In this document: positions 1-64,000 of the stretch, piece after piece
How positions within the stretch are numbered: the stretch's first letter is position 1
Layout of the letters: the number at the start of each line of letters is the position of its first letter
Assembly (NCBI GenBank): GCA_046116545.1
Contig: CP175956.1
Location: 449,734 to 513,733 of the forward strand
Direction of reading: 5' to 3'
Length of the DNA: 64,000 nt
Source of the DNA: Candidatus Moraniibacteriota bacterium
GTDB lineage: Bacteria > Patescibacteriota > Minisyncoccia > Moranbacterales > GCA-2747515
Notes under the pieces: model-generated
Told to the model about the DNA's origin: nothing
Database searches by the model: none
What the model saw: only the letters and a program-made list of their open reading frames with translations
Made by a program: the position numbers and the translations under genes

Positions 1-1942
1 CGGCTTTTCTAGTTGCTTGATTACTTTCACTTTTTTCTATTAGATTTTTTGACATATTATCAAAAAATCTTGATGGCATATTTGCCTGAAGGGAGCCAAA
101 TAATAATCTCTGCCGAGCATGCACAAAAAATACTCTTTCTTTTGCTCTTGTAATTCCAACATACGCGAGCCTCCTTTCTTCTTCCATTTCAGCATTATCA
201 ACCATCGCTCTATTATGTGGTATCAATCCTTCTTCAAGTCCTATCATGAACACAACTGGAAACTCGAGTCCTTTGGCGCTATGCATTGTCATGAGATGCA
301 CCATATCAGTATCTTGATTTATTTTATCAGTATCACTTGCAAGAGCTACCTCTTCTATAAATTTTTGTAATGCATTATCTATTTCATCATATTTAGTTGC
401 TACCGATAACAACTCTTGTACATTTTCATGTCTTGCTTCACCTTCTATTGTCCCATCTAATAATGATTTTTTAAATCCACTGTCTTCATATAAATGTACT
501 ATCAAATCTGTTAACGTATTTTTCTTTGCAAATTTACCAGAGTCTATTATAAACTTACAAAAATCATTTATTATTTTTTGCTTACTTTTAGCAGTTACAA
601 ACTTTAATAATTGATCACTAACACCAAATTCAATAGCACCTAGCCCTGTCTCACGAGCCCCGTCAAACCACTGAGCAAAAGTCTTACCTCCTATACCTCT
701 ACGTGGACTTGCCACAGCTCTTTCAAGTGAAATACTATTGGCATTATTTGAAATTAACTTTAAATACGACATTATATCCTTTACTTCTTTACGTTCATAA
801 AATTTTATACCTCCTACAATTCTATAGCTGATACTATTTTTCAAAAAATATTCCTCTATTATACGAGATTGTGCATTTGTCCTATAAAGCACTACAAAAT
901 CCTTACCCGCATACCCGTCCTCCATAAGTTCTTGAATTTTTTGTACAACATGCATAGCCTCTTCCCTTTCATCATGTGCTTCAAAAATGCTTAATTTATC
1001 TCCACTGCCTGCGCTTGTCCATATTTTTTTATCACTTCTATCACTATTGTCATCAATTACAGTAAAAGCTGTATCTAAAATATTTTGAGTTGATCGATAA
1101 TTCTGTTCTAATTTAATAGTTTTTGCATTTGGAAAATCCTTCTCAAAATTTAAAATATTACCAACATCTGCACCTCTCCACTTATAAATAGATTGCCAAT
1201 CATCACCCACAACAAACAAATTATTATGCTTCTGAGTTAACAGTTTTATAAATGTATATTGTGCATGATTTGTATCTTGATACTCATCTACTAATATAAA
1301 TTTGTATTTATCTTGATATTTTTTTAAAACTTTTGGATGTTCTTTAAAAAGAGCAATTGTTAATCGTATTAGGTCATCAAAATCTAAGCTATGATTTTCC
1401 CTTAATGTTCTTTGATAGATATCATATACGCGTGCAATTTGTTCTTCATGAAAGCTACCCACCTGTGATGTAAACTCATCTGATGACATTAAATTGTTCT
1501 TTGCTCTTGAAATATTTTCAATAATAGCTCTTGGAGCAAATTGCTGTTTTGATAATTCTAATTCTTTTGCTATTTTTTTTATAAGAACTAATTGATCATG
1601 CGTATCTAATATAGTAAAGTTTTTTTCATATCCTAAGTGTTGTATGTCTTCCCTGAGAAATCTCACACAAACACTGTGAAATGTGCCTATCGTTGGATTT
1701 ATATATCTAGAATCAATCAACTCTGATACTCTTGCACGCATTTCAGCCGCAGCTTTATTTGTAAATGTTACTGCTAAAATATTATTTGGTGAAACAGCTC
1801 TTTCTCGTATTAAATAAGCAATCCTGCGAGTTAATGCTGTTGTTTTTCCTGAGCCAGCACCAGCACTCACTAAAAAAGGTCCTTCGAATGCCTGTACGGC
1901 TTCTTTTTGTGGTTTATTTAAACCTTCTAATAATTTTTTCAT
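1..1942 (-). CDS. UvrD/PcrA/Rep-family ATP-dependent DNA helicase; partial, the C-terminus runs off the window start
   Basis: Minus-strand translation from the ATG at 1942 gives MKKLLEGLNKPQKEAVQAFEGPFLVSAGAGSGKTTALT (Walker A) and further helicase motifs (VDEYQDTN, LEQNYRS). There is no in-frame stop before position 1, which is why it is absent from the ORF track. The 119..370(+) ORF is spurious. Confidence 0.85.
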   Translation of the reverse strand, partial: MKKLLEGLNKPQKEAVQAFEGPFLVSAGAGSGKTTALTRRIAYLIRERAVSPNNILAVTFTNKAAAEMRARVSELIDSRYINPTIGTFHSVCVRFLREDIQHLGYEKNFTILDTHDQLVLIKKIAKELELSKQQFAPRAIIENISRAKNNLMSSDEFTSQVGSFHEEQIARVYDIYQRTLRENHSLDFDDLIRLTIALFKEHPKVLKKYQDKYKFILVDEYQDTNHAQYTFIKLLTQKHNNLFVVGDDWQSIYKWRGADVGNILNFEKDFPNAKTIKLEQNYRSTQNILDTAFTVIDDNSDRSDKKIWTSAGSGDKLSIFEAHDEREEAMHVVQKIQELMEDGYAGKDFVVLYRTNAQSRIIEEYFLKNSISYRIVGGIKFYERKEVKDIMSYLKLISNNANSISLERAVASPRRGIGGKTFAQWFDGARETGLGAIEFGVSDQLLKFVTAKSKQKIINDFCKFIIDSGKFAKKNTLTDLIVHLYEDSGFKKSLLDGTIEGEARHENVQELLSVATKYDEIDNALQKFIEEVALASDTDKINQDTDMVHLMTMHSAKGLEFPVVFMIGLEEGLIPHNRAMVDNAEMEEERRLAYVGITRAKERVFFVHARQRLLFGSLQANMPSRFFDNMSKNLIEKSESNQATRKA

Positions 1943-2000
1943 ATTTAATAATTGTAACACACATTGCGCTTAAACCAATCGAGGTATATAGTATGTATAA

Positions 2001-3668
2001 TTGATATACAAGCTAACCTATACCTTTATGAAAATACAAAATTTACAAAATTTTTTTTCAAAAACATTTACTAATGATGTTTCTCTTTATACAATTGCTA
2101 CCACATTTTTAATGTTAATTCTTGTGAGATTAAGTGTTGAAAATTGGATTATGGGATTTGCAACTCAAAAACCAATCTTTTATTTATATGAATTTTTACA
2201 TACATTTCTATTTTTTTATATCTTATTTATTGTATGTGTCTTTTTGTCTGTAGTAATCGCAAAGATTTCCATACGCACAAGTATTACAATATTCCTACTT
2301 GGTTTTTTGTTAATAATAATTCCACCTATCATAGATTCGATTATATCTACACTATATTTTGATGGTATTCACTTTAAAAGTTATTATTTATTTGATTCTA
2401 TACAAGGTCTTTCTCAAAGTTTTATTACTTTTTTTGGTGATAAACCTCGTGATGGTATTACCTACGGCACTAGAGTAATGATATTTTTATCATTATTATT
2501 ACTTACTTTTATAACCTATGTAAATACAAAAAAAATCTATCTATCTATCTTAATGCTAATTATTGCTTATACACTTTTCTTCCTTCTTAGCTCAATGCCT
2601 TCACTCATAACATTTATGACTGTACCAGAACACTTAACTGCAACTCGAGCTGATGTTGCTGGATTAATCGCATCACCTACAACGATTTTTGGAAATCAAA
2701 TAACAAATTTACTTAGTGCAATAAATATAAAAATGTCACTTGTCTATCTATTACTCAGTATACTAATAACTATTACAATTTTATTTTTTACTTACAAAAA
2801 AACTACCATTTCTCTTGTAAAAAATATACGCCCTATTCAAACACTTTACCATTTAGGATTATTATTAATTGGAATTGGTCTTGCAATTATTTTTGCAGAT
2901 TCTGTTTTATATTATTCTTTTTTTAATCTCCTTGCATTTGTACTATTATGTATCGCAATTATTTTTGCTTGGTATAGTACCGTGATTTTCAATGATTGCG
3001 TTGACCAAAAAATTGATGCCATAAGTAATCAAAATAGACCTCTTATACAAAAAACTATTGCTCTCAGCGATTACAAAAAAATAGGTCTAATATTAATGTT
3101 TTTATCAATTATAATGATTGCCGCAATCAATCCTTATGCCTCATTATTAATAATTGCTTATCATGCATTATCCTATCTATATAACATGCCACCACTTAGG
3201 TTAAAAAGGTTTCCTATTATAGCAACGCTTCTTGCTGCTATTGCATCATTTTTTATAGTCGCAGTTGGCTTTGTAACAGTATCTCCAGAACATTCACTAA
3301 CAGGCTTTCCTCCTTATATTGCTATACTATTAATTATTTCTTATACTATTTCACTTCCTATAAAAGACCTTAAAGACATTGCTGGTGATAAAGCTAATAA
3401 TGTTTATACTCTACCCGTCTTATTTGGAGAAAAAACTGGTCGCACTATAATTGGTATGAGTATATTCTTTTCTTTCATGCTTAGTATTTTTACCCTTGGC
3501 ACAAAATCTATTCTACTGCCAGCTATTTTATCTGGAGCATTATGTTTTTGGACACTAGTTGGTCAAAAAAACAATAAATTTATATTTACACCAAAACAAA
3601 CACTATCACTAGTGTTTGTTATAGTATCTATTTATGGGATGATTCTAGTCTTTACTTTATTTGGTTAA
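2001..3668 (+). CDS. Polytopic membrane protein with a C-terminal UbiA-family prenyltransferase domain
   Basis: N-terminal half of about 330 aa is multi-TM and uncharacterised. The C-terminal half has the UbiA motif NDCVDQKIDAISNQNRPL (NDxxDxxxD) followed by YNMPPLRLKR and more TM helices. Confidence 0.6.
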   Translation: MIYKLTYTFMKIQNLQNFFSKTFTNDVSLYTIATTFLMLILVRLSVENWIMGFATQKPIFYLYEFLHTFLFFYILFIVCVFLSVVIAKISIRTSITIFLLGFLLIIIPPIIDSIISTLYFDGIHFKSYYLFDSIQGLSQSFITFFGDKPRDGITYGTRVMIFLSLLLLTFITYVNTKKIYLSILMLIIAYTLFFLLSSMPSLITFMTVPEHLTATRADVAGLIASPTTIFGNQITNLLSAINIKMSLVYLLLSILITITILFFTYKKTTISLVKNIRPIQTLYHLGLLLIGIGLAIIFADSVLYYSFFNLLAFVLLCIAIIFAWYSTVIFNDCVDQKIDAISNQNRPLIQKTIALSDYKKIGLILMFLSIIMIAAINPYASLLIIAYHALSYLYNMPPLRLKRFPIIATLLAAIASFFIVAVGFVTVSPEHSLTGFPPYIAILLIISYTISLPIKDLKDIAGDKANNVYTLPVLFGEKTGRTIIGMSIFFSFMLSIFTLGTKSILLPAILSGALCFWTLVGQKNNKFIFTPKQTLSLVFVIVSIYGMILVFTLFG

Positions 3669-4464
3669 ACTCCTGCTTTGCTAAAGACTGCCAATCTTCA
3701 ATAGCCAATTCCTGAGCCCGTATATTTTTATCAAATCCTAAATCAAATAATATATTTTCTACATCTTTCTTATCAAGATGAAATCCATTTGCTAAATTAT
3801 TTATAAGTGTTTTTCTTTTTGCACTAAACCCGATTTTTACAACTCTAAAAAATTCTTTTATTTCATCATCTGCTAATCTATTATTTTTAATTGTCAATTT
3901 AATAATTGCACTATCAACTTTTGGTACTGGATCAAAATCTTCTCTCGAAACTGTAAATAAATACTCAACATTTGCATAGTATTGTGCTGATACAGCCAAT
4001 AGACTCATTCCACCAGGATTTGCTGATAAGCGTTCTGCTACTTCTTTTTGTACCATAAGTATAATTTCACTTGGCTGATTTTTTGATTCCAAAAATAATC
4101 TAATTATAGGCGCTGTAATGTAATATGGTATATTTGCAATTACTTTATATGTCTTATGTTTTAGTTCTTGTGTTTTTGAAAATTCTTCTATATTTAATTT
4201 AAGAATATCATCATGAATAATTTTTATATTATCAACACTTTCAAATTCACTTTCTAAAACAGGTATTAATCTATCATCAAGTTCAATTGCAATAACCTTG
4301 CCTGCTTTTTTTGATAATGCCCTTGTCAAAATTCCTTGACCTGGACCAATCTCCAAAATAATATCCTCATTTGTAATATCTGAACTGTTAACAATGTCAC
4401 TAATCACACTATCATTTTTCAAGAAATTTTGTCCCAATGATTTCTTATGTTTAAATTTTTTCAT
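3652..4464 (-). CDS. rsmA: 16S rRNA (adenine1518/1519-N6)-dimethyltransferase RsmA/KsgA
   Basis: SLGQNFLKNDSVISDIV and EIGPGQGILT motifs with length typical of KsgA. Confidence 0.9.
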   Translation of the reverse strand: MKKFKHKKSLGQNFLKNDSVISDIVNSSDITNEDIILEIGPGQGILTRALSKKAGKVIAIELDDRLIPVLESEFESVDNIKIIHDDILKLNIEEFSKTQELKHKTYKVIANIPYYITAPIIRLFLESKNQPSEIILMVQKEVAERLSANPGGMSLLAVSAQYYANVEYLFTVSREDFDPVPKVDSAIIKLTIKNNRLADDEIKEFFRVVKIGFSAKRKTLINNLANGFHLDKKDVENILFDLGFDKNIRAQELAIEDWQSLAKQEFNQIK

Positions 4465-4473
4465 AATTTTTCT

Positions 4474-4497
4474 GTCATTCCCGCGTAGGCAGGAGTC
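4474..4497. repeat. GC-rich palindromic element (GTCATTCCCGCGTAGGCAGGAGTC), family copy 1
   Basis: One of four related intergenic palindromes; the others are at 9781-9806 (inverted), 12398-12422 and 51785-51808. Confidence 0.6.
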
Positions 4498-4520
4498 TTA
4501 CTAATAAATATGGATGAGCT

Positions 4521-5003
4521 TTAGTACTTTATTTTATCACTTTTCTCTTCCCATTTTTTAAATACCTCAATTGCATCATTACGCATTAATTGTTCCATTG
4601 GCAACTTTCTGTTCTCCTTAGTTAATTCTAATTCCTCATAAATAAATTCATCATCAAATTCAATATTGGCTGCATCTTCTTTTGTATTAGCATAGTATAC
4701 TCTTTCAAACCTAGACCAATATACAGCACCTAAACACATCGGACATGGCTCGCAGCTAGTGTATAGTATACAATCTGATAAATCAAATGTACTCAATGTT
4801 TTACATGCATTACGAATTGCAACAATTTCTGCATGCATTGTAGGATCATTTTGTGATGTGACCTCATTATTACCTTTTGCAATAATTTCATTATTTTTCA
4901 CAACTACAGCTCCGAATGGACCACCATCATCATTTTGCATTCCTTTTAATGATAACTTTATTGCTTCTTTCATGAAATATTCATGATTCTTATTTTTTTG
5001 CAT
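4521..5003 (-). CDS. CMP/dCMP-type (CDA-fold) zinc deaminase, TadA/guanine-deaminase-like
   Basis: HAE ... CEPCPMC zinc-binding signature (HAEIVAIRNA ... YTSCEPCPMCLGAVYWS) in a 160-aa protein. Confidence 0.7.
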   Translation of the reverse strand: MQKNKNHEYFMKEAIKLSLKGMQNDDGGPFGAVVVKNNEIIAKGNNEVTSQNDPTMHAEIVAIRNACKTLSTFDLSDCILYTSCEPCPMCLGAVYWSRFERVYYANTKEDAANIEFDDEFIYEELELTKENRKLPMEQLMRNDAIEVFKKWEEKSDKIKY

Positions 5004-5101
5004 ATATTATATAAAAATATTATTTCTTCTATGTATCATAACCAGAAATCTGTAAAACTGCAAAAAACATGTTAAACTGTGAGTATTGCATTAAATAAAA
5101 A

Positions 5102-5701
5102 ATGATGAAAAATAAACAGAATATTTCTCATAGAGAATTACTATCCCATGAAACAAAGCGTCATTCTCTTATTAAATTTTCACTTATACTATTCCTATTT
5201 ATAAGTTATTTTCTTTTTATAGCACTAAAATATGGAATGGAACAGGGCTTTCTTGTAGCTGCTCTAACTTGGTCATTTTTTGTGCTTTGTACACCCATTG
5301 CTGATGCTGGATTTCTAATAGATTTTCCATTGCGACTAATTACAAATATACGCATGTTTATTTTAGAAATTTTTGTATGGCTTATTGCAATTATTCTTAA
5401 TATTTATATATACTTTACTTCACCTGAATTATATTCAACTACTACACTGCTGCAACTATTTAAACATATTTTAGATCAACCCATTCCTTTTTGGAGTATT
5501 ATACTTTTATCTCTTATAGGCACATTTGTGTCAATTGGTTTTGGTGATGAATTGATGGATAAAACAAATCATCATGAACGAAAAAAATACCATACGCATA
5601 AGTATAATTATCGCATGATTTTAATGGTTTTTCTCTTTATAATTACATTTATCATATATGATTTTCTACTGAAAGCCCTTAGTATAACTATCCCCTTATA
5701 A
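5102..5701 (+). CDS. Hypothetical integral membrane protein
   Basis: 199-aa ORF with several hydrophobic helices; no recognisable motif. Confidence 0.45.
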   Translation: MMKNKQNISHRELLSHETKRHSLIKFSLILFLFISYFLFIALKYGMEQGFLVAALTWSFFVLCTPIADAGFLIDFPLRLITNIRMFILEIFVWLIAIILNIYIYFTSPELYSTTTLLQLFKHILDQPIPFWSIILLSLIGTFVSIGFGDELMDKTNHHERKKYHTHKYNYRMILMVFLFIITFIIYDFLLKALSITIPL

Positions 5702-5797
5702 TCTACCTATTATACCAGGTTACTATATGATGAACTTGCATATTATTATATTTTTATTATACTAAAAACCACCCGTAACTTAAATAATCACATTTTT

Positions 5798-6430
5798 ATG
5801 AAAGCTATAATTTTTGATATGGATGGTGTACTAGTAAATACGCCCTACATTGCATGTGAAGTCACTAACACCCTATTACAAAATGAGGATATTACATTTA
5901 CTCAAAAAGAGTTTAAAAAATATCTTAAATTTGGAATTGAAGATAGAGTTAAAATTTGGAATAAGGAGTTTAATAAAAATATTGATATCCAATTATTTTT
6001 TAAATCATTTATTGATTTACAAGTACAAGTTTTAAAAAAAGATCCCAATAATAATACTAGAAAAGATATTTTGACTCAACTAAAAAATGACGGCCTAAAA
6101 CTAGGACTAGCTACAAAAGCAAAACGTGTAAAAGTTGATAAAGTATTAGCTGCACTAGATATACAAAATATTTTTGATTCTATAGAAACTGGTGATATTA
6201 CAAAAAATCACAAACCCCATCCAGAAGTATATTTAACTACTCTTAAAAATTTAAATATTACATCTCAAGATGCTATTGTAATTGAAGATTCTCCCCATGG
6301 AATCGTAGCTGCAAAAAAGGCTGGGCTCAAGGTTCTTGGCTATAAAACAAATGTATTTACCGATGAAGACTTAGCTGAGGCTGACGTCATCATAACTGAC
6401 TTATCTGAAATTTTTCAATATATTAATTAA
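5798..6430 (+). CDS. HAD-superfamily hydrolase, subfamily IA (beta-phosphoglucomutase-like)
   Basis: N-terminal MKAIIFDMDGVLVNT (DxDG), a central Lys motif, and C-terminal IEDSPHGIVAAKKAGL. Confidence 0.75.
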   Translation: MKAIIFDMDGVLVNTPYIACEVTNTLLQNEDITFTQKEFKKYLKFGIEDRVKIWNKEFNKNIDIQLFFKSFIDLQVQVLKKDPNNNTRKDILTQLKNDGLKLGLATKAKRVKVDKVLAALDIQNIFDSIETGDITKNHKPHPEVYLTTLKNLNITSQDAIVIEDSPHGIVAAKKAGLKVLGYKTNVFTDEDLAEADVIITDLSEIFQYIN

Positions 6431-7388
6431 CAATCTCTTCCATTTTTACATCTATCACACCCGCACCAATTGATGCTATTTTTGCAAATGCTACCTTATC
6501 TAGATCTATAATTCTACCTGGCACAAATGGACCTCTATCATTTATTTGGACAATTACAGACTTCCCATTTGCTTTGTTAGTTACTTTTACATATGAACCT
6601 TTTGGTAACCATGGATTTGCTGCACTCATTGTGCCAGTATATGCATACCATGAACATGCTCCTGTATGTTTTTTGCCAAGCTTCACCTTTGTTCCTTGTA
6701 TTGTGACTTCATCAACTGCTTCTTTTACAATTTTTTCCTCTACCAGTTCCCTATCTACTTCTTTACCATCGTGATAAGCAATTTTATAAATAGTTTCTTT
6801 TTTACCATTTTCACCTTTTTGATCTACATATTTTTTCAAAAAATTTACATCTTCATCCTCTTTTAAAACTGTTTCAAATGGAATCTTTTCTGTAACAGAC
6901 TCCTCTTTAAATTCAACCCGAGTTATCTCTGCATTAATATCTGTATTTATAATAGTATCTACATGTGGCATAACAATATCATTTTCATCTAATTCTACAC
7001 TATTCCTCGCCAAAACATTATTTATACTATCTCCAAAAGTTTTAAACTCTTTTGCCTCACCATCAACACCAACTATTAATTTTTTACTTCTATTTATATT
7101 AATAACATCTCCAGCAAAAACCTTTTCATCTCTATCGGGAAATACTCTATCATTATCAGATAACTTTTCATTGTATGTATTCAATGCCCCTGCAACATCC
7201 ACAGATTGCACATTATATAAATAAGAAGTTTTGCCGTCATCAATGATTTTTACAACTTCAATACTAGTCCCTTGAATAAATTCAGGGGATTTTTCTTTAA
7301 AAATAAAGAATCCACCAATTAAAAACCCCATTATCAATACGATGAAAATATATTTTCTTCTCCTTTTACGCTTAACTCTTTTGTGCAT
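6423..7388 (-). CDS. Membrane-anchored RlpA-like (DPBB-domain) cell-wall protein
   Basis: Basic N-terminus plus one TM helix; C-terminus GACSWYAYTGTMSAANPWLPKGSYVKVTN...VIVQINDRGPFVPGRIIDLDKVAFAKIA resembles the RlpA double-psi beta-barrel. Confidence 0.7.
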   Translation of the reverse strand: MHKRVKRKRRRKYIFIVLIMGFLIGGFFIFKEKSPEFIQGTSIEVVKIIDDGKTSYLYNVQSVDVAGALNTYNEKLSDNDRVFPDRDEKVFAGDVININRSKKLIVGVDGEAKEFKTFGDSINNVLARNSVELDENDIVMPHVDTIINTDINAEITRVEFKEESVTEKIPFETVLKEDEDVNFLKKYVDQKGENGKKETIYKIAYHDGKEVDRELVEEKIVKEAVDEVTIQGTKVKLGKKHTGACSWYAYTGTMSAANPWLPKGSYVKVTNKANGKSVIVQINDRGPFVPGRIIDLDKVAFAKIASIGAGVIDVKMEEIVN

Positions 7389-7489
7389 CTTTTAATAGCT
7401 ATTTCAAAAACTTCGTATACACATTATAAATGATTCTGTGTCTTTGGTCGATACCCTATCAATAAATATGAAATGTGTAAAAGTCCTTC

Positions 7490-8911
7490 TTAATTACTGC
7501 ATAGTATTTTTTCTTTCAATTTCCAAAGATCTGTCTTGTAAATCTCAATTGGAAAAAATTTATAAAAACTATTTTCCTTAATTTGAGCCATTTTTAACAT
7601 TGCATGTTGCGGAATACTACCCGTTGTTTCACTTAAAATATATGACTTTAAATCTTGTATTTGAACTTCAACAACAAAGTCTCTTGGATTATTTTTAAAG
7701 AATTTTATTCGATCATTTAGCATTTTGTATGCGGTAGTATTTTTATCAACAAACTTTATTGTTTCTCTCACCTTTTTTATTGAAGGATGTGATAATGCAA
7801 CATCATATATAGCCTTCCAAACAAAATATTCACCCGTTGACTGCTCACTTAATTTTCTTTTTCCAGTTTTATCTACAATATTTTTTTCTCGTTTTCTTGT
7901 TGAACTTCCTCCCAAAAATATTTCCAACTCATCAATTACCTTTGCTATATCATTTATATCTGGCACAATAATTTTCAACCCAATTATATCATGTACTTGA
8001 TTTGGAAATTCTAAATTTTTTCTAATCATTTTTTCAACTACTGATGTAAGCTTTATTTCACCGCCTATTTTAAATTTATTTCTAATTTCAAAATGTAAAA
8101 TTTTATTATTTTGCTTTGTTAAGAATGGCGTTGTTTTAAACACTTGCATATCATACACTTTTGAGGCTAGTTTTTTGCGCATATCAGAAGCTTTTTCATA
8201 TTCAATCTTTGCTAATTTTTTATCATTTAAATAGTGACTTTTGTAAGTGTGATCTGCCCAGAAAAAATAATCGTCTGCCGCTAGACTTTCTGCGAATAGA
8301 TTGTCTTTAAAAACTGTTTCAATTTGAGATGTAGCAAAATCTAAATCCTCAAATGAAAAAGACCTCTTAATTCTTGCCATCAAAATTATCAATCCAATTC
8401 TCCTAAGAATTGCAAATTTTATTCTTGTCTCTATTGTGTTTTTATACAAATTATGTAAGTCACAAATGTCATGACAATTTTGCAATTCTTTCTTTTCTCT
8501 TAAAATTTTGATAACTTTTTCTGGAAACTTAGCTTTTAGTAATAACTCTTCCGTCAATGCAGCAGCTATTCTAGAATATTTTTCAAATATTTTTTTATTA
8601 TCTTTATATTGTTTGTGAGACCCGACAGAATTAAATTTAATATTTAAATAATCATTAAATTTTTTTTCAACATCATCACTAGAATACTTTTTATCAACAA
8701 TCTTCAAAAAAGTTATGCCCTCAGTAAAATTATCAATTATGTCAGGGTCAAAGTGACAATACTTTCTCTTAAATTCCTTGATGCTACTATTTGACGGGAG
8801 CTCCAAATATAACGTATCAATTAATAATAAAGTACCCAAATCATCTCCTTTTAATTTAGGGTTTGTTTGTATATATTGACAAATTTTTTCATTAAAATTA
8901 TGTGCTTTCAT
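7490..8911 (-). CDS. Protein with a C-terminal RelA/SpoT-like (alarmone synthetase fold) nucleotidyltransferase domain and an uncharacterised N-terminal half
   Basis: C-terminal region KMIRKNLEFPNQVHDIIGLKIIVPDINDIAKV ... VVEVQIQDLKSY ... HAMLK resembles the RSH synthetase core (D.iG.Rii ... EiQIRT ... H..YK). No HD hydrolase motif is present and the N-terminal 270 aa are unrecognised. Confidence 0.45.
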   Translation of the reverse strand: MKAHNFNEKICQYIQTNPKLKGDDLGTLLLIDTLYLELPSNSSIKEFKRKYCHFDPDIIDNFTEGITFLKIVDKKYSSDDVEKKFNDYLNIKFNSVGSHKQYKDNKKIFEKYSRIAAALTEELLLKAKFPEKVIKILREKKELQNCHDICDLHNLYKNTIETRIKFAILRRIGLIILMARIKRSFSFEDLDFATSQIETVFKDNLFAESLAADDYFFWADHTYKSHYLNDKKLAKIEYEKASDMRKKLASKVYDMQVFKTTPFLTKQNNKILHFEIRNKFKIGGEIKLTSVVEKMIRKNLEFPNQVHDIIGLKIIVPDINDIAKVIDELEIFLGGSSTRKREKNIVDKTGKRKLSEQSTGEYFVWKAIYDVALSHPSIKKVRETIKFVDKNTTAYKMLNDRIKFFKNNPRDFVVEVQIQDLKSYILSETTGSIPQHAMLKMAQIKENSFYKFFPIEIYKTDLWKLKEKILCSN

Positions 8912-9034
8912 ATATTTATACTTAAAAAATGACCACTGATAAAATCAATGCCTAAAGAATACTATAATATTTAAAGTATCGCAATATATTTGTAAATATA
9001 AATTGTGCAAATTTTATTCAAAATTATTAGACTT

Positions 9035-9700
9035 CTACCATTTAATTATCTTTTCTCCCTTTCTTTTCAAATAAGTATTACTACTAGAAAAATGGTTACA
9101 ACCAAAAAATCCATTGTATGCTGAAAATGGCGATGGGTGTGCTGATTCTAATACTAAGTGTTTTTTTCTATCTATTATCTGACCTTTTTGTTTTGCATAA
9201 TTGCCCCATAGTAGGAATACTACACCATCTTTTTGTTCTGAAATTTGTTTTATGACTTCATCTGTAAATTCTTCCCAACCTTTTTTTGCATGACTACCTG
9301 GTTTTGCTTTTTCTACAGTTAATACTGAATTAAGTAAAAATACACCTTGATTTGCCCATTCTTCTAGATTTCCATTACTCATATTTTTTTTAATTCCAAG
9401 ATCTGACTCGATTTCTTTATAAATATTTTTAAGCGAAGGTGGTGGTGTAACTCCCTTCTGTACAGAAAAACAAAGTCCATGTGCTTGTCCAGGACCATGA
9501 TATGGATCTTGACCTAAAATAACAACTTTTACCTGCTCAAAAGGTGTTTTTTCAAATGCATTAAAAACATTTTTTGGTTTAGGGTAAATAGTTTTATTTA
9601 AAAATTCTTCTCTGACAAAATCACTCAACTCTTTAAATAAATCAGTTTCAAAATATTCCCCTAAAACTTTTTTCCAAGACTTCTCTATTTTTACTTCCAT
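9035..9700 (-). CDS. ung: Uracil-DNA glycosylase (family 1)
   Basis: VILGQDPYHGPGQAHGLCFSVQ and HPSPFSA motifs in a 221-aa protein. Confidence 0.9.
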   Translation of the reverse strand: MEVKIEKSWKKVLGEYFETDLFKELSDFVREEFLNKTIYPKPKNVFNAFEKTPFEQVKVVILGQDPYHGPGQAHGLCFSVQKGVTPPPSLKNIYKEIESDLGIKKNMSNGNLEEWANQGVFLLNSVLTVEKAKPGSHAKKGWEEFTDEVIKQISEQKDGVVFLLWGNYAKQKGQIIDRKKHLVLESAHPSPFSAYNGFFGCNHFSSSNTYLKRKGEKIIKW

Positions 9701-9780
9701 ATACTTTATTTAATGTTTATAGTTTACGGGATACTATATATTTATAATAATTTCAAAAATAATACTGCTTTTGGTATATC

Positions 9781-9806
9781 TCATCCTCGCGAAGGTGGGA
9801 ATGACA
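9781..9806. repeat. GC-rich palindromic element, family copy 2 (inverted, variant)
   Basis: tcatcctcgcgaaggtgggaatgaca. Confidence 0.5.
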
Positions 9807-9830
9807 ACATAATAACATATATACAACAAC

Positions 9831-11351
9831 TTACACTTTTGGTCTATATTGCAAAGCTTCTGCTATATGATTCTTTGTGATTTCATCTATTCCTTCTAAG
9901 TCTGCTATTGTTCGTGCAAGTTTTATCATTCTGTAATATGCTCTTGCACTTAAATCTAGTTTTTCAGCTGCATTTCTAAGCAAATCCTTTGATTCTTTAT
10001 CTAAATAACAATATTTTTTTATTTCCACATGATTCATTTCTGCATTTATTGTCCCCGTATTTCCAAATCTCTTATCTTGTTTTTGTCTTGCTTTATCTAC
10101 TCTATCACGAATACTACCACTATCTTCTGACAAATCATCATTATCCAATTTATTTACATGAATTCTTGGAACATCTATATGCATATCAATCCTATCCAAT
10201 ATTGGGCCTGAAATTTTTTGTGAGTATCGTGATATTTGAGCTGGTGTACAAGTGCACTCCCTATTACTATCTGTTGCAAATCCACATGGACATGGATTCA
10301 TTGCAGCTATAAGTGTAAAATTTGCTGGAAATGTTGCTGACGCTTGGGCTCTCGCAATTGTCACAGTACCATCCTCCAGTGGTTGTCGTAAATTTTCCAA
10401 AACAACTCTTGGAAACTCTGCAAACTCATCTAAAAACAATACACCTCTATGTGCAAGTGTTATTTCACCAGGTTTTGGATTTGATCCACCTCCTATAAGT
10501 GAAACTGCTGATGAACTATGATGTGGACAGCGAAATTGCCTATTACTTATAATTTGTTCACTATTTGATAATTGTCCAGCCACTGAATATATTTTTGTAA
10601 TATCAAGAATTTCTTTTTTGTTAAGTGGTGGTAAAATCGTTACAAAAGTTTTAGCAAGTAATGTTTTACCTGATCCAGGAGGTCCATGAAAAATTACATT
10701 ATGACCACCAGCCGCTGCAATCTCCAATGCCCGCTTTGCATGTTCATGACCTTTTACATATTTAAAATCAAGGCTACTGGAAAAACTTTCCTTTTGTGTT
10801 TTTAACTCTCTATGCTTTGTTGGTTGCAAAACTTCTTGTCCACTCAAATGCAAAACGAGTGTCCGCAAATCTTTGACACCTATTACATCAATGCCATCCA
10901 CTATCGCAGCTTCATTTACATTTACTTCTGGCACATAAATTTCCTTCACACCTGACTCTCGTGCAAAAAGCACAATTGAAAGCACTCCATTAATCCCACG
11001 TACTTCTCCATCTAATGCTAACTCTCCTACAAATAATTTATCTTTTGCATCAAAAATTAATTGTGCGGTAGCAACGAGAAATCCTATTGCTACTGGCACA
11101 TCATAAATAGGACTGGATTTTTGCAAATCAGCGGGAGCAAGATTTACTGTTATTCTTCCACATTGGTGTGGCGGCTTAAAACCGCTATTTTTCAAAGCAC
11201 TTGAAACCCTATCTCGCGACTCCTTCACAGAAGTATCTGGTAATCCTACAATTGTAAAAGCATGTAAACCACTAGATAAAACATCTACCTCAACTTCAAC
11301 CATAGCGCCAGAGAGTCCAGTAATTGCAGAAGATAAAACCTTTGAAGACAT
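9831..11351 (-). CDS. comM: YifB/ComM-family Mg-chelatase-like AAA+ ATPase
   Basis: Lon-like N-terminal domain, Walker A FHGPPGSGKTLLAK, and Mg-chelatase ChlI-like C-terminal domain in 506 aa. Confidence 0.9.
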   Translation of the reverse strand: MSSKVLSSAITGLSGAMVEVEVDVLSSGLHAFTIVGLPDTSVKESRDRVSSALKNSGFKPPHQCGRITVNLAPADLQKSSPIYDVPVAIGFLVATAQLIFDAKDKLFVGELALDGEVRGINGVLSIVLFARESGVKEIYVPEVNVNEAAIVDGIDVIGVKDLRTLVLHLSGQEVLQPTKHRELKTQKESFSSSLDFKYVKGHEHAKRALEIAAAGGHNVIFHGPPGSGKTLLAKTFVTILPPLNKKEILDITKIYSVAGQLSNSEQIISNRQFRCPHHSSSAVSLIGGGSNPKPGEITLAHRGVLFLDEFAEFPRVVLENLRQPLEDGTVTIARAQASATFPANFTLIAAMNPCPCGFATDSNRECTCTPAQISRYSQKISGPILDRIDMHIDVPRIHVNKLDNDDLSEDSGSIRDRVDKARQKQDKRFGNTGTINAEMNHVEIKKYCYLDKESKDLLRNAAEKLDLSARAYYRMIKLARTIADLEGIDEITKNHIAEALQYRPKV

Positions 11352-11514
11352 AACAATTAATTTTAAATCTTAGAATAGTTTAAGTTTACACTGATTTTAT
11401 ATTTTAAGACAATTCTTTTAATGACATTTCCCTATTGTTTACAGCATTTCAAACACATCTGCTCCTCCTCATGAGGGGGAGATGTCCGAAGGACAGAGGG
11501 GGTTTTCACATCAA

Positions 11515-11946
11515 TCAATCCCTACTATCCCTAAAACTCTGCCATAAAATCAACCCAGCTCCAATAGTGATATAAGCATCAGCAATATTAAATGATGAAA
11601 TATTTAAAAACGGAATATAATCCACAACACATCCATAATAAAATCTATCAATTGTATTACTTATTCCCCCAGATAAAATTAAAATATATGGTAATTGATT
11701 TATAAATTTATCAGATGTCTTTTGAACCCAAAAATAAATTACACATAACATTATGAGTATCCAAAGACCTACAAAAATAATCTGTGGTAAAATTATACCC
11801 ATTGCAATACCATAATTACACAAACTTTCAATGGCCTGTGATTGCAAAATAAAAAATTTAATAACTTGATCAATTACAATAAGTCCTATGATTGAAAAAA
11901 TCCCACACAAAACTGTATGAGATTTTTTCTGTAAGCAAAAAGACAT
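11515..11946 (-). CDS. lspA: Lipoprotein signal peptidase (signal peptidase II)
   Basis: 143-aa four-TM protein with NYGIAMGI and ILSGGISNTIDRFYYGCVVDYI motifs. Confidence 0.8.
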   Translation of the reverse strand: MSFCLQKKSHTVLCGIFSIIGLIVIDQVIKFFILQSQAIESLCNYGIAMGIILPQIIFVGLWILIMLCVIYFWVQKTSDKFINQLPYILILSGGISNTIDRFYYGCVVDYIPFLNISSFNIADAYITIGAGLILWQSFRDSRD

Positions 11947-11949
11947 AAA

Positions 11950-12297
11950 TTATTCTTTTGTTATATTTGTACGAGCAGCAGGATATGCGTTTAATCTATT
12001 TACATCTATATCATCTCCTGTCTCTTCATCTTTTCCATAAGTACCCTCATCCATTTTCTTCAGAGCATCCAACACATCTTTCAATTGTGTTTCAAGTGTT
12101 TTTTCCAATGCTAATTTGTCGGTATATTCCTCAACTTCAGTAGCATTTTCATCATTTCTATCACCTAAATCATCAGGAAATTCAGTTTTATATTCTCCTT
12201 CTCCAGTCTTCTTTGCAAATTTGCTAAGCTCTCCTTCAAGCTGTTCTTTTTCTGCTACAAGTTTATTTTTAAATTCTTCTAATATTTTTTGATCCAT
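11950..12297 (-). CDS. DksA/TraR-family-like protein lacking the Cys4 zinc finger
   Basis: N-terminal coiled coil, and C-terminus YGKDEETGDDIDVNRLNAYPAARTNI aligns to the DksA YGxCExCGxxIxxxRLxAxPxAxxC motif with every cysteine replaced. Confidence 0.5.
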   Translation of the reverse strand: MDQKILEEFKNKLVAEKEQLEGELSKFAKKTGEGEYKTEFPDDLGDRNDENATEVEEYTDKLALEKTLETQLKDVLDALKKMDEGTYGKDEETGDDIDVNRLNAYPAARTNITKE

Positions 12298-12397
12298 ATT
12301 TTTTAGTAATTAGTAAGTTAGTGATTAGCATTTTAGCTATTTTGATATATTCAGTGTACCAAATTCAATTCTCTAAGACAAGGTCTAATAACTATTT

Positions 12398-12422
12398 GTC
12401 ATTCCCGCGAAGGCTGGAATTC
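12398..12422. repeat. GC-rich palindromic element, family copy 3
   Basis: gtcattcccgcgaaggctggaattc. Confidence 0.6.
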
Positions 12423-12479
12423 AGAACTACAATAAAATTATTTTTAAATATATACTAACTTACACAGAATATTATACTA

Positions 12480-12881
12480 TTACAAAAAAATACTCTCAAT
12501 ATGCTTAATTCTAGGATTTTTCTCAGCCTCCATAATAATCACGCTCACAGTATCAATTCGCCACATTACATCCCACAATTCATTTTCTTTAATATAAACC
12601 TCTGCAATTCTATTTAACTTATTTAATTTTGACCTAGTAATTTGTTCTTCTGGTAATACATCATTTTCATTTTTTTCAACATTTCTAGTTTTCACCTCAA
12701 TAAAAACTAAATAATCACTTTTTATATCTCTAGCAATAATATCAACCTCCCCAATGCGTCGACCATTCTTATTACACCAATTCCTATCAATAACCTTATA
12801 GCCCTCTTTTTTCAAAAATTTCTCAGCCATCTTTTCACCTTTATATCCAACATTATTTTTATTCAATTTAAATATTCCCAT
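12480..12881 (-). CDS. YraN/UPF0102-family endonuclease
   Basis: GEKMAEKFLKKEGYKVIDRNW...GEVDIIARD...YLVFIEVKTR in 133 aa. Confidence 0.8.
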   Translation of the reverse strand: MGIFKLNKNNVGYKGEKMAEKFLKKEGYKVIDRNWCNKNGRRIGEVDIIARDIKSDYLVFIEVKTRNVEKNENDVLPEEQITRSKLNKLNRIAEVYIKENELWDVMWRIDTVSVIIMEAEKNPRIKHIESIFL

Positions 12882-12945
12882 AATATAAATTTATATTTTT
12901 TCTATGATACACTATTATTATACATGGAACTTATTATATGAAAAT

Positions 12946-13521
12946 ATGAAAAAAATAATTTTAGCATCTAGCTCACCTCGCAGGAAAGAACTGCTTAAAA
13001 ATATAGGACTTAATTTTAATGTTGTCTCTAGTGATTATATGGAGGATATGACACTAGACATGAAACCTACTGAACTTGCAAAATATCTATCACTAGGCAA
13101 AGCTCAAGATGTTGCAAAAAATCACATTAATACTATTATAATTGCAGCTGATACATTTGTAGTTTTAAATGATGACTTACTTGGCAAACCACATACGGAA
13201 GAAAAGGCTTTTGAAATGTTACAAAAAATCAATGGTCAAACTCTTGAAGTAATCACTGGTTATACAATAATAGACACTTCTATGAAGTACTCTATTTCAA
13301 AAGCTGTCACAACAAAAATTTTTATAAAAAAATTAACTGACGATGAAATTAAGTCGTATATCAAAACTGGTGAGCCACTAGACAAAGCTGGTGCCTTTGC
13401 TATTCAAGGATATGGCTCAATTTTTATAAAAGAAATACAAGGAAGCTACACAAATGTTATAGGCTTACCAATTTATTCACTTGCTGAATCACTTAAAAAA
13501 TTTGGAGTTAGTGTTTTATAA
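12946..13521 (+). CDS. maf: Maf-like nucleoside triphosphate pyrophosphatase (septum formation protein)
   Basis: MKKIILASSSPRRKELL ... AFAIQG; the start is taken at the internal ATG at 12946 rather than the ORF-track 12904. Confidence 0.85.
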   Translation: MKKIILASSSPRRKELLKNIGLNFNVVSSDYMEDMTLDMKPTELAKYLSLGKAQDVAKNHINTIIIAADTFVVLNDDLLGKPHTEEKAFEMLQKINGQTLEVITGYTIIDTSMKYSISKAVTTKIFIKKLTDDEIKSYIKTGEPLDKAGAFAIQGYGSIFIKEIQGSYTNVIGLPIYSLAESLKKFGVSVL

Positions 13522-13546
13522 AAAATATCTTATTACGATTTTTACT

Positions 13547-14281
13547 TTATTTCACACTTTTCCACTGCAATTCAAAGATTGCTTTAAGTGTATTATAAAT
13601 TTTTTTACTTTCTATAATTAATCCAAACTCCTCTTTAAATGACATAATCCCAATCTTATGCCCAGCATAAAGATTTATTTCTACTTCAAAAAATAAATTG
13701 TCTTCAAAATCGATGAGTTTCATCTGACGTAAATGTTTTTCGTCATATTCTTTTACATGTTGCATTCCATCTGTATTTGGCGCAAACGACCTTGTCCAAA
13801 TTTTATTTTTCAATCTCTGTGGTACATATTCTTTCCATAAATACTCAATATCAAAATACTCAATAGCCTCTGGAGAAGCCCATGCCAGAATTTCTTGATT
13901 TTTATATTCTAGCGTATCCCTGTAAATATTTTTTATACCTTCAATACCTTCAAAAAATTGAATTTTTGGTTTTCTATCTATCAAATTAGCAACAGATAAT
14001 AACTCTGGCAATATTCCTTCTAATATATTTATTTTCTCCTTAAAAATTGTTTCTATTACTTTTGGATTTTCTGCGTAATAATATATTCTTTTACCTTTTT
14101 TTGTTAAACTCACAAGTCCTTTTTCCTTTAATGAATCTAAAATATCATATACTGTTGTTCGTTTAATTTTTGATTTTTCAGAAATTCTCTGTAAATTAAC
14201 TTCCCCAAGTTCCAAAAGTGATAAATATAATCGCGCTTCTTTTTCAGATAAATTAAGCTTTTCTAATTCTTGTATAAGCAT
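13547..14281 (-). CDS. TrmB-family winged-helix transcriptional regulator
   Basis: N-terminal HTH LSEKEARLYLSLLELGEVNLQRISEKSKIKRTTVYDILDSLKEKGLV; start placed at MLIQELEK (14281) rather than 14335. Confidence 0.65.
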   Translation of the reverse strand: MLIQELEKLNLSEKEARLYLSLLELGEVNLQRISEKSKIKRTTVYDILDSLKEKGLVSLTKKGKRIYYYAENPKVIETIFKEKINILEGILPELLSVANLIDRKPKIQFFEGIEGIKNIYRDTLEYKNQEILAWASPEAIEYFDIEYLWKEYVPQRLKNKIWTRSFAPNTDGMQHVKEYDEKHLRQMKLIDFEDNLFFEVEINLYAGHKIGIMSFKEEFGLIIESKKIYNTLKAIFELQWKSVK

Positions 14282-14505
14282 AATGACTAATTTATAATAA
14301 ATGACGTAAAAAAGGTCGTTATTTATAATATACAAAAAATACCCTCAAAAGTCAATAGCTTAGGCAACTATCCAAATGATACTATCTTTTACATAACCAA
14401 TATGTCACTATTTAAGACATTATTTGTTAATGTGTTATTATTTATCGTTACGAAATGAATCGTAATAGAAACTAATGTACATTTACAATTCAAAAGGAGC
14501 TTCTA

Positions 14506-15297
14506 ATGAAAAATGTCGAATGGTGGAGTCCTAAGGCTGGTTTTTTTGGTAATTTTTATGTCAATGGTGACAACTCCAAAAAAGGTTACTTAATAAATAA
14601 TGATCAAACCTTAGGTGAGCGAACTCTCACTGAAGTTAATGGGGTTGAAAAGTTATTATCTTTACAGCCTAACGCTAAAATACTTGACTGTCCGTGTGGT
14701 TATGGACGTCATAGCATTGCATTAGCAGAAAAAGGTTATCACGTCACTGCATCTGATATTAATCCGATACATCTAAATATCATGTCCACAAATATTAGTG
14801 CTTTTCATAACAGAAAAATATCCGACCGTATACTGTTTAACATTTCGGACATGCGTTATTTACAGGTAAGTACTGAGTTTGATGCTGTAATTAATATGTT
14901 TTATTCATTTGGCTTTTTTGAAACTGATGTAGAAAATGAATTGGTATTGCGGAATTTTTGGAAGTCTTTACGACCTGGTGGAAAATTTCTGATGCACACA
15001 GATGTAAATTTGCCTAGAGTTTTATCAGGTAATTACAAAACAGATGAGTTTAGAAATCTAAACTCAAAAAACACGCTCCGAATAATCGATAACTATAATC
15101 CAAAAACAAAACGAATGAATGGTGAATGGATTATTAATGGAGTCTCCAAGCAATATTCTGTACGAGTATATTCAAAAAGTGAATTTATACGTATCTGTCT
15201 AAAAGTTGGTTTTACTTCATGCGTAGCCTATTCAAATTGGCAAGGCAATGATTATACGGAAGCTTCCGAAGACATGATTATTGTCGCCACAAAATAA
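14506..15297 (+). CDS. Class I SAM-dependent methyltransferase
   Basis: Motif I ILDCPCGYGRHSIALAEKGYHVTASDINP, followed by motifs II and III. Confidence 0.65.
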   Translation: MKNVEWWSPKAGFFGNFYVNGDNSKKGYLINNDQTLGERTLTEVNGVEKLLSLQPNAKILDCPCGYGRHSIALAEKGYHVTASDINPIHLNIMSTNISAFHNRKISDRILFNISDMRYLQVSTEFDAVINMFYSFGFFETDVENELVLRNFWKSLRPGGKFLMHTDVNLPRVLSGNYKTDEFRNLNSKNTLRIIDNYNPKTKRMNGEWIINGVSKQYSVRVYSKSEFIRICLKVGFTSCVAYSNWQGNDYTEASEDMIIVATK

Positions 15298-15320
15298 ACC
15301 TACTGACAAAGGTGTATTAA

Positions 15321-15725
15321 ATGAAACCAGAACATTTAACTATCATGTTCAAAGGACGTTGTCCTAAATGTGAATATGAAAATAACTCTAAAGAAGTTCG
15401 ATATAATGGATCATCAAACCATTATGAACATAGAATACCTTGTGCGAATTGTAAACACTACTTTACAGCTCATTTAGAAGTAGAGGGATCTAATCCCAAA
15501 AATCTTGTTTATTTAGATTATAATCAATTATTTCAAGCCATACATGATGCTGTATTGAGTCATAAAAGAAAATTATCTGGATACTCATTTTTAAAAGAAA
15601 ACTATCCAGAACTATTTTGGAATTTATTACATCGTTACAGTCAGTATCGTTCTGGTGCTTTTATGTTTCGTATATGGCGAGAACGGTATATTGAAAAATT
15701 GTATGGTTGCAAAGTTAAACACTGA
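15321..15725 (+). CDS. Hypothetical zinc-ribbon protein
   Basis: CPKC...CANC pairs in the N-terminus of a 134-aa ORF; ends with TGA and is followed by a terminator. Confidence 0.4.
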   Translation: MKPEHLTIMFKGRCPKCEYENNSKEVRYNGSSNHYEHRIPCANCKHYFTAHLEVEGSNPKNLVYLDYNQLFQAIHDAVLSHKRKLSGYSFLKENYPELFWNLLHRYSQYRSGAFMFRIWRERYIEKLYGCKVKH

Positions 15726-15731
15726 CAACCT

Positions 15732-15775
15732 AACTCGTTAGCTACTAACACGTATCTAACGAGTTTTCTTTTCTC
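15732..15775 (+). terminator. Rho-independent terminator
   Basis: AACTCGTTAG...CTAACGAGTT hairpin followed by TTCTTTTCTC. Confidence 0.6.
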
Positions 15776-16779
15776 AAAAAAAACAAAAAACACCTGCTAA
15801 TTGCAAGTGCTTTTTGACAAACATTTTTCGATGAACCTTATTTATTTCCTCAAGAAATGTTTAAAATAAGTTCACCGAGCTCCAAGTGGCCCGAATAATA
15901 TATTAACTTGGGCATGGAGCCCGGCTAGTCCGCATGCACGAACATGTGATCCAATGAAGCTTTTTCGTACCGGGTGAGAATACAATTGGCTTACTCTGAT
16001 CTCATGTACTTTCTGTACATACTAAATCTTCATGACAACATTCCCTATTATTATTGTTATCATCTACCTTTCACCGTCCTATGGATTTCCCCTCAAATTG
16101 TATTAAAGAACTACTCTACTTTTATTTTTTTATTTGTTTTAGTAGATACTACCTCCGTCAATGCGAAAGCAATAATTTTTATTTTTGTTTTGTTTGCGAA
16201 GTTGGGAATTAGAAATTTGTAAACAAATTTCAAAAAACTACGCGATAGACAATTGCTATGAATTATCTATATAGGACAGGGGAAGGATTTCCAGACACAA
16301 ATAGGGGGAAATTGTGACTGGAAATTCTTCCTCCGTCAGTGTATTTTACTGTTAAAGTTCTTTGCCTGTGTATAAGCTTTCCTCTCTCACTTACAAAGTA
16401 ATTATACCATGTGTATACTCACCTGTCCAAGCTAACCCCCTGAAAAGCTTCTATTTAACAGCTTTTTGACATTATTTTGACATAAGTTTTATAAATCTAT
16501 AAAAAAAGTGAAAAAATAAAGTAAATCTCTTTTATTTTTTTCTTTATTTATCCACAGGTTATACATAAAACCACAATTATAGCCTTCTGTCCCAGCGTAA
16601 CTTTTTCAAAATAATCATTTACAATATTATTAATTTAATTTTTTAAGACTATTAGGATAAAATCAAAAACCAATCTGTCAGCAACCTAACAAGTTTCTCT
16701 GAAATTAATTACTTTTAATGGTACTAAAAAATACTCTCCCAGTGGAGAGTATTTTAAAACTATTTCTTTATTACTGATT

Positions 16780-18414
16780 TTATCTCATTTCATTTCCGTC
16801 TATATCATACACAATACAATGACCTTCCTCTATTGTATATTGCAATATATCATCAATTTCCTGACCATTTATAATACTATTTGATTCAGAATTCATGTTT
16901 TCATCATGATAACCTGCTACTGCAAGTATTAACTCTTCTGAATATTTACACTTCATTTTTGTTCCATTTGGCATTTCTTCTTCATATAAACACATACCAT
17001 CTTCCATGCCTAAAACATTTCTTTTCATTTCTTCACCTGTTATCTGATGTATAAATGTTTCTGCAAATACATCACAGTGCCTTATTGCAGCTGATAACGT
17101 AGATACAGTTAGTGCTTCTTCTGCAATAACTATGTCTTCTTGGTTTTTTTCTCTTTTTGAATAATCAATTATTGCTCGCATCGTATTTTTTGATGTTCCT
17201 ATCATCCACCTTTTATCATTGATCGTATAATCAACTGAATATGTCTTTCCTTCATCTAAGTTATCAAATCTTATTGGATGTGTTTCATATGTACTATCTC
17301 CAAATACACTATCTATTGTAGTAGCTCCAAGACCATTTAATACAATATTAAATGCGTTTGGTAATAATGCTTCATTTGCAGTTAATGCTGTTTGCAATTC
17401 TACACTATCCTTAGTATCTACTATAAAACCAAATCTTATACCATTATCAATATCATCAAATGCATATATTTCAAAGTTTTCCTCTAACGCAGTCATTATG
17501 TCTTGTGGTATATCCATTCCAGCAGACATTGCAAATACATTAAATGATACTGGATTATTATTTATGTCAGTTACTATAAAAGATATTGGGCCTCCTATTC
17601 CTTCTGTCTTCATGTTTTCACCTATTGCTGTCAATTCTGCTGTTATATCTTCTTGTGATGTTTCACTTTCTACATCTACAGAAAAATAATTTGGGAATTC
17701 ACTAGAATACAATTGTGTTATTATTTCTTGATCATCAAGATCATCTGCAATAACATCATTATCCACCATATCGTTTTTTATTGCATCATCATTTACAACA
17801 CCTTGTAAATCAGTTTTTTTAGTGTATTTATCAACTAAACTCATAACATCATCTTTTTTGCTATATAACATAAATGCAACAAGTCCTATCACAACAATTA
17901 GCACAACCACAATAATGATACTGCCTAAACTATTTTTCTTTTTTGACTTTTGTTTATTTGTAAGTTCAATTTCTGAAATTTTTTCATCTTTAATTAACAT
18001 GTCTTTTGGTGACTTGTTTATTTTTTCTACATCAGATTTGTCTCCATTGGGTGCAAAAGATCCTTTTTTTGTAGGATTTGGTGGTGTTACTAATTTTTTT
18101 GTATCCAAAAATGGATTTTCTGTTGTATTTGTTTGTTTGATATAATTTACAGGCTTTACTGGAAGCTTCACATCTTCTGATTTTATTTGTGTTTGCTGTA
18201 TTTGCTCCTGACTCTCAATTACTGCATCTTCTTTCTTTGTATCTACAAACTTAGATTTTTTCACTGCAACATCAACCTGACTAATGAATTTTTTATTTTC
18301 ATTATCACCTTCCATTGTATGAATTTCAAATACATGTTTTTTCATTTCTTCTTTTTGTTTTGTTTTTTGTTTCTTTTCATGCATAAAATGCTCTTTAAAA
18401 AGTAATAAAGACAT
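16780..18414 (-). CDS. Hypothetical single-pass membrane protein with a large extracytoplasmic domain
   Basis: K/E-rich N-terminus, TM helix SIIIVVVLIVVIGLVAFMLY, about 360-aa C-terminal domain, Cys-containing tail. Confidence 0.5.
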   Translation of the reverse strand: MSLLLFKEHFMHEKKQKTKQKEEMKKHVFEIHTMEGDNENKKFISQVDVAVKKSKFVDTKKEDAVIESQEQIQQTQIKSEDVKLPVKPVNYIKQTNTTENPFLDTKKLVTPPNPTKKGSFAPNGDKSDVEKINKSPKDMLIKDEKISEIELTNKQKSKKKNSLGSIIIVVVLIVVIGLVAFMLYSKKDDVMSLVDKYTKKTDLQGVVNDDAIKNDMVDNDVIADDLDDQEIITQLYSSEFPNYFSVDVESETSQEDITAELTAIGENMKTEGIGGPISFIVTDINNNPVSFNVFAMSAGMDIPQDIMTALEENFEIYAFDDIDNGIRFGFIVDTKDSVELQTALTANEALLPNAFNIVLNGLGATTIDSVFGDSTYETHPIRFDNLDEGKTYSVDYTINDKRWMIGTSKNTMRAIIDYSKREKNQEDIVIAEEALTVSTLSAAIRHCDVFAETFIHQITGEEMKRNVLGMEDGMCLYEEEMPNGTKMKCKYSEELILAVAGYHDENMNSESNSIINGQEIDDILQYTIEEGHCIVYDIDGNEMR

Positions 18415-18481
18415 TACTTAAATGTAATGTCTTTATTATAGCACTTTATTTCAAAATGTGCGATGCTTTGGTTGTTTGTAT

Positions 18482-20590
18482 TTATTCTGGCTTTGGCATC
18501 AATGCTTTCATAGAAAGATTGATTCGCCCTTGTCCATCAATTTCTTTCACTTTAACATTAACTTTATCACCAATTTTCACAACATCTCCAACCTTTTCAA
18601 CACGAGAATGAGCCATTTCACTTATGTGTACCAAACCATCTTTTCCTGGCAACACCTCTACAAATGCTCCAAAATCCATAAGTCTTACTACTGTTCCCTC
18701 AAATTCTTCACCAGCCTGAACTTCTCTTGTTAAATTATGAATTATTGTTTGTGCCTCTTCACCTCCAGCAGCCTCTGTTGCTGTAATGAAAACGCTACCA
18801 TCATCTTCAATATCAATATTCACACCAGTTTTTTCAATAATTTCATTTATTATTTTTCCACCTGGTCCAATAATGTCTCTAATTTTATCAGGATTAATTT
18901 GCATTATAATAATACGTGGAGCAAATTGTGACATTTCACTTGGCTCACTAATAGTTTCTAACATTTTGCCAAGTATATGCATACGTCCATCTCTAGCTTG
19001 CGTTAGAGTTGCTTCAAACATTTCTTTGTTGATGCCATCCATCTTTACATCCATTTGTAATGCTGTAATTCCTTTTTCTGTTCCAGCTACTTTCAAATCC
19101 ATATCACCATAATGATCTTCAGCTCCTTGAATATCAGATAATACTGTGTATTTTCCTGAAGCATCGCTCATCATACCCATTGCAATTCCACTAACAGGTC
19201 GTTTAATAGGAACTCCTGCATTCAATAGTGACAATGTTGAACCACATGTTGCAGCCATTGAACTTGAACCATTTGATTCCAAAATTTCAGAAACAAGTAA
19301 AATTGTGTATGGGAAATCTTCTTTGGAAGGTAATACCGGGATAAGTGCTTTTTCTGCAAGTGCTCCATGTCCAATTTCTCTACGTCCTGGACCTCTCATA
19401 AATCGCACCTCGCCCACAGAGTATGGTGGGAAATTATAATGATGTATATAGTGTTTTTTCTCATCAACCTCCATTGTGTCTATAATCTGATGTTCTCCTG
19501 GTGCTCCCAAAGTTGTAACTGTAAGAGCTTGTGTTTCACCACGAGTAAATAATCCTGAACCGTGTGTTCTTGGAAGCAAGTCTGTCTCACAAGTAATTTG
19601 TCTAATTTCATCTGACTTTCGCTCATCAGGCCTTCTGTCTCCATCTAAAATTCCGTTATGAACTATTTCATCACATACTTCATCAAATACAAGAGCAAAG
19701 ACATCATTAAAGCTTTCTAAGTCATCTTCTGACAACTTTTCCTTTAAAATTTCAGATGCTTTTTCTTTAACTATAGCAGTTTTATCTCCTATTTCTTCTT
19801 TTGTTCCATACATTGCATCTTCTACACCGTTTTCTTTCAAAACTTCTCTAATAGTTGCTTCCATTTCATCACTTCCAACTAATAAAATTGGGTCTCGCTT
19901 TTCTTTCCCTATTTCAGATTTAATCTCTTCAATGAATGCAGCAATTTTTGCAACTTCATCATGGCCTGCCTCAAATGCTTTCACAACATCTGCTTCTGGA
20001 GCTTCTAGAGCAGCAGCTTCAATCATATTAATTTTTTCACCACCTCCAGCAAGTGTTAGAGTTAATGTACTATTTTCTTCTTGCTCTTCTGTTGGATTAA
20101 TAACTACATTTCCATCAACCATTCCTACTTTCACAGCAGCAACTGGTCCACTCCATGGCACATCAGAAATAGAAAGTGCAGCTGAAGCTGCAATAATTGA
20201 AATAATATCTGGATCATTTTCACCATCAATTGATTGAACAGTTATAACAACCTGCACCTCATTTCGCATTCTCATGTCAAAAAGTGGTCGAATAGTTCTA
20301 TCAACTGCTCGTCCTGTAAGTACAGCTTCATCACTTGGTCGCCCTTCTCTCTTAATAAATCGAGATCCTTTAATTTTACCAGCTGCATAATATCTCTCTT
20401 CATAATCAACCATCAATGGAAAATACCCCATCATATGACTTTTCCCCTTACTCATTACTGCAGTTGCTAATACTTGAGTATCTCCATAACGCACTGTCAC
20501 AGATCCGCCCGCCTGCTTTGCAAGCTTGCCTGACTCAATAGTTAACTCTCGTCCAGCCACATCAAGTGACCACTTCTTTGCTTCTGTCAT
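18482..20590 (-). CDS. pnp: Polyribonucleotide nucleotidyltransferase (PNPase)
   Basis: MTEAKKWSLDVAGRELTIESGKLAKQAGG... two RNase PH domains plus KH and a C-terminal S1 domain (GEEFEGTVVRLMDFGAFVEV); start at the ATG at 20590. Confidence 0.92.
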   Translation of the reverse strand: MTEAKKWSLDVAGRELTIESGKLAKQAGGSVTVRYGDTQVLATAVMSKGKSHMMGYFPLMVDYEERYYAAGKIKGSRFIKREGRPSDEAVLTGRAVDRTIRPLFDMRMRNEVQVVITVQSIDGENDPDIISIIAASAALSISDVPWSGPVAAVKVGMVDGNVVINPTEEQEENSTLTLTLAGGGEKINMIEAAALEAPEADVVKAFEAGHDEVAKIAAFIEEIKSEIGKEKRDPILLVGSDEMEATIREVLKENGVEDAMYGTKEEIGDKTAIVKEKASEILKEKLSEDDLESFNDVFALVFDEVCDEIVHNGILDGDRRPDERKSDEIRQITCETDLLPRTHGSGLFTRGETQALTVTTLGAPGEHQIIDTMEVDEKKHYIHHYNFPPYSVGEVRFMRGPGRREIGHGALAEKALIPVLPSKEDFPYTILLVSEILESNGSSSMAATCGSTLSLLNAGVPIKRPVSGIAMGMMSDASGKYTVLSDIQGAEDHYGDMDLKVAGTEKGITALQMDVKMDGINKEMFEATLTQARDGRMHILGKMLETISEPSEMSQFAPRIIIMQINPDKIRDIIGPGGKIINEIIEKTGVNIDIEDDGSVFITATEAAGGEEAQTIIHNLTREVQAGEEFEGTVVRLMDFGAFVEVLPGKDGLVHISEMAHSRVEKVGDVVKIGDKVNVKVKEIDGQGRINLSMKALMPKPE

Positions 20591-20762
20591 AAATATAGAC
20601 ACTAGAAATAGCAATTTTATTATAACTATAAATCTACATATATGACTCTCTTACCAGTGAGACATATATGTATCTTCATAGAGATAAAATTACTACTCTA
20701 AACTAAAAAATTACTTCCTTTAGTTTGACATTTTTAAAGCAGAAAGTCAACGTAATAAAAAT

Positions 20763-21548
20763 ATGTTATACTATATTTGTACATATAATATTTCTACATA
20801 TATGCGATTTTTTGATAAACTTTTTATACAAAAAACTGATTCTGTTGATAATACTTCCCAACAAGAAGATGTCTTAAATATTGATCAATCTTCAGAATCC
20901 CCAATTGAAACCCTCTCATTAGAAGAACTTATAAAACTAAAGCCTCCTTATATAACCGAACTGATTAGTGATTATGGTATTATGAAATTACCTAATCTAT
21001 TAAAAACTGCTGAAATAGATACTGCTTTATCCCAAATTGAACAACAAAGCAGTTCTGCTGAACCCAACTCTAAAGAATTAGATGTTGTTTCTGATATGAT
21101 TTTTGAAATAACTCTTCCAGCATCTGAAAATACTATCAAGAAATTCTTATCCAATTACTACAAAGATCAATTTGATTTTGACAAATTAGTTTCCCAACAA
21201 CAACAAAATAGAAATATAACAAAAAAGCAAGCAACAAACGGCTTACTGGCGACTATAGAATCTATGTCATCTGATATTTTTATAAAATTCCAAAATCGTA
21301 TACAAAAAGAATTATCTGAACATTCCTATACAAATGATGAAGCTTCTGAATTTATTTATTGGCGATTAAATGCATTAGACTCAGGTCTTATATTGGAAAT
21401 ATCCAAAACCTCTTCTGAAGAAGATGAACGATTACTTTGTTTAAGTTTTGTAAATGAAGCAGCTATGATTGATTTTCAAGAAAGCTCACTCACACAAAAT
21501 GAAAGTCTATATACTAGTGAACATATTGATTCAATGGGATTAAACTAA
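20763..21548 (+). CDS. Hypothetical acidic protein
   Basis: 261-aa ORF with no recognised motif. Confidence 0.4.
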   Translation: MLYYICTYNISTYMRFFDKLFIQKTDSVDNTSQQEDVLNIDQSSESPIETLSLEELIKLKPPYITELISDYGIMKLPNLLKTAEIDTALSQIEQQSSSAEPNSKELDVVSDMIFEITLPASENTIKKFLSNYYKDQFDFDKLVSQQQQNRNITKKQATNGLLATIESMSSDIFIKFQNRIQKELSEHSYTNDEASEFIYWRLNALDSGLILEISKTSSEEDERLLCLSFVNEAAMIDFQESSLTQNESLYTSEHIDSMGLN

Positions 21549-21567
21549 CTAAAACAAAACTAATTAT

Positions 21568-21876
21568 ATGCAAGATTTAAATACAAAAATTGCGCTACTA
21601 GCAAAAGATTTACAACTAGATGAAGTCAACGAAACAAAGAGGCTTTCTCTATTAGAAGAAATAGGTGATGTTTTTACACATCGCATAATCTTAAGGCTCA
21701 TAAAAGAAGTTCCAGAAAAAAAGAGGGTCTTATTTATAGAAAAAATTAACGAAAATAAAGATAATCCTGACAAGATATTGCTATTTATTGATCATTTTGT
21801 AGAAGATGCTGATAGAGTAATTGATGAAGAGGTTATTAATTACAAATTGGATTTAAAAAAAATATCACAAACATAG
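21568..21876 (+). CDS. Hypothetical protein
   Basis: 102-aa charged ORF. Confidence 0.4.
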   Translation: MQDLNTKIALLAKDLQLDEVNETKRLSLLEEIGDVFTHRIILRLIKEVPEKKRVLFIEKINENKDNPDKILLFIDHFVEDADRVIDEEVINYKLDLKKISQT

Positions 21877-21895
21877 TATTCTTAACTTATCTTGC

Positions 21896-21924
21896 TTGTC
21901 AAAATAAGTTTTTTGTAGTATAGT
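21896..21924 (+). promoter_or_regulatory. Sigma70-like promoter (TTGTCA-17-TATAGT) upstream of rpsO
   Basis: Hexamers at 21896-21901 and 21919-21924, about 75 nt upstream of the rpsO ATG. Confidence 0.4.
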
Positions 21925-22001
21925 AGTAAACATAATTAATTTATATCTCGTGTATAGTGGTATTTAATTATTAATACGACTATATCGCAGAATCAAACAC
22001 T

Positions 22002-22277
22002 ATGGCTCTTACAAAGAGACAAAAAACGAATGCTACAACAGAAGCAAAGCGTCATGATACTGACACTGGATCTCCAGAATATCAAATTGCGCTTTTTACA
22101 ACAAGAATCAATAAACTGACAACTCATTTAAAGAAAAATCAACATGATTTTCATTCACGCAGAGGTCTGCTAAAAATGGTTGCTAAAAGAAAAAAATTAC
22201 TTGATTATTTAGCTAGAACTGATGAAAAAGCTTACAAAAAAATCGTGAAACAATTAGGACTTCGGGAACGTAAATAA
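22002..22277 (+). CDS. rpsO: 30S ribosomal protein S15
   Basis: MALTKRQKTNATTEAKRHDTDTGSPEYQIALFTTRINKLTTHLKKNQHDFHSRRGLLKMV in 91 aa. Confidence 0.92.
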   Translation: MALTKRQKTNATTEAKRHDTDTGSPEYQIALFTTRINKLTTHLKKNQHDFHSRRGLLKMVAKRKKLLDYLARTDEKAYKKIVKQLGLRERK

Positions 22278-22425
22278 ATCTGAGACTAGAGAGCGTAGAT
22301 TAAATACGCTCTCTTTTATTTAAAGCACTATAACAATATCAATCTATACTTCAAATATTTTTGATAAAAGGTAACTATTTTTATAAAGAACACTAAACCA
22401 ATTTTTATACATAAAATATAATTAT

Positions 22426-22920
22426 ATGAAACACAAGGATCAACGCGTAGGTGTGGTAGTAGATATACAAAACCTTTACTATAGTGCCCGCGTCTTATAC
22501 AACAAAAAAGTAAATTTTAAAAATCTATTGACAGCATCTGTCGAAAATAGAAAGCTAATACGAGCAATAGGCTATGGAATAACAACTGAAGAAGCTCAGG
22601 AAGATAAGTTTTTTGATGCTCTGGAAAAAATTGGAATGGAGGTAAAGACTAAAGACCTACAAATTTTTGCAGGAGGTCAAAAGAAGGGGGATTGGGATGT
22701 GGGCATCGCAGTTGATGCTATAAAAATGGCTCAAAGTGTTGATGTTATCATACTTGCTTCAGGAGACGGTGACTATATACCAATGGTAAAATATATACAA
22801 AATACTACGGGTTGTCGTGTTGAAGGAGTTTCCTTTGGAGAATCAACGAGTATGCGTCTTATAGAGTCTTTAGATGACTTTCTAGACCTATCTTCAAATA
22901 AAAAACGATTTTTAATTTAA
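22426..22920 (+). CDS. NYN-domain (LabA-like) protein
   Basis: VGVVVDIQNLYYSAR ... DVGIAVDAIKMAQSVDVIILASGDGDYIPMV. Confidence 0.75.
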   Translation: MKHKDQRVGVVVDIQNLYYSARVLYNKKVNFKNLLTASVENRKLIRAIGYGITTEEAQEDKFFDALEKIGMEVKTKDLQIFAGGQKKGDWDVGIAVDAIKMAQSVDVIILASGDGDYIPMVKYIQNTTGCRVEGVSFGESTSMRLIESLDDFLDLSSNKKRFLI

Positions 22921-22989
22921 AAACTTTCAATAAAAACTACCAATGTTCATTTGGTGGTTTTTATTTTTTATCATTTCGATATATAAGGC

Positions 22990-23018
22990 TTGCAAAATTC
23001 TGACTTTTAGTCTATACT
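22990..23018 (+). promoter_or_regulatory. Sigma70-like promoter (TTGCAA-17-TATACT) upstream of rpsA
   Basis: Hexamer spacing of 17 bp, about 180 nt upstream of the start. Confidence 0.3.
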
Positions 23019-23201
23019 TGGATAAACAAAGTTAATTATTAAACAAAAGAATATTTACTCAAACTGAGTGAGAAAAGAAAATGTTTTAATTTTCTTTTGT
23101 TGTTTTATTTAATAATTTCCTTTGTGGAAATTTTTTGCGTTTTTAATTATATAATTAAAGTCTGAAATTAACGCAACAGACTTAATAAGCTTATAGATTT
23201 T

Positions 23202-24539
23202 ATGACAAAAGCTAATGACTTACTTGATAAGATAGTAAAACAAGTTAAAAAAGATACTGAAAAAGAGCAAGAGATTGCTAAAAGCCCAGAAGAAACACCT
23301 ACAGAAGAAACTCTTACAAAATCAGTTGCAACTGAATCAGGTTCTACTGATATGGATGCCCTAATGGATTTGAACGAAGTTTCAATTCCTAGAGTTGGTG
23401 ATGTAATTGATGGTACTATTATTGATATTTCTGCTAGTATTGTTTTGTTGGACATTGGTCCAATTGGAACTGGTATGGTTATTGGACGTGAAGCAAAGAG
23501 TGGCCTTGCTGAGGATGACAAATTACGCGCTGGAAGTGAAGTAACTGCAACAGTTATTGATTTGGATAATGATGATGGTTATATAGAACTTTCAATACGT
23601 GAAGCTTCTTATGAACGTGCTTGGGATGACTTAAAAGCTAAAAAAGATGGTGAAGAAACTATCTTAGTTAAAATGCTTGATGCTAACAAGGGTGGTCTTA
23701 TGGTTGAAGTTAATGGTGTAACTGGTTTCTTACCTGTATCACAACTTTCAAGTAAAAATTATCCTCGTGTAGAAGATGGTGACAAAAATAAGATTCTTGA
23801 ATTATTAAAGAGACTTGTTAGAAAAGAATTGCCTGTTCGAATTATTGATATAAATCAAGAAGATGAAAAACTGATTGTTTCAGAAAAAGCAGCACATAGT
23901 GATATCGAAAGAGAAGCTATTTCAGGGCTACATGTTGGAGATACAATTTCAGGTGAGGTTAGTGGTGTTGTTGATTTTGGTGCTTTTGTTAAGTTTACTC
24001 CTGCTGGAGCTGAATCAGAAGAAGATGATGCAAAACTAGAAGGACTTATTCATATTAGTGAACTTGCATGGCAACTTATTGATAATCCAAGAGAGGTTAT
24101 TAAAGTTGGTGATAAAACAGAAGCAAAAATCATAGGAATTGATGATACTCGTATTTCACTTTCTATAAAGGCACTACTAGAAGATCCTTGGACAAAAATT
24201 ACTGAAAAATATGAGGTTGGTAAGATTTATACTGGTAAAGTTGATAAGATTAACCACTTTGGAGCATTTGTTTACCTTGATAAAGATATCCATGGTCTTG
24301 CACATATCAGTGAATTCCAAGAGCTATATCCTGGTAAAAAACTTGATGATAAGATTGCTCAAAAAGAAGAGTATCAATGGAAAGTACTTTCCATTGAACC
24401 AAAGGAGCATCGCATGGGTCTAGTACTTATGGATGATAAAAAACTAGAAGAAGACAAGACTAAAAAAGATGCCGAGTCAGAAGAAAAGCCTACAGCAACT
24501 AAGAAAAAAGTTGTTAAAAAAGAAGCTGACAAAAAATAG
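23202..24539 (+). CDS. rpsA: 30S ribosomal protein S1 (short, about four S1 domains)
   Basis: Repeated S1-domain signatures (GDVIDGTIIDISASIVLLDIG, GDTISGEVSGVVDFGAFVKF, GKIYTGKVDKINHFGAFVYL) in 445 aa. Confidence 0.8.
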   Translation: MTKANDLLDKIVKQVKKDTEKEQEIAKSPEETPTEETLTKSVATESGSTDMDALMDLNEVSIPRVGDVIDGTIIDISASIVLLDIGPIGTGMVIGREAKSGLAEDDKLRAGSEVTATVIDLDNDDGYIELSIREASYERAWDDLKAKKDGEETILVKMLDANKGGLMVEVNGVTGFLPVSQLSSKNYPRVEDGDKNKILELLKRLVRKELPVRIIDINQEDEKLIVSEKAAHSDIEREAISGLHVGDTISGEVSGVVDFGAFVKFTPAGAESEEDDAKLEGLIHISELAWQLIDNPREVIKVGDKTEAKIIGIDDTRISLSIKALLEDPWTKITEKYEVGKIYTGKVDKINHFGAFVYLDKDIHGLAHISEFQELYPGKKLDDKIAQKEEYQWKVLSIEPKEHRMGLVLMDDKKLEEDKTKKDAESEEKPTATKKKVVKKEADKK

Positions 24540-24546
24540 TATCCTT

Positions 24547-24577
24547 GCGCTCGAGATTCTTCTCGAGCGCTTTTTTT
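24547..24577 (+). terminator. Rho-independent terminator after rpsA
   Basis: GCGCTCGAGA-ttct-TCTCGAGCGC followed by TTTTTTT. Confidence 0.75.
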
Positions 24578-24596
24578 ATCAAACTAATTTATTTTT

Positions 24597-25157
24597 ATGA
24601 TTATAACAATCACTGGAGATCCTGGTTCTGGAAAAAGTACGCTTGGAGAAAAATTAGCAAAGGAACTTGATTATGATAGATACTATATTGGGCAAATACG
24701 ACGTGATGCTGCAAAAAAGATGGGTATGACTCTAGCAGAATATAACAAATATGGAGAAACTCATCCTGAAACTGACTTAGCGGTGGATGATTACCAAAAA
24801 ACTTTAGGTGAAACAAAAGATGCTTTTATAATTGAAGGTCGCACAAGCTGGTTTTTGATTCCAAAATCATTAAAAATTTATATAGAAGTTGATCCAAAAG
24901 AAGGAGCTACTCGTATTTTTAATGACTTACAAAAAGAAAACATCAGGAATGAAGGAGATAATCTCACAAGTGTTGAGGATGTGCTAAATAGCAACATAAA
25001 ACGAGCTGCTAGCGATGAATTACGATATAAAAAATATTATAATAAAAATTGTTTTGATAAAAATAATTTTGACTTTGTTATAGATACAACAAATCTAACA
25101 ATAAATGAGGCTTACTTGGAAGTATTAAAATTCATTCAAGAAAATACAAAAATATAA
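24597..25157 (+). CDS. Cytidylate (CMP) kinase-like P-loop NMP kinase
   Basis: MIITITGDPGSGKSTLGEKLAKEL P-loop in a 186-aa NMP-kinase-like protein. Confidence 0.55.
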   Translation: MIITITGDPGSGKSTLGEKLAKELDYDRYYIGQIRRDAAKKMGMTLAEYNKYGETHPETDLAVDDYQKTLGETKDAFIIEGRTSWFLIPKSLKIYIEVDPKEGATRIFNDLQKENIRNEGDNLTSVEDVLNSNIKRAASDELRYKKYYNKNCFDKNNFDFVIDTTNLTINEAYLEVLKFIQENTKI

Positions 25158-25210
25158 TAGTATATATTAGCTATTTTACTATACTAAAATAGCTAACATT
25201 ATATTCTTAT

Positions 25211-26179
25211 ATGAAAAATTTAATAAAACATGTACAAAATGTGAATTCACAAAATAATCTTTGGAATTCTGGAGACACTATCGTCATTGGTGTATCAGGT
25301 GGTCCTGATAGCATGTGTCTTTTTGATGTGCTTTTAAAAATTGCGGCTAAAAATAATCTTTCTATTATTATAGCTCATGTAAATTATGGTTTACGCGGTG
25401 AAGACTCAGTTGCGGATCAAAGATTAGTTGAAAACCTTGCGCTAATAAACAACGTGACTTGTAAAACATTAGTTTGTACTGATCCTTCTGCTAAAAATGA
25501 AAATGCTTGGCGAAATATTCGCTATAATTTTTTTCAAAAAATCGCAAAATTCCACAATGCCCATTCTATCGCAGTTGCTCATAACAAAAATGATCAGGCT
25601 GAAACATTATTGTTACATTTACTACGAGGTAGCGGTTTAAATGGATTATCTGGAATGCAATTAAAAACAAATAATATTATAAGACCTCTTCTAACAACTT
25701 CCAAGGAAGATATATTGAATTATTGCACTCAAAATAACATTAAATACAATATTGATAAAACAAATGCTACTGCGGAGTTTACACGTAATAAAATCAGAAA
25801 TGAATTAATGCCCTATCTAGAAGAAAATTTTAATAAAAATATAATAAATATATTATCAGCAACAGCAAAAACTATTGGAAATGATTATGCTTTCTTAAAT
25901 GAATCTATTGAAAAATTTTGGTTTATTGATAAATCAAAAAAAATAATTTCATTTAAAGAGCGTGTCTTTATCAATATGCATCCATCAAAACAAAATATGA
26001 CTTTAAGGCTTATGATACATGAGCTCTTAGGGTCTCTTACAAATATTGAAAATGGCTTAATTGAAGAAATGACGAAGACTATAAAAAGTACAAAAAATAA
26101 ACATAAAATCATTGAGACAAAAGACTTGAAAATGATGAAGATTGGTGATACAGTAGAGCTTATGAAGATAAAAGATTAA
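25211..26179 (+). CDS. tilS: tRNA(Ile)-lysidine synthetase
   Basis: PP-loop IVIGVSGGPDSMCL; conserved adjacency to ftsH. Confidence 0.85.
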   Translation: MKNLIKHVQNVNSQNNLWNSGDTIVIGVSGGPDSMCLFDVLLKIAAKNNLSIIIAHVNYGLRGEDSVADQRLVENLALINNVTCKTLVCTDPSAKNENAWRNIRYNFFQKIAKFHNAHSIAVAHNKNDQAETLLLHLLRGSGLNGLSGMQLKTNNIIRPLLTTSKEDILNYCTQNNIKYNIDKTNATAEFTRNKIRNELMPYLEENFNKNIINILSATAKTIGNDYAFLNESIEKFWFIDKSKKIISFKERVFINMHPSKQNMTLRLMIHELLGSLTNIENGLIEEMTKTIKSTKNKHKIIETKDLKMMKIGDTVELMKIKD

Positions 26180-26223
26180 AGTAATTTTTTGTTTTTATTT
26201 TTATAAATTTACTAACTAAAAAT

Positions 26224-28122
26224 ATGGAAAAGATTTTCAAGAATTCTTCGGTTATTATCATGGTATTAATTGTAGTACTAATGTTCATAATGCTTTCAAC
26301 TACATCAAAAGATGAAATTGAAAAAATATCATTAACACAATTATCTCAAGAAATTAATGAAGATAAGGTTGAGGGAATTACGGTTAATTATAATGGTAAA
26401 GTTGAAATTGATATCAAAGATACTGATTTGATGCAAGAAACACACAAAGAACCAGATGCTAGTCTTACAGAAACACTTTTAAATATGGGTGTTAGTCCAG
26501 AAAAACTAAATACTGTTCCAATTACTGTTGAAACAAAATCTGGTGCATCAATGTGGGCTACAATACTTATTCCCTCACTGCTTCCAATATTAATAATTGG
26601 TGCTCTAATTTTCTTCATGATGAAAAGCGCAATGCGTGGAAACAATCAAGCAATGAGCTTTGGTGCTTCAAAAGCAAAAATGATTGATCCTAAAGATGCT
26701 AAAAATAAAACTGCCTTTAAAGATGTCGCTGGTAACAAGGAAGCAAAAGAGGAATTAATAGAAATTGTTGACTTTTTGAAGGCTCCTAAAAAGTTCCAAG
26801 ACTTAGGTGCTAAAATTCCAAAAGGCGTGTTATTACTTGGACGTCCTGGAACTGGTAAAACATTATTAGCCCGAGCAGTTGCTGGTGAAGCTGAGGTTCC
26901 CTTTTTTACAATAAGTGGGTCTGAGTTTGTGGAAATGTTTGTTGGTGTTGGTGCTAGTCGTGTACGAGACTTATTTAAACAAGCAAAGAAACATGCTCCT
27001 TCTATAGTTTTCATTGATGAAATTGATGCTGTAGGTCGACAAAGAGGTACTGGTTTAGGTGGTGGAAATGATGAGAGAGAGCAAACATTAAATCAAATTC
27101 TTGTTGAAATGGATGGTTTTGATAATAATTCAAATGTTATTGTTATCGCTGCAACGAACCGACCTGATGTACTTGATCCTGCATTATTACGACCAGGGCG
27201 ATTTGATAGACGTGTTACAATAGATTTACCTGGAATTGAAGATAGAGAAGCAATCTTAAAAATTCACGCAAAAAATAAAAAACTGTCTACTGATGTCAAT
27301 TTACAAAGAATAGCTCAACGAACACCTGGCTTTTCTGGAGCAGATCTCATGAATTTAATGAATGAAGGAGCACTACTTGCAGGAAGACATAACAAGAAAG
27401 AAGTTGAAATGATTGATTTAATTGAATCAATTGAGAAAGTATTACTTGGACCAGCTCGTAAAAACAAACGACTGGATGAAAAAGAAACAAAAATTGTAGC
27501 TTATCATGAAGCTGGTCATGCGCTTATTGGTGCAAGTCTTGAAAATGCAGACCCTGTACAAAAAGTATCTATAATATCAAGAGGTAGTGCAGGAGGATAT
27601 ACGCTTTCTGTTCCTGAAAAAGATCAGACTCTTCACTCTAAAGCATATTTCATAGATGAATTATCTGTATTTCTGGGAGGTTATGTTGCTGAAAAAATGA
27701 TATTTGGAGATACTACAACGGGACCCTCAAATGACCTAGAGCGAGCTACTCAACTTGCTAGAAATATGGTTGTTAAATTCGGCATGAGTGACATGGGAGT
27801 GCGCACATTTGGTAAAAATGAAGAGTATAGCTTCTTGGGCCGTGAAGTATCTGAAGAAAAAGATTATTCAGAAAATACTGCTGATACTATAGATAAAACA
27901 GTTTCAGAATTTCTCTCAGAAGCTAAAAAACGTACAGAAGATATCTTAACAGAGAAGAAAGATATTCTTGAAAAAATAGCAACTGTATTATTAGAAAAAG
28001 AAACTATTGAAAAAGATGAGTTTGATGCAATTATTGCAGGTAAAGAATATAAAGAACCTACTACAAAGAATGTTACAAAAAATGATGAAGTTACTAGTAT
28101 TGATGCAACAATAAAAGAATAG
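26224..28122 (+). CDS. ftsH: ATP-dependent zinc metalloprotease FtsH
   Basis: N-terminal TM segments, AAA motif [21 protein letters not shown], zinc motif HEAGHAL, 632 aa; ends with TAG. Confidence 0.93.
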
Positions 28123-28169
28123 TATTTAGGTCGTTGTAGTGATGGAATAGAATTCTTTCACTACAAAAA

Positions 28170-28243
28170 GGACGGCTAGCTCAGTTGGTTAGAGCGCTTG
28201 CTCGACACGCAAGAGGTCACAGGTTCGAATCCCGTGTCGTCCA
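28170..28243 (+). tRNA. tRNA-Val (anticodon GAC) with unusual C33 and an A-C mismatch in the T-stem
   Basis: Cloverleaf GGACGGC/GTCGTCC acceptor, D-arm GCTCAGTTGGTTAGAGC, anticodon stem CTTGC/GCAAG with loop TCGACAC, T-loop GGTTCGAATCC. Confidence 0.7.
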
Positions 28244-28252
28244 CAAATAAAA

Positions 28253-28283
28253 ACACGAGACTCCTTGTCTCGTGTTTTTATTT
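28253..28283 (+). terminator. Rho-independent terminator after the tRNA
   Basis: ACACGAGAC-tcctt-GTCTCGTGT followed by TTTTATTT. Confidence 0.7.
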
Positions 28284-28300
28284 ATATCTTATATCAATCA

Positions 28301-29431
28301 TTAACCATCAACTGTGTCTACTGCATTTCCACTTGAATCTAGATTACCTTGATATGTTCCACTAGAACCAGACCCTCCTGTAGATGTCCCTGATGTACTT
28401 CCGGAAGTAGTTGCACCACCATTGTATGTCGTTCCTGTATCTGGATTTGTCCATGTTGATGATTGTTGCATCTGTTTCCCAGAATTATATGAACCTCCTG
28501 AATATTGGAATTCTGGACCTAGTTGACTGCTCATATTATTCATCTCTGATGACATCTGACCACTTATTGCTTGCATGTTTGCTCCTACTGATGACTGCAC
28601 CTCTCCCAAACCTCTTTCCACTACACCAACTATTAGAGTTGTGGCGAATGATTGTATAACACTAGAAAATACATTTGAATCTCCATTTGCCAATGCTTCT
28701 AACGGTAAATTAACTTGCTGATTTTGTATTACTTCTACCATTGAACTTGGTATTTTTGTATTTCCTTGAGCATCTTTTGCTGGCAAAACACCACTACTTT
28801 TTGCTGTTAAGTCCTGTACTTTTTGTTCTGCTGCATATTTTGCAGACATTGCTGCATCTGTTGCTAATGCCATCCCAATGGGTGTGTTTTCAGGCTTTGC
28901 CATAATAGCACTAAAACACTTATAATTTCCATCTGCAAAAAAATCACCTCCTGTACAATGCTCGGCATAATCCACACTAGGCTGATTTTCCCCTTTCCAA
29001 CTATCTATAACGCTATTTCCTGCAGATTCAATAGCCTGCCCCAATGCATCTCCTCCAGAAGAGCCTCCTGCAGGAGTATAATCACCTGATGTTGTTCCTC
29101 GCAATGCACTTGTTAAAAAATCTTCACCATAAGTAACAGCCTTATCTTTCGGATCATTTATGATGAAGTCTTCAAAGTTAGATATATTTCTAGGAGAAGA
29201 GCTGCCTCCATACAATAGATCTTCTATTGTTGATGTAGCTTGTTTAATTGACATCATTTTCACAGATGAATTAATGGCTTTTTTGATTTCTTCAAATATT
29301 TCTTCTAAGCCTTGCTTCATACCTGATGCACCCATATTAGTTCCCCACATTTCTGCTCTGACATGTTGGACTGGAGCCATGATTATACACATCAAACAAA
29401 AAAGTACAGCTATTTTTTTTATTTTATTCAT
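28301..29431 (-). CDS. Secreted hypothetical protein with a Gly/Ser/Thr-rich C-terminus
   Basis: Signal peptide MNKIKKIAVLFCLMCIIMAPVQHVRA; low-complexity GS/T tail. Confidence 0.5.
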   Translation of the reverse strand: MNKIKKIAVLFCLMCIIMAPVQHVRAEMWGTNMGASGMKQGLEEIFEEIKKAINSSVKMMSIKQATSTIEDLLYGGSSSPRNISNFEDFIINDPKDKAVTYGEDFLTSALRGTTSGDYTPAGGSSGGDALGQAIESAGNSVIDSWKGENQPSVDYAEHCTGGDFFADGNYKCFSAIMAKPENTPIGMALATDAAMSAKYAAEQKVQDLTAKSSGVLPAKDAQGNTKIPSSMVEVIQNQQVNLPLEALANGDSNVFSSVIQSFATTLIVGVVERGLGEVQSSVGANMQAISGQMSSEMNNMSSQLGPEFQYSGGSYNSGKQMQQSSTWTNPDTGTTYNGGATTSGSTSGTSTGGSGSSGTYQGNLDSSGNAVDTVDG

Positions 29432-29448
29432 AATTTATATTTTATATT

Positions 29449-30423
29449 TTAGATATCTAGAAATATGTTATCTATCTCATATTCAACTAATTTTTGATCT
29501 ATTTTTTCTTGAAAGGCTATTCCCTCCATTATTAATCCTTGCATTTGAGCTAATGCAGCTATCATTGGAGTAACATCTGTTGCAACATTCTTATAGTCAC
29601 CATCCTTATAAATACTTGTAGCATATCGAAGTAAATATAAACCTTCTAAATGTATATCTAGCATATCTTCAGGAACATCTATTTCATTTAATTGGACTTC
29701 CGCTTTTATTGCATTCTCTGAAATGCCCTCAAATACCTTAAAATCTGTTGCTGACTGTGAAAAACTCCCCAACTGACTCATTAATTCATCTTGTACAACA
29801 CTGACAGATCTTTCAAAAAAGCCATCTGGAAAGCTAGACATAAATACGTACGATGTTTCAGTTAAATATTCTATTGCATCTTCTTTTAATTTTTCATCTC
29901 TCTTTTTTTCAGATAGCTTATCATAATCTTGTTCTTTAATTTTGACTTGATCCATGGAAATAGGGTCCACAGCATTCATGCTAACCTCTTTATCTATTGC
30001 GTCTGATATAACTTTTGAGAACTCTTCCGACGTAATACCCTCTTTTCCATCTTCTTGCGCATCGGCTAAATATGAAACTACATCTTCTGATATTTTTTTA
30101 GTTACATTTGAAGTTTGTAAATTACTTGACTCAAATACAACTGGCTTTTTCTTTTTTACTATTCTATCTCCAGGCGCAGCAATTAATGGATTATATCCAC
30201 TTTCAACTTCAACACCATCTGAATACCCATCTCCATCTGTATCAGCCTTTTTCATATCAGTTCCAAACATTTCTTCTTCAGCATTACTTAGTCCATCTCT
30301 ATCAAAATCCTCAAATAATGTAAAATTTGACTCATCTGCAAAAGTAAAAAAAGAAAAAGCACTTACAATAAGAATTGCAAATACTACAAACGACATGGTA
30401 TTATAAGAATATTTTTTATTCAC
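29449..30423 (-). CDS. Secreted protein with thrombospondin-type-3-like Ca-binding repeats
   Basis: Signal or anchor MSFVVFAILIVSAFSFFTFA; DRDGLSNAEEE...DTDGDGYSDGVEVESGYNP (DxDxDG repeats). Confidence 0.5.
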   Translation of the reverse strand: MNKKYSYNTMSFVVFAILIVSAFSFFTFADESNFTLFEDFDRDGLSNAEEEMFGTDMKKADTDGDGYSDGVEVESGYNPLIAAPGDRIVKKKKPVVFESSNLQTSNVTKKISEDVVSYLADAQEDGKEGITSEEFSKVISDAIDKEVSMNAVDPISMDQVKIKEQDYDKLSEKKRDEKLKEDAIEYLTETSYVFMSSFPDGFFERSVSVVQDELMSQLGSFSQSATDFKVFEGISENAIKAEVQLNEIDVPEDMLDIHLEGLYLLRYATSIYKDGDYKNVATDVTPMIAALAQMQGLIMEGIAFQEKIDQKLVEYEIDNIFLDI

Positions 30424-30582
30424 AATATTATTTTTATTTTTAACGTCTATATTATACCATATACTTTATTCCTTGCACAATTTTTCAATGTTTTACTATT
30501 GATTTTTCATACTTTCTATGCTATAATACATTTGTGTTAAGGGTGAGTTGTTTACTTTATGTAAACTGCTCATTTTTTTATT

Positions 30583-31812
30583 ATGTTGAAGCAGTTTATG
30601 CAAAATAAATACAAAATAATAATAAATTATATAAAAAAACAATACAAAATATTCTCTTTGCGCAAGAAATTATTTGTTTTTGCTATTATTGCAGCACCTA
30701 TAACATCAACTGGTGTTGGAATGACTTTATATATAGATAATTCTGCTGAAATAATTCAATCTCCAATCTTTGAAAGTGAACCTGTTCTAAACTTAGATGA
30801 ACTACTCACTATCCGATTTAAAGAATCAATTAGTGATTCTCAAAAATATGAAAGCATGATATCTACTTATCCATCCTCTACTCTATCTTTTTTTTGGAAT
30901 ACAGATAACACTATGCTAAAAATTATTCCTAAAACTATTTGGAAGCCCGCTACAACCTATTCAATATCTTTTCCGTATAATTCATATGAATATACTACAG
31001 AAAAATCTATCTTATTTTCTTTTACTACTGTCCCCTACCCATCTGTACTTAAAACTTCTATTGATAATTCAAATAATTCATATGCCACAGTTAACAGCTC
31101 AATTGATATTCTTTTAGATAAGGAAATTGATAAATTCAATATACAAGTTGTTACAAGGCCTTTTATTAAAACTGAGCAAAATTACAATCCCACTAATAAA
31201 ATATTATCAATAAAAATTTTGGACTTAAATCCTGCTGAAAATTTCAAAACATCCCATTCTCTTACAGTATTTGCAAATCACAAAAGACAATCTAAGGCTA
31301 GCTTCTATCCTATTTACTCTTCTACTTTTAATACTATTTTAGAAAAACCCTCATCTTGGCCTACTGCACACGCAGAAAGATTAACTCTCTCACAATCAAC
31401 AACTGCACCAAAAATAAAAAAAGGGAAGTATATAGATATAAATACGGAAGCTCAAATAACTACATTATTTGAAAATGGAGAAGGTGTTAAAAGTTTTGTA
31501 AATTCAACTGGAGCAGATGACACTCCAACCCCACTTGGTGAATTTGAGATTTATAATAAACATCCATATGCACTCTCAAATATGTTTCAAGTATATTTAC
31601 CATACTGGATGGCTTTTACAGAAGATGGCTTGTATGGTTTTCATGATCTAATTGTATGGCCAGAAGGTCATGAAGATAAACCAGAAGGTGGCAAAGAAAG
31701 CCTAACAAGTATAGGTAATGCTGTTTCTCCTGGATGTGTTCGTCATGATGCTCAAAATTCACAATTTATATATGACTGGACTGACGTTGGAACAAAGGTT
31801 GTCATTTATTAA
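30583..31812 (+). CDS. L,D-transpeptidase (YkuD domain) with an N-terminal anchor and Ig-like region
   Basis: C-terminal catalytic motif HDLIVWPEGHE...SIGNAVSPGCVRHD (His ... SxGCxR). Confidence 0.7.
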   Translation: MLKQFMQNKYKIIINYIKKQYKIFSLRKKLFVFAIIAAPITSTGVGMTLYIDNSAEIIQSPIFESEPVLNLDELLTIRFKESISDSQKYESMISTYPSSTLSFFWNTDNTMLKIIPKTIWKPATTYSISFPYNSYEYTTEKSILFSFTTVPYPSVLKTSIDNSNNSYATVNSSIDILLDKEIDKFNIQVVTRPFIKTEQNYNPTNKILSIKILDLNPAENFKTSHSLTVFANHKRQSKASFYPIYSSTFNTILEKPSSWPTAHAERLTLSQSTTAPKIKKGKYIDINTEAQITTLFENGEGVKSFVNSTGADDTPTPLGEFEIYNKHPYALSNMFQVYLPYWMAFTEDGLYGFHDLIVWPEGHEDKPEGGKESLTSIGNAVSPGCVRHDAQNSQFIYDWTDVGTKVVIY

Positions 31813-31824
31813 AAATACTTCTAA

Positions 31825-31857
31825 ACAAAAAAGATATCTTTAAAGATATCTTTTTTG
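31825..31857. terminator. Bidirectional terminator between the convergent L,D-transpeptidase and ldh genes
   Basis: AAAAAAGATATCTTTAAAGATATCTTTTTT perfect palindrome flanked by A- and T-runs. Confidence 0.6.
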
Positions 31858-31878
31858 TTTTTATAAAAATTATTATAG

Positions 31879-32799
31879 TCAACTTATGCTATTGTATATT
31901 TCTTTTAATATATCCGCTGATTTTTTAAGATTTTTTTGCTCAGCTTCTGAAAGCTCAACACATATCCGCCCTATTATACCCCCAGACCCAATGACAGCTG
32001 GCATGCTAAGACATACATCTTCAACTCCATAAACACCCTCCACTAAATGTGAAACTGGCAATACTGTTTTCTTATTATGCAAAATTGCATTAATTAAATA
32101 AGAGGCTCCTGCACCGATTGCATAATATGTTGATTGTTTTCCCTCTATTATTGTATAGGCTGCATTTTTTGCTTCTTCAAAAATCTCATCTTTATCAAAA
32201 TTATTCAATCTTGTACAAGTTCCTAGCTTCATATTTCCAATAGCCGCTGTGCTCCAAACTGGAAATTCACTATCTCCATGTTCCCCAAGTATATATGCAT
32301 GTATACTTTTTGGATTAATATCTAGTTTTTGACCTATCAAATGACGGAATCTAGCCGAATCAAGAAGTGTTCCAGTTCCCAATATTTGATCTTTTTTATC
32401 AGGAAACATATCAATTGCCAGTTTTGTAAGTACATCCACAGGATTTGTAACCATCACAAGCACTATATTAGGATTTTTTTCAAAAATCTGAGGTAGGATT
32501 TGCTTCATGATAGATGCATTTTTCTCAACAAGTTGCAATCGAGTCTCACCTTCTTTTTGTGCAACACCACATGTAATAACTACGACATCACTATTTGCAC
32601 AATCATCATATGTCCCAGTATGCACATCTGTATTTCCTACAAAAGGTACGGCGTGTTGCAAATCCATAACTTGTGACTCCACAAGTTTTTCATTTATATC
32701 AATAATTGCAATCTCTTGGGCAATCTCTCGCATCACAAGTGAATGTGCAATAGTAGATCCAACCATTCCAGCTCCAATTATAGTAACTTTATTTTTCAT
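31879..32799 (-). CDS. ldh: L-lactate dehydrogenase
   Basis: MKNKVTIIGAGMVGST Rossmann fold, ITCGVAQKEGETRLQL (Gln at the substrate-specificity position indicates LDH rather than MDH), LGEHGDSE. Confidence 0.85.
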   Translation of the reverse strand: MKNKVTIIGAGMVGSTIAHSLVMREIAQEIAIIDINEKLVESQVMDLQHAVPFVGNTDVHTGTYDDCANSDVVVITCGVAQKEGETRLQLVEKNASIMKQILPQIFEKNPNIVLVMVTNPVDVLTKLAIDMFPDKKDQILGTGTLLDSARFRHLIGQKLDINPKSIHAYILGEHGDSEFPVWSTAAIGNMKLGTCTRLNNFDKDEIFEEAKNAAYTIIEGKQSTYYAIGAGASYLINAILHNKKTVLPVSHLVEGVYGVEDVCLSMPAVIGSGGIIGRICVELSEAEQKNLKKSADILKEIYNSIS

Positions 32800-32809
32800 A
32801 TTTTTTTGT

Positions 32810-32845
32810 TATGTAACATGCTACGTAACATACTACGTAACAAGT
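32810..32845. repeat. Three tandem 12-bp repeats (TAYGTAACAWRY) directly upstream of the ldh start
   Basis: tatgtaacatgc / tacgtaacatac / tacgtaacaagt, each containing the TACGTA palindrome. Confidence 0.6.
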
Positions 32846-33043
32846 ACAGTTTTAATATTATTTTTATATAATAACATAGAATTAAAAACAGTCAGAATCA
32901 TTCGAGCCGCTTTTTTGCTAGATAATTGTCTAGCATCTGCATACACATTTCCAAATCACCTGCCTAGTGAGGTCTCTGCACTATTTTTGATTGAACAGAC
33001 ATAACTCAAAACAATAATGCATCACCTCGCACTCTTTGAATCT

Positions 33044-33964
33044 CTACTCATTAAATAATTTATTTATATTTCGTTGTAAAGCTTGATATCCAATATCCTT
33101 TTGTACTTCCTCCATCAACTTTTGATATTGTTTTTTACCAATTAATTCTTTTTTATCATTAAGTATGCTCGAAAGTAGGTCAATATTTTTTTTATATATA
33201 TCTACAAGTTTATCTTTTCCAATAACCTCAGCATATTTTTGAAATGATTCTAATTGCAATAAAGATTCTTCTAATAGTTGAATTTGGATGTGATGTGTTG
33301 CAAGAGTTTTATTTTTTCGTTCTACCCATAAATCCATAATATCTCGAATTGTTTTTCGATCTGCAATTAATATCACGCGAGGAATATTTGATTTTTGACC
33401 TTTGAAATCTTGTGATTCTGAATAAAAGTAATCCATTTTTGTGAGGTGTCCCGCATCAATATTTTGCTTCGTACGTTCTAATTTTTTATTAATTCCCTCA
33501 ATGCTTGTTGCAACATCAAACCCGAGTGCTAAATGTGCCACAAAATTCTTCTCATCTTCAAATTCAACCACCCCATCAACCCCATTAACGATATCATCAA
33601 ATGCTGTTGGAATAATTACTTGTGCATTTTCACCAAACCAAGCATTCATGTCAATTCCATCTAACACCATTGCTTCAAAAACTTTTCCCACCTTTTGATG
33701 CGTTTCCCAGCCAAAGGATTGTTTTATCTTACCATTATTAGCATCCTCAAATTTTTGTTTAAGCTTTGTTACATATGCCTGATCACGTTCAATGCGAGCC
33801 TTGTCGTATGGACCACTATCTGGATCATTTGTTTTAATAAAAATATCATATGGAATAGCATCTTTAAAAATATCGTCAGACATCTCTAATGCAGTAGATA
33901 ACTGTGGATATCCTTCAGGATCACGAGATTCAGGTTTTTTATAAGGATTTTCAAGGTTAAACAT
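33044..33964 (-). CDS. Hypothetical protein
   Basis: 306-aa hydrophilic ORF with no recognised motif. Confidence 0.45.
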   Translation of the reverse strand: MFNLENPYKKPESRDPEGYPQLSTALEMSDDIFKDAIPYDIFIKTNDPDSGPYDKARIERDQAYVTKLKQKFEDANNGKIKQSFGWETHQKVGKVFEAMVLDGIDMNAWFGENAQVIIPTAFDDIVNGVDGVVEFEDEKNFVAHLALGFDVATSIEGINKKLERTKQNIDAGHLTKMDYFYSESQDFKGQKSNIPRVILIADRKTIRDIMDLWVERKNKTLATHHIQIQLLEESLLQLESFQKYAEVIGKDKLVDIYKKNIDLLSSILNDKKELIGKKQYQKLMEEVQKDIGYQALQRNINKLFNE

Positions 33965-34132
33965 ATTTATAATATTATCAAATTAGCGTTTTTACGAAAA
34001 CGTACACTTACTATAATAAATTTATCATCTAATATCAACTTTTACTATACCTATGATATTAAATATTTCAAATGTATTCTTATTATTTACACACTTCGGA
34101 CTGTGTTTTTATTTTTGAATTCTAAATTAAGC

Positions 34133-34222
34133 CTTTCTTCACTTGAAAGTGGTTTTTTATTTTCAAATTCTGGATCAAGCATTGTCTCGGGACAAAATTT
34201 TTGTAAATATAATTTATCAATG
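34133..34222 (-). pseudogene. Duplicated fragment of the nrdG 3' end (about 80 bp, roughly 90% identical to 34679-34760)
   Basis: Minus-strand translation gives VIDKLYLQKFCPETMLDPEFENKKPLSSE, compared with nrdG DKLYLQKFRPETTLDPEFENQKPISSE. Confidence 0.6.
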
Positions 34223-34376
34223 ACTCTTTTTTTAAAAAATAACCCTAACTAGTTAACTCTTTTTTTTCTTATTTCACATCTAGAAAACACTCTTTACAAA
34301 ACAATATTTTTATGTAAAAATATATATTCCACTTAGGAGACACTAGTTCATTTCTATTACTTTAGGAGGTTTTATT

Positions 34377-34562
34377 TTGAAAGAAAATAAATTTGAAATA
34401 TGGCAAGAGGCTACGCACAGTGCCTTACTTGATACTAGGCAGTGCCCCTGTGCCAGTGGTGATATTGAACATTGTTTTTTATCACTGCCTATTGAAGCAC
34501 AGACTGATTTATACGAGGATGATCCTGTAAACTGTTTTACGCAAATATACTTGAGTAGCTAA
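34377..34562 (+). CDS. Small SEC-C-motif-like metal-binding protein (61 aa), GC-richer than its surroundings
   Basis: QCPCASGDIEHCF resembles the SecA C-terminal / YecA-like CPCxSGxxxxxC[CH] motif. Confidence 0.3.
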   Translation: MKENKFEIWQEATHSALLDTRQCPCASGDIEHCFLSLPIEAQTDLYEDDPVNCFTQIYLSS

Positions 34563-34614
34563 CCTCAGCTAAATAAAAAAACGATTGTTTATACAAATAA
34601 TCGTTTTTTCTTTA

Positions 34615-35322
34615 TTATTGTCTGATATGAACTTCTTGTATATTTGCATCTTGGAAAATCTGAATATATTTTTGCATTTTTTCACTTGAAATTGGTTTTT
34701 GATTTTCAAATTCTGGATCAAGTGTTGTCTCGGGACGAAATTTTTGTAAATATAATTTATCCGCACCACTTACCAACTCACTCATTTCTTTTATGATTTC
34801 TTCAGTATGTACACCCTCTATTACTGTTGTGCGAAATTCATATGGAACTGTTCCCTGTTTTAAAAATTCTATACTTTCTTTTATATTGTCAGGATTAACC
34901 ATTTTTCCAACCAAATTTTCATAATTATTTAAAGTTGTTTTCACATCCATTGCTATATAATCAATTAATCCATCGTTAACTAAGTCTTTCATTATATTTG
35001 GCAAATTTCCATTTGTATCTAATTTTACCAAAAATCCCATTTCTCGTACTTTTTGGATGAATTGTCGCAAATCTGGTTGTACAGTTGGCTCTCCACCCGA
35101 AATTACCACGCCATCTAATTTACCTCGTCTGCTTTCTAAAAAATTCAAAACTGCTCTTTCGGGGATAAAACTAGGGCGTAATTTTTTAATTTCTTCTGGT
35201 AAAACAAATTCTTTATTGTGACAAAAACCGCACCGCATATTACACCCTGGAGTAAATATGATTGCTGCTACTTTTTCTGGATAATCCAGCATGGTAAATT
35301 TCTGTACACCACTTATAAGCAT
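34615..35322 (-). CDS. nrdG: Anaerobic ribonucleoside-triphosphate reductase activating protein (radical SAM)
   Basis: CNMRCGFCHN (CxxxCxxC) near the N-terminus; sits adjacent to nrdD. Confidence 0.8.
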   Translation of the reverse strand: MLISGVQKFTMLDYPEKVAAIIFTPGCNMRCGFCHNKEFVLPEEIKKLRPSFIPERAVLNFLESRRGKLDGVVISGGEPTVQPDLRQFIQKVREMGFLVKLDTNGNLPNIMKDLVNDGLIDYIAMDVKTTLNNYENLVGKMVNPDNIKESIEFLKQGTVPYEFRTTVIEGVHTEEIIKEMSELVSGADKLYLQKFRPETTLDPEFENQKPISSEKMQKYIQIFQDANIQEVHIRQ

Positions 35323-35404
35323 TGCTTGATATTTATATATTTATCAGTCTTCATGAATATGAATTTTCACAAAGACTGGATAATCACACAAATTTAGCTA
35401 TCTT

Positions 35405-35593
35405 TTAGTTACCAAATTTTTCTGTAAAATCATCATTTGCACAAGCACACTCTTGAAAATGTTTACGAGAATAATGTTCTGATTTTTTACCAGTATTAAA
35501 AAATGATACTGGGCGAAAATACCCCATTACCCTTGTCCATACTTCGCAACGTGTTCGCTCTCCTTCCTTCATTTGGATCTTTTGTGATACCAT
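35405..35593 (-). CDS. nrdD: NrdD C-terminal glycyl-radical segment encoded as a separate in-frame ORF
   Basis: CEVWTRVMGYFRPVSFFNTGKKSEHYSR matches the class III RNR glycyl-radical motif (RVxGY ... FNxGK). It is in the same frame as 35636..37753, separated by 14 codons containing two TAA. Confidence 0.6.
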   Translation of the reverse strand: MVSQKIQMKEGERTRCEVWTRVMGYFRPVSFFNTGKKSEHYSRKHFQECACANDDFTEKFGN

Positions 35594-35635
35594 ATGTTTA
35601 TTTTTACTTAATTAATTATTTTTTATTAATAAATC

Positions 35636-37753
35636 TTATTTATCTGCCTCTGTGCTTTGATATCTTCCCCTAAACTCTGCATCACAATAACTTTTATTTT
35701 TTATTCCTATTTCTTCATCACATTTCGGACAAAAATCATATTCTCCTTTCAAATATCCATGTTTTGGGCATATTGAGAATGTTGGTGTAATTGTAATGTA
35801 TGGAAGCTTATAATTTGTCAAAATCTTTTTCACAAGATTTGCACAGGCCTCTCCAGAACTCACTCTTTCATTCATGTACCCATGTAATACTGTTCCTCCA
35901 GTATACATTGTTTGCAATTCAGATTGTAAATCTAGTGCTTCAAAGATGTCATCTGTATATCCTACTGGTAGCTGAGTTGAGTTTGTATAATACGGAGCTT
36001 CTTCTGTCCCTGCCTGTATAATTCCCTCGTATTGCTTTTTATCTTCTTTTGCAAATCTATATGTTGTTCCTTCTCCAGGAGTTGCTTCTAAATTATACAT
36101 ATTTCCAGTTTCTTCTTGAAATTCTGACATTTTTTCTCGGATAAACTCCATTGTTTCTTTTGCAAACTCTAACCCATATTCAGAAGCTATATTTTCTTTA
36201 TCATCTGTAAAGTTACGTATTGATTCATTTACTCCATTTATCCCAATTGTTGAAAAATGACTATCTAATTTGCCTAGGTATCGCTTTGTATATGGAAATA
36301 GTCCTCTATCCATCCATTTAGTAATAACAATTCTTTTCATTTCTAATGATGCTTTTGCTAGTTCCATTAAATGAGTAATTCTTGCAAAATAGGCTTCTTT
36401 ATCGCCAGCACAAGTTTTTCCAATTCTTGCCATATTTAATGTTACAACACCAATTGAGCCAGTCATCTCTGCAGAGCCAAATAATCCCCCACCTCGCTTA
36501 CGCAACTCCTTTAAATCAAGTTGTAACCTGCAACACATTGAACGAACATCACTAGGATCAAGATCTGAATTTATAAAGTTTTGAAAATATGGAGTTCCAT
36601 ATTTTGCAGTCATTTCAAATAATGGCAATACTTTTGAATCCTTCCAATCAAAGTCTTTTGTTATGTTATACGTTGGAATCGGAAATGTAAATGTACGCCC
36701 TTTTGAATCACCCAGCATCATTACCTCAATAAATGCTTTGTTTACGATATCCATTTCTGCTTGGAGTTCTCCAAATTTATGTGCAAATGGCTCACCTCCG
36801 AGAATTAGTGTTTTTTCTCTTAAATCATCTGGACAAACCCAATCAAGCGTAATATTTGTAAAAGGAGTCTGTGTTCCCCACCTTGATGGAATATTTAAGT
36901 TAAATACAAATGATTGGATATTTTGATATACATATTTATACAAAGTTTCTGAAACATAGCTTTCTTCATCTTTTTTTGTAGCAAAGTTCATGTTATATTT
37001 TTCGATTGCCTCTCGTATTTCATTTTCCTTTTTTTTCACAAATGGAGCTAAATATGTATCAAAACTAGAAAATGCCTGTGCTCCAGCCCACTCATTTTGT
37101 AATGTTCCCAGAAAATTAACCATTTGAGATACGGCACTTGTTAGATGTTTTGGTGGATTTGATTCTACTTTATTAGAAACTCCATTAAAACCCTCTTCTA
37201 GCAACGCTCGTAAGCTCCACCCAGCACAATAACCACTAAACATATCTAGATCATGTATATGTAAGTCAGCATTTCTGTGTGCTTCACCTATAGCCTTTGG
37301 ATAAATATGAGATAACCAATAATTTGCTGTAACCTTCCCTGCTGTATTTAGAATCATTCCACCCAGTGAATATCCTTGATTTGAATTTGCATTTACACGC
37401 CAATCTAATTGATCTAAATATTCACCAATAGTCTTATCAACATCCACCATTACATTTTTATCTTCTCGTGCCTCTGTCCGCTTCTGCCTATATAATATGT
37501 AGTCTTTTGCTACTTGTGGATAATTACTGTGTATTAAGGAGTCTTCTACAGCATCTTGTACTTCCTCCACTGAAGGAATTTCATCAGAATACTCCTCAGA
37601 AAGCTTTGTTTCAGCATATTTTGCTATTTTTTTTGCTTCCACTTTTTTTGTGGGATTTGAAGCTATAGCCGCTTTTTCTATAGCATTTTCTATTTTTTCA
37701 ATATCAAAATCAACAATTGTTCCATTTCTTTTTTTTATCTTATGAATTGCCAT
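35636..37753 (-). CDS. nrdD: Anaerobic ribonucleoside-triphosphate reductase (class III), lacking the glycyl-radical tail
   Basis: N-terminal ATP-cone (MAIHKIKKRNGTIVDFDIEKIENAI) and C-terminal zinc ribbon CPKH...CPKC in 705 aa. Confidence 0.88.
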   Translation of the reverse strand: MAIHKIKKRNGTIVDFDIEKIENAIEKAAIASNPTKKVEAKKIAKYAETKLSEEYSDEIPSVEEVQDAVEDSLIHSNYPQVAKDYILYRQKRTEAREDKNVMVDVDKTIGEYLDQLDWRVNANSNQGYSLGGMILNTAGKVTANYWLSHIYPKAIGEAHRNADLHIHDLDMFSGYCAGWSLRALLEEGFNGVSNKVESNPPKHLTSAVSQMVNFLGTLQNEWAGAQAFSSFDTYLAPFVKKKENEIREAIEKYNMNFATKKDEESYVSETLYKYVYQNIQSFVFNLNIPSRWGTQTPFTNITLDWVCPDDLREKTLILGGEPFAHKFGELQAEMDIVNKAFIEVMMLGDSKGRTFTFPIPTYNITKDFDWKDSKVLPLFEMTAKYGTPYFQNFINSDLDPSDVRSMCCRLQLDLKELRKRGGGLFGSAEMTGSIGVVTLNMARIGKTCAGDKEAYFARITHLMELAKASLEMKRIVITKWMDRGLFPYTKRYLGKLDSHFSTIGINGVNESIRNFTDDKENIASEYGLEFAKETMEFIREKMSEFQEETGNMYNLEATPGEGTTYRFAKEDKKQYEGIIQAGTEEAPYYTNSTQLPVGYTDDIFEALDLQSELQTMYTGGTVLHGYMNERVSSGEACANLVKKILTNYKLPYITITPTFSICPKHGYLKGEYDFCPKCDEEIGIKNKSYCDAEFRGRYQSTEADK

Positions 37754-38045
37754 ATTTATTTTAAATAATATCAGTTAACTACTAGTAATATCTTATTTTT
37801 TAGAAAAGAAAAAAGCAAGAATTATTTATGTTCTTACCCCTACCTATTTTAAAGTATAAACCTTTTCAAAATACTATGCAATAGCAACATATCCACAGGA
37901 TATGCATGTATACCATATGTTGTGGTTTTTGAAAGAGGTCTACCACTACTAGTTTTTCAAAAGCCTAAATTTTTTATCTAAAAATATATTATATAAATCA
38001 ATATTCATCATGATTTGTCAAGTGCAGATTATCAATTTATATATA

Positions 38046-38738
38046 TGTTCCACGTGGAACAGTCTTAACTATACCTCCTAAATAGCTCTATAATTATTTT
38101 TCTTTAACTTTGTTCCACATGGAACAAAGTCTCTTGCATTACATTAATTTGCCCATGACATTCAAAATTGTTCTACGTGGAACAATCTCCTAATTGATTT
38201 ATCTTACAAAGTAATACCAATCCATGTTCCATGTGGAACATTTTATTGTTTACACTGTATTTTCTGTTCAATTTTTATAAAATTTTGTTCTACGTGGAAC
38301 ACCTCAGTGCCATTCATGCGCTCTCATTTAAATATTTGCACTCTGTAATGTTCCACATGGAACATTATACGATTTTCTGAGTTACTGAGTAGCGTTTTTA
38401 CATAAATTGTTCCATGTGGAACAATTTACCAGTTTTCTCCTATAATATGATCATTAGTTTACTACTAGATGTTCCACATGAAACATCTTCTTATTTCTAT
38501 TATCGTAATAGTCAAACTTGGTATTTAATAGTTCTACGTGGAACAAGTACATTATCTTACTCTTTTTCCTTAATTTATATTCCAAACAACTATTTTAATT
38601 CTATAAAGACATCTTTTACATTAAATGTTCCATGTGGAACATTATTAATAGGGAAGTATGTTTAAAAGTTCCACGTAGAACATCTCCCTTATATTTTTTA
38701 AATGAGATTATATAACTTGTATAGTTCTACGTGGAACA
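38046..38738. repeat. Array of 12 parS-like 16-bp palindromes (TGTTCCACGTGGAACA) spaced about 60 bp apart
   Basis: Copies begin at 38046, 38111, 38169, 38225, 38286, 38349, 38408, 38470, 38530, 38626, 38667 and 38723. The core matches the ParB-binding parS consensus tGTTtCACGTGaAACa, and the spacers between copies are unique. Confidence 0.75.
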
Positions 38739-38765
38739 TATACATATATTTTTATTTATAATAAC

Positions 38766-38794
38766 TTGACATATTAGTATAAATATGGTATAAT
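38766..38794 (+). promoter_or_regulatory. Perfect-consensus sigma70 promoter (TTGACA-17-TATAAT) upstream of tRNA-Arg, rbfA and nrnA
   Basis: TTGACA at 38766-38771 and TATAAT at 38789-38794. Confidence 0.5.
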
Positions 38795-38878
38795 ACTTGT
38801 ACGACGTACAGTGCCGGAATTCTATGGTTGTATTATACGTAGTTTTATGCTACATTTATTAAACAATTTAGTGTAAAT

Positions 38879-38950
38879 GTCCCGGTAGTTCAATGGATAG
38901 AACAAGTCCCTCCTAAGGATTAGATAAAGGTTCGACTCCTTTCTGGGACA
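38879..38950 (+). tRNA. tRNA-Arg (anticodon CCT)
   Basis: GTCCCGG/CTGGGAC acceptor, anticodon loop CTCCTAA, T-loop AAAGGTTCGACTCCTTT. Confidence 0.85.
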
Positions 38951-38975
38951 CATTATATAATTAAACATAACCATC

Positions 38976-39302
38976 ATGAGTGATAGAATGCGAAAAGTTA
39001 ATTCCGTTATCCAACGAGAGATGTCTGAATTAATTATGAAGAAAGTTGATTTTAAGCCTGGTGTTTTTGTAACTATTTCCAAGGTTGACACTACTAGTGA
39101 TCTCATGTATACTCGTATATTCGTTCGAGTATTTCCCCAAAAAGATATTAATTATTCAATGAAGACACTCGAGCATGAAAGAATTGCCATGCAGAAATTA
39201 TTACATAAAAAACTACATTTAAAAGTTTTACCTAAAATATCATTTATACATGATCAAGGAGGTGATGATATTGATGAATTAGAAAAACTTTTGCAACAAT
39301 AA
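38976..39302 (+). CDS. rbfA: Ribosome-binding factor A
   Basis: RKVNSVIQREMSELI ... PGVFVTISKVDTTSDLMYTRIFV in 108 aa. Confidence 0.8.
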   Translation: MSDRMRKVNSVIQREMSELIMKKVDFKPGVFVTISKVDTTSDLMYTRIFVRVFPQKDINYSMKTLEHERIAMQKLLHKKLHLKVLPKISFIHDQGGDDIDELEKLLQQ

Positions 39303-39346
39303 TAACTGTGATGGCATAATACCTAAAATATTTTCACTGATTCATT

Positions 39347-40321
39347 ATGTCAAAACAGTATTTTTTGAAAGAATTTAATACACTTAGTTATATATTGCAA
39401 AGTTCTAGCAATATTCTTATCATTGGACACTCAAGTCCTGATGCTGATGCTGTAGGTAGTATAGTTGCACTACGTGAATTCATAAAAAAACATTATTCAG
39501 CAGATGTAACACTTGGTTGTTATGATGCTTTTCCGAAATCTTTAATGACTCTCATTCCAGATACTTTTCTCATACATCCTGAAGATTTAGATATTACATC
39601 ATTTGATGTAATTATTGGTTGTGACAGTGTTGATAGGGGATTCAATGATGTAATTAAAGATGCTTCAGATTCTTGTGTTACAGTAATAATTGATCATCAT
39701 CATGATACTATCACTAGAGCTGATTTGTTCATGAATGATGCTAATTATTCCTCAACTTGTGAAATATTATATAATTTTTTTAAGTTCACACATAAATCCA
39801 TTACAAAAAATATTGCAACAGCACTCTTAGCTGGCATCATTTTTGATACAGGAGCTTTTCAACACTCTAATACAACTGCTGAAACACTTTCAGCAGCCTC
39901 AAATTTAGTGAAGGGTGGTGGCTCTATAACAAAAATAAACAGAGCTCTGTTTTCTAATAGAAATGTAGAAACACTAAATTTGTGGGGAAGAGCACTTGAG
40001 CGAACAAAATTTCATAAAAAAACAGGCCTTGCTGTTGCAGCAATAACAACCGATGATTTAAATGGCTATTTAATAAATTCAGGAGAAATTTCAAATATTG
40101 CTTCCATGCTTACAACAGTTCCTGATGTACGAGCTGCTCTAATAGTATATCAATCCGATCCCAACACAATAAAGGGGAGCTTACGCGCTGAAAAGCATGG
40201 TGGTATTGATGTTTCTGCAATTGCACACACACTTGGTGGTGGTGGGCATAAATTAGCAAGTGGATTTTCTATTCCCGGAAAAATAAAAACTCTTCCTAAT
40301 GGTAATTGGAAAATTGTATAA
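39347..40321 (+). CDS. nrnA: DHH-family phosphoesterase NrnA (oligoribonuclease / pAp phosphatase)
   Basis: IIGHSSPDADAVGS, DHHHDT and GGGGHKLASG (DHHA1). Confidence 0.8.
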   Translation: MSKQYFLKEFNTLSYILQSSSNILIIGHSSPDADAVGSIVALREFIKKHYSADVTLGCYDAFPKSLMTLIPDTFLIHPEDLDITSFDVIIGCDSVDRGFNDVIKDASDSCVTVIIDHHHDTITRADLFMNDANYSSTCEILYNFFKFTHKSITKNIATALLAGIIFDTGAFQHSNTTAETLSAASNLVKGGGSITKINRALFSNRNVETLNLWGRALERTKFHKKTGLAVAAITTDDLNGYLINSGEISNIASMLTTVPDVRAALIVYQSDPNTIKGSLRAEKHGGIDVSAIAHTLGGGGHKLASGFSIPGKIKTLPNGNWKIV

Positions 40322-40416
40322 AGTACCATTAATTAATATATTGCTTAATAATTTATATTTAAATTGATTGACTATACATATAATTTTTGATATCCTAGCA
40401 TATGTATCAATAATAT

Positions 40417-40487
40417 GGTCGCGTGGCCGAGCGGTTAGGCAAAGGTCTGCAAAACCTTGTACCCCGGTTCAAATCCGGGCGCGACCT
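40417..40487 (+). tRNA. tRNA-Cys (anticodon GCA)
   Basis: GGTCGCG/CGCGACC acceptor, anticodon loop CTGCAAA, T-loop GGTTCAAATCC, U73 discriminator. Confidence 0.85.
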
Positions 40488-40518
40488 CAAAATTATGATA
40501 TAATGAATTTACTAACGT

Positions 40519-40603
40519 GCCCGGGTGGTGGAATTGGTAGACACGAGGGACTTAAAATCCCTTGGATGAATAATCCGTGCGAGTTCAAGTCTCGCCTCGG
40601 GCA
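40519..40603 (+). tRNA. tRNA-Leu (anticodon TAA), class II
   Basis: GCCCGGG/CTCGGGC acceptor, anticodon loop CTTAAAA, long variable arm, T-loop GAGTTCAAGTCTC. Confidence 0.85.
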
Positions 40604-40612
40604 CTTAAAAAA

Positions 40613-40641
40613 ACACACCTAGTAATAGGTGTGTTTTTTAT
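40613..40641 (+). terminator. Rho-independent terminator after tRNA-Leu
   Basis: ACACACCT-agtaat-AGGTGTGT followed by TTTTTTAT. Confidence 0.7.
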
Positions 40642-40650
40642 ATTTTTTCA

Positions 40651-41157
40651 TTAACTAATTACATACGCAACTAGACTTCTTCTTCCAAATGCAAATGCTT
40701 CAGATTTTGTTTCCATATAAATGTCAAAATGATTTCCTTTTATAGCACCTCCACGATCTTCACATGTATATATACCCATGCCTTCGATATGAATTTCAGT
40801 ACCAAACTCATATCCTCGTGGACAGGCAAGTGTATGTTTTTCTTTTACCATATTTCCACTTGCTGTTATACCATCACTTTTTCCACATTCATCTGCTGCA
40901 GCTGTATATGCTGATGCATTAATTGTAAATTTTTCTGGTATTGGCTCTACATATTGTGCTTTTTTATATTCTCCATTTGCTAATCCACAAACTATCCCTC
41001 CACCGTCTATATTTGTATATGTATTTATCTTATTTTCTGTTGTACTTGTAGTGTTTTTTGCATTTACTGTAATAACTGTAAATACACTTATGATTACTAT
41101 AAATACTATATATCTCATTAATGAGACTAAATTATTAACATGCCCACGATACTTCAT
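40651..41157 (-). CDS. 3D-domain (MltA/YuiC-like) secreted cell-wall protein
   Basis: Signal or anchor, then ASAYTAAADECGKSDGITASG ... CEDRGGAIKGNHFDIYM with conserved Asp residues. Confidence 0.6.
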   Translation of the reverse strand: MKYRGHVNNLVSLMRYIVFIVIISVFTVITVNAKNTTSTTENKINTYTNIDGGGIVCGLANGEYKKAQYVEPIPEKFTINASAYTAAADECGKSDGITASGNMVKEKHTLACPRGYEFGTEIHIEGMGIYTCEDRGGAIKGNHFDIYMETKSEAFAFGRRSLVAYVIS

Positions 41158-41322
41158 CTAAACTTTTCTCGTAGATAACACGGTTGACTCTGTGCCAACG
41201 CACTTTTTCAAGTCAACATATTACTATAGCATATTTTATATACCTTGTCAAGTTGACAAAGTCCTCTCAGTGGTCTATTGTTCATTGTTATTTAACAATT
41301 CCTGCAAACTTATTACTTTCAC

Positions 41323-41694
41323 ATGGAGGTTATTTTAATGGAAAATCTGATTTTAATATTAGATGATGGCTTTGAGATAACATCTTACTCAAAAAAATAT
41401 CTCTCCAAAATAGGTGCTTTGTTATTTTTACACTACAATGACTATTTAACTCAAAAAAATATAATCAATTGTATAAAAGATCGTCCACAAGATATCCAGA
41501 ATGAGGTTACTATCTCAATATCACGTTATGAATCTATTTTACTTAATTTTAATTCATTAAAAGATATAAACACTGACTTACATATCTTTATATCCAGATT
41601 CCCAGCAGATAACTCACAATCCTTATTTATAACTATTTCAGATAAGTATAAACCTATTGTAAAAAAATTGTTGTCTGATATTATTTTTGAATAA
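41323..41694 (+). CDS. Hypothetical protein
   Basis: 123-aa ORF with no recognised motif. Confidence 0.35.
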   Translation: MEVILMENLILILDDGFEITSYSKKYLSKIGALLFLHYNDYLTQKNIINCIKDRPQDIQNEVTISISRYESILLNFNSLKDINTDLHIFISRFPADNSQSLFITISDKYKPIVKKLLSDIIFE

Positions 41695-41752
41695 AATTAT
41701 TAAACTCCTGCATAATAACTATGTGGGGGTTTTCACTTTCTCCGCCAAACAC

Positions 41753-41781
41753 TTGACTTATTAACGTTTTTAGCTTAATAT
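41753..41781 (+). promoter_or_regulatory. Sigma70-like promoter (TTGACT-17-TAATAT) upstream of rplS
   Basis: Hexamers at 41753-41758 and 41776-41781. Confidence 0.35.
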
Positions 41782-41878
41782 GATGAAAGGTTTTGATATG
41801 AATATGTTATCAAATATTTTTTGTGTTTAATATGTTCATAACCACTATTTTATTATAAATTTTTTAAACAACAGACCT

Positions 41879-42319
41879 ATGCGAAATGAAGTTATAGAAT
41901 TCAACAAAACTCAGAGAAAAGATACTATTGCTTTTCGTGCTGGTGATGTTGTAAAAGTTCACCGTAAAATTAAAGAAGGTGAAAAAGAAAGAATTCAGAT
42001 TTTTGAGGGAATGGTAATTGCAATGAAGGGTGGACAAAGTAGTTCTCCGATGATGACTATCCGAAAAGTATCTAATGGAGTTGGTATCGAAATTATAGTT
42101 CCTATCTTTTCACCAACTATTGAAAAGATAGAATTAGTAAAAAGAGCTAAAGTTCGACGATCAAAACTTTACTTTGTGCGAGATAAGGCTGCAAAAGCTT
42201 TGCGCTTCAAATACACAGATGGTGCTGAAATATCTCCTGAAGAAGTTGTTGAGGAAAAGAATCTTGAAGTAAAAGAGGTTGCAAAAGATACAGAAAAAGC
42301 TGAATCAGTAGAAAAATAA
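41879..42319 (+). CDS. rplS: 50S ribosomal protein L19 with a C-terminal acidic extension
   Basis: AFRAGDVVKVHRKIKEGEKERIQIFEGMVIAMKGG...TIRKVSNGVGIE. Confidence 0.9.
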   Translation: MRNEVIEFNKTQRKDTIAFRAGDVVKVHRKIKEGEKERIQIFEGMVIAMKGGQSSSPMMTIRKVSNGVGIEIIVPIFSPTIEKIELVKRAKVRRSKLYFVRDKAAKALRFKYTDGAEISPEEVVEEKNLEVKEVAKDTEKAESVEK

Positions 42320-42344
42320 TTATAAATTTTCAAAAACAAGGTTT

Positions 42345-42372
42345 TAAAACCTTGTTTTTTTTATTGCTTTTT
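42345..42372 (+). terminator. Rho-independent terminator after rplS
   Basis: AAACAAGGTTTTAAAACCTTGTTT palindrome followed by TTTTTT. Confidence 0.65.
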
Positions 42373-42414
42373 TGCAAAAAATATAGTAAAATACCTTTTG
42401 TGTTATTCTCTTAA

Positions 42415-42498
42415 GCCCAGGTGGTGGAATTGGTATACACACATGGTTGAGGGCCATGGCTTTTTATAAGCATGCGGGTTCAAGTCCCGCCCTGGGCA
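42415..42498 (+). tRNA. tRNA-Leu (anticodon GAG), class II
   Basis: GCCCAGG/CCTGGGC acceptor, anticodon loop TTGAGGG, long variable arm. Confidence 0.85.
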
Positions 42499-42560
42499 CA
42501 AGTATTGATTTTTTATTTAAAAAGTGTATAATAGAATCTGTTGACAAATTATTTATAAAT

Positions 42561-42634
42561 GCACGCTTAGCTCAGCTGGTTAGAGCATCTCATTTACACT
42601 GAGGAGGCCGGGGGTTCGAATCCCTCAGCGTGCA
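42561..42634 (+). tRNA. tRNA-Val (anticodon TAC)
   Basis: GCACGCT/AGCGTGC acceptor, anticodon loop TTTACAC, T-loop GGTTCGAATCC. Confidence 0.85.
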
Positions 42635-42656
42635 CATAGTGTCAAAAGAAATATAA

Positions 42657-42728
42657 GCCGAGGTAGCTCAGTGGTAGAGCAAAGGACTGAAAATCCTTGT
42701 GTCGAGAGTTCAATTCTCTCCCTCGGCA
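42657..42728 (+). tRNA. tRNA-Phe (anticodon GAA)
   Basis: GCCGAGG/CCTCGGC acceptor, anticodon loop CTGAAAA. Confidence 0.85.
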
Positions 42729-42835
42729 CATTGTATTTTTTAAAACACTCACTAAGAGACTTTCAAAAGTCTTTTTTTGTTTGACGAAATGAAAAAAAAC
42801 ATATAAAATATTTAGGTATTCAATTTAAGGAATAG

Positions 42836-42907
42836 GGGACTATAGCTCAGTGGTAGAGCACGCGACTCATAATCGCTTGGTCGCAGGTTCGAACCCTGCT
42901 AGTCCCA
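42836..42907 (+). tRNA. tRNA with CAT anticodon (elongator Met or lysidine-modified Ile2)
   Basis: GGGACTA/TAGTCCC acceptor with a paired first position, so not an initiator tRNA. Anticodon loop is CTCATAA. tilS is present in this window. Confidence 0.8.
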
Positions 42908-42922
42908 CAATATAGTAATTTT

Positions 42923-42994
42923 GCGAGTGTCGTATAATGGTTATTACACCACCTTGCCAAGGTAGAAATGGCGGTTCGATCCCGCTCACTCGCT
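42923..42994 (+). tRNA. tRNA-Gly (anticodon GCC)
   Basis: ACACCACCTTGCCAAGGTAG anticodon arm, T-loop GGTTCGATCC, U73 discriminator. Confidence 0.8.
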
Positions 42995-43016
42995 CATAAA
43001 ATAAAAAACTACAGAA

Positions 43017-43047
43017 GTAATTCTGTAGTTTTTTATTTACCCTTATT
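43017..43047 (+). terminator. Rho-independent terminator after the tRNA cluster
   Basis: AACTACAGAA-gtaa-TTCTGTAGTT followed by TTTTTATTT. Confidence 0.7.
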
Positions 43048-43110
43048 TATATAATCTCACCAAATTGTATAAAAATAAATTTACTCCTAATCCATATCAT
43101 TCCCAATTCA

Positions 43111-43518
43111 CTATTCGCCTTTTACACATTTACCACAAAGACAACCTTCTTTACTTATAATGTCTTCTACGTACTCCTCACCATAATCAAAAGTAAATTC
43201 TTCTCCATGTTCTATCTCTCGTAGAGCATAAAACATTATTTGTTCTTCATCTTCTATTACCGCTTCTATATTTGGCTCACAAGAATGATTAATATATCTA
43301 CCTGTATGTTCTCGTCCTGTACCATCTAAGACAATTTTATCATTAAGCGTAAATAAATATCGTCCACCTTTTTGATTTGACTGCTCATGTGTTAATGGTT
43401 CTCCTGTGTATTCAATTATAAAATCATCTTTTATAAAATTACGATTAGCAAAAAGACCTAGTCCTGCACTTGAGCGCCCTACTCGATAATTTTCTGTTGT
43501 GTTTTTCCCATTTGTCAT
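43111..43518 (-). CDS. SET-domain protein (putative protein lysine methyltransferase)
   Basis: GRYINHSCEPN and EFTFDYG SET signatures in 135 aa. Confidence 0.8.
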   Translation of the reverse strand: MTNGKNTTENYRVGRSSAGLGLFANRNFIKDDFIIEYTGEPLTHEQSNQKGGRYLFTLNDKIVLDGTGREHTGRYINHSCEPNIEAVIEDEEQIMFYALREIEHGEEFTFDYGEEYVEDIISKEGCLCGKCVKGE

Positions 43519-43676
43519 AATGTATTATTATTTTTATGATTTAAAAATATTGTACTTTATATTTTATACTTTGTCATCTTCACTGAGTTATTTTTTAAAA
43601 AAAATCAGGACTGAGTTATAAACTCAGTCCTATAATAAACTGCTTTATGAAAAGATTTTAAATTTCTATTTGTAAC

Positions 43677-43853
43677 CCCTCACACCTTTCTTGAAACATG
43701 TCCTTGCGAGCAACTGTGCTATCCTGTGTGTTTAGCGAAGTAATCTTAAGCACATACTTTAAATTTAAAAAGATTGCTTTGTCGTCGTACCTCCTCCTCG
43801 CAAAGACGTTATCTCTAGGTATTTTTCAAGAATTTATTTGAAAGTGTGAGGAG
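43677..43853. ncRNA. Candidate structured RNA or leader, with nested long-range helices; strand and identity unknown
   Basis: CCCTCACACCTTTC (43677-43690) pairs with GAAAGTGTGAGGAG (43840-43853); CCTTGCGAG (43702-43710) pairs with CTCGCAAAG (43797-43805). An internal TGTGCT...AGCACA hairpin is present, and the region is GC-richer than its flanks. Confidence 0.3.
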
Positions 43854-43889
43854 TTACTTCTACTTAGGTAGACTGAGATTCACTATTTA

Positions 43890-44873
43890 CTAAACTTTGT
43901 AGTTATCAACATATTTCAATAAGGCACTAAATCTATCTGGATAATTAGCTTCAAAATTATATTCTTCTCCATTTAATTTAAAAGCCAACTCCTTAGCATG
44001 TAGATAAAATGTGCTTGGATCATATTCTTTAAATTCACTCAAATCTATTTGTCTCTCATTTTTTGTATAATATCTTTCATCACCTACAAGAGGATGTCCT
44101 TTATGTAACATATGTACTCTTATTTGATGAGTTCTTCCTGTCTTAGGTTTTACTTCTACACATGCAACCTGTAATGCTTCTGATAAATTATATTCAGATA
44201 TTACATTGTATTCTGTTTGAGCTTCTTTTGAATCACCTTTATATCTACCAAAAGCTATTTTTTGCTTTGTGTATGAAGTTGCTCGTGCTATTGGAGCATC
44301 TATTAGTCCATTTAATTCATCAAAAAGACCAAAAACTATAGCATGATATGTCTTTTGAATCTCTCTTTTTTGAAAAAGTTCCTTTAATTGATCAAAAGTC
44401 TCTTGGTTTTTAGCTATAACCATAAGTCCTGTAGTATCTTTATCAAGTCTGTGTACTATACCAGGTCTTTCTTCATCATCACCTACACCAGAAATCTCTG
44501 GGAATATAGCTAAAAGTGCATTTACAAGGGTTTCTTCTCGCTCTCTATGGCTTGGATGTACTTGTAATCCTCTTTGTTTGTTTATTATTGCAAAATTTTC
44601 ATTACTCTCCAAAATATCTAATACTATATTTTTATTTGGTACTATTTTATCATCTTGTTCTTCAAATTCACCCATTGTTATAATTTCATTACCTTTAAGT
44701 TTATAACTAGGTTTAACCTTTAAATCATTAACTAAGACGACTTCTGTCCGAATCATTTTTATTATTTCACCCCTTGTCCTATCCTCATTTTTTTTAGCTA
44801 AGAATTTATCTATCCGAATTCCTTTGTTTTTCTCTTCTACATTTATAATTTCATTCATAATATTATATTTCAC
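43890..44873 (-). CDS. rluD: RluA-family 23S rRNA pseudouridine synthase (RluD-like)
   Basis: S4-like N-terminus; catalytic motif HRLDKDTTGLMVIAKN. Confidence 0.85.
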   Translation of the reverse strand: MKYNIMNEIINVEEKNKGIRIDKFLAKKNEDRTRGEIIKMIRTEVVLVNDLKVKPSYKLKGNEIITMGEFEEQDDKIVPNKNIVLDILESNENFAIINKQRGLQVHPSHREREETLVNALLAIFPEISGVGDDEERPGIVHRLDKDTTGLMVIAKNQETFDQLKELFQKREIQKTYHAIVFGLFDELNGLIDAPIARATSYTKQKIAFGRYKGDSKEAQTEYNVISEYNLSEALQVACVEVKPKTGRTHQIRVHMLHKGHPLVGDERYYTKNERQIDLSEFKEYDPSTFYLHAKELAFKLNGEEYNFEANYPDRFSALLKYVDNYKV

Positions 44874-45837
44874 TAATTACATCAAAACCTTTTACACTTC
44901 CTACAATAGCATACCCAAATACATTTTGTGCCACATTATTTCTTTTACACTTACAGGCGAGTTGCTCCAAAGTTGCTCCAGAACCCACAGCATCATCAAT
45001 TATAAGTATGTTGTCATATTCACCTTTATCATCCACGACCATTGTTTCTTTTGCATTCTTTATACGATCATCAATTTTTGAAAGTGTTTTTTGTGGCACT
45101 ACAATTTCACCATGTACTTTAACAATATTTATTACTGGTAAAGCAATATTTAATTCATCTTGTAAAATACGCATGAATTGTATTTTACGATCAATAGATG
45201 GTGGTGCAAATCCAATTGCTTGTATATTTTCTTTTTTTATTATAGACAATACATCATCTTTTATCATTTCTACAACCTTTTTTATCATTTTTCTATCTTG
45301 ACTTTGTTTTGAATACATTACTAGTTGTCCTATTTTTGTCTTACCAAAAATTTCCCATGCATAGAACTCACTATAAAATACATCGTTAATACATTTAGTG
45401 TTAAAAACTTTATGCATTTTCACTGTACCTTTGATTAAATTATTCTCTTTATATTGTTTATATTTATCATAAATATCACAATATTCAACAGCTTTTTTAC
45501 TTATATCAAAATCTCTTTTGTCACACCAGATTCTAAAACCATTTAAACCATCCGCTTTTTCTCCATTTGGCATGATATAAAGAAAGTTTTTTTCAATAAT
45601 ATCACGCTTTTGTTGATCTATCTCAATTTTTACATCAACAAACTCTTTTTTATTTTCACTTGGAAAATAATATACACGTGGTGGGGAACCTCGTTTTAGA
45701 ACACTCTTTTCTTCTATAAGTTTTTTAAGATGTCGTTGAACCATTGCTCGAGTTAATTGAAATTCATTAATTAATTCAATTACCGTTGCTTGTTCCTTTT
45801 CTTGAATATATTTCAATATCTTATCACGAGAAGACAT
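44863..45837 (-). CDS. Winged-helix HTH domain fused to a type I phosphoribosyltransferase domain (PurR-like architecture)
   Basis: N-terminal ILKYIQEKEQATVIELINEFQLTRAMVQRHLKKLIEEK; C-terminal PRPP-binding motif ILIIDDAVGSGATLEQL. Confidence 0.55.
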   Translation of the reverse strand: MSSRDKILKYIQEKEQATVIELINEFQLTRAMVQRHLKKLIEEKSVLKRGSPPRVYYFPSENKKEFVDVKIEIDQQKRDIIEKNFLYIMPNGEKADGLNGFRIWCDKRDFDISKKAVEYCDIYDKYKQYKENNLIKGTVKMHKVFNTKCINDVFYSEFYAWEIFGKTKIGQLVMYSKQSQDRKMIKKVVEMIKDDVLSIIKKENIQAIGFAPPSIDRKIQFMRILQDELNIALPVINIVKVHGEIVVPQKTLSKIDDRIKNAKETMVVDDKGEYDNILIIDDAVGSGATLEQLACKCKRNNVAQNVFGYAIVGSVKGFDVISEI

Positions 45838-46041
45838 AACTATTTTATAATTAATTTATAGTATATAGTATACAGTGTATTATATACTATGTCAATTAAC
45901 CATTTAACTCTTTTATTCACAAGGACATCTATAGTACATATAATAATACTATGGATGTATTTTTAGTTTCACCTCAGCACAAACCTTTATTTAAAAGAAA
46001 TTTCATATTACATTATATGGAATTCAAAAAAGTTTTTATAG

Positions 46042-46645
46042 TTATCCACTTATCAACAAGTTATCCACTTTTTCAATAATATATTAATTTCATATTAGTT
46101 ATTTATAAGGACATGTCCTTGAGGCTGTCCTCGTATTATATATACATAATGGGTACAAGGAACAATACTACAATGAGTGCTAGTTATTTAGAAATGGTAT
46201 GAAGAAATATTATAAAATATCGTCTTTGCGAGTAGTAGTATTCTTTATCATGATCTACGAAGCAATATCAATAAGATTACTTCACATTATTATATTGAAA
46301 ATAGCTTTTATCTGCAAAGACAATGCTATTTTTCAAAACTAATTATACAAAAAGTTTATTGAAAACTTATACTTACTACGTTTTAAACGCACTTACTAGT
46401 TATGCTACTAGTTTTTAAGTATAATAAAAAACTAGGAGGGACATTGTTTCTTGAGATAAAAAAATATAAGATTTTTGCATTATTTACACTTTTTCCTTTT
46501 TAAGTTTATGGTTATCAACAGAAAACTGTGGATAACCTGTTAATTATGTGGATAACTTCTTGTGGATAACTTTGTATATTCTTGTGCACAATATTCCATT
46601 GTTGTGGATAACTATACATTATTTACACTTTTTTAGTTATCCACA
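46042..46645. promoter_or_regulatory. Putative chromosomal replication origin (oriC): a DnaA-box cluster in a 1.4-kb AT-rich intergenic region
   Basis: TTATCCACT at 46042 and 46061; TGTGGATAA at 46527, 46547, 46561 and 46613; TTATCCACA at 46637; TTATCAACA at 46512. An AT-rich DUE-like stretch lies at 46738-46790. Genes to the left run on the minus strand and genes to the right run on the plus strand. Confidence 0.6.
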
Positions 46646-47277
46646 TTTAGCAACACATATACACACCCTTACACACATGTCTTATTTTTGTGTTATTTAC
46701 TACATTTTTCCACAATATTCACTTATACATACAGTAATAGTAATAATAAATTATATATATAATAAGTTATTATATTACAGATTCATTCTATGTCTCAAAA
46801 TATATATCAACTAAAAAACATCTCCGATTCATAACCATCTATTAAAATAAAATTGGAGTAGTTATTATTTAGATTTAATAGTGTAATCTTACAGAGAAAA
46901 GATTTTTAATATAATAAATAATGAAATTAGTTATCACATGTTTTTTTTCTAGTAGGATTAATATTATTTACTTATCTATTTAGTATATAAAATCATTTAT
47001 ATGGAAACTAAACTATAATAGTTCAATAATAGACTAACATATTGTTATGTTGCAGCTAATAAATAAAATAGGCACATAAACAGTCAGTATATGAAAGCTA
47101 AACATTTTCAGAATAATATATTATTGAAGTTAGTTTCAAATTAAGATTTGATATAAACTGTACAATTATGGTATTGACAAAATATATAAAGTATGCTATA
47201 GTTTAATGTTGTTGAGATAGTTCTCTAAAAATTTAAGATAAATCTATTATTTCGTCTATTGGCGAAAAGGGGATGTT

Positions 47278-47859
47278 ATGAAAACTTTAAAAGTTATAGT
47301 TTTTGCTCTAATCGCTGTTGTTTCTCTTTCTACCACTCAAGCAGTTGCTGGATGGTTTGGTGGAGATAATCTTTTTCCAGAAGCTGCTATTGAAGTAGGT
47401 ATCCGGAAAGCGGTATTTCAAATCACTAAAGATTATTCTGATTGGGGTAAAACAACTGATGTAGTTGATATTGAAATTCATCAGAAATATCGCACCAATC
47501 AAAAAAAACTTGCAAAGCTGAAGCAGTTGTATTATAAAAAGGGTGTAGAAGTACCAAAGGGAGTTAGGCGAGTTTTTTCTAATATTGGATTATATAAAAG
47601 TAATGATGATTTCCAAGAAGAACTTCTTAGTGTTGCATTTACTGCTAATTTTATTGCTGAGGGTAAAAAACATGAGATTGTTGCTAATTTCTTATTTACT
47701 AAATATCCTCAAGAAGATAGTATAAGATATTTGAATTGGGTGGTATTTGCTTGGACAGATAAAAATCCAGAACAAGTGGATGATACTAATTATGATGAGT
47801 TTAGAGAAAATGCTAAAGAATCTATCAACATTTTTGAAGAAATTATAGTGATTAAGTAA
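47278..47859 (+). CDS. Secreted hypothetical protein (first gene of the T4SS-like locus)
   Basis: Signal peptide MKTLKVIVFALIAVVSLSTTQAVA in 193 aa. Confidence 0.45.
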   Translation: MKTLKVIVFALIAVVSLSTTQAVAGWFGGDNLFPEAAIEVGIRKAVFQITKDYSDWGKTTDVVDIEIHQKYRTNQKKLAKLKQLYYKKGVEVPKGVRRVFSNIGLYKSNDDFQEELLSVAFTANFIAEGKKHEIVANFLFTKYPQEDSIRYLNWVVFAWTDKNPEQVDDTNYDEFRENAKESINIFEEIIVIK

Positions 47860-47876
47860 TAATGTGAAAATTATTA

Positions 47877-49946
47877 TTGAAACCACTGCAAATAAATCTA
47901 TTTGCAGTGGTTTTTGTTTTTTTTGAATACATGGTATTATATTTATATCTAAAAAATATATTTAAAAATGTGAAAAAAAATAATAAAATAAATAAATATC
48001 TTATATATATAACATCATTTTGTTTTATATTTTCATTTTTATTCAGTCTTAATTTTGATAATTATAGTGAAAATCAGCAAAATATTTTCAATGATGTTTA
48101 TGCAGCTAAAGCAGCTCAGGGTGCAGCAGGAAATGCTTCAGGAGGTAATAATGTAGCAAGTCCAACTAGTTATGATGTGGATGATGACACATATTTAAAT
48201 TTACCGTCCATGGTTTTTGCAATCGTTCGTTTTTTTTCTTGGTTAATTACATTTTGTGCATCACTTATAGAATGGACATTACAGCCAGCTTTCATGACTG
48301 GGCTTATGGAAAATACTGCTGTTAAAACTGGGTGGACTACAGTTCGCGATTTTTTAAATATATTTTTTATATTTTTTCTACTATTTAGTGCATTTGCAAC
48401 TATTTTTCAAGTTTCAAAATATCATATCAAAAGTACATGGGTAATGATTGTTGTAATGGCATTGATGGTTAATTTTTCATGGCCTATAGGTAGGGTTATT
48501 ATAGATATTTCAAATGTTACAATGACCTATATTATGGGAGATACTAAATCAGGTGGATTATCATCGGCTCTGGGTAAAAATTCACATTTTGCAGCGTTAG
48601 TTGTAGGTCAAGAAGGTCCAGAGGTTAAATTCGACAGTGAGGTTGACTGGGTTCCAATTTTTATGGGTGTATTAACTAGTTTTTTATTTTTAGTAACTAT
48701 AGGAGCAATTGCTTTAATATTAGTAATTCGAGGTATAGTGTTAGCTGTTCTTATGGTTTTTGCGTCAGTTGGTTTTGTATTAGCTGCATTTCCATCAACT
48801 AGATCATATGCAAATAGTTGGTGGAGTAGTTTGGTGAAATATGCAATGATAGGTCCAATATTATTATTTATGTTAATATTATCAATTAACATGTTATCTG
48901 CTGCGGAAAGTAGTAATTTTGTGAGTAGTGCACCTGGTTCTACTGGTAAGACAGGTGATGCAATAAAAGAATTAATGAAATACACCATATCACTTATTGT
49001 TTTGTGGTCTGGAATAATAGCCGCTGGAAAACTAGGTGATGGAGCGTCTAGCATGGTAGTTGGAAAAGCTGGTGCAGCTGTACGTGGTATGGGTAATAAA
49101 TTGAAAAAAAGTGGTGTTAGTACTGGGAAATTTGTAGGTAGAACAGGTGCTAATACAGCCGATTCAATTAGCGGTGGACGAATTAGTAGTGGTATAGCAA
49201 AAGTTCATGGGGTTTCTGATGGATGGAAAAAACGATTTAATAATGCTGAAGAGGGTAGAAAAAAACGTTATAATGAAACCAAAGAAAATATGTCAGCTAG
49301 AACAGAAGCACTTGCACACGATAAGGGTGGTATAGATGGTTATGGTGCTAATAAAAATGCTATTACAGCTCATGAAAATAAAAAAGTGGCAGAAATGAAG
49401 AAAAAACATAAAGAAGATAATACTGATGCTGTTACATTAGCTAATGAATTAGATGGTGCTGATAAAGTTAAAACTAGAGCAATAATAGAATCATTATCAG
49501 GAATGAAAGAAGGTGTTGATGAAAATGTTATTAAAAAAATGGTTAAGAGTGGTGATAAAATTAAAGGAAATAAAGTTCTAGAAAAAGCAATAACTAAAAA
49601 AGCAGCTGAAACTGGTAATTCTCATGTTGTATATGATAATGAATTAAATACACAATATAAAATGAAAGCAAAATCTGCAGGGAAAGATATAAGTCAATTA
49701 AATAGCATGGAAAGAAAAACTGTTAAGAGTAATGTATCTAAAGACGTATATAGTGGGATGGATGGTAAAACATTTGCAAAGCAAAAAGAAACGATTAAAC
49801 GAATTGATGAGAATAATGCAGGATTTCTTGCAATTGGAGAAGATTTACAAGGAAAACTAGAGAGAGCATCATTTGCAAAAGAAATGCAAAATGTTGATAG
49901 TGAAACATATGAAAGATTGCAAAATATTAATGATACTCATTTATAA
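47877..49946 (+). CDS. VirB6/TrbL-like polytopic membrane protein with a long hydrophilic C-terminal tail
   Basis: At least 7 predicted TM helices in the first 400 aa, a Gly-rich loop, a roughly 290-aa charged C-terminus, and genomic context next to VirB3/VirB4-like genes. Confidence 0.4.
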   Translation: MKPLQINLFAVVFVFFEYMVLYLYLKNIFKNVKKNNKINKYLIYITSFCFIFSFLFSLNFDNYSENQQNIFNDVYAAKAAQGAAGNASGGNNVASPTSYDVDDDTYLNLPSMVFAIVRFFSWLITFCASLIEWTLQPAFMTGLMENTAVKTGWTTVRDFLNIFFIFFLLFSAFATIFQVSKYHIKSTWVMIVVMALMVNFSWPIGRVIIDISNVTMTYIMGDTKSGGLSSALGKNSHFAALVVGQEGPEVKFDSEVDWVPIFMGVLTSFLFLVTIGAIALILVIRGIVLAVLMVFASVGFVLAAFPSTRSYANSWWSSLVKYAMIGPILLFMLILSINMLSAAESSNFVSSAPGSTGKTGDAIKELMKYTISLIVLWSGIIAAGKLGDGASSMVVGKAGAAVRGMGNKLKKSGVSTGKFVGRTGANTADSISGGRISSGIAKVHGVSDGWKKRFNNAEEGRKKRYNETKENMSARTEALAHDKGGIDGYGANKNAITAHENKKVAEMKKKHKEDNTDAVTLANELDGADKVKTRAIIESLSGMKEGVDENVIKKMVKSGDKIKGNKVLEKAITKKAAETGNSHVVYDNELNTQYKMKAKSAGKDISQLNSMERKTVKSNVSKDVYSGMDGKTFAKQKETIKRIDENNAGFLAIGEDLQGKLERASFAKEMQNVDSETYERLQNINDTHL

Positions 49947-49954
49947 AATGAATA

Positions 49955-51511
49955 ATGCAAGATTATAAAGATCAAAAGAAATACTACCCCACATTAGTAT
50001 CAGATATACAAGGAGTGTCAGATAAAAATGGATTTGAAAGAATTCAAAAAATAAAAGCACTACCACAAAAAACACAAGATATTTTATTTTCAGATAAAAT
50101 TATTGATGTTATTTATGATATAGAAAGAAGATATTATTTATCAGATGAAAATACGGAGGGAATTTCGAGATCGATTAGACAATATTTTCTTAGAGAAATT
50201 ACACAGGAAGGATTTATTGAGAAATTAAGTATATCATGTAATATTTCAAATGCTGATGCTATAAAATTATTACATGTTATTAATAGTGTTAGTGTAAAAG
50301 TAGAACAAAAAGAAAAAAAACAAATTAAAAAAATAAATTTAGATAAAAATAAATTTAGTGTAATTTTAAAAAAATATCCTAAAATTTTAGAGCAAAAAAT
50401 AACAAATAATAAAATAACAAATCCAAAAACAGGAGAACAAGTACAACCAACATTGAAGAATTGGATTAGAATGTATGAAATAGAATTTGGTGCTAGTGGA
50501 CGAACCATGATGAATAGGGGGGACTTTATGTTTCAATCCAGTGTAACTAGAGGTTTAAATGATAATGAAAAACAAGTAGTATCACAGTTATTGAAAAGTA
50601 AGGATGAAAATAGTGAAGTATCTGTTGACATAGATAAAAGTGAAATTGTTTTTGAAAATATTGTATTGAAGAGTGATAGTGATATAAATAAAACATTAAG
50701 GCAGACACCCAAGTCTATACCAACACAACAGATAAATAAGTCTGTCATAATGAAACAAATACAAAATTCTGTTCCAATGCAACAAACACGTAAAGCTGTT
50801 TTTGCACAGAAAAACAATAAAAACACAGACTTAAATACTGATTTAAATCAAAAAAATATTAACAATGAGTTTACAAAAGTAAATAATACTAATTCAAAAC
50901 ATAATTTTGATAATATAAGGCAGCAAAATAGTGATATAGGACAGGTTGATGAATTGAAAAATAAACTTGCAAATAGTCAAAAACAGCTAGAAAAATTAGA
51001 GACTGAAATTATAGGTGGTGAAAATAATAGTCAGTATGAACAACAGATGAATAGACGACAAAAGAACTATCAAAAACCACCCCTTAATCCCCTCCTTAAA
51101 AAGGAGGGGAGGCAAGTTGCTTCACAAGAACTATCCTCGATGGAGCAAATTACTTCTCAAAAAATAGTACCGATGAGACAAACCAGTTTTCAGAAAGAGC
51201 CACAATCAGATATTGAAAAAGAAATATTGAAAAATAGGGCAGAAATGAATAATGAAGTAATTGTGAATGAATTTCAGAAAGTAGATGATGGTCATGTTGG
51301 GATTCAGTCAAATTTAATTACATCAAAAAAAGTACAAAATACTAAAAAGAAGAATAATATAAACTTAATAAAGACAAATAAAAAACAAAAACCTAATAAA
51401 TATATAAAACAAGATGCAATAAACAAAGTTGAAAAAGTTGAAAATAGTATAAATAATGTTAGTGGTAATATAACATTTAGCTCTAAACATAGGATGCCTG
51501 GTGAAAGTTAA
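49955..51511 (+). CDS. Hypothetical hydrophilic Q/N/K-rich protein
   Basis: 518 aa with no TM helix and coiled-coil-like segments. Confidence 0.4.
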   Translation: MQDYKDQKKYYPTLVSDIQGVSDKNGFERIQKIKALPQKTQDILFSDKIIDVIYDIERRYYLSDENTEGISRSIRQYFLREITQEGFIEKLSISCNISNADAIKLLHVINSVSVKVEQKEKKQIKKINLDKNKFSVILKKYPKILEQKITNNKITNPKTGEQVQPTLKNWIRMYEIEFGASGRTMMNRGDFMFQSSVTRGLNDNEKQVVSQLLKSKDENSEVSVDIDKSEIVFENIVLKSDSDINKTLRQTPKSIPTQQINKSVIMKQIQNSVPMQQTRKAVFAQKNNKNTDLNTDLNQKNINNEFTKVNNTNSKHNFDNIRQQNSDIGQVDELKNKLANSQKQLEKLETEIIGGENNSQYEQQMNRRQKNYQKPPLNPLLKKEGRQVASQELSSMEQITSQKIVPMRQTSFQKEPQSDIEKEILKNRAEMNNEVIVNEFQKVDDGHVGIQSNLITSKKVQNTKKKNNINLIKTNKKQKPNKYIKQDAINKVEKVENSINNVSGNITFSSKHRMPGES

Positions 51512-51784
51512 ACAAACATGCGGATAGAGTCATGAATCTTGTTCTATAAAAAATTTATCATCAAGAATTTTTTTGTAAGGAGAGTGTTATTAAGTTGTTC
51601 GTTTGAGAAGATTATTTCAGGAATTTAGACGTTTGTTAGTATAGTCTAGATTCCGGATAAATTTATTTGTACATTATTGCTAAATACTCTGATACAAATA
51701 ATATTTTCTGGAATGACAATTTGGCGTGATTATAATAAAATTCTGTAAATCATTTATTAGAACAAATCACATAACCTTTTTATT

Positions 51785-51808
51785 GTCATTCCCGCGTAGG
51801 CGGGAATC
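51785..51808. repeat. GC-rich palindromic element, family copy 4 (canonical form)
   Basis: gtcattcccgcgtaggcgggaatc, an 8-bp stem ATTCCCGC/GCGGGAAT with a 4-nt loop. Confidence 0.65.
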
Positions 51809-52012
51809 TAGGATAATACTAATAAGCTTTGTGATTATCGTTTATTAATCTGGTGTACACATCACTTTATAGAAAACTTCCTAGATCCCCACATTCACTG
51901 GGATGACAAACTGAATGATGAAAATATGTGAGGATAAACTTTTGTAATATTTTTTTGGAATAAAAAAGTGTAGTGTGATATAATAAATATATTGAAAAAA
52001 TAAAAATAAAGT

Positions 52013-52471
52013 ATGCAAATTGTACCACAGTATATTGACATTGAAGATAAGATAGCAGGTCCACTTACATGGAAACATATAGGATGGTTATTTGGTGGTG
52101 GTGCAATTCTATCATTTTTATTTGTTACATTGGATAGAATTACATTTATGATTATAGCAATTCCATTTGGATTGCTTGTAATAGCAATGGCATTTTATAG
52201 ACCACAAGGAGTTCCTCTTGTGGAATTTATGGGATATGGATTTTCATATATTTTTAAACCAAAAAGATATCTATGGTCAAGAGATTTTGAAGCAGGTAAT
52301 CAACAGAGTGATAAGATTGTTGAAAGTGTTGTAAATGTGAAGCAAAAGGAAAAAATGACTATGGATGAAATAACAGCAATATCACAAACATTAGATAGTG
52401 GTGGTGTCCAGAGGAATAAACAGATGCAAGAATTAATAAAGAAAAATATAAGTACTGCAAATAAAAAATAA
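52013..52471 (+). CDS. VirB3/PrgI-like small membrane protein
   Basis: 152 aa, two TM helices (IGWLFGGGAILSFLFVTL, FMIIAIPFGLLVIAMAF), located immediately upstream of the VirB4 gene. Confidence 0.4.
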   Translation: MQIVPQYIDIEDKIAGPLTWKHIGWLFGGGAILSFLFVTLDRITFMIIAIPFGLLVIAMAFYRPQGVPLVEFMGYGFSYIFKPKRYLWSRDFEAGNQQSDKIVESVVNVKQKEKMTMDEITAISQTLDSGGVQRNKQMQELIKKNISTANKK

Positions 52472-52475
52472 AAAT

Positions 52476-53168
52476 ATGAGTTTTTTTGGTTCTAATAGTG
52501 AAAATGTAAATAATTCAGGTATCAGTACATTGAAGTATGTTGATATTAAAACAATAAAAGATGGTGTTGTTGTATTGAAAAATGGAGGAATGAGAGCGGT
52601 TCTTTTAGTTTCATCAATCAATTTTGATTTGAAATCATCAGATGAGCAAGTTGCTATTATTGGAGCTTATCAAAACTTTTTAAATTCACTGGATTTCCCA
52701 GTGCAAATAATAATAAGTTCAAGAAAATTGAATATAGGTCCATATACGGAAATACTAAAAGAAAAAGCAAAAGAACAAAGTAATGAATTATTAAAAATTC
52801 AAATCATAGAATATAGAGAGTTTATATCAACACTTGCGGATGTTACTAATATTATGAATAAATTCTTTTATCTAGTTGTACCATTTGCTCCGGTTGAAGA
52901 TAAAAATAGTGGAGTTTTAGATAAAATAACAAATGCAATAAATCCATCTCAAAGCATTACTCAACACAATGAATTATTTGAGACTTATAAAAATCAGTTA
53001 TGGCAAAGAGTGGATCATGTAGCAGCAGCACTTGGTGGCACAGGACTGCATTTTACAACATTAAATACAGATGAATTAATAGAATTGTATTATAGTGCTT
53101 ATAATCCATCAGAATATGCTCAGGTTACAATTAAAGATATTTCTAAATCAGATATTAAACAATTATAG
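52476..53168 (+). CDS. VirB4/TrbE-family ATPase, N-terminal segment (ends at an in-frame TAG)
   Basis: KDGVVVLKNGGMRAVLLVSSINFDLKSSDEQVAIIGAYQNFLNSLDFPVQIII resembles the VirB4/TraE N-terminal domain and is in the same frame as 53172..54980. Confidence 0.6.
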   Translation: MSFFGSNSENVNNSGISTLKYVDIKTIKDGVVVLKNGGMRAVLLVSSINFDLKSSDEQVAIIGAYQNFLNSLDFPVQIIISSRKLNIGPYTEILKEKAKEQSNELLKIQIIEYREFISTLADVTNIMNKFFYLVVPFAPVEDKNSGVLDKITNAINPSQSITQHNELFETYKNQLWQRVDHVAAALGGTGLHFTTLNTDELIELYYSAYNPSEYAQVTIKDISKSDIKQL

Positions 53169-53171
53169 TAT

Positions 53172-54980
53172 ATGTTTTCAAAAAAACAAAAAGAAACAAA
53201 AAAGAATAATGTAATAGAAAATGAAGAGTTTTATCAAAGTGGTGTAGCGACTGTAAGAGGATTGATAGCTCCAAGTGCATTAGAAATAAAAACAGATCAT
53301 ATTCAAATTGGTAATGTAATGTCTTCGACTATGTTTGTTATTGCATATCCAAGATTTCTGAACGATAATTGGTTTTCTCCAATTATTAATATAGATTTTC
53401 CAATGGACACAGCAATGTTTATTCATCCAGCAGATACTAGAGAGGTGTTGAAAAATTTAAAAAAAAGTGCAGCTCATGTGCATTCGCAGATAAATATAAA
53501 TGCAAATAGTGGTAAAGTGATGGATCCAATGCTTGAAACTGCTGTGGATAATATTGAAAATTTAAGAGTTAGTTTACAACAAGGTACAGAAAGATTTTTT
53601 CAATTCGGACTGTATTTAACTGTTTTTGCCACTGAAGCAGCTGTATTACAAAAAAACAAAAGTGAAATACAAGCAATATTAGAGGCGCAGCTAATTTATA
53701 CAAAGCCAGCAGTATTACGTATGGAACAAGGATTTATGTCGACAATTCCACTAGGTGTTGATAAATTAAGTGCAGGTACAAATCTAAATACAGCACCACT
53801 TTCAACAACATTCCCCTTTGTCTCTTCAGATTTATCTTCGAATGAGGGTATTTTATATGGAATTAATAGACATAACAATAGCTTGATATTGTTTGATAGA
53901 TTTAATATGGAAAATGCAAATATGGTTGTATTTGCAAAATCTGGTGGTGGTAAAAGTTACTTTGTTAAGTTGGAGTTGTTACGTGCTATGATGCTGGGTG
54001 TAAATATAATAATAATTGATCCTGAGAATGAATATAAGCATTTATGCGGAACTGTAGGTGGAACTTATGTAAGAATATCACTTGGATCACAGGCTCATAT
54101 AAATCCATTTGAGTTACCAAAAATTCCAGAAGATGAAAAACCAGAAGATGTTTTTAGAAATACAATTGCTAGTCTGATAGGACTATTACATATAATGCTC
54201 GGTAGTGTGACACCAGAAGAAGATACTGTTCTAGAACGTGGTATAAGAGAATCATATGCGGTTAGAGATATAAATGAAAAAAGTAATTTTGGTGTCATAC
54301 CACATAAAGGATATCCTACAATGTCAGATTTATACGAGGTCTTGAGGAGTATGGATGGTGGTGATTCAATTGCTAAAAGGTTATCCAAATATACAGATGG
54401 TATATTTGGAGGATTTTTGAATAACCCAACAAATATTGAAGTTGATAATCAAATGGTTGTATTTAATATTCGGGATCTTGAAGAAGAATTGAGACCAATA
54501 GCAATGTATATGGTACTTCAATTTATTTGGAATGAGATGCGTACAAATCTTACAAGACGTATCGTTGCAGTAGATGAAGCCTGGGTTATGATGCAAAATG
54601 ATGATGCAGCTGCTTTTATGTTTGGTATAGCAAAAAGGTGTCGTAAATATTATACAGGACTTACGACAATTACTCAGGATGTTAGTGATTTTATGTCCAG
54701 TAGATATGGGAAGCCAATTGTAACAAACTCATCATTACAACTATTGTTAAGACAATCCCCAGCTTCTGTAGATGTAATTACTGAGACTTTTTTCTTAACA
54801 GATCATGAAAAATTTTTATTATTAGAAAGTGGTGTGGGTGAGGGTATCTTATTTGCAGGACCAAAGCATGCTGCAATTAAGGTTATAGCATCCTATAGTG
54901 AAGATCAGATTATAACGTCAGACCCAAGACAATTAGAAGAAATCGAAAAAGCAAAAGCAGAGCTAGAAAATGAAGAATAG
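53172..54980 (+). CDS. VirB4/TrbE-family conjugal-transfer ATPase, C-terminal segment (ATPase domain)
   Basis: Walker A VVFAKSGGGKSYF and Walker B RRIVAVDEAWVMM (the VirB4 hallmark DEAW). Confidence 0.8.
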   Translation: MFSKKQKETKKNNVIENEEFYQSGVATVRGLIAPSALEIKTDHIQIGNVMSSTMFVIAYPRFLNDNWFSPIINIDFPMDTAMFIHPADTREVLKNLKKSAAHVHSQININANSGKVMDPMLETAVDNIENLRVSLQQGTERFFQFGLYLTVFATEAAVLQKNKSEIQAILEAQLIYTKPAVLRMEQGFMSTIPLGVDKLSAGTNLNTAPLSTTFPFVSSDLSSNEGILYGINRHNNSLILFDRFNMENANMVVFAKSGGGKSYFVKLELLRAMMLGVNIIIIDPENEYKHLCGTVGGTYVRISLGSQAHINPFELPKIPEDEKPEDVFRNTIASLIGLLHIMLGSVTPEEDTVLERGIRESYAVRDINEKSNFGVIPHKGYPTMSDLYEVLRSMDGGDSIAKRLSKYTDGIFGGFLNNPTNIEVDNQMVVFNIRDLEEELRPIAMYMVLQFIWNEMRTNLTRRIVAVDEAWVMMQNDDAAAFMFGIAKRCRKYYTGLTTITQDVSDFMSSRYGKPIVTNSSLQLLLRQSPASVDVITETFFLTDHEKFLLLESGVGEGILFAGPKHAAIKVIASYSEDQIITSDPRQLEEIEKAKAELENEE

Positions 54981-54997
54981 ATATATAGTTATAAAAT

Positions 54998-55630
54998 ATG
55001 TCAGATGTGACTGTACAAAATAATATAAATCAACATGCACTCGAGCAACAACGTAATCGAGATTTTAAGGATGCTCGTATTGCTGAGCAGAAAAAACAAC
55101 AAAAACTTAAAAAGGAGCAGTATGCAGGAGGTCTTGCAAGTGCAGTAAAAGCATCACATGTTAATACACAAAAAACAACATCAAATAAAACAGATGCTCA
55201 AACAAAAAGAGAAATAAGACAACGACAAAGTTGGTATGCTAAAATAATTAAAGCACGAAAAAGAAAAAAATCAAAAAAAATACTGACCAGAAAATATGAA
55301 AAAATAATCAAAGGGTATAGTAGAATATCATGGATATTATTGTATACAGCCGCAGTAGCAGACGCTTTTTTTGATTTAATTACTGTACCAATACTGTCTA
55401 CTTTTATGTCTATATGTTTTTCACTTTATTTAAACTTAGCACTTTGGAGTGTTGGAGAAAAAAAAGATAGAGCAAAAAGAAGGCTTATCAGAGCATCTGT
55501 CTCAGTATTAGATTTAATACCAATTATAAATTTAATTCCTTTTTCAATTATGATAGTTTATAAAACACAAACAAGAGAACAAAAACGAGTTAAAAGAGCA
55601 AAAAAAATGATTGAAAAAATAAACAAATAA
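54998..55630 (+). CDS. Hypothetical basic protein with two C-terminal TM helices
   Basis: 210 aa, K/R/Q-rich N-terminus. Confidence 0.4.
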   Translation: MSDVTVQNNINQHALEQQRNRDFKDARIAEQKKQQKLKKEQYAGGLASAVKASHVNTQKTTSNKTDAQTKREIRQRQSWYAKIIKARKRKKSKKILTRKYEKIIKGYSRISWILLYTAAVADAFFDLITVPILSTFMSICFSLYLNLALWSVGEKKDRAKRRLIRASVSVLDLIPIINLIPFSIMIVYKTQTREQKRVKRAKKMIEKINK

Positions 55631-55678
55631 AAGTGTGGTATAATTTAAAATAAATAATGAAAATAAAATAAAATATTT

Positions 55679-56320
55679 ATGAATAATGAATTAAAGACAA
55701 ATATAATAACAACAGTGTTTGCAATAACATGTCTTATCTTGTATCTCGCATTTCCTTTTGGTGATTTGGAATTTGAAAATTGGCTTGGTATGTTATGTGT
55801 TTTATTTATTTTGCCTATTTTATATTCAAAAATTATTTTACATAAAACAAGTAGGGATATAGGATTTGGTAAAATTAACATGGATAAAAGAGGTTGGTTC
55901 TTTCTAGCTAGCTCTGTCATTGTTGGAGGATTGATTAGTTTTTTGATTATTAGTATGGAATTTGGCAGGAATGCATATATTGACAGTCTATCACCTACAA
56001 TAGCAACACATTTTGGAGCATTTATGTTTTATGAGCTTATTTTCATGGCATTATCGATGTTTCTGTTTACCTTTTTTTCCTTTGGCTTTATATATTCTAT
56101 AAAATACAAAAATGAAATATTCTCAAAAATATTCTCAATAGCAGTATTTATAGTATTTTTAGCAGATTTTTATATAAGTGCAATATTATGGATTCCATTA
56201 CTTGCTCCGGTGTTTTTTATTAAACAAATTAGGTATAATAAAAATATAATTTTTATGTTTTTAGCACTATTTATAATAGCTCTGATGATAGATACATTAG
56301 TGATTAAATCAATCTTGTAA
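55679..56320 (+). CDS. Hypothetical integral membrane protein
   Basis: 213 aa, about 6 TM helices. Confidence 0.4.
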   Translation: MNNELKTNIITTVFAITCLILYLAFPFGDLEFENWLGMLCVLFILPILYSKIILHKTSRDIGFGKINMDKRGWFFLASSVIVGGLISFLIISMEFGRNAYIDSLSPTIATHFGAFMFYELIFMALSMFLFTFFSFGFIYSIKYKNEIFSKIFSIAVFIVFLADFYISAILWIPLLAPVFFIKQIRYNKNIIFMFLALFIIALMIDTLVIKSIL

Positions 56321-56331
56321 ACAAAATAATC

Positions 56332-59300
56332 ATGCAAACAAAAAAAACAATAGCAATAACACTAATATTAATACAAATAATAATACTTCAACCAATAAGC
56401 ACATATGCTTTTTTAGGGTTACCAAGTAATCCATTGAGTGGCGGTGGAGGGAGCGGAATGTCAGGAGATATAAGAAGTGGTATAAACGATTTTTTAGAAA
56501 AAGATTTAAATATAAATGTAAAAGATGGTCTAAGACCACTGACAGAGAGTATAAATACAATAGATAGGAAAGGAGAAATGCCAGAAGTGTCATTAAGATT
56601 TTCATCACAAAGTCCAAAAGAAGGAGAGAAGATAACAGTAAGTGCAGATGTAACAGGTGTAAAGAATCCAAATGATGCATACTATGTATGGTATTTAAAA
56701 AGAAAAGGAGATAGCTATGATGATATAGATAAATTACATCGTCAAGCAGTAAGTGCACAAGCAGCATTGTACTATGATCCAGAAACTCTAAATCAAAAAT
56801 TCAATCAAGGGATAGTAGCTTCAAAAGGAGATGATTATGATGGATATAAACCAAAGATGGGAGGAGATAATGGGATACTAAGAGGAGCAACATCAAAATC
56901 AGGTTCAAGCTTACTGCAACAACACGAAACTGCTACTGGAAACATCAAGGACGCTCATCAAGGAATAATAGATAGTTTACCAGGATTTGGAATATTTGAT
57001 GTATTGGCTCCAGGAACATCTCAAATAATGGATGCACAAAATCAAGTTAGAGATAGTCTATTAAATTCAACAGGAACAAAAGCAAATGACACAAAATCAG
57101 CATCAGGTAATAGGGATTATTGTTATATTTATAATTCAAAAACAGGTAAGCAATATGAATTAGGTGATGCACATGATGATTCAGCAATGGGCTGTCCAAC
57201 TGGATATATAGCAAAATGCATGCAAGAGAATAATGATTTAATGTGCCCAGTAGCAGTTCCAGGAATGACAGGAACTTCAACAGCAAGTAGTTCAGGTGGT
57301 GGCAATACATCATCCTCTTCAACTTCAACAACAATAGCAGGAGGAAATGGAGATAGATTCAGTTATCTAACAAGATGTCTAGATACAGAAATAAAACCAA
57401 CTTGTGATGTAAACACAGGAAAACTTCATTGTTCACAAGCAGATAAAGGAAATGTATTTCAAGCAGATAAAGCTTATTCATGCGATGGAACAAGTTGTAG
57501 TTCATATAAGACAGATGGTCATTGTTGTGAAGTGTTTGATACAATAGAGAAATGTAAAGCAGATAAGGATACAAAAATATGTACAATGGGAAGTCAAATG
57601 ATGGCAGTGAGTTATAGTTATGATCAACCAATAACTACTCCAACTCCTTATTGTGTTAAACAAGATCAAAAAACTGGGGAAATTTGGAAGGATCCTAATG
57701 TTAATGGGTGTGGGCTATATTCAGCAGATGGCAAATACCCAGGACCAACAGAAGGCCGTGTCGCAGGAACTAATCCAAGCTTTGATTTTTTTCAGCCAGA
57801 TGGAACGCCGTATAATGCACCATTTACAGGAATTATTCTTTGTCCAGACTCTCCAAATCTATTAACTTGTGATAATAATTTTAAATATCATGGAATGGAT
57901 GGAGCAAAACCAGTTTTTGAGAGACCTTTAGGTCAGGGCGTGGGTGCGTCAATGACAATTACATGTCAGGATGATGTTGGGGTTACATGGACATATGATA
58001 TAAGTAATGATAATACTGTTCAGTTTGCGGGTTGCCCTGATGCAAAGCCAATTAGCAGAGGTTGTTTTATTGATAAGGATAAAAAGATTTTAGATTTATT
58101 GGAACCCGAAAAAGCCTGTACCCTATCAACACCAAAGGACTCAGGGTGTACCGAGAAACAACATCTGTTTCCAGAGGAATTAAATCTAGGATTCTTTCCA
58201 GCATCAATAGAGGCACAGTATGGAACAAATCCAATAGATGCACAAACAACACCATTAGCAATAAATGATGGAGCATTGGCAGTAGGACTAGGAGTAAAGA
58301 ACTTTGAATGGAAATATAAAGCAGGAGATGAGATAGCTGTAGTAGTAGAAGGGATGGGACTGGGAATGACAAAACATGAAGATGCAACATATCAAACAGT
58401 TTTTGCAGTACCAAAAGAGGGATGTCAAAAAGCAATAGAAAATGCTTCAAAAGAAAGTTATGAAGAAACAGCAAAGAAAAAAGTAGTAACAATAGAAGTA
58501 GCAGAGATGAATCCAAGAGATTGTGTAACAGCAGAGATATTCCAAAAACCAGGAACGTCACAGTTTGATGCATTAAATGTAAATGTAAACCATGCTTCTC
58601 CAAGTGCACAAAACACATCTGTAGCAAGTGGGCTGAGTCAACCAATGCAAATAACAGCACATGCAAATGGTGTAAAAGGAGGAGGAATATCAAATTCAGA
58701 ACATCTGTACTATGAATGGAGTATTGTGTGTGGAGGAAAAACAATAGATTTAAGTAAAATGGAAGGACTGTCAAAAACAGAAGGAATGAATCTACCATCT
58801 CTAAATCTAACAGCAAACTTTCCACAGGAATGTGTAGATGCAGGAGAAGTAATAGTAAAAACAAAAATAAATGAACCTAGAGCTGGAGGAGGATCAAATT
58901 TTGGACAATCAGAAACAAAAATCAAGATTTATGATGTAAAAGATAGCCCACTTAAAACATTCAAGACAGAAATAGTAGAAGACACAAAATTCCAAAAAAC
59001 AGCAACAGCAGTATGTGATGTTGGGATAGATAAAACTTTGTGTAGAGTGATGAATAATGAAGTAATAGCTATAGCAGCAACAAAAGATGATGGAACAATA
59101 TATGATGGAACAATGCTGTCTTGGACAGTAGATGGAAAAGCATATAATTGTGATTCAAGTATATCTCCAGATTGTAATGATAGAACAAACTCAGGAACAA
59201 TAATAATTCCAATGACAGGTAGTGATGGAGATTTAGTAACAGTAACTGCAAGTATAAATGATGTAACAGGTGATAAAAACAATACACAAGTTCTATCAAG

Positions 59301-59853
59301 AGTATTTAGAGTAACAGATTCACAAATATCAATAACTCCTGTTAGTGGGGCTGTTGTGAAGGAGTTGGGGAGCTACGAGGATTTAAATGGAAAGAAATTT
59401 ACAAAACAATCAACAACAACTCTACAAACAATAAAGGGAACAAGTATAACTTTAAAAGCAGTTCTATATCCAGAATTTTTAAATAAAGGTGATGAAAAAT
59501 ACACATGGACAATAGATGGAAAAGATTACGCAAATACAAATCCAATAACATTTGTTGCTGATAAGGATGTTAGTGTTGGGGTGAAGTCAGAACAAGCTTT
59601 GAAAAGAGAAGATAGAAAGGCATTGAGTGATGCTTTTGGAATAATACAATCTCAAACAACAAAAGAAACCCTCTCAAAGACAATCCAAATAGAATTATCA
59701 GATTCAGTAAAATTAACAAAGTTGCAAAATGGTTTTTTTGCAACAGTAGCACATAATACTCCACAATATTTATTATTCATTTTGAAAATGACACTTATGA
59801 TGGGAATAATGCTTTTCATTCCTTCTTTGATATTGGGGTTTAAGAGAACGTAA
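56332..59853 (+). CDS. Giant (1173-aa) Cys-rich protein with a signal peptide and a C-terminal membrane anchor, probably cell-surface
   Basis: Signal peptide MQTKKTIAITLILIQIIILQPISTYA, more than 40 cysteines, and a C-terminal TM helix LLFILKMTLMMGIMLFIPSLILGF. Confidence 0.6.
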   Translation: MQTKKTIAITLILIQIIILQPISTYAFLGLPSNPLSGGGGSGMSGDIRSGINDFLEKDLNINVKDGLRPLTESINTIDRKGEMPEVSLRFSSQSPKEGEKITVSADVTGVKNPNDAYYVWYLKRKGDSYDDIDKLHRQAVSAQAALYYDPETLNQKFNQGIVASKGDDYDGYKPKMGGDNGILRGATSKSGSSLLQQHETATGNIKDAHQGIIDSLPGFGIFDVLAPGTSQIMDAQNQVRDSLLNSTGTKANDTKSASGNRDYCYIYNSKTGKQYELGDAHDDSAMGCPTGYIAKCMQENNDLMCPVAVPGMTGTSTASSSGGGNTSSSSTSTTIAGGNGDRFSYLTRCLDTEIKPTCDVNTGKLHCSQADKGNVFQADKAYSCDGTSCSSYKTDGHCCEVFDTIEKCKADKDTKICTMGSQMMAVSYSYDQPITTPTPYCVKQDQKTGEIWKDPNVNGCGLYSADGKYPGPTEGRVAGTNPSFDFFQPDGTPYNAPFTGIILCPDSPNLLTCDNNFKYHGMDGAKPVFERPLGQGVGASMTITCQDDVGVTWTYDISNDNTVQFAGCPDAKPISRGCFIDKDKKILDLLEPEKACTLSTPKDSGCTEKQHLFPEELNLGFFPASIEAQYGTNPIDAQTTPLAINDGALAVGLGVKNFEWKYKAGDEIAVVVEGMGLGMTKHEDATYQTVFAVPKEGCQKAIENASKESYEETAKKKVVTIEVAEMNPRDCVTAEIFQKPGTSQFDALNVNVNHASPSAQNTSVASGLSQPMQITAHANGVKGGGISNSEHLYYEWSIVCGGKTIDLSKMEGLSKTEGMNLPSLNLTANFPQECVDAGEVIVKTKINEPRAGGGSNFGQSETKIKIYDVKDSPLKTFKTEIVEDTKFQKTATAVCDVGIDKTLCRVMNNEVIAIAATKDDGTIYDGTMLSWTVDGKAYNCDSSISPDCNDRTNSGTIIIPMTGSDGDLVTVTASINDVTGDKNNTQVLSRVFRVTDSQISITPVSGAVVKELGSYEDLNGKKFTKQSTTTLQTIKGTSITLKAVLYPEFLNKGDEKYTWTIDGKDYANTNPITFVADKDVSVGVKSEQALKREDRKALSDAFGIIQSQTTKETLSKTIQIELSDSVKLTKLQNGFFATVAHNTPQYLLFILKMTLMMGIMLFIPSLILGFKRT

Positions 59854-59880
59854 GTGTTTTATAAAATAAAACAAAAAAAT

Positions 59881-60390
59881 ATGAAAACTTATATTTTAAT
59901 ATTATTAATATCAATGAGTTTGTTGACATTTATGGGAGAGGTTAATGCAGCCAACTACACACTATTAGAAACAATAGGGAAAAATACAGGTTCAGTAGAT
60001 TTTCCAACCTATATAACAAACCTACATAAGTTTGCAGTAGGATTTGTAGCTCTTGCAGCACTTCTCATGATTACATTAGGAGGATTTGCATATATGACTG
60101 CTGCAGGCAATCAAGCACAAGTAGGAACTGCAAAAAAGTTAATAATAGATGCATTATTAGGACTTATAATAGTATTTATTTCTTGGTTAATTTTAAATAC
60201 AATTAACCCTGATTTATTGAACACTGAAAATCCCAGTATGAAAAAATTACAGGACGGGGCTAATAACAATGGTAATAATAGCACTAGTAATAATAATGTT
60301 GGTGGGGGTACAACATTAGATTCAAGTGGTTTAGGTACAGATGGAAGCACAACAGATACTTCATCAGGAACAGGTTCTCCAGCAGCATAA
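59881..60390 (+). CDS. VirB2/TrbC-like pilin candidate 1, with a Ser/Thr/Gly/Asn-rich C-terminal tail
   Basis: Signal peptide MKTYILILLISMSLLTFMGEVNA, then two hydrophobic helices separated by TAAGNQAQVGTAKK. Start is the ATG at 59881, not the GTG at 59854. Confidence 0.5.
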   Translation: MKTYILILLISMSLLTFMGEVNAANYTLLETIGKNTGSVDFPTYITNLHKFAVGFVALAALLMITLGGFAYMTAAGNQAQVGTAKKLIIDALLGLIIVFISWLILNTINPDLLNTENPSMKKLQDGANNNGNNSTSNNNVGGGTTLDSSGLGTDGSTTDTSSGTGSPAA

Positions 60391-60978
60391 ATGTAACTTA
60401 TAAAAAGATTTAATAGAATTATATGAAAAAAATTAGCATAAGCATATTTCTTTTTTTAGTAATTTCAGTAAATACTGCAAATGCAGATGATTTTCAAGAT
60501 GCAGTTAATGCAGAAAACTCTAATAACGCAACAAATCCTGTATCTAGTTTACCTAGTTATAATCCAAATGCATCATTGGGTCCTGCTACAGGAACATCAA
60601 CAATTAATGGTCAGAACTCAGGACAAACTGTAAATACATCACCCACAGCAAATACAGCAGGTGCAGCCAACTACACACTATTAGAAACAATAGGGAAAAA
60701 TACAGGTTCAGTAGATTTTCCAACCTATATAACAAACCTACATAAGTTTGCAGTAGGATTTGTAGCTCTTGCAGCACTTCTCATGATTACATTAGGAGGA
60801 TTTGCATATATGACTGCTGCAGGCAATCAAGCACAAGTAGGAACTGCAAAAAAGTTAATAATAGATGCATTATTAGGACTTATAATAGTATTTATTTCTT
60901 GGTTAATTTTAAATACAATTAACCCTGATTTATTGAACACTGAAAATCCCAGTATGAAAAAATTACAGGACGGGGCTA
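59946..60978 (+). repeat. 317-bp perfect direct repeat (59946-60262 and 60662-60978) spanning the two pilin-like genes
   Basis: By eye the two copies are identical base for base, and the flanking sequences diverge immediately. Confidence 0.8.
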
Positions 60979-60986
60979 GTAAGTAG
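60423..60986 (+). CDS. VirB2/TrbC-like pilin candidate 2, with an N-terminal S/T/N-rich extension
   Basis: Signal peptide, about 70 aa low-complexity extension, then a core 100% identical to candidate 1. Confidence 0.5.
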   Translation: MKKISISIFLFLVISVNTANADDFQDAVNAENSNNATNPVSSLPSYNPNASLGPATGTSTINGQNSGQTVNTSPTANTAGAANYTLLETIGKNTGSVDFPTYITNLHKFAVGFVALAALLMITLGGFAYMTAAGNQAQVGTAKKLIIDALLGLIIVFISWLILNTINPDLLNTENPSMKKLQDGASK

Positions 60987-61022
60987 TAATAAGTATATAA
61001 TAATTATAGTAAAGGATGATAT

Positions 61023-62273
61023 TTATTTTTGTAAGCCAAATAGAAGTAGTATCCAAAATATAATTGATAAATCATTTTTCCAGAAAGGTGTGTCAAAAAG
61101 ACTTGTTAGTAAAATTGTTAAAAATGCGGCAATATAAAATAAAATTGTTGCATTTTTTGTTTTTATATAGGAGCTAGCTGAAAGGTACAGCCATCTAGAG
61201 CATAAAAGACAAAAAAATAAAACTGTAAAAAAACCTCCAGAAGTCCATAATGTTAATAATAGATTATGAGGAGTTGGAGCTGACCAATGTAGGTAGGGCG
61301 GGTAATATCTTTGAGCATCTAGGTAGATTTGTTGAAAGTCATTGATTCCAGATGTGTTTATAAGTGTATTTTTTTGGAGGTGATTTGTGGCAACTGTCCA
61401 GATTTCATGTCTGGATGATAGAGAACTTCTAGAAAAATCTGGATTTATATTTGAGATTTTGTGATATGTAATAAATAAGATTGATAATATAAAAAATAAT
61501 CCCAGAATAAAGAGCATTAGAGATTTCGTAGTGGATGGACATGTCCGTCCACTACGAATATAGTAATTTTTTATTAGAATAATAGATATAATAAATAATA
61601 TAAAAATGAAAACAAAAGAGGAAGTAAGGGAGTTTGTGAAAAATAGAACAATGCAGGTTAAAATAACTGTAGTTATAGAAAAGACTTTCAAATATTTATT
61701 TTTTTGTTTCCAACTATTTGCAAGAGTAATAAAAATAAGTGGAGCAATAAACATTGCTAGATGATTGGGCGAGGGGTAAAAGGCAGCTAATCTGCCATCA
61801 AATGTTGTGTTATCTAAAAAAAGATATATTAAAGTTATAGTGGTTACGAAAAATAAAATACTGACAAGTAAATTCTGGATATAATAAAAGATTTTTTTGT
61901 GTTTTGAAATGTGTATATGTAGTAAAAAAGCTGTAAGTAGGGGTAGCAATAGCCATTCTAGAAATACACCCAATCCATGGATAGTTGGATGTAATAGTAG
62001 TGATGGTAAGAAAGATAGAACAAATAAAAAAGAAAATGTCCAAAAAATAGAATTTTTTTTGAAAGTTTGAGGAATACTTTGAAAGTTTGAATATAATAAT
62101 ATTGTACAGAGGATAAATAAGTTTATAGTTAGAATGCTTATGGATATTGAAAATAAATTTAAACGTATAAAATATAATGAAATCGAAAAGAATGTTACAC
62201 AAAGGAGTAACTTGATATAAGATAAATCTGACTGTAGTGGGATATTGAATTTTTCTTTCAATTGTGTAAACAT
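61023..62273 (-). CDS. Polytopic membrane protein, weakly O-antigen-ligase/Wzy-like
   Basis: 10 or more TM helices; loop motif SSRHEIWTVATNHLQ resembles Wzy_C R-x-x-(L/I)-W. Confidence 0.4.
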   Translation of the reverse strand: MFTQLKEKFNIPLQSDLSYIKLLLCVTFFSISLYFIRLNLFSISISILTINLFILCTILLYSNFQSIPQTFKKNSIFWTFSFLFVLSFLPSLLLHPTIHGLGVFLEWLLLPLLTAFLLHIHISKHKKIFYYIQNLLVSILFFVTTITLIYLFLDNTTFDGRLAAFYPSPNHLAMFIAPLIFITLANSWKQKNKYLKVFSITTVILTCIVLFFTNSLTSSFVFIFILFIISIILIKNYYIRSGRTCPSTTKSLMLFILGLFFILSILFITYHKISNINPDFSRSSLSSRHEIWTVATNHLQKNTLINTSGINDFQQIYLDAQRYYPPYLHWSAPTPHNLLLTLWTSGGFFTVLFFCLLCSRWLYLSASSYIKTKNATILFYIAAFLTILLTSLFDTPFWKNDLSIIFWILLLFGLQK

Positions 62274-62529
62274 GGGTATTAATTATTTTTTAAAATATTG
62301 TGTGTAGTTTAGCATAGTTTTCAGATAACTAACCTTTTAAATAATGTTGTGGACAAGCAGATGACAATATCTCTACAAAAAATAAACTTTTTGAAATGAT
62401 AGGCATAAGTGTATTTTATCAAAACGTTCCTTAGTTCTATTGTTAGGTAGGATATTATTTTAAAATATGGGCAAGTGTTAATCGTAAATAGTACGGATCA
62501 TATTTAAATAGAGGGCCTCATAAGGTGCT

Positions 62530-63792
62530 TTATTTTTTATTTTCATTATATATTCCAATTGATAGTATGAGTAATAATATGGGAAAAACATGTACGGAAA
62601 ATATTGGAGTATCAAATAATGCGTGAGTAAAAAAGATTACTATACTTATTATAGCAAATAATGATATATAATCATCTTTATTTTTATATAAAATTAAAAT
62701 AAGTGATAAAAAAGTAAGTGAAAACAGAATTAATCCAATAATTCCAAGTTCCACGGTGATGTCTAGAAAAATATTATGAACATAAATAGGAGTTCTGTAG
62801 GTTGCTTGCGGATTTATAACTATAGGATAAGCTCCTAAACCTGTACCAATGAAAGGTCGATGTTGAATCTCTTGTTTGGCCTCCGTCCAAAGTTCTAATC
62901 GGTGTCTATTTGATGTATCAGTTGTATCAAATGATGATATAAATCTGGAGGTGATGGGATTTTGAGGTATTAATAATAAAAAAATGAAAGATATTAGAAA
63001 TAAAAAAATAAAATGTTTAAAACGTGTTTGTATAGATGGCCAAAGTAAGATTAAGCCAATAAGTAAACCACCAAATAGTCCAATGTAACCACCACGAGAA
63101 AAGGTTAATAAATCAGTTAATATTAATATAAAAAAAGATATCAGCCAGATTTGTTTTTTTGTTTTTAAAAATAATCCAAGAGAAAGTGGGATAAGTAAGC
63201 CTAGATAAAAAGAGAAAATGTGAGGGTCAGGGAAAAAAGCAATTGAGCGCATAATCGTGTGACCTCCTATATTAACTAACCAGCTATTATGAGCGATTAC
63301 GGATTCTGAAAAGGTACCACCTAAAAAGAAGGGTGACAATTGTAACCAAAAATTAAGTAAGGTATTTAGAGGAATAATAAATTGTAAAATAAATTGGAGT
63401 AAGCCAACTATAGAAATTAATGTAGCACCGATAATAGTTGCGCTAAGGAGCTTTTCTTTTGAGTTTGGGACATCTTTAAAAAGAACAGGTAATATAAATA
63501 TAAGAGGAGACATTGATAATAAAAATATAATTTTACGTAATGTCCAAGTTGGAACTGGTGTAAAAAATAAGGAGAATATAGTCCATAAAATAAAAGCAGA
63601 AAAGAGACTTATAATAAAACCTTTAGGTATATACAAGGATTTTTTGTATAAACAGAAAGTTAAATAAGATAGTGTAATAATTAAAATAAAAATTCGTACA
63701 AACGAGACATCAAAGCCAGTCAGTGGGTTTAATGCAAAAGAAAACGGTAGAAAAAAGTATAAAAAAATAGTTAGATTTAGTAATATATTCAT
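62530..63792 (-). CDS. O-antigen ligase-like (Wzy_C domain) membrane protein
   Basis: RHRLELWTEAKQEIQHRPFIGTGLGAYP in a large loop between TM helices; 420 aa with 10 or more TM helices. Confidence 0.55.
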   Translation of the reverse strand: MNILLNLTIFLYFFLPFSFALNPLTGFDVSFVRIFILIITLSYLTFCLYKKSLYIPKGFIISLFSAFILWTIFSLFFTPVPTWTLRKIIFLLSMSPLIFILPVLFKDVPNSKEKLLSATIIGATLISIVGLLQFILQFIIPLNTLLNFWLQLSPFFLGGTFSESVIAHNSWLVNIGGHTIMRSIAFFPDPHIFSFYLGLLIPLSLGLFLKTKKQIWLISFFILILTDLLTFSRGGYIGLFGGLLIGLILLWPSIQTRFKHFIFLFLISFIFLLLIPQNPITSRFISSFDTTDTSNRHRLELWTEAKQEIQHRPFIGTGLGAYPIVINPQATYRTPIYVHNIFLDITVELGIIGLILFSLTFLSLILILYKNKDDYISLFAIISIVIFFTHALFDTPIFSVHVFPILLLILSIGIYNENKK

Positions 63793-64000
63793 TATAACAA
63801 GTTTATTAGGGAGATATTTAGTTTTTGTGAAAAAAGCGACAAAGTTGCATGAAATATGTTTGTGTAGGGCCTAAGTGCTTTTTGAAAAAAAGGTCTTGTG
63901 AAGTATAATAGCACTTCTTTTGTTTTTTTGTAGAGTCTTTACTACTGCATCCATTGGAATGAGTTAGGGTAAATTTGGGAATATATTTTATTTCACCACC

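Follow-up and report, generated by a model that had tools for sequence, protein, structure and literature searches.

Within the window, the whole 64-kb stretch of DNA that was analysed, nrdD is laid out on the minus strand as two open reading frames (ORFs) with nrdG behind them. The 705-aa NrdD ORF (35636..37753) ends in ...CPKHGYLKGEYDFCPKCDEEIGIKNKSYCDAEFRGRYQSTEADK-TAA. The 14 codons that follow read GAT TTA TTA ATA AAA AAT AAT TAA TTA AGT AAA AAT AAA CAT, and 42 nt downstream of the large ORF, in the same frame, an ATG opens a 62-aa ORF (35405..35593) that holds RTRCEVWTRVMGYFRPVSFFNTGKK. Another 82 nt separate this small ORF from nrdG. The features of the locus are as follows:

35636..37753, minus strand: nrdD large subunit, 705 aa, with ATP-cone, barrel, zinc ribbon and a 27-residue tail
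35720..35770, minus strand: zinc ribbon CPKH-x10-CPKC, residues 662-678, within the large subunit
35639..35719, minus strand: C-terminal tail of the large subunit, 27 residues (DEEIGIKNKSYCDAEFRGRYQSTEADK), conserved in length and pattern
35594..35635, minus strand: A/T-rich spacer, 42 nt, with the second in-frame TAA; contains AATAATTAATTAA
35405..35593, minus strand: putative small glycyl-radical subunit, 62 aa; Pfam NRDD 530-562; NCBI XLQ20611.1
35522..35524, minus strand: Gly24 codon, predicted glycyl-radical site in TRVMGYFRP, from alignment to the T. maritima G621 loop region
34615..35322, minus strand: nrdG, 235 aa, radical-SAM activase (NCBIfam TIGR02495 NrdG2, E = 6e-61)

An earlier sequence-only reading had described this two-ORF layout with a separate glycyl-radical ORF of 62 aa, and our analysis confirmed it: the family PF13597 is shared out between the two ORFs. 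The Pfam model NRDD (PF13597, 562 positions) is cut exactly between them, with positions 2-529 in the large and 530-562 in the small ORF. Aligned to T. maritima NrdD (4coi), the large ORF reaches residue 609, and residues 612-645 are matched by the small ORF. Thus, profile and structure-based alignments both place the division exactly at the junction of zinc ribbon and glycine loop. The 62-aa ORF contains the sole glycyl-radical motif in the window, the one other pattern match being in the unrelated FtsH gene. The same reading had counted nrdD as the second housekeeping gene with in-frame stops in the window. We did not find the other such gene; the same-frame neighbouring ORFs that we scanned were distinct genes.

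The large ORF scored 578 bits against Pfam NRDD and 1074 bits against NCBIfam NF006126 (cut-off 548). It comprises an ATP-cone at residues 5-94 (Pfam) and a class III barrel with the finger-loop motif SMCCRLQ, whose CC are residues 407-408. The model of a homologue matched class III RNR (NrdD) structures with a TM of about 0.65-0.7. A motif scan of the large ORF revealed no RVxGY-like motif; RVxGY, by which a class III RNR is recognised on the barrel chain, is carried by the two-ORF system and by no single chain together with the barrel. The zinc ribbon lined up with that of P. copri NrdD (CxxC...CxxC), and its own C, H, C and C are invariant (alignment A3). From this alignment, the ribbon is probably a Cys3His zinc site; a Cys/His zinc site has been documented in T. 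maritima NrdD (PMC4493059). Rather than ending just after the ribbon, as had been stated, the large ORF runs 27 residues past it. This tail is 26-27 residues long with a common consensus in 109 of the 117 close homologues, and in Patescibacteria it keeps the pattern D-E-E-L-G-I..G.R.D.E.R-K-K-Y.S..A.K. In the homologue model it forms a short helix with moderate confidence. In some Proteobacteria, the C-terminus of the large subunit has cysteine pairs.

The 62-aa protein consists of a conserved core, RTRCEVWTRVMGYFRPVSFFNTGKKSEHYSRKHFQE, between a variable N-terminus and a variable C-terminus. Its only family matches were PF13597 NRDD (Pfam) and NrdD models (NCBIfam), and Gly_radical PF01228 was absent from its Pfam matches. 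We found 1293 homologues, the best 120 of which are all stand-alone proteins of 55-88 aa. Alignment A1 of the small ORF has 23 invariant columns, with Gly24 among the invariant residues; for T. maritima NrdD, G621 has been named (PMC4493059). At the nucleotide level, synonymous change has reached saturation (median pS about 1.0 versus pN 0.16) and third-position changes dominate (644/496/2007 differences at the three codon positions), while comparison with the closest relative gave a pS of 0.35 and a pN of 0. This pattern indicates strong purifying selection on the small ORF. In addition, an ATG is located 8-25 codons ahead of the core in nearly all small-ORF loci. Judged by these sequence comparisons, the view that the small ORF is a conserved, independently initiated and genuine coding gene is supported in its essentials, and the protein is expected to be translated in this organism.

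Modelled alone, the small protein gave a low-confidence structure (pLDDT 56). In the model of the naturally fused homologue P0191 the loop region reached a pLDDT of 72-86 and formed a beta-hairpin, and the linker was disordered. A role for Cys16, which is invariant in the small protein, as the final ligand of the zinc site, provided in trans, was also considered. This idea was unsupported and was dropped because all four ligand positions are already present in the large subunit and Cys16 is often missing from fused relatives.

We then looked at the distribution of this layout in a scan in which each species was represented by a single genome, with detailed locus checks on the best 80 loci. The small-ORF motif was present in at least 599 species genomes from several phyla. 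Among the best 80 scanned loci, a sequence-pattern test classified 74 as split and 0 as fused, and a protein search detected the large subunit directly upstream in 75. The order large nrdD, small ORF, nrdG also holds in most scanned loci. Four diverse homologues all follow an nrdD of 703-706 aa, with nrdG next in three of them (L003, L005 and L007). The two-ORF layout is found in hundreds of genomes, cultured strains included, and Cupriavidus has the same layout as P. aeruginosa. None of the phage records contained the small ORF.

Against this background, the inactivation of nrdD that had been offered as one reading can be weighed. The gene would then be a nonsense-truncated pseudogene with a decaying remnant downstream, and the cell would use another RNR or salvage. 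The essential glycine is indeed missing from the large ORF, Patescibacteria genomes are reduced, and our view of this genome covers 64 kb. However, a break common to so many species genomes and the strong purifying selection on the small ORF contradict inactivation. The start codons of the small ORF and the tail of the large subunit are conserved, nrdG is kept alongside, and close relatives displayed neither relaxed selection (pN/pS near 1) nor a variable stop position. A pseudogene is thus exceedingly improbable.

A second alternative is recoding, in which translation continues across both TAA codons or skips them to give one chain of about 780 residues. The two window ORFs share a frame at a distance of 14 codons, and the fused homologue P0191 resembles the tail, the translated spacer and the small ORF in one protein. 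In orthologous loci, however, the spacers measure 24-230 nt and contain many stops, one of them harbours a mobile-element-like insertion of 163 nt, and all three frame offsets between large and small ORF (0, +1 and +2) occur. Because of these frames and spacer lengths, the in-frame position in the window is, on comparison of the orthologous sequences, a matter of chance, and neither read-through nor recoding is needed. To call nrdD interrupted by in-frame stops is therefore misleading.

The start signals of the small ORF bear on the same question. We did not find a Shine-Dalgarno motif in the 42-nt spacer; only 5 of the 51 long ORFs of this genome have one, so a missing motif is the norm here. 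Among the non-Patescibacteria loci in the scan (Proteobacteria and others), 39 of 46 displayed a Shine-Dalgarno-like motif, usually AAGGAG, 5-9 nt ahead of the ATG. The proteobacterial small ORFs come with a Shine-Dalgarno site and an ATG of their own, which argues against a recoded single chain. In the window, the other genes end normally and no tRNA with a TAA-reading anticodon was found; no RNA motif was detected in the spacer, and neither a terminator nor an Rfam family in or near it. We consider recoding very unlikely. The spacer motif AATAATTAATTAA recurs in several related spacers, and an NrdR-box-like pattern was not enriched.

A sequencing or assembly error that placed false stops in an ordinary single-chain gene would find a suitable target in the spacer, whose low-complexity, A/T-rich sequence is of a type that is error-prone on some platforms. 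Yet an identical small ORF follows a truncated large ORF in two other independent assemblies, one of which (L001) has the complete large ORF and an identical 42-nt spacer. Moreover, the source contig is 1.29 Mb long, and the layout recurs in the hundreds of genomes mentioned above. The probability of such an error is negligible.

Instead of being the usual partner of this large subunit, the small protein could also be a true spare part for an oxygen-cleaved NrdD whose full-length gene lies elsewhere, in the way that GrcA rescues pyruvate formate-lyase (PFL; PMC13450708). Like GrcA/YfiD, it is a small stand-alone glycyl-radical loop protein that would need a cognate activase and docking into a large barrel. 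Four Sutterellaceae loci have the small ORF with neither nrdD nor nrdG within 3.5 kb, which fits a spare part and indicates that the small ORF can be an autonomous gene. However, GrcA occurs alongside a full-length PFL, whose damaged domain it replaces, whereas the small ORF directly follows a large subunit without the glycine loop in the 75 of 80 loci. GrcA/YfiD also belongs to the PFL-type family Gly_radical PF01228, the small ORF to PF13597 NRDD. On sequence distances, small ORF and large subunit co-diverge (Mantel r = 0.64, a value reached in 0 of 999 permutations), which speaks against a free-standing rescue function. A spare part would furthermore leave unexplained how the loop-less large subunit works, and we regard it as distinctly unlikely. 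Thus, from the GrcA/YfiD-like module proposed in the sequence-only reading, the separate conserved polypeptide stands and the spare role is improbable. According to a 2026 review, formate lyases are the only enzymes with known spare-part proteins (PMC13450708).

Fused relatives span the break point with 2-45 residues, as determined by a homologue search with a fused C-terminus as query that returned mostly contig-edge fragments and is useful only for this range of linker lengths. In a neighbour-joining tree based on 145 residues, the clade of the window protein comprises 36 split and 3 fused representatives, some of the 'split' ones possibly being truncated sequences, and the root was reconstructed as fused. 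This tree suggests that the split layout is a derived form among fused relatives. Compared with fused relatives that have short linkers, the window locus has extra sequence at the break; the suggested in-frame insertion can thus be retained in part, as evolutionary history. The fused homologues P0162 and P0191 within the clade are known from one contig each and could be assembly errors.

Taken together, the locus very probably encodes an intact class III RNR, an obligate two-subunit enzyme, along with its NrdG activase in one operon. As the glycine loop is absent from the large subunit, the small protein would be an obligate subunit. In the proposed enzyme, the 705-aa subunit would supply the ATP-cone, the catalytic barrel with the finger-loop cysteines and the Cys3His zinc ribbon, while the 62-aa protein, translated from its own ATG, would bring the RVMGY loop that forms the last ~35 residues of an ordinary NrdD chain. 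NrdG would take a hydrogen from Gly24, the glycine hairpin of the small protein would dock into the large-subunit barrel, and the radical would pass to a finger-loop cysteine, as in single-chain enzymes. We infer complex formation and radical transfer between the chains solely by homology with those enzymes. The genetics of P. aeruginosa nrdDG lend indirect support to the predicted glycyl-radical formation and nucleoside-triphosphate reduction.

Single-chain NrdD proteins (phage T4, E. coli, T. maritima 4COI and P. copri 8P23) and their NrdG share the ATP-cone, barrel, finger-loop cysteines, zinc ribbon, RVxGY loop and adjacent activase with the locus described here. In contrast to them, the break separates the zinc ribbon from the glycine loop, a gene of its own encodes the loop as a product of 48-70 aa, and the large subunit gains a free C-terminal tail of 10-45 residues. 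The class II RNR NrdJa/NrdJb of P. aeruginosa, from the same organism group, is likewise made from two consecutive ORFs that are both required. However, it belongs to the B12-dependent class and has another break point, and NrdJb represents a zinc-finger/redox tail and not the radical site; by this comparison, the resemblance is an analogy and not homology of the split. Class I RNR (alpha and beta) is conceptually alike in keeping a stable radical on a separate polypeptide that serves the catalytic subunit, but the radical-bearing subunit and its chemistry are unrelated: it uses a ferritin-like metallo-cofactor or tyrosyl radical and long-range transfer instead of a glycyl loop in the barrel. 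Small polypeptides on a glycyl-radical barrel also occur in benzylsuccinate synthase (beta/gamma) and 4-hydroxyphenylacetate decarboxylase (small subunit). There they carry Fe-S clusters or control access, and the glycine is on the large chain.

In descriptions of glycyl-radical enzymes, the catalytic chain itself bears the radical glycine, at its C-terminus, and the free-standing radical domains known so far are all spares for PFL. None of the literature searched describes a split class III RNR, a scope that does not extend to Wei et al. 2014 (PNAS) on NrdD subtypes. Tentatively, and with somewhat more doubt than confidence, we propose that a large, undescribed branch of class III RNRs, ranging from Patescibacteria to P. 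aeruginosa, Ralstonia and Cupriavidus, consists of obligate heteromers that bear the radical on an exchangeable subunit of 48-70 residues. If true, no glycyl-radical enzyme before these would have had its cofactor-bearing loop made, by design, as a replaceable protein of its own, and a widespread enzyme whose radical loop is always separate would alter the picture of this enzyme group. Glycyl-radical proteins are cleaved by oxygen at the radical site. The two-subunit enzyme would then allow cheap repair following oxygen damage; that oxygen costs the cell a ~7-kDa peptide and not an 80-kDa enzyme is a speculative and rather doubtful explanation of the benefit of the split. The split would also leave the catalytic subunit with a free C-terminus, for which the proteobacterial cysteine pairs suggest a redox shuttle tail in the style of class I/II enzymes.

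For annotation, the large gene risks being labelled 'truncated', and the small gene is easily missed or named as the full enzyme. As an experimental system, a two-piece NrdD would be a simple means to study how the activase recognizes the loop and how the loop enters the barrel. Since P. aeruginosa and Cupriavidus share the layout, the proposal is directly testable in genetically tractable organisms, and the split NrdD may bear on the anaerobic growth of P. aeruginosa in infection. The 48-aa small form is identical in P. aeruginosa, in which class III function returns on complementation with the entire nrdD-nrdG fragment (PMC5645315).

The nrdD region of the window comprises a large ORF, a spacer, a small ORF with the glycyl-radical motif and the activase gene nrdG:

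35636..37753, minus strand: nrdD large subunit, 705 aa (ORF listing and translation; Pfam/NCBIfam)
between the 705-aa and 62-aa ORFs, minus strand: A/T-rich spacer of 42 nt, with the second in-frame TAA inside (direct translation)
35405..35593, minus strand: small glycyl-radical ORF, 62 aa (ORF listing and direct translation)
34615..35322, minus strand: nrdG, 235 aa, 82 nt past the small ORF (NCBIfam TIGR02495)

The 705-aa ORF is NrdD, with an ATP-cone and an NRDD domain and a match to NF006126 at 1074 bits (Pfam, NCBIfam). The Pfam NRDD profile is split exactly between the two ORFs, with positions 2-529 in the large and 530-562 in the small one. When aligned with T. maritima NrdD (4coi), the large ORF reaches residue 609, and residues 612-645 pair with the small ORF. 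The break therefore separates the zinc ribbon (CPKH-x10-CPKC) from the glycine loop. A motif search found no RVxGY-like motif in the large ORF, and the sole glycyl-radical motif within the 64-kb window is that of the small ORF, which already carries an NCBI gene annotation (XLQ20611.1). The profile division and the motif bear out a sequence-only reading, which had described a 705-aa NrdD with a separate 62-aa glycyl-radical ORF. We found no dedicated small-protein family in Pfam or NCBIfam, no terminator or Rfam family between the genes and no TAA-reading tRNA within the window.

Of the interpretations offered by that reading, a separately made polypeptide stood, while an interrupted gene, an inactivated gene and recoding did not. 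The exact 62-aa protein follows a truncated large ORF in two further independent assemblies, one of which (L001) contains the large ORF in full (705 aa) with an identical 42-nt spacer. The window belongs to a Candidatus Moraniibacteriota genome, and P0121, encoded on a contig of 1.29 Mb, has the identical large subunit. Searching for small-ORF homologues returned 1293 proteins; the best 120 were without exception stand-alone, 55-88 aa long and for the most part from Patescibacteria. In four of four diverse members a 703-706-aa nrdD lies upstream, with nrdG next in three (L003, L005, L007). Across loci, spacers measured 24, 34, 38, 42, 71, 201 and 230 nt at frame offsets of 0, 1 and 2. The same-frame arrangement in the window is therefore a coincidence, which argues against interruption by in-frame stops. 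The gene had also been called the second of housekeeping grade with in-frame stops; the other such gene was not found among the same-frame neighbouring ORFs scanned in the window. In a Magasanikbacteria locus (L003, 4800-5000) the spacer carries an insertion of 163 nt that has inverted repeats at its termini (GGAGTCTCTGATAA...TTATCAGAGACTCC) and resembles a miniature mobile element; the near-identical locus L004 (2377-2414) is without it.

When the small-protein alignment was used to scan a single genome of each species, at least 599 small-ORF matches were confirmed (of at least 600 stretches). Among the best 80 of these loci, a sequence-pattern test classed 74 as split and none as fused, and a protein search placed the large subunit directly upstream in 75, a contig end cutting one. 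The small ORF was alone in 4 of these 80, all Sutterellaceae (L066, L068, L072, L078). There it lies at about 3500-3680 with unrelated genes on both flanks, and the 3.5 kb on each side contain neither nrdD nor nrdG; it may represent a subunit encoded apart from its partner or a true spare part serving an enzyme from another locus. Cultured Proteobacteria among the loci included Stutzerimonas stutzeri, Pseudomonas fluvialis, P. jinjuensis, P. paraveronii, Thiohalocapsa marina, Marichromatium bheemlicum and Terasakiispira; for Thiobacillus the loci came from assembled genomes. Direct confirmation of the split was obtained for the Cupriavidus metallidurans CH34 megaplasmid, and small-ORF matches also occurred on Ralstonia megaplasmids. 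On the Thiothrix fructosivorans plasmid pTfr153 (L092, 1778-3498) the large nrdD lies in two overlapping frames; the plasmid table lists no CDS for this broken gene and annotates the 63-aa small ORF as 'nrdD'. The 48-aa protein of P. jinjuensis recurs unchanged on over 1000 contigs of P. aeruginosa, where its annotation reads 'anaerobic ribonucleoside-triphosphate reductase' or 'oxidoreductase'.

Alignment of the small proteins revealed an almost invariant core, RTRCEVWTRVMGYxRPVSxFNxGKKSEHYSRKHFxE, with 23 invariant columns and two variable ends. Differences per codon position numbered 644/496/2007. With the window as reference, median pS was about 1.0 (saturated) and pN 0.16; compared to the closest relative, pS was 0.35 and pN 0. 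This purifying selection, together with the wide conservation of the split, contradicts an inactivated nrdD. Pairwise distances of large and small subunits were correlated (Mantel r = 0.64, reached by 0 of 999 permutations), and conservation was higher in the small core than across the final 230 large-subunit residues. Of the 46 scan loci outside Patescibacteria, 39 had a Shine-Dalgarno-like motif upstream of the ATG, typically AAGGAG at a distance of 5-9 nt; leaders in Patescibacteria are A/T-rich and lack it. Since 46 of the 51 long ORFs of the window, nrdD and nrdG included, likewise have A/T-rich leaders without such a motif (present in 5), its absence is no argument against translation of the small ORF. 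In P. aeruginosa, complementation with a complete nrdD-nrdG fragment restores class III function (PMC5645315). This fragment would include the small ORF, and a functional large and small pair is thus indirectly supported.

Many fused relatives have just 2-3 residues from CPxC to (C/T)EVWTRVMGY, and others have 20-45-residue linkers akin to the split tail plus the small-protein N-terminus. We built a rough neighbour-joining tree from 133 cluster representatives (50% identity) whose C-terminal region was usable; 71 lacked the loop and 62 were fused. On this rough tree the clade of the window protein held 36 split and 3 fused members, and parsimony gave 'fused' as the root state. Two of the fused proteins sit nested among close relatives and resemble secondary re-fusions. 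One of them, P0191, reads as tail, translated spacer and small protein. Each of the two is known from a single contig, so assembly error is possible. A linker insertion, then fission inside the linker, is the likely history. Many large-subunit representatives between P0241 and P0390 reach lengths of 800-1900 aa and align to the query in 2-6 separate segments, which suggests multiple inteins in this NrdD family. A third C-terminal type (P0265, P0270, P0271, P0280, P0300 and similar), ...CPVHGYIPGEHxxCPY(P/E)HTEE.L.R(F/Y)G..., is without the second CxxC knuckle and the glycine loop.

We propose that NrdG would activate Gly24 of the small protein, whose glycine hairpin would enter the large-subunit barrel beside the finger-loop cysteines (SMCCRLQ). 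Two large-subunit elements, the zinc ribbon and the conserved tail of 26-27 residues, may help to hold the peptide or the activase. The split may plausibly ease repair after oxygen cleavage. A model of P0191, computed from aligned large subunits and fused C-termini, adopted the class III fold, with NrdD structures of S. thermophilus, P. copri, T. maritima and phage T4 as top matches. Its linker was disordered (pLDDT 40), and its loop region (pLDDT 72-86) formed a beta-hairpin, then a helix. Modelled alone, the window small protein gave low confidence (mean 56) and no hairpin; as soft evidence, this fits a peptide folding upon docking. Large-subunit tails ending in cysteine pairs occurred in 8 of 34 proteins outside Patescibacteria (L043, L048, L051, L054, L056, L061, L074, L086; in P. 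jinjuensis ...SRSCCGGCGG) versus 0 of 33 within. They recall the tails that act as redox shuttles at the C-terminus of class I and II reductases.

The window system is a class III reductase by all features tested but one: the glycine lies off the catalytic chain. GrcA/YfiD, the spare glycyl-radical protein of pyruvate formate-lyase, is similar only in being a free radical-loop protein: by Pfam matches the small protein is not homologous to the GrcA family, and it is probably an obligate subunit, not a spare. A parallel among class II enzymes is the split NrdJa/NrdJb pair of P. aeruginosa. According to a review of glycyl-radical enzymes from June 2026, formate lyases are the sole enzymes with known spare-part proteins (PMC13450708), and the literature searched, with Wei et al. 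2014 outside its scope, yielded no description of a split class III enzyme. The window locus is one instance of a widespread split architecture, annotated in databases, for which we found no describing paper.

Elsewhere in the window, a type IV secretion-like cluster (47877-60390) encodes a TrbL/VirB6-like protein, a TraG P-loop ATPase and a T4SS pilin, alongside large ORFs without a Pfam match, one of them of 1173 aa. The intergenic region from the nrdD start to tRNA-Arg holds 12 copies of a 16-bp palindrome, TGTTCCAYRTGGAACA (38046-38738; 0.5 expected by chance), mostly about 60 bp apart. Its half-site TGTTCCACA is DnaA box-like, and the array could represent an origin, a set of iterons or a set of operators. 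About 6-8 kb away, at 44000-46000, lies the minimum of the cumulative GC skew, with a change of sign in the skew, which may mark a replication origin or simply a switch in gene orientation.

Follow-up and report, generated by a model that had tools for sequence, protein, structure and literature searches.

Why should the chromosome of a Patescibacterium carry a dozen copies of one 16-bp palindrome within some 700 bp of non-coding DNA? A first-pass annotation had reported 12 such copies, read them as parS-like and likened the array to the centromere of a plasmid or phage. Using a motif scan of the window (the whole 64-kb stretch of DNA that was analysed), we recovered exactly 12 matches to the parS-like 16-mer TGTTCCACGTGGAACA at ≤3 mismatches, confirming the count. 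All have ≤2 mismatches (one perfect, seven with one mismatch and four with two), and shuffled sequences gave an expectation of 0.15, with none of 100 shuffles reaching 12. No further copy was detected in the window outside 38046-38738 or in the 6-10 kb flanks beyond it, making the array the sole such locus in ~80 kb. The array and its sites, with substitutions numbered along the 16-mer, are as follows.

38046..38738, no strand: whole array, 12 parS-like 16-bp palindromes with unrelated AT-rich spacers (25% GC), non-coding
38046..38061, no strand: site 1, TGTTCCACGTGGAACA, perfect, two intact half-sites
38111..38126, no strand: site 2, TGTTCCACATGGAACA, G9A, left half-site intact
38169..38184, no strand: site 3, TGTTCTACGTGGAACA, C6T, right half-site intact
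38225..38240, no strand: site 4, TGTTCCATGTGGAACA, C8T, right half-site intact
38286..38301, no strand: site 5, TGTTCTACGTGGAACA, C6T, right half-site intact
38349..38364, no strand: site 6, TGTTCCACATGGAACA, G9A, left half-site intact
38408..38423, no strand: site 7, TGTTCCATGTGGAACA, C8T, right half-site intact
38470..38485, no strand: site 8, TGTTCCACATGAAACA, G9A and G12A, left half-site intact, position 12 being G in strain L123
38530..38545, no strand: site 9, AGTTCTACGTGGAACA, T1A and C6T, right half-site intact
38626..38641, no strand: site 10, TGTTCCATGTGGAACA, C8T, right half-site intact
38667..38682, no strand: site 11, AGTTCCACGTAGAACA, T1A and G11A, left heptamer intact, position 11 being G in strain L123
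38723..38738, no strand: site 12, AGTTCTACGTGGAACA, T1A and C6T, right half-site intact

All 12 palindromes match the parS consensus tGTTNCACGTGNAACa at ≤2 mismatches, and the earlier identification of the core stands: it is the canonical chromosomal parS, identical to the Myxococcus xanthus consensus TGTTCCACGTGGAACG but for the last base. G2, T3, T4 and A7 and their symmetry partners are invariant across the sites, each of which keeps at least one perfect GTTCCAC half-site. Eleven of the 12 depart from consensus, through C-to-T or G-to-A substitutions and, in three sites, T1A at the outermost base. The variants CACATG, CATGTG and TCTACG listed by the annotation were all present, as were GTAGAAC, GAAACA and a leading A. 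In none of the 12 are both half-sites lost, an outcome that by our arithmetic has a chance of ~0.01 given 11 damaged halves.

The start-to-start intervals are 65, 58, 56, 61, 63, 59, 62, 60, 96, 41 and 56 bp, the first eight being regular at 60.5 ± 2.9 bp. This spacing had been described as about six helical turns; the regularity held up, while helical phasing did not (mean resultant length 0.10 at a 10.5-bp period, Rayleigh p ~0.9). Similarly, the array can be called tandem only loosely, as a short palindrome recurring between unrelated spacers, and is not a true repeat, since Tandem Repeats Finder returned no repeat units. The spacers, rightly called unique, are mutually unrelated, with only faint traces of unit duplication (families D6 and D8). 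A search for a decayed 13th site in the 96-bp gap found no 16-mer with ≤7 mismatches. The longest stop-free run in the array region is 90 codons, and taking TGA as sense extends it only to 94, which rules out an ORF concealed by a different genetic code.

The genome has a GC content of 30%, and the host is an ultrasmall CPR bacterium whose genome, judging by its group, probably measures roughly 1 Mb. Three features define the surroundings of the array.

35636..37753, minus strand: nrdD (ATP-cone and NRDD domains), left neighbour
38766..38794, plus strand: sigma-70 promoter, 12/12 match to TTGACA-17-TATAAT with TG extension, right boundary
46042..46714, no strand: DnaA-box cluster, five perfect TTATCCACA boxes and near-matches, at the cumulative GC-skew minimum

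The consensus -35 element of the promoter lies 28 bp beyond the end of the last site; the promoter drives tRNA-Arg(CCT) (38879-38951), rbfA (38976-39302) and nrnA (39347-40321). Both the perfect-consensus promoter and a DnaA-box cluster about 8 kb away had been called before and were borne out. The cluster is a candidate oriC, lying 7.3-8 kb from the array. The dnaA-dnaN genes are found ~6-9 kb past the right end of the window, with dnaA ~31 kb from the array (by coordinate conversion from L124).

Comparison across relatives, which had been proposed when the array was first noted, revealed conservation throughout the order, with arrays present in more than 20 Moranbacteria/Parcubacteria loci. 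In relatives with 40-72% RbfA identity, 7-18 sites lie beside tRNA-Ala/tRNA-Arg-rbfA-nrnA, and the gene order S1-cmk-tilS-ftsH, TSP3, array, rbfA-nrnA is kept in distant relatives. It is the tRNA-Arg/rbfA/nrnA operon that stays beside the array in relatives; nrdD was absent from this position in all relatives examined and is thus not a conserved neighbour. Nearly all of the relatives' sites are perfect, compared to one of 12 in the window, and in most relatives they lie inside loops of an O-antigen-ligase-like (Wzy_C) membrane-protein gene, encoded on the opposite strand and in most cases with sites ≥380 bp from the tRNA promoter. Every reading frame is used across the embedded 16-mers (giving FHVE, VPRGT and CSTWN), and neighbouring sites almost never share one. 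This use of all three frames indicates that the DNA sequence, and not the peptide, is under selection. A search of the window array for Wzy_C remnants gave only trivial matches via peptides encoded by parS itself, and the array appears to be a gene-less remnant of the Wzy_C-embedded arrangement known in the relatives. An independent lineage (L136-L138) likewise has a non-coding array of half-intact sites. Gene-embedded and gene-less arrays coexist within Moranbacteria/Parcubacteria; in L142-L145, the array stands apart from rbfA.

Comparison with strain L123 showed where the sequence is held constant. The sites differ at two of 96 positions (2.1%), as against 28 of 238 positions (11.8%) plus 25 gap columns in the hypervariable spacers, a ~5.6-fold lower divergence in the sites (Fisher p = 0.005 for this one strain pair). 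At both of the differing site positions, it is the window strain that departs from consensus. Selection targets the 16-mers and not the spacers or any encoded peptide.

The same layout is found far outside this group. Scanning a genome collection for three parS sites at 41-71 bp spacing, we detected matches in at least 120 bacterial genome assemblies, mostly MAGs, from many phyla. For 47 of the 120 loci listed, a count obtained with real ParB ORFs from the loci themselves, parB is present within the same 8-kb block, with the nearest site at a median of ~1 kb. Two of the array-adjacent genes are annotated as ParB/RepB/Spo0J with PF02195 and PF17762. Dense parS arrays are common across bacterial phyla, their pitch falling mostly within 37-71 bp.

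The parS reading is well supported given the motif identity, the near-origin location, the conservation in relatives, the slower change of the sites and the adjacency to parB elsewhere. We consider it likely that the array is the origin-proximal chromosomal centromere of a Moranbacteria-like Patescibacterium, a compact cluster of 12 parS sites, and most likely the place near the replication origin at which ParB is loaded. This type of element is already known; it has not been described before in Patescibacteria, and a full-text literature search returned no paper on ParB or parS in these bacteria. By analogy with established ParABS biology, a canonical ParB, its gene lying elsewhere in the genome, would recognise each palindrome as a dimer. 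The dimers would bind CTP and close to form sliding clamps, which would move off onto the flanking DNA. With twelve loading sites packed into 0.7 kb, ParB would be loaded faster and become more concentrated locally, and ParA would move the resulting single partition complex beside oriC, to which SMC loading could also be due. The consequences of clamp loading would be expected to resemble those in model organisms.

The annotation had seen no parA or parB gene in the window, and our searches agree. Pfam scans found no ParA or ParB domain in any window ORF ≥120 aa, and no GERRxxA motif was present in a six-frame search of the window. Neither gene was present in the adjoining contig sequence, covered for ~6 kb on the left side of the window and ~10 kb on the right. 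For other CPR arrays, tblastn with ten real ParB sequences (E ≤1) gave no parB in the 8-kb blocks of ~20 arrays, and none was found within 10 kb of the array in the 20-kb contexts of three further relatives, in contrast to the 47 parB-adjacent loci among the 120 matches listed overall. In a profile search of a 5.8-billion-protein set, the best 120 ParBs were all non-CPR. The cultivated Patescibacterium S. epibionticum encodes soj-parB, which scored as growth-defect or essential by Tn-seq (PMC10633639 supplement). We infer that ParB is present in the genome studied here and that it binds the array sites, including those with one damaged half. Some sites may load ParB poorly, as 11 of the 12 deviate from consensus while those of relatives are nearly all perfect; the weak putative parS sites of Caulobacter show little ChIP enrichment (PMC5815017).

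The closest precedent is the parS cluster of M. xanthus, whose 22-24 sites occupy ~3 kb of DNA and lie ~4 kb upstream of parA and ~30-35 kb from ori (PMC3899335, PMC3778016). In light of this cluster, the statement that chromosomal parS sites are normally few and scattered overstates the oddity of the array. In vitro, by EMSA, M. xanthus ParB binds the cluster as well as a site on its own (PMC3899335). The two arrangements share many copies in one short origin-proximal chromosomal stretch. The M. xanthus cluster has more sites at ~140 bp per site, compared to ~60 bp for the roughly twofold denser array described here, which also differs in having no adjacent parAB, 11 of 12 sites half-degenerate and an ultrasmall CPR bacterium as host. 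Caulobacter crescentus has at least five strong parS sites ~8 kb from ori and tolerates new parS sites only near the existing cluster (PMC5815017). Such tolerance would explain local expansion. The distance from the origin and the coexistence of sites of graded quality are similar to what we observe, though the Caulobacter sites extend over kilobases, among and beside par genes, and do not form a 0.7-kb array.

The sopC centromere of the F plasmid is built from a 43-bp unit repeated 12 times in tandem, and SopB binds the 16-bp inverted repeat that every unit contains. This centromere resembles the array in its 12 iterated 16-bp palindromes at short regular pitch, nucleating what would in both cases be one ParB-family partition complex. 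It differs in being a true tandem repeat that includes the spacers, in having another motif and in lying on a plasmid beside sopAB, while here the spacers are unrelated and hypervariable, the motif is chromosomal parS and the setting is a chromosome. For B. subtilis, Lin and Grossman are said to have described in 1998 the parS sequence TGTTNCACGTGAAACA, reportedly located mostly inside genes. The consensus family is shared, and sites may be intragenic as they are in the relatives of our host; however, the B. subtilis sites are single and dispersed over hundreds of kilobases, while the relatives here have 7-18 sites in one gene. Finally, the GTTCCAC half-parS is a ParB target in P. aeruginosa ChIP-seq (PMC10419367). 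This heptamer is kept in every site of the array, and half-sites are occupied in vivo in P. aeruginosa. There, they are scattered across the genome without spreading, whereas here an intact half is paired with a near-consensus half within an array.

A more speculative form of the centromere reading, which we regard as doubtful, holds that the centromere of this CPR order normally lies inside a gene. The window would then represent a derived state in which the gene was lost and fast-evolving, half-intact sites were kept with hypervariable spacers, maybe accompanied by a non-canonical loading mode or by an unusual or distantly encoded ParB. If this were true, a gene-embedded centromere could couple the origin region to the membrane by transertion (transcription, translation and insertion together) or, alternatively, could represent a separate route by which a centromere is built and expanded.

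Could the array instead be a decaying relic, the non-functional remains of a parS-studded Wzy_C gene, with ParB lost or the centromere elsewhere and AT pressure eroding the sites? Such decay would be in keeping with the C-to-T, G-to-A and T1A changes in a genome of 30% GC, the nearly perfect sites of the relatives, the absence of the host Wzy_C gene, the direction of both within-species site differences and the failure to find parB nearby. We consider this improbable, given that the sites change ~5.6 times less than the spacers and none has both halves lost. Additionally, the membrane-spanning coding blocks are fully gone, yet 12 sites are kept at a regular ~60 bp spacing, and the similar non-coding, half-intact array of L136-L138 belongs to an independent lineage.

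It is very unlikely that the sites are iterated operators for another dimeric regulator, acting on nrdD or tRNA-Arg/rbfA, or are bound by a nucleoid-organising protein unrelated to ParB. The array does fill a divergent promoter region, ending just ahead of the -35 element, and parB was not found nearby. However, the motif is exactly canonical parS and is adjacent to parB in other genomes, nrdD is a neighbour in none of the relatives examined, and most relatives have their sites in a coding region well away from the tRNA promoter. The array of L142-L145 lies away from rbfA, and no second copy of the kind expected for a regulon was present in ~80 kb.

A role at the RNA level, with the palindromes forming hairpins that serve as terminators, insulators or a guide-RNA array of CRISPR or TIGR-Tas type, is more improbable still. 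Three sites with T-rich tails score as intrinsic-terminator-like on the plus strand, compared to 0.5 expected. The RNA fold z-score of the array is -12.7, although this is trivial for palindromes. We also noted a copy-specific extension of the palindrome into the site flanks of the window array (permutation p = 0.0006), which was absent in a pooled set of 756 sites. Rfam gave no match at the array, and the 16-mers of relatives lie in an opposite-strand ORF in three frames. TIGR arrays, which are known in CPR genomes, have two alternating (edge and loop) ~10-nt repeats, 8-12-nt spacers and a Nop-domain Tas protein (PMC12045711). The likeness is one of short repeats with variable sequence in CPR genomes, and some TIGR loci encode ParB-like proteins. 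The array described here has a single 16-bp palindrome with 25-80 bp spacers and no second repeat family. A TIGR-Tas array was rejected, as there are no alternating repeats, no 8-12-nt spacers and no Nop domain in window ORFs ≥120 aa. A CRISPR array, which would have repeats of ~23-47 bp, uniform spacers and cas genes, was likewise rejected; the unit is 16 bp, Pfam found no Cas domains in the same ORFs and Rfam gave no direct-repeat match.

Least credible of all is the idea that the array serves an integrated plasmid, phage or conjugative element as its centromere, as might be suggested by the sopC-like iteration and by type IV secretion genes (VirB4, VirB6, PrgI and pilin, at 47-60 kb) 9 kb from the array, since none of 2.9 million viral contigs matched the three-site pattern, blastn found no match among 72,556 plasmids, housekeeping genes (rbfA, nrnA, rplS, tRNAs and rluD) stand between the array and the secretion genes, the gene order is kept in distant relatives and no partition genes were found beside the array. 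A sopC-like iterated centromere was likewise rejected, there being no tandem units that include the spacer and no mobile replicon with par genes. Of the original interpretation, parS near the origin therefore survives, while the plasmid or phage character, at odds with the ≥120 bacterial assemblies, and the phasing do not.

As a probable centromere, the array would matter beyond this one locus. Chromosome segregation is essentially unstudied in Patescibacteria, and the array, as the likely centromere of one of their genomes, offers a concrete target for ParB ChIP or EMSA. How centromere regions expand and what drives the expansion is an open question raised by Tran et al. (PMC5815017), for which the pitch, the embedding in a gene and the coexisting forms provide a natural series. 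With the same series one can also examine how far a parS site may degenerate before ParB is no longer loaded.

Finally, we searched metagenomes with NrnA for closer relatives. On the three closest contigs (67-75% identity), the sequence stops at or short of the expected position of the array, and one of them has an IS200-like transposase there. The contig of L018, a nearest relative, ends inside a perfect three-site array.

The array at 38046-38738 is likely a chromosomal centromere. A scan of the window for TGTTCCACGTGGAACA, allowing up to three mismatches, returned exactly the 12 copies reported by the first-pass annotation, all within the array (one perfect, seven with one mismatch and four with two). 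Shuffled sequences gave an expectation of 0.15 matches and never reached 12 (0/100 shuffles), and of the 16 perfect GTTCCAC heptamers that the whole 64 kb contains, 13 fall inside the 0.7-kb array. Positions G2, T3, T4 and A7, together with their symmetry partners, are invariant in all 12 sites, and the mismatches to the consensus are C6T (4), C8T (3), G9A (3), G11A, G12A and T1A (3). The start-to-start distances are 65, 58, 56, 61, 63, 59, 62, 60, 96, 41 and 56 bp; the spacing, previously described as phased, is regular, but it shows no helical phasing (Rayleigh p about 0.9). Nor is this a strict tandem repeat, as had been proposed, given that Tandem Repeats Finder detects none and that the spacers (25% GC) are mutually unrelated except for faint traces of unit duplication. 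The flanks extend the palindromes in a copy-specific manner (permutation p = 0.0006), an extension not seen when 756 sites were pooled. The array occupies a divergent intergenic region of 1.1 kb and contains no coding sequence under code 11 or with TGA as sense. A CRISPR array is rejected outright. The array is bounded on one side by tRNA-Arg(CCT), rbfA and a DHH/DHHA1 nrnA-like gene, and on the other by:

35636-37753, minus strand, nrdD

Judged by its sequence, the repeated palindrome is chromosomal parS in its canonical form. It shares 15 of its 16 positions with the M. xanthus parS consensus TGTTCCACGTGGAACG, to which the ParB of that species binds whether the site stands alone or in a cluster of 22 over 3 kb (PMC3899335; PMC3778016). 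A scan of 185,579 species, each represented by a single genome, for triplets of sites spaced 41-71 bp apart yielded at least 120 loci (L001-L120). Those listed come from Acidobacteriota, Bacteroidota, Planctomycetota, Verrucomicrobiota, Bdellovibrionota and Myxococcota, as well as from Bacillota, Actinomycetota, Gammaproteobacteria, Omnitrophota and Patescibacteria, and some arrays are much bigger than that of the window, with 26 sites in 1.5 kb (L056:4518-5998) or 58 sites in 3.6 kb (L120:289-3881). At 47 of the 120 array loci listed, the 8-kb block that holds the array also includes a ParB gene, with array and parB no more than ~2 kb apart; the nearest site is at a median of ~1 kb and within ~100 bp in nine loci. 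Two of these ParB genes are database-annotated as ParB/RepB/Spo0J and carry ParB Pfam domains. Since we estimate the chance of a parB in a random 8-kb block at well under 1%, the arrays are parS arrays. Across all of them the pitch has no overall helical period and is mostly 37-71 bp; that it rarely falls below 37 bp is consistent with simultaneous occupancy of neighbouring sites, although a pitch of 41-71 bp was a condition of the scan for three sites per locus.

About 20 of the 120 array loci listed belong to Moranbacteria, Parcubacteria or similar groups. Window proteins were also found on metagenome contigs (JGI 3300082323 and 3300083231; NCBI GCA_0086332xx), and among named genome fragments the nearest is from a Candidatus Moraniibacteriota MAG (L018; RbfA 72%, NrnA 60% identity), which places the organism as a Moranbacteria-like member of the Patescibacteria (CPR). 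The gene order array, tRNA-Ala(GGC), tRNA-Arg(CCT), rbfA, nrnA is kept in many relatives, with proteins 40-47% identical to those of the window. In these relatives, 7-18 mostly perfect sites all lie within one ORF of ~500-730 aa, for example:

L067:1907-4024, minus strand, site-bearing ORF encoding an O-antigen-ligase-like (Wzy_C) membrane protein

The same ORF is present in L084, L102, L035, L099, L096, L043, L050, L119, L082, L071, L033, L041, L089, L004 and L141-L145, and in further relatives the site-bearing gene has no rbfA beside it and the sites occur only within the gene across 20 kb. The encoded protein is a member of the O-antigen ligase family: of four tested, three pass the Wzy_C (PF04932) threshold, and NCBI names the homologues 'O-antigen ligase family protein'. 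The ORFs align between genomes in conserved hydrophobic blocks (PHPNILGGF, TFSKSA, WQFQPVHN, FDHYxWDIQQGQ), and the site clusters occupy the variable stretches between them. TGTTCCACGTGGAACA has no stop codon in any frame, and embedded sites are translated in all three, as FHVE (67 times), VPRGT (65) and CSTWN (47), which indicates that the conserved entity is the DNA 16-mer and not a peptide. Adjacent embedded sites almost never share a reading frame: of 141 neighbouring pairs less than 100 bp apart, 102 had a spacing of 1 mod 3, 35 of 2 mod 3 and just 4 of 0 mod 3. No such bias was seen in non-coding arrays (10, 21 and 20 for 1, 2 and 0 mod 3); one idea is that embedded arrays grow by three-unit modules.

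At the array locus of the window there is no Wzy_C site-bearing gene, and the only Wzy_C genes in the window are paralogous ones at 61-63.8 kb. An independent lineage (L136-L138) likewise carries 7-12 sites in a non-coding array, with a pitch of 52-65 bp and located upstream of these tRNA-rbfA-nrnA genes:

L136:16-742, non-coding array
L137:888-1717, non-coding array
L138:1714-2212, non-coding array

The window array is best read as the gene-less form of a centromere that is embedded in a gene in most of the order. In a close relative (L132; 70% NrnA identity), an IS200-like (Y1) transposase at 152-589 sits immediately upstream of tRNA-Arg, where the array would be expected, and the contig ends just beyond.

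The gene-embedded arrays are nearly all perfect, and the window sites are clearly poorer. Exactly one perfect GTTCCAC half is found in 11/12 window sites, 12/12 sites in L136 and 11/14 in L137, the other half carrying a transition; deamination at the central CpG would explain C8T and G9A only. The lower quality could indicate a decaying relic, which we consider unlikely. Against a relic, at least one perfect half-site, the heptamer occupied by ParB in P. aeruginosa (PMC10419367), is left in all 12 window sites, and with 11 of 24 halves damaged the probability of every site escaping a second hit is, by our arithmetic, ~0.01. Comparison with a strain variant (L123; six shared sites, 38396-38738 compared with L123:1-360) also argues against a relic, as 2/96 site positions differ versus 28/238 spacer positions (11.8%; Fisher p = 0.005) plus 9- and 16-bp indels. 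Only 240 bp away, rbfA shows no difference between the two strains over its 327 nucleotides, which makes the spacers either hypervariable or exchanged by recombination.

A centromere would need a ParB. In line with the first-pass annotation, which saw no parA or parB gene, no ParA or ParB domain was detected in window ORFs of at least 120 aa; the same ORFs contain no DnaA domain, and the GERRxxA motif is absent from all frames of the window. No parB was found in the examined sequence of this genome (window plus ~6-10 kb flanks) or around the relatives' arrays. Without a canonical ParB, perfect parS conservation across the order would be difficult to account for. S. epibionticum, also of the Patescibacteria, has adjacent soj-parB genes scored as growth-defect or essential by Tn-seq (PMC10633639 supplement). 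In the established ParABS model, a ParB dimer that has recognised parS binds CTP, closes into a clamp and slides away, and the partition complex is moved by ParA and loads SMC (see PMC10786196). Because clamps close at parS and then slide off, parS is a catalytic loading site, and 12 such sites in 0.7 kb beside oriC would gather ParB into a single complex. That the sites are operators of some other regulator is improbable, and an RNA or hairpin element, TIGR-like arrays included, is more improbable still. The plasmid or phage character suggested earlier did not hold up, and a mobile-element centromere is the least credible reading, with the pattern in 0 of 2.9 million viral contigs and no plasmid match to the window array.

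The array is origin-proximal. Five perfect DnaA boxes cluster at 46042-46714, where the cumulative GC skew reaches its minimum; the cluster sits in an intergenic region of 1.4 kb adjoining type IV secretion genes. A second, smaller cluster (L124:4780-4908, on a contig reaching past the right end of the window) lies ~5 kb beyond that end, ~22 kb from the first, upstream of dnaA in the classical location between rnpA and dnaA; the dnaA-dnaN pair is found ~6-9 kb past the end. oriC may be either cluster, or the origin may be bipartite, and the array is origin-proximal at either cluster. Reviews give 1-4 parS sites per species, up to 20 or more (PMC10786196). Dense chromosomal clusters are already known from M. 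xanthus, and one ~8 kb from ori from Caulobacter (PMC5815017), so the array belongs to a known kind of element. In the searchable literature, parS or ParB in Patescibacteria, gene-embedded three-frame parS arrays and the spread of dense parS arrays across phyla all appear undescribed.

The window (~30% GC) also encodes SET and NYN domain proteins and small housekeeping genes. The consensus promoter noted just past the array is real (38766-38794). From it, a leader of ~85 nt (38795-38878) runs to tRNA-Arg; it is strongly conserved between strains and occupies the position of tRNA-Ala(GGC) in relatives, and ARAGORN calls no tRNA in it. Adjoining the DnaA-box cluster, a 324-aa protein (44863-45837, minus strand) is ComF-like, with an N-terminal winged-helix domain and the phosphoribosyltransferase-like motif ILIIDDAVGSGATL at its C-terminus. 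A ykuD-ldh-unknown-nrdG-nrdD block (30583-37753) separates the array from the TSP3-repeat gene. Relatives have the TSP3 gene immediately next to the array-bearing gene, so the block looks like a lineage-specific insertion. Directly downstream of nrdD, a separate 62-aa ORF (35405-35593, minus strand) with an NRDD Pfam match suggests that a C-terminal piece of NrdD has been split off, and downstream of nrdG lies a 28-aa fragment (34135-34218, minus strand) 82% identical to the NrdG C-terminus.

Follow-up and report, generated by a model that had tools for sequence, protein, structure and literature searches.

A predicted chromosomal origin of replication lying 22 kb from dnaA in Candidatus Moraniibacteriota

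The region at 46.5–46.8 kb of the DNA analysed here is very probably the functional chromosomal oriC of Candidatus Moraniibacteriota (Patescibacteria), an ultra-small bacterium that has not been cultured. The DNA is a 64-kb stretch (hereafter the window) of a small host genome (~1.29 Mb, roughly 30% G+C). Its right end was extended with a contig of the same strain (L054; 4,280 of 4,280 bases identical), giving a composite of 73.8 kb. An origin had been proposed at this place in an earlier note made from the letters of the window alone. Our analysis supports that reading through the position of the skew minimum, a unique layout of DnaA boxes, trios and AT-rich DNA, the least stable duplex of the region, a conserved core, and the homology of this core to cores lying between dnaA and dnaN in related lineages.

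The site lies in a gap between divergent genes, which the earlier note had described as a 1.4-kb AT-rich, gene-free region. This description is accurate: the gap measures 1,440 bp and has ~25% G+C, against ~30% in the window. An Rfam scan of the gap (45838–47277) gave no match with E<0.6, and the small ORFs inside it show no conservation in relatives. The features of the window are listed below, in window coordinates.

38046–38738: parS-like array of 12 palindromes resembling TGTTCCACGTGGAACA, with a period of ~60 bp, 8 kb left of the predicted origin
43890–44873, minus strand: RluD-type pseudouridine synthase, behind the wHTH-PRT gene
44863–45837, minus strand: wHTH-PRT gene (winged-helix/phosphoribosyltransferase-like protein), the left flank of the gap
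45838–47277: intergenic region bearing the predicted origin, with the divergent wHTH-PRT/RluD genes on its left (minus) and the T4SS-like operon on its right (plus)
45858–45895, minus strand: conserved palindrome ATAGTATATAGTATAC.GTGTATTATATACTAT, overlapping a promoter-like TTGACA-17-TATACT and nearly invariant in the three-genome alignment
45913, 46042, 46050, 46061, 46512 and 46706, plus strand: DnaA boxes with one mismatch (DnaA-box scan)
46042–46069, plus strand: left mini-cluster of three one-mismatch boxes, TTATCCACT, TTATCAACA and TTATCCACT, accessory
46512–46645: main DnaA-box cluster, the one-mismatch box at 46512 (plus) followed by five exact boxes
46527, 46547, 46561 and 46603, minus strand: exact TTATCCACA boxes (DnaA-box scan)
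46637, plus strand: exact TTATCCACA box (DnaA-box scan)
46706–46731, plus strand: trio-proximal boxes, all directed toward the trios; TTTTCCACA at 46706 (one mismatch), then a tandem degenerate pair
46715–46723, plus strand: first box of the tandem pair, ATATTCACT, three mismatches
46723–46731, plus strand: second box of the tandem pair, TTATACATA, two mismatches
46734–46748, minus strand: DnaA-trio-like repeat, five trios in register (top strand GTA ATA GTA ATA ATA)
46749–46790: predicted AT-rich DNA unwinding element, a nearly invariant block across relatives
46839: cumulative G–C skew minimum, the same for the window and the composite, and the minimum of those 73.8 kb of the ~1.29-Mb genome only
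47174–47202, plus strand: promoter-like site of the T4SS-like operon, TTGACA-17-TATAGT with extended TG, conserved in relative L004
From 47278, plus strand: T4SS-like operon encoding VirB6/TrbL-like, PrgI, TraC-like and VirB4-like proteins

The palindrome at the left edge of the gap is probably the promoter or operator of the wHTH-PRT gene and would then lie outside the origin proper. On the other side, the promoter-like site of the T4SS-like operon is ~390 bp right of the unwinding element and the first T4SS gene begins ~500 bp from it, in agreement with the earlier claim that this locus is origin-proximal.

The DnaA-box cluster described previously was confirmed, and the count of at least seven boxes proved too low: there are 11 in the gap, five exact and six with one mismatch. 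The two forward boxes placed at 46042–46069 are present as three one-mismatch boxes, the group of four reverse boxes ends at 46611 rather than 46621, and the forward box at 46637 is an exact match, as claimed. Eight exact boxes were found in the window, compared to 1.17 ± 1.13 in shuffles of the 64 kb, and five of these eight fall inside 119 bp (46527–46645). The density of seven boxes (with one mismatch at most) per 300 bp was reached in none of 20,000 random placements. We propose that the main cluster is the DnaA assembly region. Its boxes at 46527, 46561, 46603 and 46637 are kept in the alignment with both L004 and L003, and the left mini-cluster is conserved in only one relative (L004, 82% protein identity).

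In the basal unwinding system (BUS; Pelliciari 2021, PMC8287927), a DnaA box with up to two mismatches, optionally accompanied by a second with up to four, is followed by a spacer of 0–16 bp and then by three or more NAN trios (consensus 3'-GAT-5'), carried by the strand that presents its 3' end to the box. In the origins published for B. subtilis and Clostridium, the trios lead into an AT-rich unwinding region; C. difficile confirms the polarity, with the box preceding CTA/TTA repeats on the top strand (PMC7561715). At the site studied here, the tandem pair of boxes is separated by a 2-nt spacer from five trios that conform to the generic NAN rule, the bottom strand reading 3'-CAT TAT CAT TAT TAT-5'. 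When we searched for a box with up to two mismatches, a spacer of up to 16 nt and at least five NTA trios, a single site (46734) was found in 73.8 kb, compared to 0.025 expected in simulated sequence. The AT-rich, unwinding-like tract reported at 46738–46790 is equally distinct: the segment 46730–46789 has 13% G+C, and the least stable 41-bp duplex starts at 46735, ranking first of 73,752 (64-kb window and 73.8-kb composite). The intergenic DnaA-box cluster has an AT-rich unwinding element next to it, as expected of an oriC. Two details of this module weigh against the oriC reading, namely that the trio-proximal boxes are degenerate in the studied genome (two and three mismatches) and that the trios read 3'-CAT/TAT-5' instead of the canonical 3'-GAT-5'. 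We also considered a plus-strand trio register (5'-TAA TAG TAA TAA TAA-3') and rejected it, since it would need a guiding box on the right; none is found there within 16 bp, and the consensus boxes of relatives lie on the left and point at the repeat.

The cluster sits between two divergent promoters and beside a conjugation-derived T4SS, as it would if the boxes mainly served DnaA as operators for the transcription of wHTH-PRT and the T4SS genes, or if they were the oriV of a T4SS-bearing integrated conjugative element. We regard this explanation as extremely improbable. The boxes lie 600–780 bp from the wHTH-PRT promoter and 460–660 bp from the T4SS promoter. The window is without a Rep gene, an integrase, or iterons other than the DnaA boxes, and plasmid and phage similarity searches with the gap region gave no match. 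The gap is flanked by housekeeping genes, and others are found elsewhere in the window (NrdD/NrdG, L19, RbfA, PNPase, FtsH, TilS, KsgA and nine tRNAs). Furthermore, replication-type skew reaches well past the T4SS block, the core is homologous to chromosomal dnaA–dnaN origins, and the T4SS of Patescibacteria is chromosomal and mostly without a relaxase (PMC12102498). It should also be noted that a UbiA-like protein is encoded in the window; look-up of this protein gave no record.

Over the 73.8 kb analysed, strand composition also favours the gap as the origin. The earlier note had called for a GC-skew analysis, and for both the window and the composite the cumulative minimum falls inside the candidate gap. 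Third-codon (GC3) skew follows the replication strand and not gene orientation, and it changes sign at the origin site, not at dnaA. Minus-strand genes left of the site have GC3 skews of -0.2 to -0.8, while those at 61–69 kb are mostly at +0.1 to +0.55 (+0.39 to +0.42 at 61–64 kb). Plus-strand genes of the left arm also have mostly negative third-position skew. The exception is a positive-skew block at 21.9–28.2 kb, which we attribute to rearrangement, as the S15-NYN-S1 block found there is inverted and translocated relative to L003. Counting against the oriC reading, skew is approximately zero at 38–43 kb and 66–69 kb, and left of the site a tRNA/L19 block is transcribed against the proposed direction of fork movement. 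This head-on block, at 38–43 kb, weakens the argument from gene orientation and leaves the argument from skew intact. The gene-orientation switch proposed earlier is thus clear in the local divergence and weak overall, the left arm being mixed (18 of 40 ORFs in the per-gene skew set, and all nine tRNA genes, are on the plus strand). The parS array noted 8 kb away was found as described, with 12 copies in L001 and L004 as well, and is supporting evidence for origin proximity.

Neither dnaA nor dnaN is encoded in any reading frame of the window. The earlier observation that they do not flank the region is correct in this sense, although the genes are not far off: on the L054 extension, the start of dnaA lies 22.3 kb from the unwinding element on the right-hand side, ~5 kb past the end of the window. 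Locating dnaA, as had been suggested, revealed a dnaA-dnaN-dciA locus with a DnaA-box cluster of its own. The features on this side, in window-equivalent coordinates, are as follows.

Between the T4SS block and dnaA, minus strand: two Wzy-like genes, two glycosyltransferases, a flippase, jag, yidC, rnpA and rpmH
68725–69102: rpmH–dnaA spacer, 378 bp, off the window
69103–70512, plus strand: dnaA, encoding a 469-aa DnaA with all Pfam domains
70552–71694, plus strand: dnaN
After dnaN, plus strand: DciA homologue

The genome therefore encodes the initiator that an oriC requires, 22.3 kb away from the site. This arrangement raises the alternative that the true origin is the classical rpmH–dnaA spacer and that the cluster at 46.6 kb is a titration or regulatory locus like datA or DARS. 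oriC adjoins dnaA as a rule, mostly though not invariably, with recognised exceptions (PMC10225481). Immediately before dnaA, the spacer has three exact boxes and one one-mismatch box in 130 bp, with rpmH and dnaA reading away from each other as in the textbook arrangement, and this second cluster at the classical position, 22 kb away, has to be counted against the oriC reading of the gap. Nevertheless, we consider this alternative very unlikely. BUS-like matches in the rpmH–dnaA spacer consist only of pseudo-boxes with two mismatches and three to four weak trios, and its least stable 41-mer ranks 1439, compared to rank 1 for the stretch at 46735. GC3 skew keeps its sign at dnaA, both in the studied genome and in L003; in the studied genome the values for minus-strand genes left of dnaA are +0.45, +0.55, +0.13, +0.16, -0.19 and +0.09. 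The unwinding core that adjoins dnaA in relatives is missing at dnaA in the studied genome and present at 46.7 kb. Neither the rpmH–dnaA spacer nor the dnaA–dnaN spacer, which is 39 bp in the studied genome, holds an unwinding module. The boxes upstream of dnaA surround a TGnTATAAT promoter, consistent with autoregulation, and other Moranbacteria have a similar motif, TTATCCAC(A/T)...TTATTAAC, upstream of dnaA. We conclude that the rpmH–dnaA cluster, overlapping the dnaA promoter, most likely serves autoregulation. The site at 46.7 kb does not look like a titration or reactivation locus of the datA or DARS type, since both the unwinding element and the skew switch are found there.

Comparison with relatives supports the gap as oriC. 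The order of T4SS, gap and wHTH-RluD-SET is kept, with the same divergence, in L004 and in L003 (56% protein identity, 1.18-Mb contig), and both have a DnaA-box cluster and a local skew minimum inside the same gap. In the three-way alignment, a core of ~300 bp (46500–46800) is strongly conserved and contains the nearly invariant block TATACATACAGTAATAGTAATAATAAATTATATATATAATA, while the spacer at 46100–46450 is unconserved or missing. The core occupies the same position in L004, L003, L037 and L027, with diverged flanking spacer, and a local skew minimum is found at the core in every syntenic locus long enough for this analysis (L001, L003, L004 and L037). A scan of metagenomes with the core pattern returned 43 loci, six of which were true cores and were used. 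The remaining 37 were discarded as chance AT-rich matches, as they are without adjacent trio-proximal DnaA boxes. A scan of a genome collection with the wHTH-PRT protein returned only two distant loci labelled 'Saccharibacteria', both without a box cluster.

The trio register is the same in L004 and L003. The trio-proximal boxes of relatives match the consensus fully or nearly so: TTATCCACT and TTATCCACA in L051, and TTATCCACT and TTATACATA in L025 and L014. The arrangement reads ATATCCACA-CA-CTA... in L037 and TTATCCACTTATCCACA-CAA-CTA ATA GTA ATA ATA in L051. The first trio is CTA, the canonical 3'-GAT-5', in L003, L037, L025, L014 and L051, and GAT occurs only at that position.

In two related lineages the core lies at dnaA itself. 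In L051 (Nomurabacteria), where jag-yidC-yidD-rnpA-rpmH diverge from dnaA-dnaN, it is found in a dnaA–dnaN spacer of 224 bp. In L059 (Moraniibacteriota, 66% DnaA identity), a dnaA–dnaN spacer of 229 bp holds three exact boxes and the trio core, no duplex of the locus is less stable than the core stretch, and GC3 skew switches from -0.21 at dnaA to +0.70 at dnaN. The presence of the same core in the dnaA–dnaN spacer of related lineages indicates that the core is the oriC unwinding module of the lineage. A further locus, L049, also belongs to Nomurabacteria; the best 120 matches of its DnaN are all from that group.

The displaced layout is not peculiar to the studied genome. In L003, 33.5 kb separate dnaA (contig position 464,047) from the core (~430,500). 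The genes in between follow the same order, and skew stays positive to either side of dnaA for at least 11 kb further. The dnaA–dnaN spacer is 39, 18 and 18 bp in the displaced-origin clade (18 bp in L003). The dnaA neighbourhood of L061 (1.55 Mb) is the same as that of the studied genome. Since the layout is repeated in the dnaA neighbourhoods of L003 and L061, we conclude that the displacement is old within the clade. In three other Moranbacteria (L062–L064), the TAATAGTAATAATA core is absent from both spacers around dnaA and skew is positive throughout, which suggests that their origin may be displaced as well and hints that displacement may be wider.

Exact boxes are present both at 46.6 kb and next to dnaA, and bipartite origins are known from other bacteria (oriC1/oriC2 of Helicobacter, incAB/incC of Bacillus). 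The two clusters, 22 kb apart, might therefore both contribute to initiation. In relatives with the classical layout, dnaA has a cluster on each side (in L051, boxes at 4311/4322 and 5940/5949), so the derived state resembles a bipartite origin that has been separated. Known bipartite origins, however, cooperate over ~1–2 kb. The distance between the clusters also differs among relatives (22.3 versus 33.5 kb), which argues against a constrained looped architecture, and the 46.6-kb site alone already holds a multi-box cluster and an unwinding module. On balance, joint action of the two clusters seems quite unlikely, and we retain the gap as the site of oriC.

The predicted origin resembles two well-studied systems in different respects. 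The B. subtilis-type module incC, in work by Richardson from 2016 and 2019, reportedly consists of DnaA-boxes 6/7, DnaA-trios and an AT-rich 27-mer. The module described here shares with incC the succession of tandem boxes, short spacer, at least three central-A trios and AT-rich tract, in the same orientation, and in the related lineages L051 and L059 it also shares the location in the dnaA–dnaN spacer. Unlike in Bacillus, 22–33 kb lie between the module and dnaA-dnaN in this clade, the studied genome has degenerate proximal boxes, the trios are 3'-(C/T)AT-5' and not 3'-GAT-5' (the first trio of the relatives excepted), and there is no GC-rich spacer cluster. In E. coli, the origin, built of DnaA boxes and a DUE between gidA and mioC, lies tens of kb from dnaA, and dnaA keeps promoter-proximal autoregulatory boxes. 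The studied genome is similar in that oriC is displaced from dnaA and dnaA has its own promoter boxes. It differs from E. coli oriC in its neighbours (T4SS and wHTH-PRT-RluD), in having one GATC in 1.44 kb with no enrichment, and in having no 13-mer repeats. The separation of oriC from dnaA in E. coli is also recorded in the BUS study, and the BUS signature is strong in the Moraniibacteriota origin compared to the weak score reported for E. coli (PMC8287927).

From the anatomy of the site and the published BUS model, we infer the following sequence of DnaA binding, unwinding and initiation; what is observed is the elements themselves, how unique and conserved they are, the polarity of the skew and where dnaA lies. 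DnaA would first bind the high-affinity boxes at 46512–46645 and then the plus-oriented boxes at 46706–46731 that are directed at the trios. A DnaA-ATP oligomer would grow from the tandem boxes onto the bottom-strand trios (46734–46748), stretching and melting the adjacent AT block (46749–46790). The helicase would be loaded at the melted block, presumably aided by the DciA homologue encoded after dnaN. Bidirectional forks would then proceed to the right through the T4SS operon and to the left through wHTH-PRT/RluD.

We regard the site as an ordinary origin of the DnaA/BUS type, distinguished by the relocation of its unwinding module in one clade. The ancestral place of the core would be the dnaA–dnaN spacer, from which it would have come to lie 22–33 kb from dnaA, beyond the T4SS and polysaccharide gene block. 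Translocation, serial inversions, and duplication followed by loss are candidate routes. A literature search on Moranbacteria origins found no paper. What is new here is the clade-specific separation, by 22–33 kb, of the unwinding module from dnaA-dnaN, together with the finding that the trio/AT core is strongly conserved across orders. The proximity of the T4SS to the origin in Patescibacteria has already been published with dnaA as the proxy for the origin: the cluster is within ~20 genes of dnaA, dnaN, rnpA and rpmH (PMC12102498, 2025). In the genome studied here, by comparison, it is the predicted unwinding element itself that the T4SS operon adjoins, with dnaA lying at the opposite end of the block.

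A more speculative scenario is that an ancestral bipartite origin was split, with the unwinding half coupled to the T4SS operon such that DnaA occupancy times or doses T4SS expression, and with the dnaA-proximal half reduced to an autoregulatory operator. We think this improbable; if true, the split origin would be a lineage-specific rewiring of the origin and the host-interaction machinery in an obligate epibiont.

The understanding of how origins function is unchanged by these results. For an uncultured CPR genome, they narrow the predicted origin down to an element of 300 bp, and they indicate that in at least one clade of Patescibacteria dnaA marks oriC only imperfectly. This affects origin annotation, replication rates estimated from metagenomic peak-to-trough ratios, and claims about the dosage of genes near the origin. 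The contrast between the ancestral state, with a trio/AT core of ~30 nt in the dnaA–dnaN spacer of two lineages, and the derived state, with the core 22–33 kb off in another, is a natural test case for the relocation of a BUS-type unwinding module. Finally, the reported association of the T4SS with the origin in Patescibacteria would extend beyond dnaA to the origin itself.

Features on both sides of the predicted origin, which lies at about 46.5-46.8 kb, are listed here in order of position, followed by the dnaA region on L054, a same-strain contig that overlaps the right end of the window and extends the sequence to dnaA-dnaN.

21900-28200: block of S15, NYN, S1-domain protein, cytidylate-kinase-like, TilS, FtsH and tRNA-Val genes, with GC skew opposite to its surroundings
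38046-38738: array of parS-like palindromes (TGTTCCACGTGGAACA; 12 copies, perfect or nearly so) in the NrdD-RbfA gap
38879-42995, plus strand: eight tRNA genes with the L19, RbfA and NrnA-like genes, left of the origin
43111-43518: gene for a 135-aa SET-domain protein (lysine methyltransferase-like), near the origin
45858-45890: palindrome with 16-nt arms, overlapping the wHTH-PRT gene's predicted promoter
L054 3242-5228 (window-equivalent 68565-70551, beyond the window): second DnaA-box cluster region

The genes at 38879-42995 lie left of the origin on the plus strand and are therefore head-on to the predicted direction of the fork. L19 is likewise head-on in L003, a relative with the same gene order at 56% protein identity. 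L003 and L004, the latter a closer relative (82% identity), both have the SET-domain gene in the corresponding place. Comparison with the genome of L003 shows the block at 21900-28200 to be inverted and translocated: in L003, S15-NYN-S1 comes immediately after the homologue of a 123-aa gene (window 41323-41694). The block is probably a recent rearrangement.

Spacing within the parS-like array is approximately 56-96 bp, mostly about 60 bp, and a tandem parS array of such density is unusual. L001, another locus with this gene order, and L004 also carry 12 copies each. In L003, the 10 kb on either side of the origin contain no parS-like palindromes. Neither parA nor parB is present in the window. 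In L001, the 705-aa NrdD gene is directly followed by a separate ORF of 62 aa that matches the NRDD Pfam family (20075-20263; window ~35.4-35.6 kb). This ORF may represent a C-terminal glycyl-radical domain that has split off or is a spare copy.

The palindrome at 45858-45890 is nearly invariant among relatives, down to 56% protein identity, and is probably an autoregulatory operator of the wHTH-PRT gene, whose family is common across Patescibacteria (1,608 matches).

In L054, the rpmH-dnaA spacer contains three exact DnaA boxes and one single-mismatch box around a TGnTATAAT promoter, and the dnaA-dnaN spacer is down to 39 bp. A DciA-family gene lies 3' of dnaN here and in every Moraniibacteriota locus examined. 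Three dnaA loci of other Moranbacteria (L062-L064) encode DnaA proteins that are ~60% identical. At these loci, the DnaA-trio repeat and AT-rich unwinding tract (46734-46790 in the window) are absent from both the rpmH-dnaA and dnaA-dnaN spacers, and GC3 skew is positive on either side of dnaA. An origin displaced from dnaA may therefore extend, within Moranbacteria, beyond the clade examined here.

Follow-up and report, generated by a model that had tools for sequence, protein, structure and literature searches.

Between 47.3 and 61.0 kb of the window (the whole 64-kb stretch of DNA analysed) lies a co-directional block of plus-strand genes whose ORFs are all intact. All eleven ORFs are present on this strand at the coordinates given, and the VirB6, VirB3/PrgI, VirB4 and VirB2-like pilin assignments of a sequence-only reading all exceeded curated cut-offs in the HMM check that we ran. 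Its gene list was incomplete in one respect: a 230-aa TrsD-like ORF (52476-53168) had been overlooked, so the split of VirB4 was missed. The block was compared with 80 related loci (numbered L002, L004 etc.). Its features are as follows:

45838..47277, no strand: predicted oriC, 1.44-kb non-coding (DnaA boxes, GC skew)
47278..47859, +: 193-aa secreted or N-terminally anchored protein (signal-like segment aa 1-26)
47879..47914, +: terminator-like hairpin separating VirB6 from the 193-aa gene (16-bp stem, then T-run)
47931..49946, +: extended VirB6/TrbL-like polytopic membrane protein (PF04610)
49955..51511, +: 518-aa Q/N-rich soluble protein (composition, conserved regions)
51512..52012, +: intergenic gap of 500 bp after the 518-aa gene
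52013..52471, +: PrgI/VirB3-like two-TM protein (PF12666, 34.6 bits, cut-off 27)
52476..53168, +: TrsD-like protein, 230 aa, detached VirB4 N-terminal domain (NCBIfam)
53172..54980, +: VirB4 ATPase, C-terminal two thirds (PF19044, NCBIfam, PDB 4ag5)
54998..55630, +: 210-aa basic 3-TM protein (conserved motif, lineage-specific)
55679..56320, +: 213-aa CPBP/Rce1-fold membrane protein (nearest structure SpdC)
56332..59853, +: 1173-aa secreted, C-terminally anchored protein (30 Cys, lineage-specific)
59881..60390, +: VirB2-like pilin 1 (PF18895, 32.5 bits, cut-off 26.6)
59946..60245, +: 300-nt perfect direct repeat, copy 1, encoding the shared pilin core
60423..60986, +: VirB2-like pilin 2 (PF18895, 30.7 bits, cut-off 26.6)
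60662..60961, +: 300-nt perfect direct repeat, copy 2, encoding the shared pilin core

The locus adjoins the predicted oriC and is co-oriented with replication. DnaA boxes are found at 46042-46069, 46512-46645 (five perfect TTATCCACA) and 46706, with several near-perfect boxes besides the five perfect ones (46.0-46.7 kb); there is an AT-rich stretch at 46800-47000 (18% GC) and the cumulative GC-skew minimum falls at ~46.8 kb. The claim that the locus is origin-proximal is thus supported by a DnaA-box cluster and a skew minimum 0.5-1.4 kb upstream of it. DnaA-box clusters 0.3-1.7 kb upstream of VirB6 were also detected in L002, L004-L008 and L021. The scanned ORFs of the 64-kb window do not include dnaA; in 16 loci that are more distant, virB4 is followed 2-9 kb downstream by a dnaA-like ORF.

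Whether the 193-aa protein belongs to the system is uncertain. Its ORF and secreted character stand as first described, but its membership is unproven: the gene has its own promoter-like site (TTGACA-17-TATAGT at 47174-47202), the hairpin follows it, and no homologue was detected in the 80 related loci (hhalign probability against positional analogues, 3%). The protein has no Pfam match. The VirB6 ORF is open from TTG 47877, a nominal start overlapped by the hairpin (47879-47914); translation probably begins at ATG 47931 instead. Over 47877-49946 this ORF matches TrbL/VirB6 PF04610 with 26.5-26.9 bits (cut-off 25.9), as do 8 of 30 relatives (best 1e-8). It ends in a hydrophilic tail of ~290 aa (33% charged), and VirB6 is located upstream of VirB4 in 42/80 loci. 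The Q/N-rich character noted for the 518-aa protein amounts to 19.9% Q+N. Its conserved parts are an N-terminal domain (aa 1-235) and, behind a disordered linker, a C-terminal motif (F508 S509 S510 ... E517); this lineage-specific protein, restricted to 13 close loci of the 80, has no Pfam or PDB sequence match. The 500-bp gap contains a 23-nt palindromic repeat element (51786-51808) and a TG-extended promoter-like sequence, TTGGAA-18-TATAAT, at 51955-51984.

The PrgI, TrsD and VirB4 triad is conserved in 63/80, 74/80 and 80/80 related loci, respectively, PrgI lying directly upstream of TrsD-VirB4 in its 63. Two VirB4 models of NCBIfam matched the TrsD-like ORF, Mbov_0397 over positions 95-278 of 894 (E 4e-9) and CD1110 over positions 10-92, as did TrsD/TraD NF041427 (E 3e-5); hhalign paired it at 99.8% with the gene that precedes VirB4 on a Pontibacillus plasmid. 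The VirB4 ORF has scores of 94 bits for PF19044 and 342.6 bits for the NCBIfam CD1110-family VirB4 (cut-off 325), and matches the VirB4 structure PDB 4ag5 with E 7e-50. The Walker A and DEAW Walker B motifs reported earlier were located at aa 255-262 (AKSGGGKS, nt 53934-53957) and aa 465-471 (VAVDEAW, nt 54564-54584). The motor covers positions 172-729 of 752 (CD1110) and 276-892 of 894 (Mbov_0397), its match beginning where that of the TrsD-like ORF stops. This complementary coverage identifies the 230-aa ORF as VirB4's N-terminal domain, detached from the motor, and conservation of the split in 74/80 loci and in Bacillota plasmids indicates that it is the native architecture. The cytoplasmic-membrane core encoded here consists of the extended VirB6, PrgI/VirB3 and VirB4 (TrsD-like N-domain plus 602-aa motor). 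Among 8000 VirB4 homologues of ~600 aa, the best 120 were 68-100% identical; the named homologues among those listed were all Patescibacteria-type. Going by these names and those of the related loci, the host genome belongs to a low-GC Patescibacterium of Moranbacteria type.

The 518-aa, basic 3-TM, CPBP-fold and 1173-aa genes make up a Moranbacteria-type accessory set limited to 11-15 of the 80 loci. The 210-aa protein, described as basic and membrane-bound, has 47 K+R against 16 D+E and membrane-spanning segments; its N-terminal half is basic and cytoplasmic, an IDLIPIIN..P motif is conserved, and the protein is restricted to 11 close loci of the 80. The 213-aa protein has ~6 TM segments, in agreement with the six proposed for it. 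Having the CPBP/Rce1 fold without catalytic motifs, it is a pseudo-protease whose nearest structure is the non-catalytic scaffold SpdC, a protein that scaffolds a membrane-anchored hydrolase (bioRxiv 10.1101/2020.05.21.109470). The 1173-aa protein was also read correctly as Cys-rich, secreted and anchored (30 Cys, a signal-like segment at the N-terminus and, at the C-terminus, a TM segment with the conserved motif FFAT..N.P.Y..F.LKM). Its family, limited to 15 Moranbacteria-like loci, has no Pfam, NCBIfam or PDB sequence match; a function as surface adhesin is a guess. The start of this gene overlaps the stop of the CPBP-like gene (ATGA) in 8 relatives, where the two genes are translationally coupled.

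The two pilins share a core of 105 aa with 100% identity and their genes differ only in the S/T/N/G-rich tails. Pilin 1, which probably starts at ATG 59881 and not at GTG 59854, consists of a signal peptide, the core and a 42-aa S/T/N/G-rich C-terminal tail, and matches NF045849 (Mbov_0395 pilin-like, E 6e-6); in pilin 2 a 59-aa S/T/N-rich N-terminal extension stands between signal peptide and core. An independent assembly (L083) has a 213-nt in-frame deletion inside repeat copy 59946..60245; the two assemblies disagree over the region of the perfect 300-nt repeat. Pilin-domain genes occur in >40 of the 80 related loci, and in relatives the domain is fused to cell-wall hydrolases (SLT, DUF2272/CHAP and C39-like domains). 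To our knowledge, pilus formation by PF18895 proteins has been demonstrated biochemically in no monoderm. Given that the domain carries extensions of 160-2000 aa in many relatives, it could be a membrane anchor instead of a polymerising subunit.

The reported absence of relaxase, VirD4, VirB1 and VirB11 holds well beyond the locus. A Pfam scan of ORFs of at least 150 aa in the 64-kb window, leaving out two that overlap longer ones, detected none of these domains, and the called genes of the adjoining ~6 kb on the left and 3 kb on the right had none either; neither coupling protein nor relaxase was found within the about 73 kb examined. VirB8-like and VirB1-like components were not recognised in the locus, the former again as claimed. 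A coupling protein may lie at a distance in the genome, as ~73 kb were examined and VirD4-like genes, common in Patescibacteria, are usually far from virB4 (Quinonero-Coronel et al. 2025, PMC12102498). Relaxases found among thousands of Patescibacteria genomes number 109 (PMC12102498). The 64-kb window and the stretches added on either side contain no integrase; the integrase-family gene closest to the locus is XerC/D-like and ~50 kb off. A cluster of five tRNA genes is located ~4 kb upstream of the locus. PNPase, anaerobic ribonucleotide reductase (NrdD) and a radical-SAM protein are encoded in the same window.

RluD is found upstream in 6 related loci and Wzy_C genes downstream in 7; these conserved flanks, together with a GC content equal to that of the rest of the window, show that this is no recent island. 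VirB4 is 88% identical to its L002 orthologue and the neighbouring housekeeping RluD 61%, which indicates strong purifying selection on VirB4 rather than decay; across the class, VirB4 and TrsD are 50-90% identical. The locus is almost certainly the type IV secretion system known from ultrasmall Patescibacteria, which has pilins but no relaxase, and the copy is intact. With good confidence we regard it as a chromosomal, vertically inherited system of Patescibacteria type that arose from monoderm MPF-FATA machinery and is no longer a conjugation module.

The likeliest role that we infer from sequence is the building of a pilus used for contacting the host or for transfer rather than for conjugation. 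That the locus builds a pilus is fairly probable, and we lean to a similar degree towards host interaction as its purpose. VirB4, the only ATPase, would pull pilin from the membrane, and VirB3 and VirB6 would form the platform on which VirB4 polymerises it into a VirB2-type pilus. Owing to their identical core, both Sec-exported pilins could co-assemble in one filament, whose outside would be decorated by the differing S/T/N/G-rich tails (one N-terminal, one C-terminal). A lineage-specific surface module (the dead CPBP-fold SpdC-like scaffold, the coupled 1173-aa ectoprotein and the basic 3-TM protein) may handle wall passage and/or host recognition. Such a machine would contact the host cell and move material to or from it, rather than serve DNA conjugation. 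Epibiotic growth of the Saccharibacterium Southlakia epibionticum requires its T4SS genes, the pilin array among them (PMC10633639; PMC12857230), and tubular structures seen where parasite and host meet are possibly T4SS pili (bioRxiv 10.64898/2026.06.21.733656).

A specific version of host interaction is an import conduit, through whose pilus and channel the epibiont takes in macromolecules of its host (DNA, RNA, nucleotides), on the model of H. pylori ComB or archaeal Ced. It would agree with the lack of relaxase and coupling protein, with the PNPase, NrdD and radical-SAM genes of the window, with the proposal that the system may replace dispensable competence machinery as nucleotide source (PMC11665869) and with host RNA uptake by a cultivated relative that has tubular structures, possibly T4SS pili (bioRxiv 10.64898/2026.06.21.733656). 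Yet the CedB match is at P-loop level only (40.7 bits, cut-off 700), ComEC-, CedA- and ComB-specific components are absent from the locus and sequence gives no transport direction; we consider this version rather unlikely. Export of proteins into or onto the host, such as the 518-aa protein or wall hydrolases, appears equally doubtful: no effector domain is recognisable in the locus, no chaperone or adaptor was identified and the FSS..E motif has no known counterpart, although this invariant motif behind a disordered linker is a possible secretion or docking signal, pilin domains are fused to SLT, DUF2272/CHAP and C39-like domains in relatives and T4SSs without coupling protein exist (e.g. Ptl and Brucella VirB; PMC12102498).

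An ordinary conjugative or integrative element, with relaxase, oriT and VirD4 elsewhere in the genome, is improbable by a wider measure. The VirB4 score above the cut-off of the conjugative CD1110 family, the nearby tRNA cluster and the distance frequently separating VirD4-like genes from virB4 in Patescibacteria (PMC12102498) would fit it; against it stand the absence of integrase, relaxase and T4CP in 64 kb plus extensions (the XerC/D-like gene being ~50 kb away), flanks conserved across species, a GC content like that of the surroundings, VirB4 conservation exceeding that of the housekeeping neighbour and the scarcity of relaxases in Patescibacteria (109 among thousands of genomes; PMC12102498). 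A decaying remnant with no present function is scarcely credible: VirB4 does occupy two ORFs and one assembly has a deletion in a pilin gene, but the split is kept in 74/80 loci and Bacillota plasmids, every ORF is intact and VirB4 and TrsD retain 50-90% identity across the class.

We favour the host-directed pilus system and compared it with known machines. VirB3, VirB6 and a VirB2-type pilin are shared with Gram-negative VirB/Trw systems (MPF-T), and the motor is homologous to R388 TrwK/VirB4 (PDB 7o41, E 1.4e-10; query aa 122-557 align to TrwK aa 300-741). Unlike VirB/Trw, the locus lacks the outer-membrane core (VirB7, 9, 10), VirB5, VirB8, VirB11, VirD4 and VirB1, its VirB4 is split and the envelope is monoderm. 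The 213-aa CPBP-like protein is 14% identical in sequence to the SagB-SpdC peptidoglycan release complex of Staphylococcus aureus (PDB 6u0o); its partner in the putative pair differs from that complex in being C-terminally anchored and having no recognisable hydrolase domain.

The nearest non-Patescibacteria relatives are monoderm MPF-FATA systems of CD1110/CTn2 type on Bacillota and Actinomycetota megaplasmids (33-35% identity for VirB4, 30% for the TrsD-like protein). Classical conjugative MPF-FATA carry T4CP, relaxase and VirB8-like proteins, none of which was found here. The locus of Pontibacillus sp. ALD_SL1 (NZ_CP062975.1) shares the order of two PF18895 pilins, VirB6-like, VirB3-like, TrsD-like and VirB4 genes, but ends in a 1050-aa NlpC/P60 + M23 wall hydrolase (VirB1 analogue); the window has no such gene and in its place the CPBP-like, giant and basic-protein set.

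The closest match is the Patescibacteria T4SS, whose VirB4 clade is sister to monoderm MPF-FATA (PMC12102498). As in Southlakia epibionticum SEML1_0006-0019 (Wang et al. 2023, PMC10633639), a ~600-aa VirB4 follows TrsD and PrgI/VirB3, VirB6 lies upstream, VirB2-like PF18895 pilins are in tandem, and the system is chromosomal and origin-proximal with no relaxase or T4CP nearby. Southlakia has a peptidase or lysozyme gene after virB4, whereas our locus has neither; its pilin cores are 100% identical against at most 54% in published arrays (PMC12102498), and it adjoins oriC but has no dnaA among the scanned ORFs of the window. Since the architecture of TrsD, PrgI, VirB6 and pilin arrays near the origin, with relaxase absent, was published in 2023-2025 (PMC12102498; PMC10633639), the locus adds a member to a type of system already known. 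New details are the perfect core shared by the two pilin genes, the fusion of pilin domains to wall hydrolases in related loci and the lineage-specific accessory genes, among them the SpdC-like CPBP-fold gene; no description of the accessory set was found in the sections consulted of either paper.

The type IV secretion (T4SS) block consists of eleven plus-strand ORFs (window 47278-60986), spaced by 3-48 nt within the stretch from PrgI to the pilins. The window has a GC content of ∼30% and contains ordinary housekeeping genes (PNPase, S1, Cmk, TilS, FtsH, Ldh, NrdD, a radical-SAM protein, RluD, KsgA, Maf and nine tRNAs); the names carried by close homologues and related loci are Moranbacteria, Paceibacteria or Patescibacteria. 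The ORF list of the sequence-only reading, made by a model without database searches, stands in its entries and lacks one gene, the TrsD-like ORF between PrgI and VirB4. The Cys content, Q/N richness, basic charge and transmembrane (TM) counts that it had ascribed to these proteins were all reproduced by a sequence feature check. The upstream part of the block contains:

47278-47859, plus strand: 193-aa secreted protein
47877-49946, plus strand: VirB6 (TrbL)
47879-47914: strong terminator-like hairpin, 3′ of the first gene, overlapping the nominal TTG start of VirB6
49955-51511, plus strand: 518-aa Q/N-rich protein
52013-52471, plus strand: PrgI/VirB3
52476-53168, plus strand: 230-aa TrsD-like protein
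53172-54980, plus strand: 602-aa VirB4-type ATPase

Genes for a 210-aa basic protein, a 213-aa six-TM protein, a 1173-aa giant protein and two pilins follow in this order.

In HMM searches, the VirB6, VirB3/PrgI, VirB4 and VirB2-like pilin assignments proposed earlier all scored above Pfam gathering scores or curated cut-offs. The VirB6 ORF matches TrbL/VirB6 PF04610 with 26.5 bits (cut-off 25.9); since the hairpin overlaps the TTG codon, translation most likely starts at ATG 47931, from which the score is 26.9 bits. PF04610 is matched by 8 of 30 VirB6 family members, the best at 1e-8. PrgI PF12666 (34.6 bits, cut-off 27) and T4SS_pilin PF18895 in both small terminal ORFs (32.5 and 30.7 bits, cut-off 26.6) were also recognized. 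The VirB4-type ATPase (PF19044, 94 bits) exceeds the curated NCBIfam cut-off for the CD1110 family (NF045971, 342.6 versus 325 bits), matches solved VirB4 structures (4ag5, E 7e-50; R388 TrwK, E 1.4e-10) and has both Walker A (AKSGGGKS) and Walker B (VAVDEAW) motifs. Profile searches with the TrsD-like and VirB6 families against PDB sequences gave nothing meaningful.

The VirB4 motor is encoded in two parts. The 230-aa ORF aligns with positions 95-278 of 894 in the Mbov_0397 VirB4 model (E 4e-9), with positions 10-92 of the CD1110 VirB4 model and with the TrsD/TraD family NF041427 (E 3e-5), while the matches of the 602-aa ORF to these VirB4 models span positions 276-892 and 172-729, respectively. 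This complementary coverage indicates that the two ORFs represent one VirB4, split at the N-domain boundary. A recoded stop or a pseudogene was ruled out as the origin of the split: the ORFs are separated by a TAG stop with an ATG three bases later, the TrsD-like gene adjoins virB4 in 74 of 80 related loci and megaplasmids of Bacillota and Actinomycetota carry this pair as well. The split is thus native.

Eighty related loci, each from a different species, were retrieved by means of VirB4. Nearly all of them have the PrgI-TrsD-VirB4 triad (63, 74 and 80 loci, respectively); VirB6 is located upstream in 42 and pilin-domain genes nearby in more than 40. Genes of the Q/N-rich, basic three-TM, six-TM and giant proteins were found only in the closest, Moranbacteria-like loci (11-15). 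Identity to the relative L002 is 88% for VirB4 and 81% for TrsD, 55% for PrgI, 51% for the six-TM protein, 42% for the Q/N-rich protein and 33% for both VirB6 and the basic protein, with 61% for the housekeeping neighbour RluD; the cytoplasmic motor is thus very strongly constrained and the envelope parts are fast-evolving. Among the best 120 of 8000 VirB4 homologues (68-100% identical, about 600 aa long), the named ones are Moranbacteria, Parcubacteria or Patescibacteria, and the best matches outside Patescibacteria have only 27-35% identity. By similarity, this VirB4 appears to belong to the Patescibacteria VirB4 group. Several MAGs with the Patescibacteria-type locus bear the GenBank titles Micavibrio, Bdellovibrionales, Pseudobdellovibrionaceae, Pseudomonadota or ‘Pacearchaeota archaeon’; these titles (L002, L005, L006, L011, L018, L022, L030, L042 and L043, with VirB4 52-89% identical) are probably taxonomic mislabels of bins.

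In several species the block is flanked in the same way, by RluD upstream and a pair of Wzy_C genes downstream. These conserved flanks, the matching GC content and the lack of an adjacent integrase led us to reject a recently integrated element. In JGI assembly 3300082323 the KsgA side and the pilin side are found on separate contigs (Ga0675941_000654 and Ga0675941_000935), so the window must derive from a different assembly, in which both sides are joined.

The claim that the locus is origin-proximal was supported by a cluster of DnaA boxes (46042-46714) and a cumulative GC skew minimum at ∼46.8 kb; the first gene lies 0.5-1.4 kb downstream of these features. In a 1.44-kb non-coding region (45838-47277), the predicted oriC, five perfect TTATCCACA boxes are clustered in 120 bp (46527-46645), near-perfect ones number at least five (46042-46069, 46512, 46706), and an 18%-GC stretch follows the boxes; the whole window contains 42 boxes with at most one mismatch versus 25.5 ± 5.2 in shuffled sequences. 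The skew remains positive where genes lie on the minus strand (61-64 kb) and is therefore not a coding-strand effect alone. Seven close relatives have DnaA-box clusters 0.3-1.7 kb upstream of VirB6. A DnaA signature was absent from all frames of the 64-kb window. Sixteen Paceibacteria loci that are more distant have a dnaA-like ORF 2-9 kb downstream of virB4.

Apart from tRNAs, Rfam detected nothing in the window, and counts of promoter-like and terminator-like sites across the region showed no excess over shuffled sequence; the individual sites cited here are plausible candidates. A 23-nt palindromic element, TCATTCCCGCGTAGGCGGGAATC, without an Rfam match, occurs in three copies (51786-51808, 4475-4497 and 12399-12421) with 0-3 mismatches, where none is expected by chance; the copy at 51786 falls within the 500-bp gap preceding PrgI, and the other two lie between ORFs by coordinates. 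For the 193-aa secreted protein there is a separate promoter-like site, and none of the related loci has a detectable homologue. Small secreted ORFs at the same position in relatives are unrelated to it (hhalign probability 3%, with a match in the signal peptide only), and its membership in the T4SS is doubtful.

Conjugation functions are absent from the neighbourhood. The earlier statement that no relaxase, VirD4 or VirB11 is visible nearby extends to ∼73 kb, in which we also found no TcpA and no adjacent integrase; this span comprises window ORFs of at least 150 aa, scanned by Pfam except for two that overlap longer ORFs, and flanking genes covered by precomputed annotation (∼6 kb left, 3 kb right). 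The nearby relaxase and VirD4 genes that would have made the locus an ordinary conjugative element were likewise not encountered there. Searches for a VirB8-like (NTF2-fold) bitopic protein gave no sequence match, the only bitopic candidate, the 193-aa protein (47278-47859), having no Pfam match. As for a VirB1-like peptidoglycan hydrolase, Pfam and NCBIfam identified no hydrolase domain in any ORF of the locus. Stand-alone cell-wall enzymes are encoded elsewhere in the window:

6423-7388, minus strand: G5-DPBB (RpfB-like) protein
30583-31812, plus strand: YkuD L,D-transpeptidase
40651-41157, minus strand: 3D-domain protein

Just past the left edge of the window there is a gene for a LysM-LysM-CHAP protein. 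None of the four is linked to the T4SS block.

Among the accessory proteins, the 213-aa membrane protein has the CPBP fold. Its family is tiny, with 27 cluster representatives among 1.84 billion; 5 of 24 members match Rce1-like/CPBP PF02517, the window's own protein giving no match. It has LFTFFSFGF where distant relatives have YEFFFRGF. The catalytic motifs EExxxR, FxxxH and HxxxN/D are absent from it, and its sole His residues, at positions 55 and 111, lie outside both His motifs. In Staphylococcus aureus, SpdC is a non-catalytic scaffold for the membrane-anchored hydrolase SagB (bioRxiv 10.1101/2020.05.21.109470). In eight relatives the 213-aa gene ends in a stop codon that overlaps the giant gene's start (ATGA), and the C-terminal TM segment of the giant protein has conserved polar residues; the two proteins may form a scaffold-partner pair. 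The giant protein has no sequence match in Pfam, NCBIfam or PDB, and single-sequence and profile searches of a set of 5.8 billion proteins produced just three homologues. AlphaFold2, run on an alignment from these three, returned an unusable model (mean pLDDT 28.8). A relation to the giant pilin-fusion proteins of distant Paceibacteria was rejected, as the family HMM matched only Moranbacteria-like loci. Family profiles of the giant and Q/N-rich proteins gave nothing meaningful against PDB sequences. The Q/N-rich protein has a conserved N-domain, a disordered linker and an invariant C-terminal FSS..E motif (F508 S509 S510 ... E517) behind ∼270 poorly conserved low-complexity residues; this motif could be a docking or secretion signal.

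The two pilin genes contain a perfect 300-nt repeat (59946-60245 and 60662-60961) encoding an identical 105-aa core. One pilin has a 42-aa C-terminal tail rich in S/T/N/G, the other a 59-aa S/T/N-rich N-terminal extension behind its signal peptide. Such a core-identical pair is unusual, given that pilins of published Patescibacteria arrays have a mean identity of 25% and a maximum of 54% (PMC12102498). An independent assembly of the same sequence (L083, GCA_008633325.1; L083:440-480) lacks 213 nt of the first core copy, an in-frame deletion due either to repeat recombination or variation in the population or to a short-read assembly artefact.

In related loci the pilin core is usually N-terminal in far longer proteins, with C-terminal extensions of 160-2000 aa and a total length of up to 2141 aa. 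Such proteins are present in L051, L073, L076 and L080 and at the following positions:

L012:10941-11894 and L012:11899-12749
L031:13131-14765
L069:12335-14818

The extensions in L012 contain DUF2272/CHAP (E 3e-17) and SLT lytic transglycosylase (E 6e-13) domains, the extension in L031 contains Peptidase_C39_2, and other domains (LTD) were also seen. The pilin may carry the ‘missing’ VirB1 function as a fused part; fusions of pilins with wall enzymes are not described in the accessible part of PMC12102498. In the window, the TAA stop of the giant gene is followed by the first pilin ORF in the same frame without a further stop (59851-59881). The shared frame is probably coincidental, because the pilin domain of relatives is N-terminal, not C-terminal, to the large passenger regions.

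Two Wzy_C (O-antigen-ligase family) proteins are encoded convergently with the pilin genes:

61023-62273, minus strand: Wzy_C protein
62530-63792, minus strand: Wzy_C protein

Seven related loci likewise have Wzy_C homologues downstream of the T4SS. On a JGI contig, the pair is followed by two GT2 glycosyltransferases and a Wzx-like flippase (L082:4098-7112). The Wzy_C family includes the pilin O-oligosaccharyltransferases PglL and TfpO; one may therefore speculate that the S/T-rich pilin tails are glycosylation targets.

The most likely mechanism can be outlined. VirB6, VirB3, TrsD and VirB4 would form a membrane platform; VirB4, the sole ATPase, would power filament assembly from the two core-identical pilins, the filament surface being set by the variable pilin tails. 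The CPBP-like scaffold, the giant ectoprotein and the basic three-TM protein would constitute a lineage-specific surface module that serves host recognition or passage through the wall. The apparatus as a whole would serve host contact and material transfer; sequence cannot decide between import and DNA export, import being somewhat more likely. A further-reaching proposal, to which we give little credence, is that the VirB2-like pilin of Moranbacteria/Paceibacteria acts beyond its role of filament subunit, as a carrier presenting cell-wall-active or host-binding modules on the T4SS filament. It is suggested by the window's two pilins, which share one core and differ only in their tails (possibly glycosylated), by the fusion of this core in relatives to SLT, CHAP/DUF2272 or C39-like domains or to passengers of 1000-2100 aa, and by the pairing of an SpdC-like scaffold with a giant ectoprotein. 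If true, the apparatus would be an envelope-breaching ‘feeding tube’ cutting the host wall to extract cytoplasmic material.

A requirement of the T4SS for epibiotic growth is known only from Tn-seq in Southlakia epibionticum, in which the genes SEML1_0006-0019, pilins included, are essential for it (Wang et al. 2023, PMC10633639); before that of Patescibacteria, no T4SS had been shown to be essential to the bacterium that has it. Reviews call the T4SS role in Saccharibacteria ‘completely unknown’, the hypotheses being effector delivery or nucleic-acid uptake (PMC12857230, PMC11665869); a 2026 preprint describes tubular structures, possibly T4SS pili, at the parasite-host interface together with host RNA uptake (bioRxiv 10.64898/2026.06.21.733656). 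The question concerns the way in which a very large radiation of bacteria lives at the expense of other cells. The present locus offers a clean, complete Moranbacteria-type example and two testable leads: a non-catalytic CPBP-fold scaffold coupled to a giant surface protein, and pilins with one core and different surface tails or, in relatives, wall hydrolases.

The CD1110/CTn2-type conjugative MPF-FATA systems share the VirB4 family model; however, the locus covers only positions 172-729 of it, with the N-domain on a separate ORF, and it lacks within ∼73 kb the coupling protein (VirD4/TcpA) and relaxase that those systems have. A DNA-import T4SS of the Ced or ComB kind finds little likeness here, with scores far below cut-offs for CedB (40.7 versus 700 bits) and CedD (13.6 versus 600) and no other component recognized.

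On the Pontibacillus sp. ALD_SL1 megaplasmid (NZ_CP062975.1, 351801-361354), typed non-mobilizable, the module runs in the same order, from two PF18895 pilins through VirB6-like, VirB3-like and TrsD-like proteins to a CD1110-type VirB4. A 1050-aa NlpC/P60 + M23 hydrolase comes next, whereas the window's locus is without a hydrolase domain. Among plasmids matching the TrsD-like protein, 67 of 91 are typed non-mobilizable. This one Bacillota plasmid speaks against VirB2-like pilins being confined, among monoderms, to Patescibacteria; its pilin-VirB6-VirB3-TrsD-VirB4 module, in a cultivable host, could be a tractable model and is a further testable lead.

Quinonero-Coronel et al. 2025 (PMC12102498) describe a VirB4 clade of Patescibacteria that is sister to MPF-FATA and has TrsD as its commonest neighbour, with PrgI, VirB6 and arrays of VirB2-like PF18895 pilins, relaxases nearly absent, T4CP genes far from virB4, and virB4 near dnaA in Paceibacteria and Microgenomatia. 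The locus has a TrsD-like gene immediately upstream of virB4, VirB3/PrgI and VirB6, PF18895 pilins, no relaxase or T4CP next to virB4 (within ∼73 kb) and a near-origin location. In sum, the observed locus is real, and its first interpretation was essentially right. The accessory proteins, pilin fusions and Bacillota homologues are useful leads rather than discoveries of a new kind; the locus is no new class and represents a Moranbacteria-type variant of an already described system.
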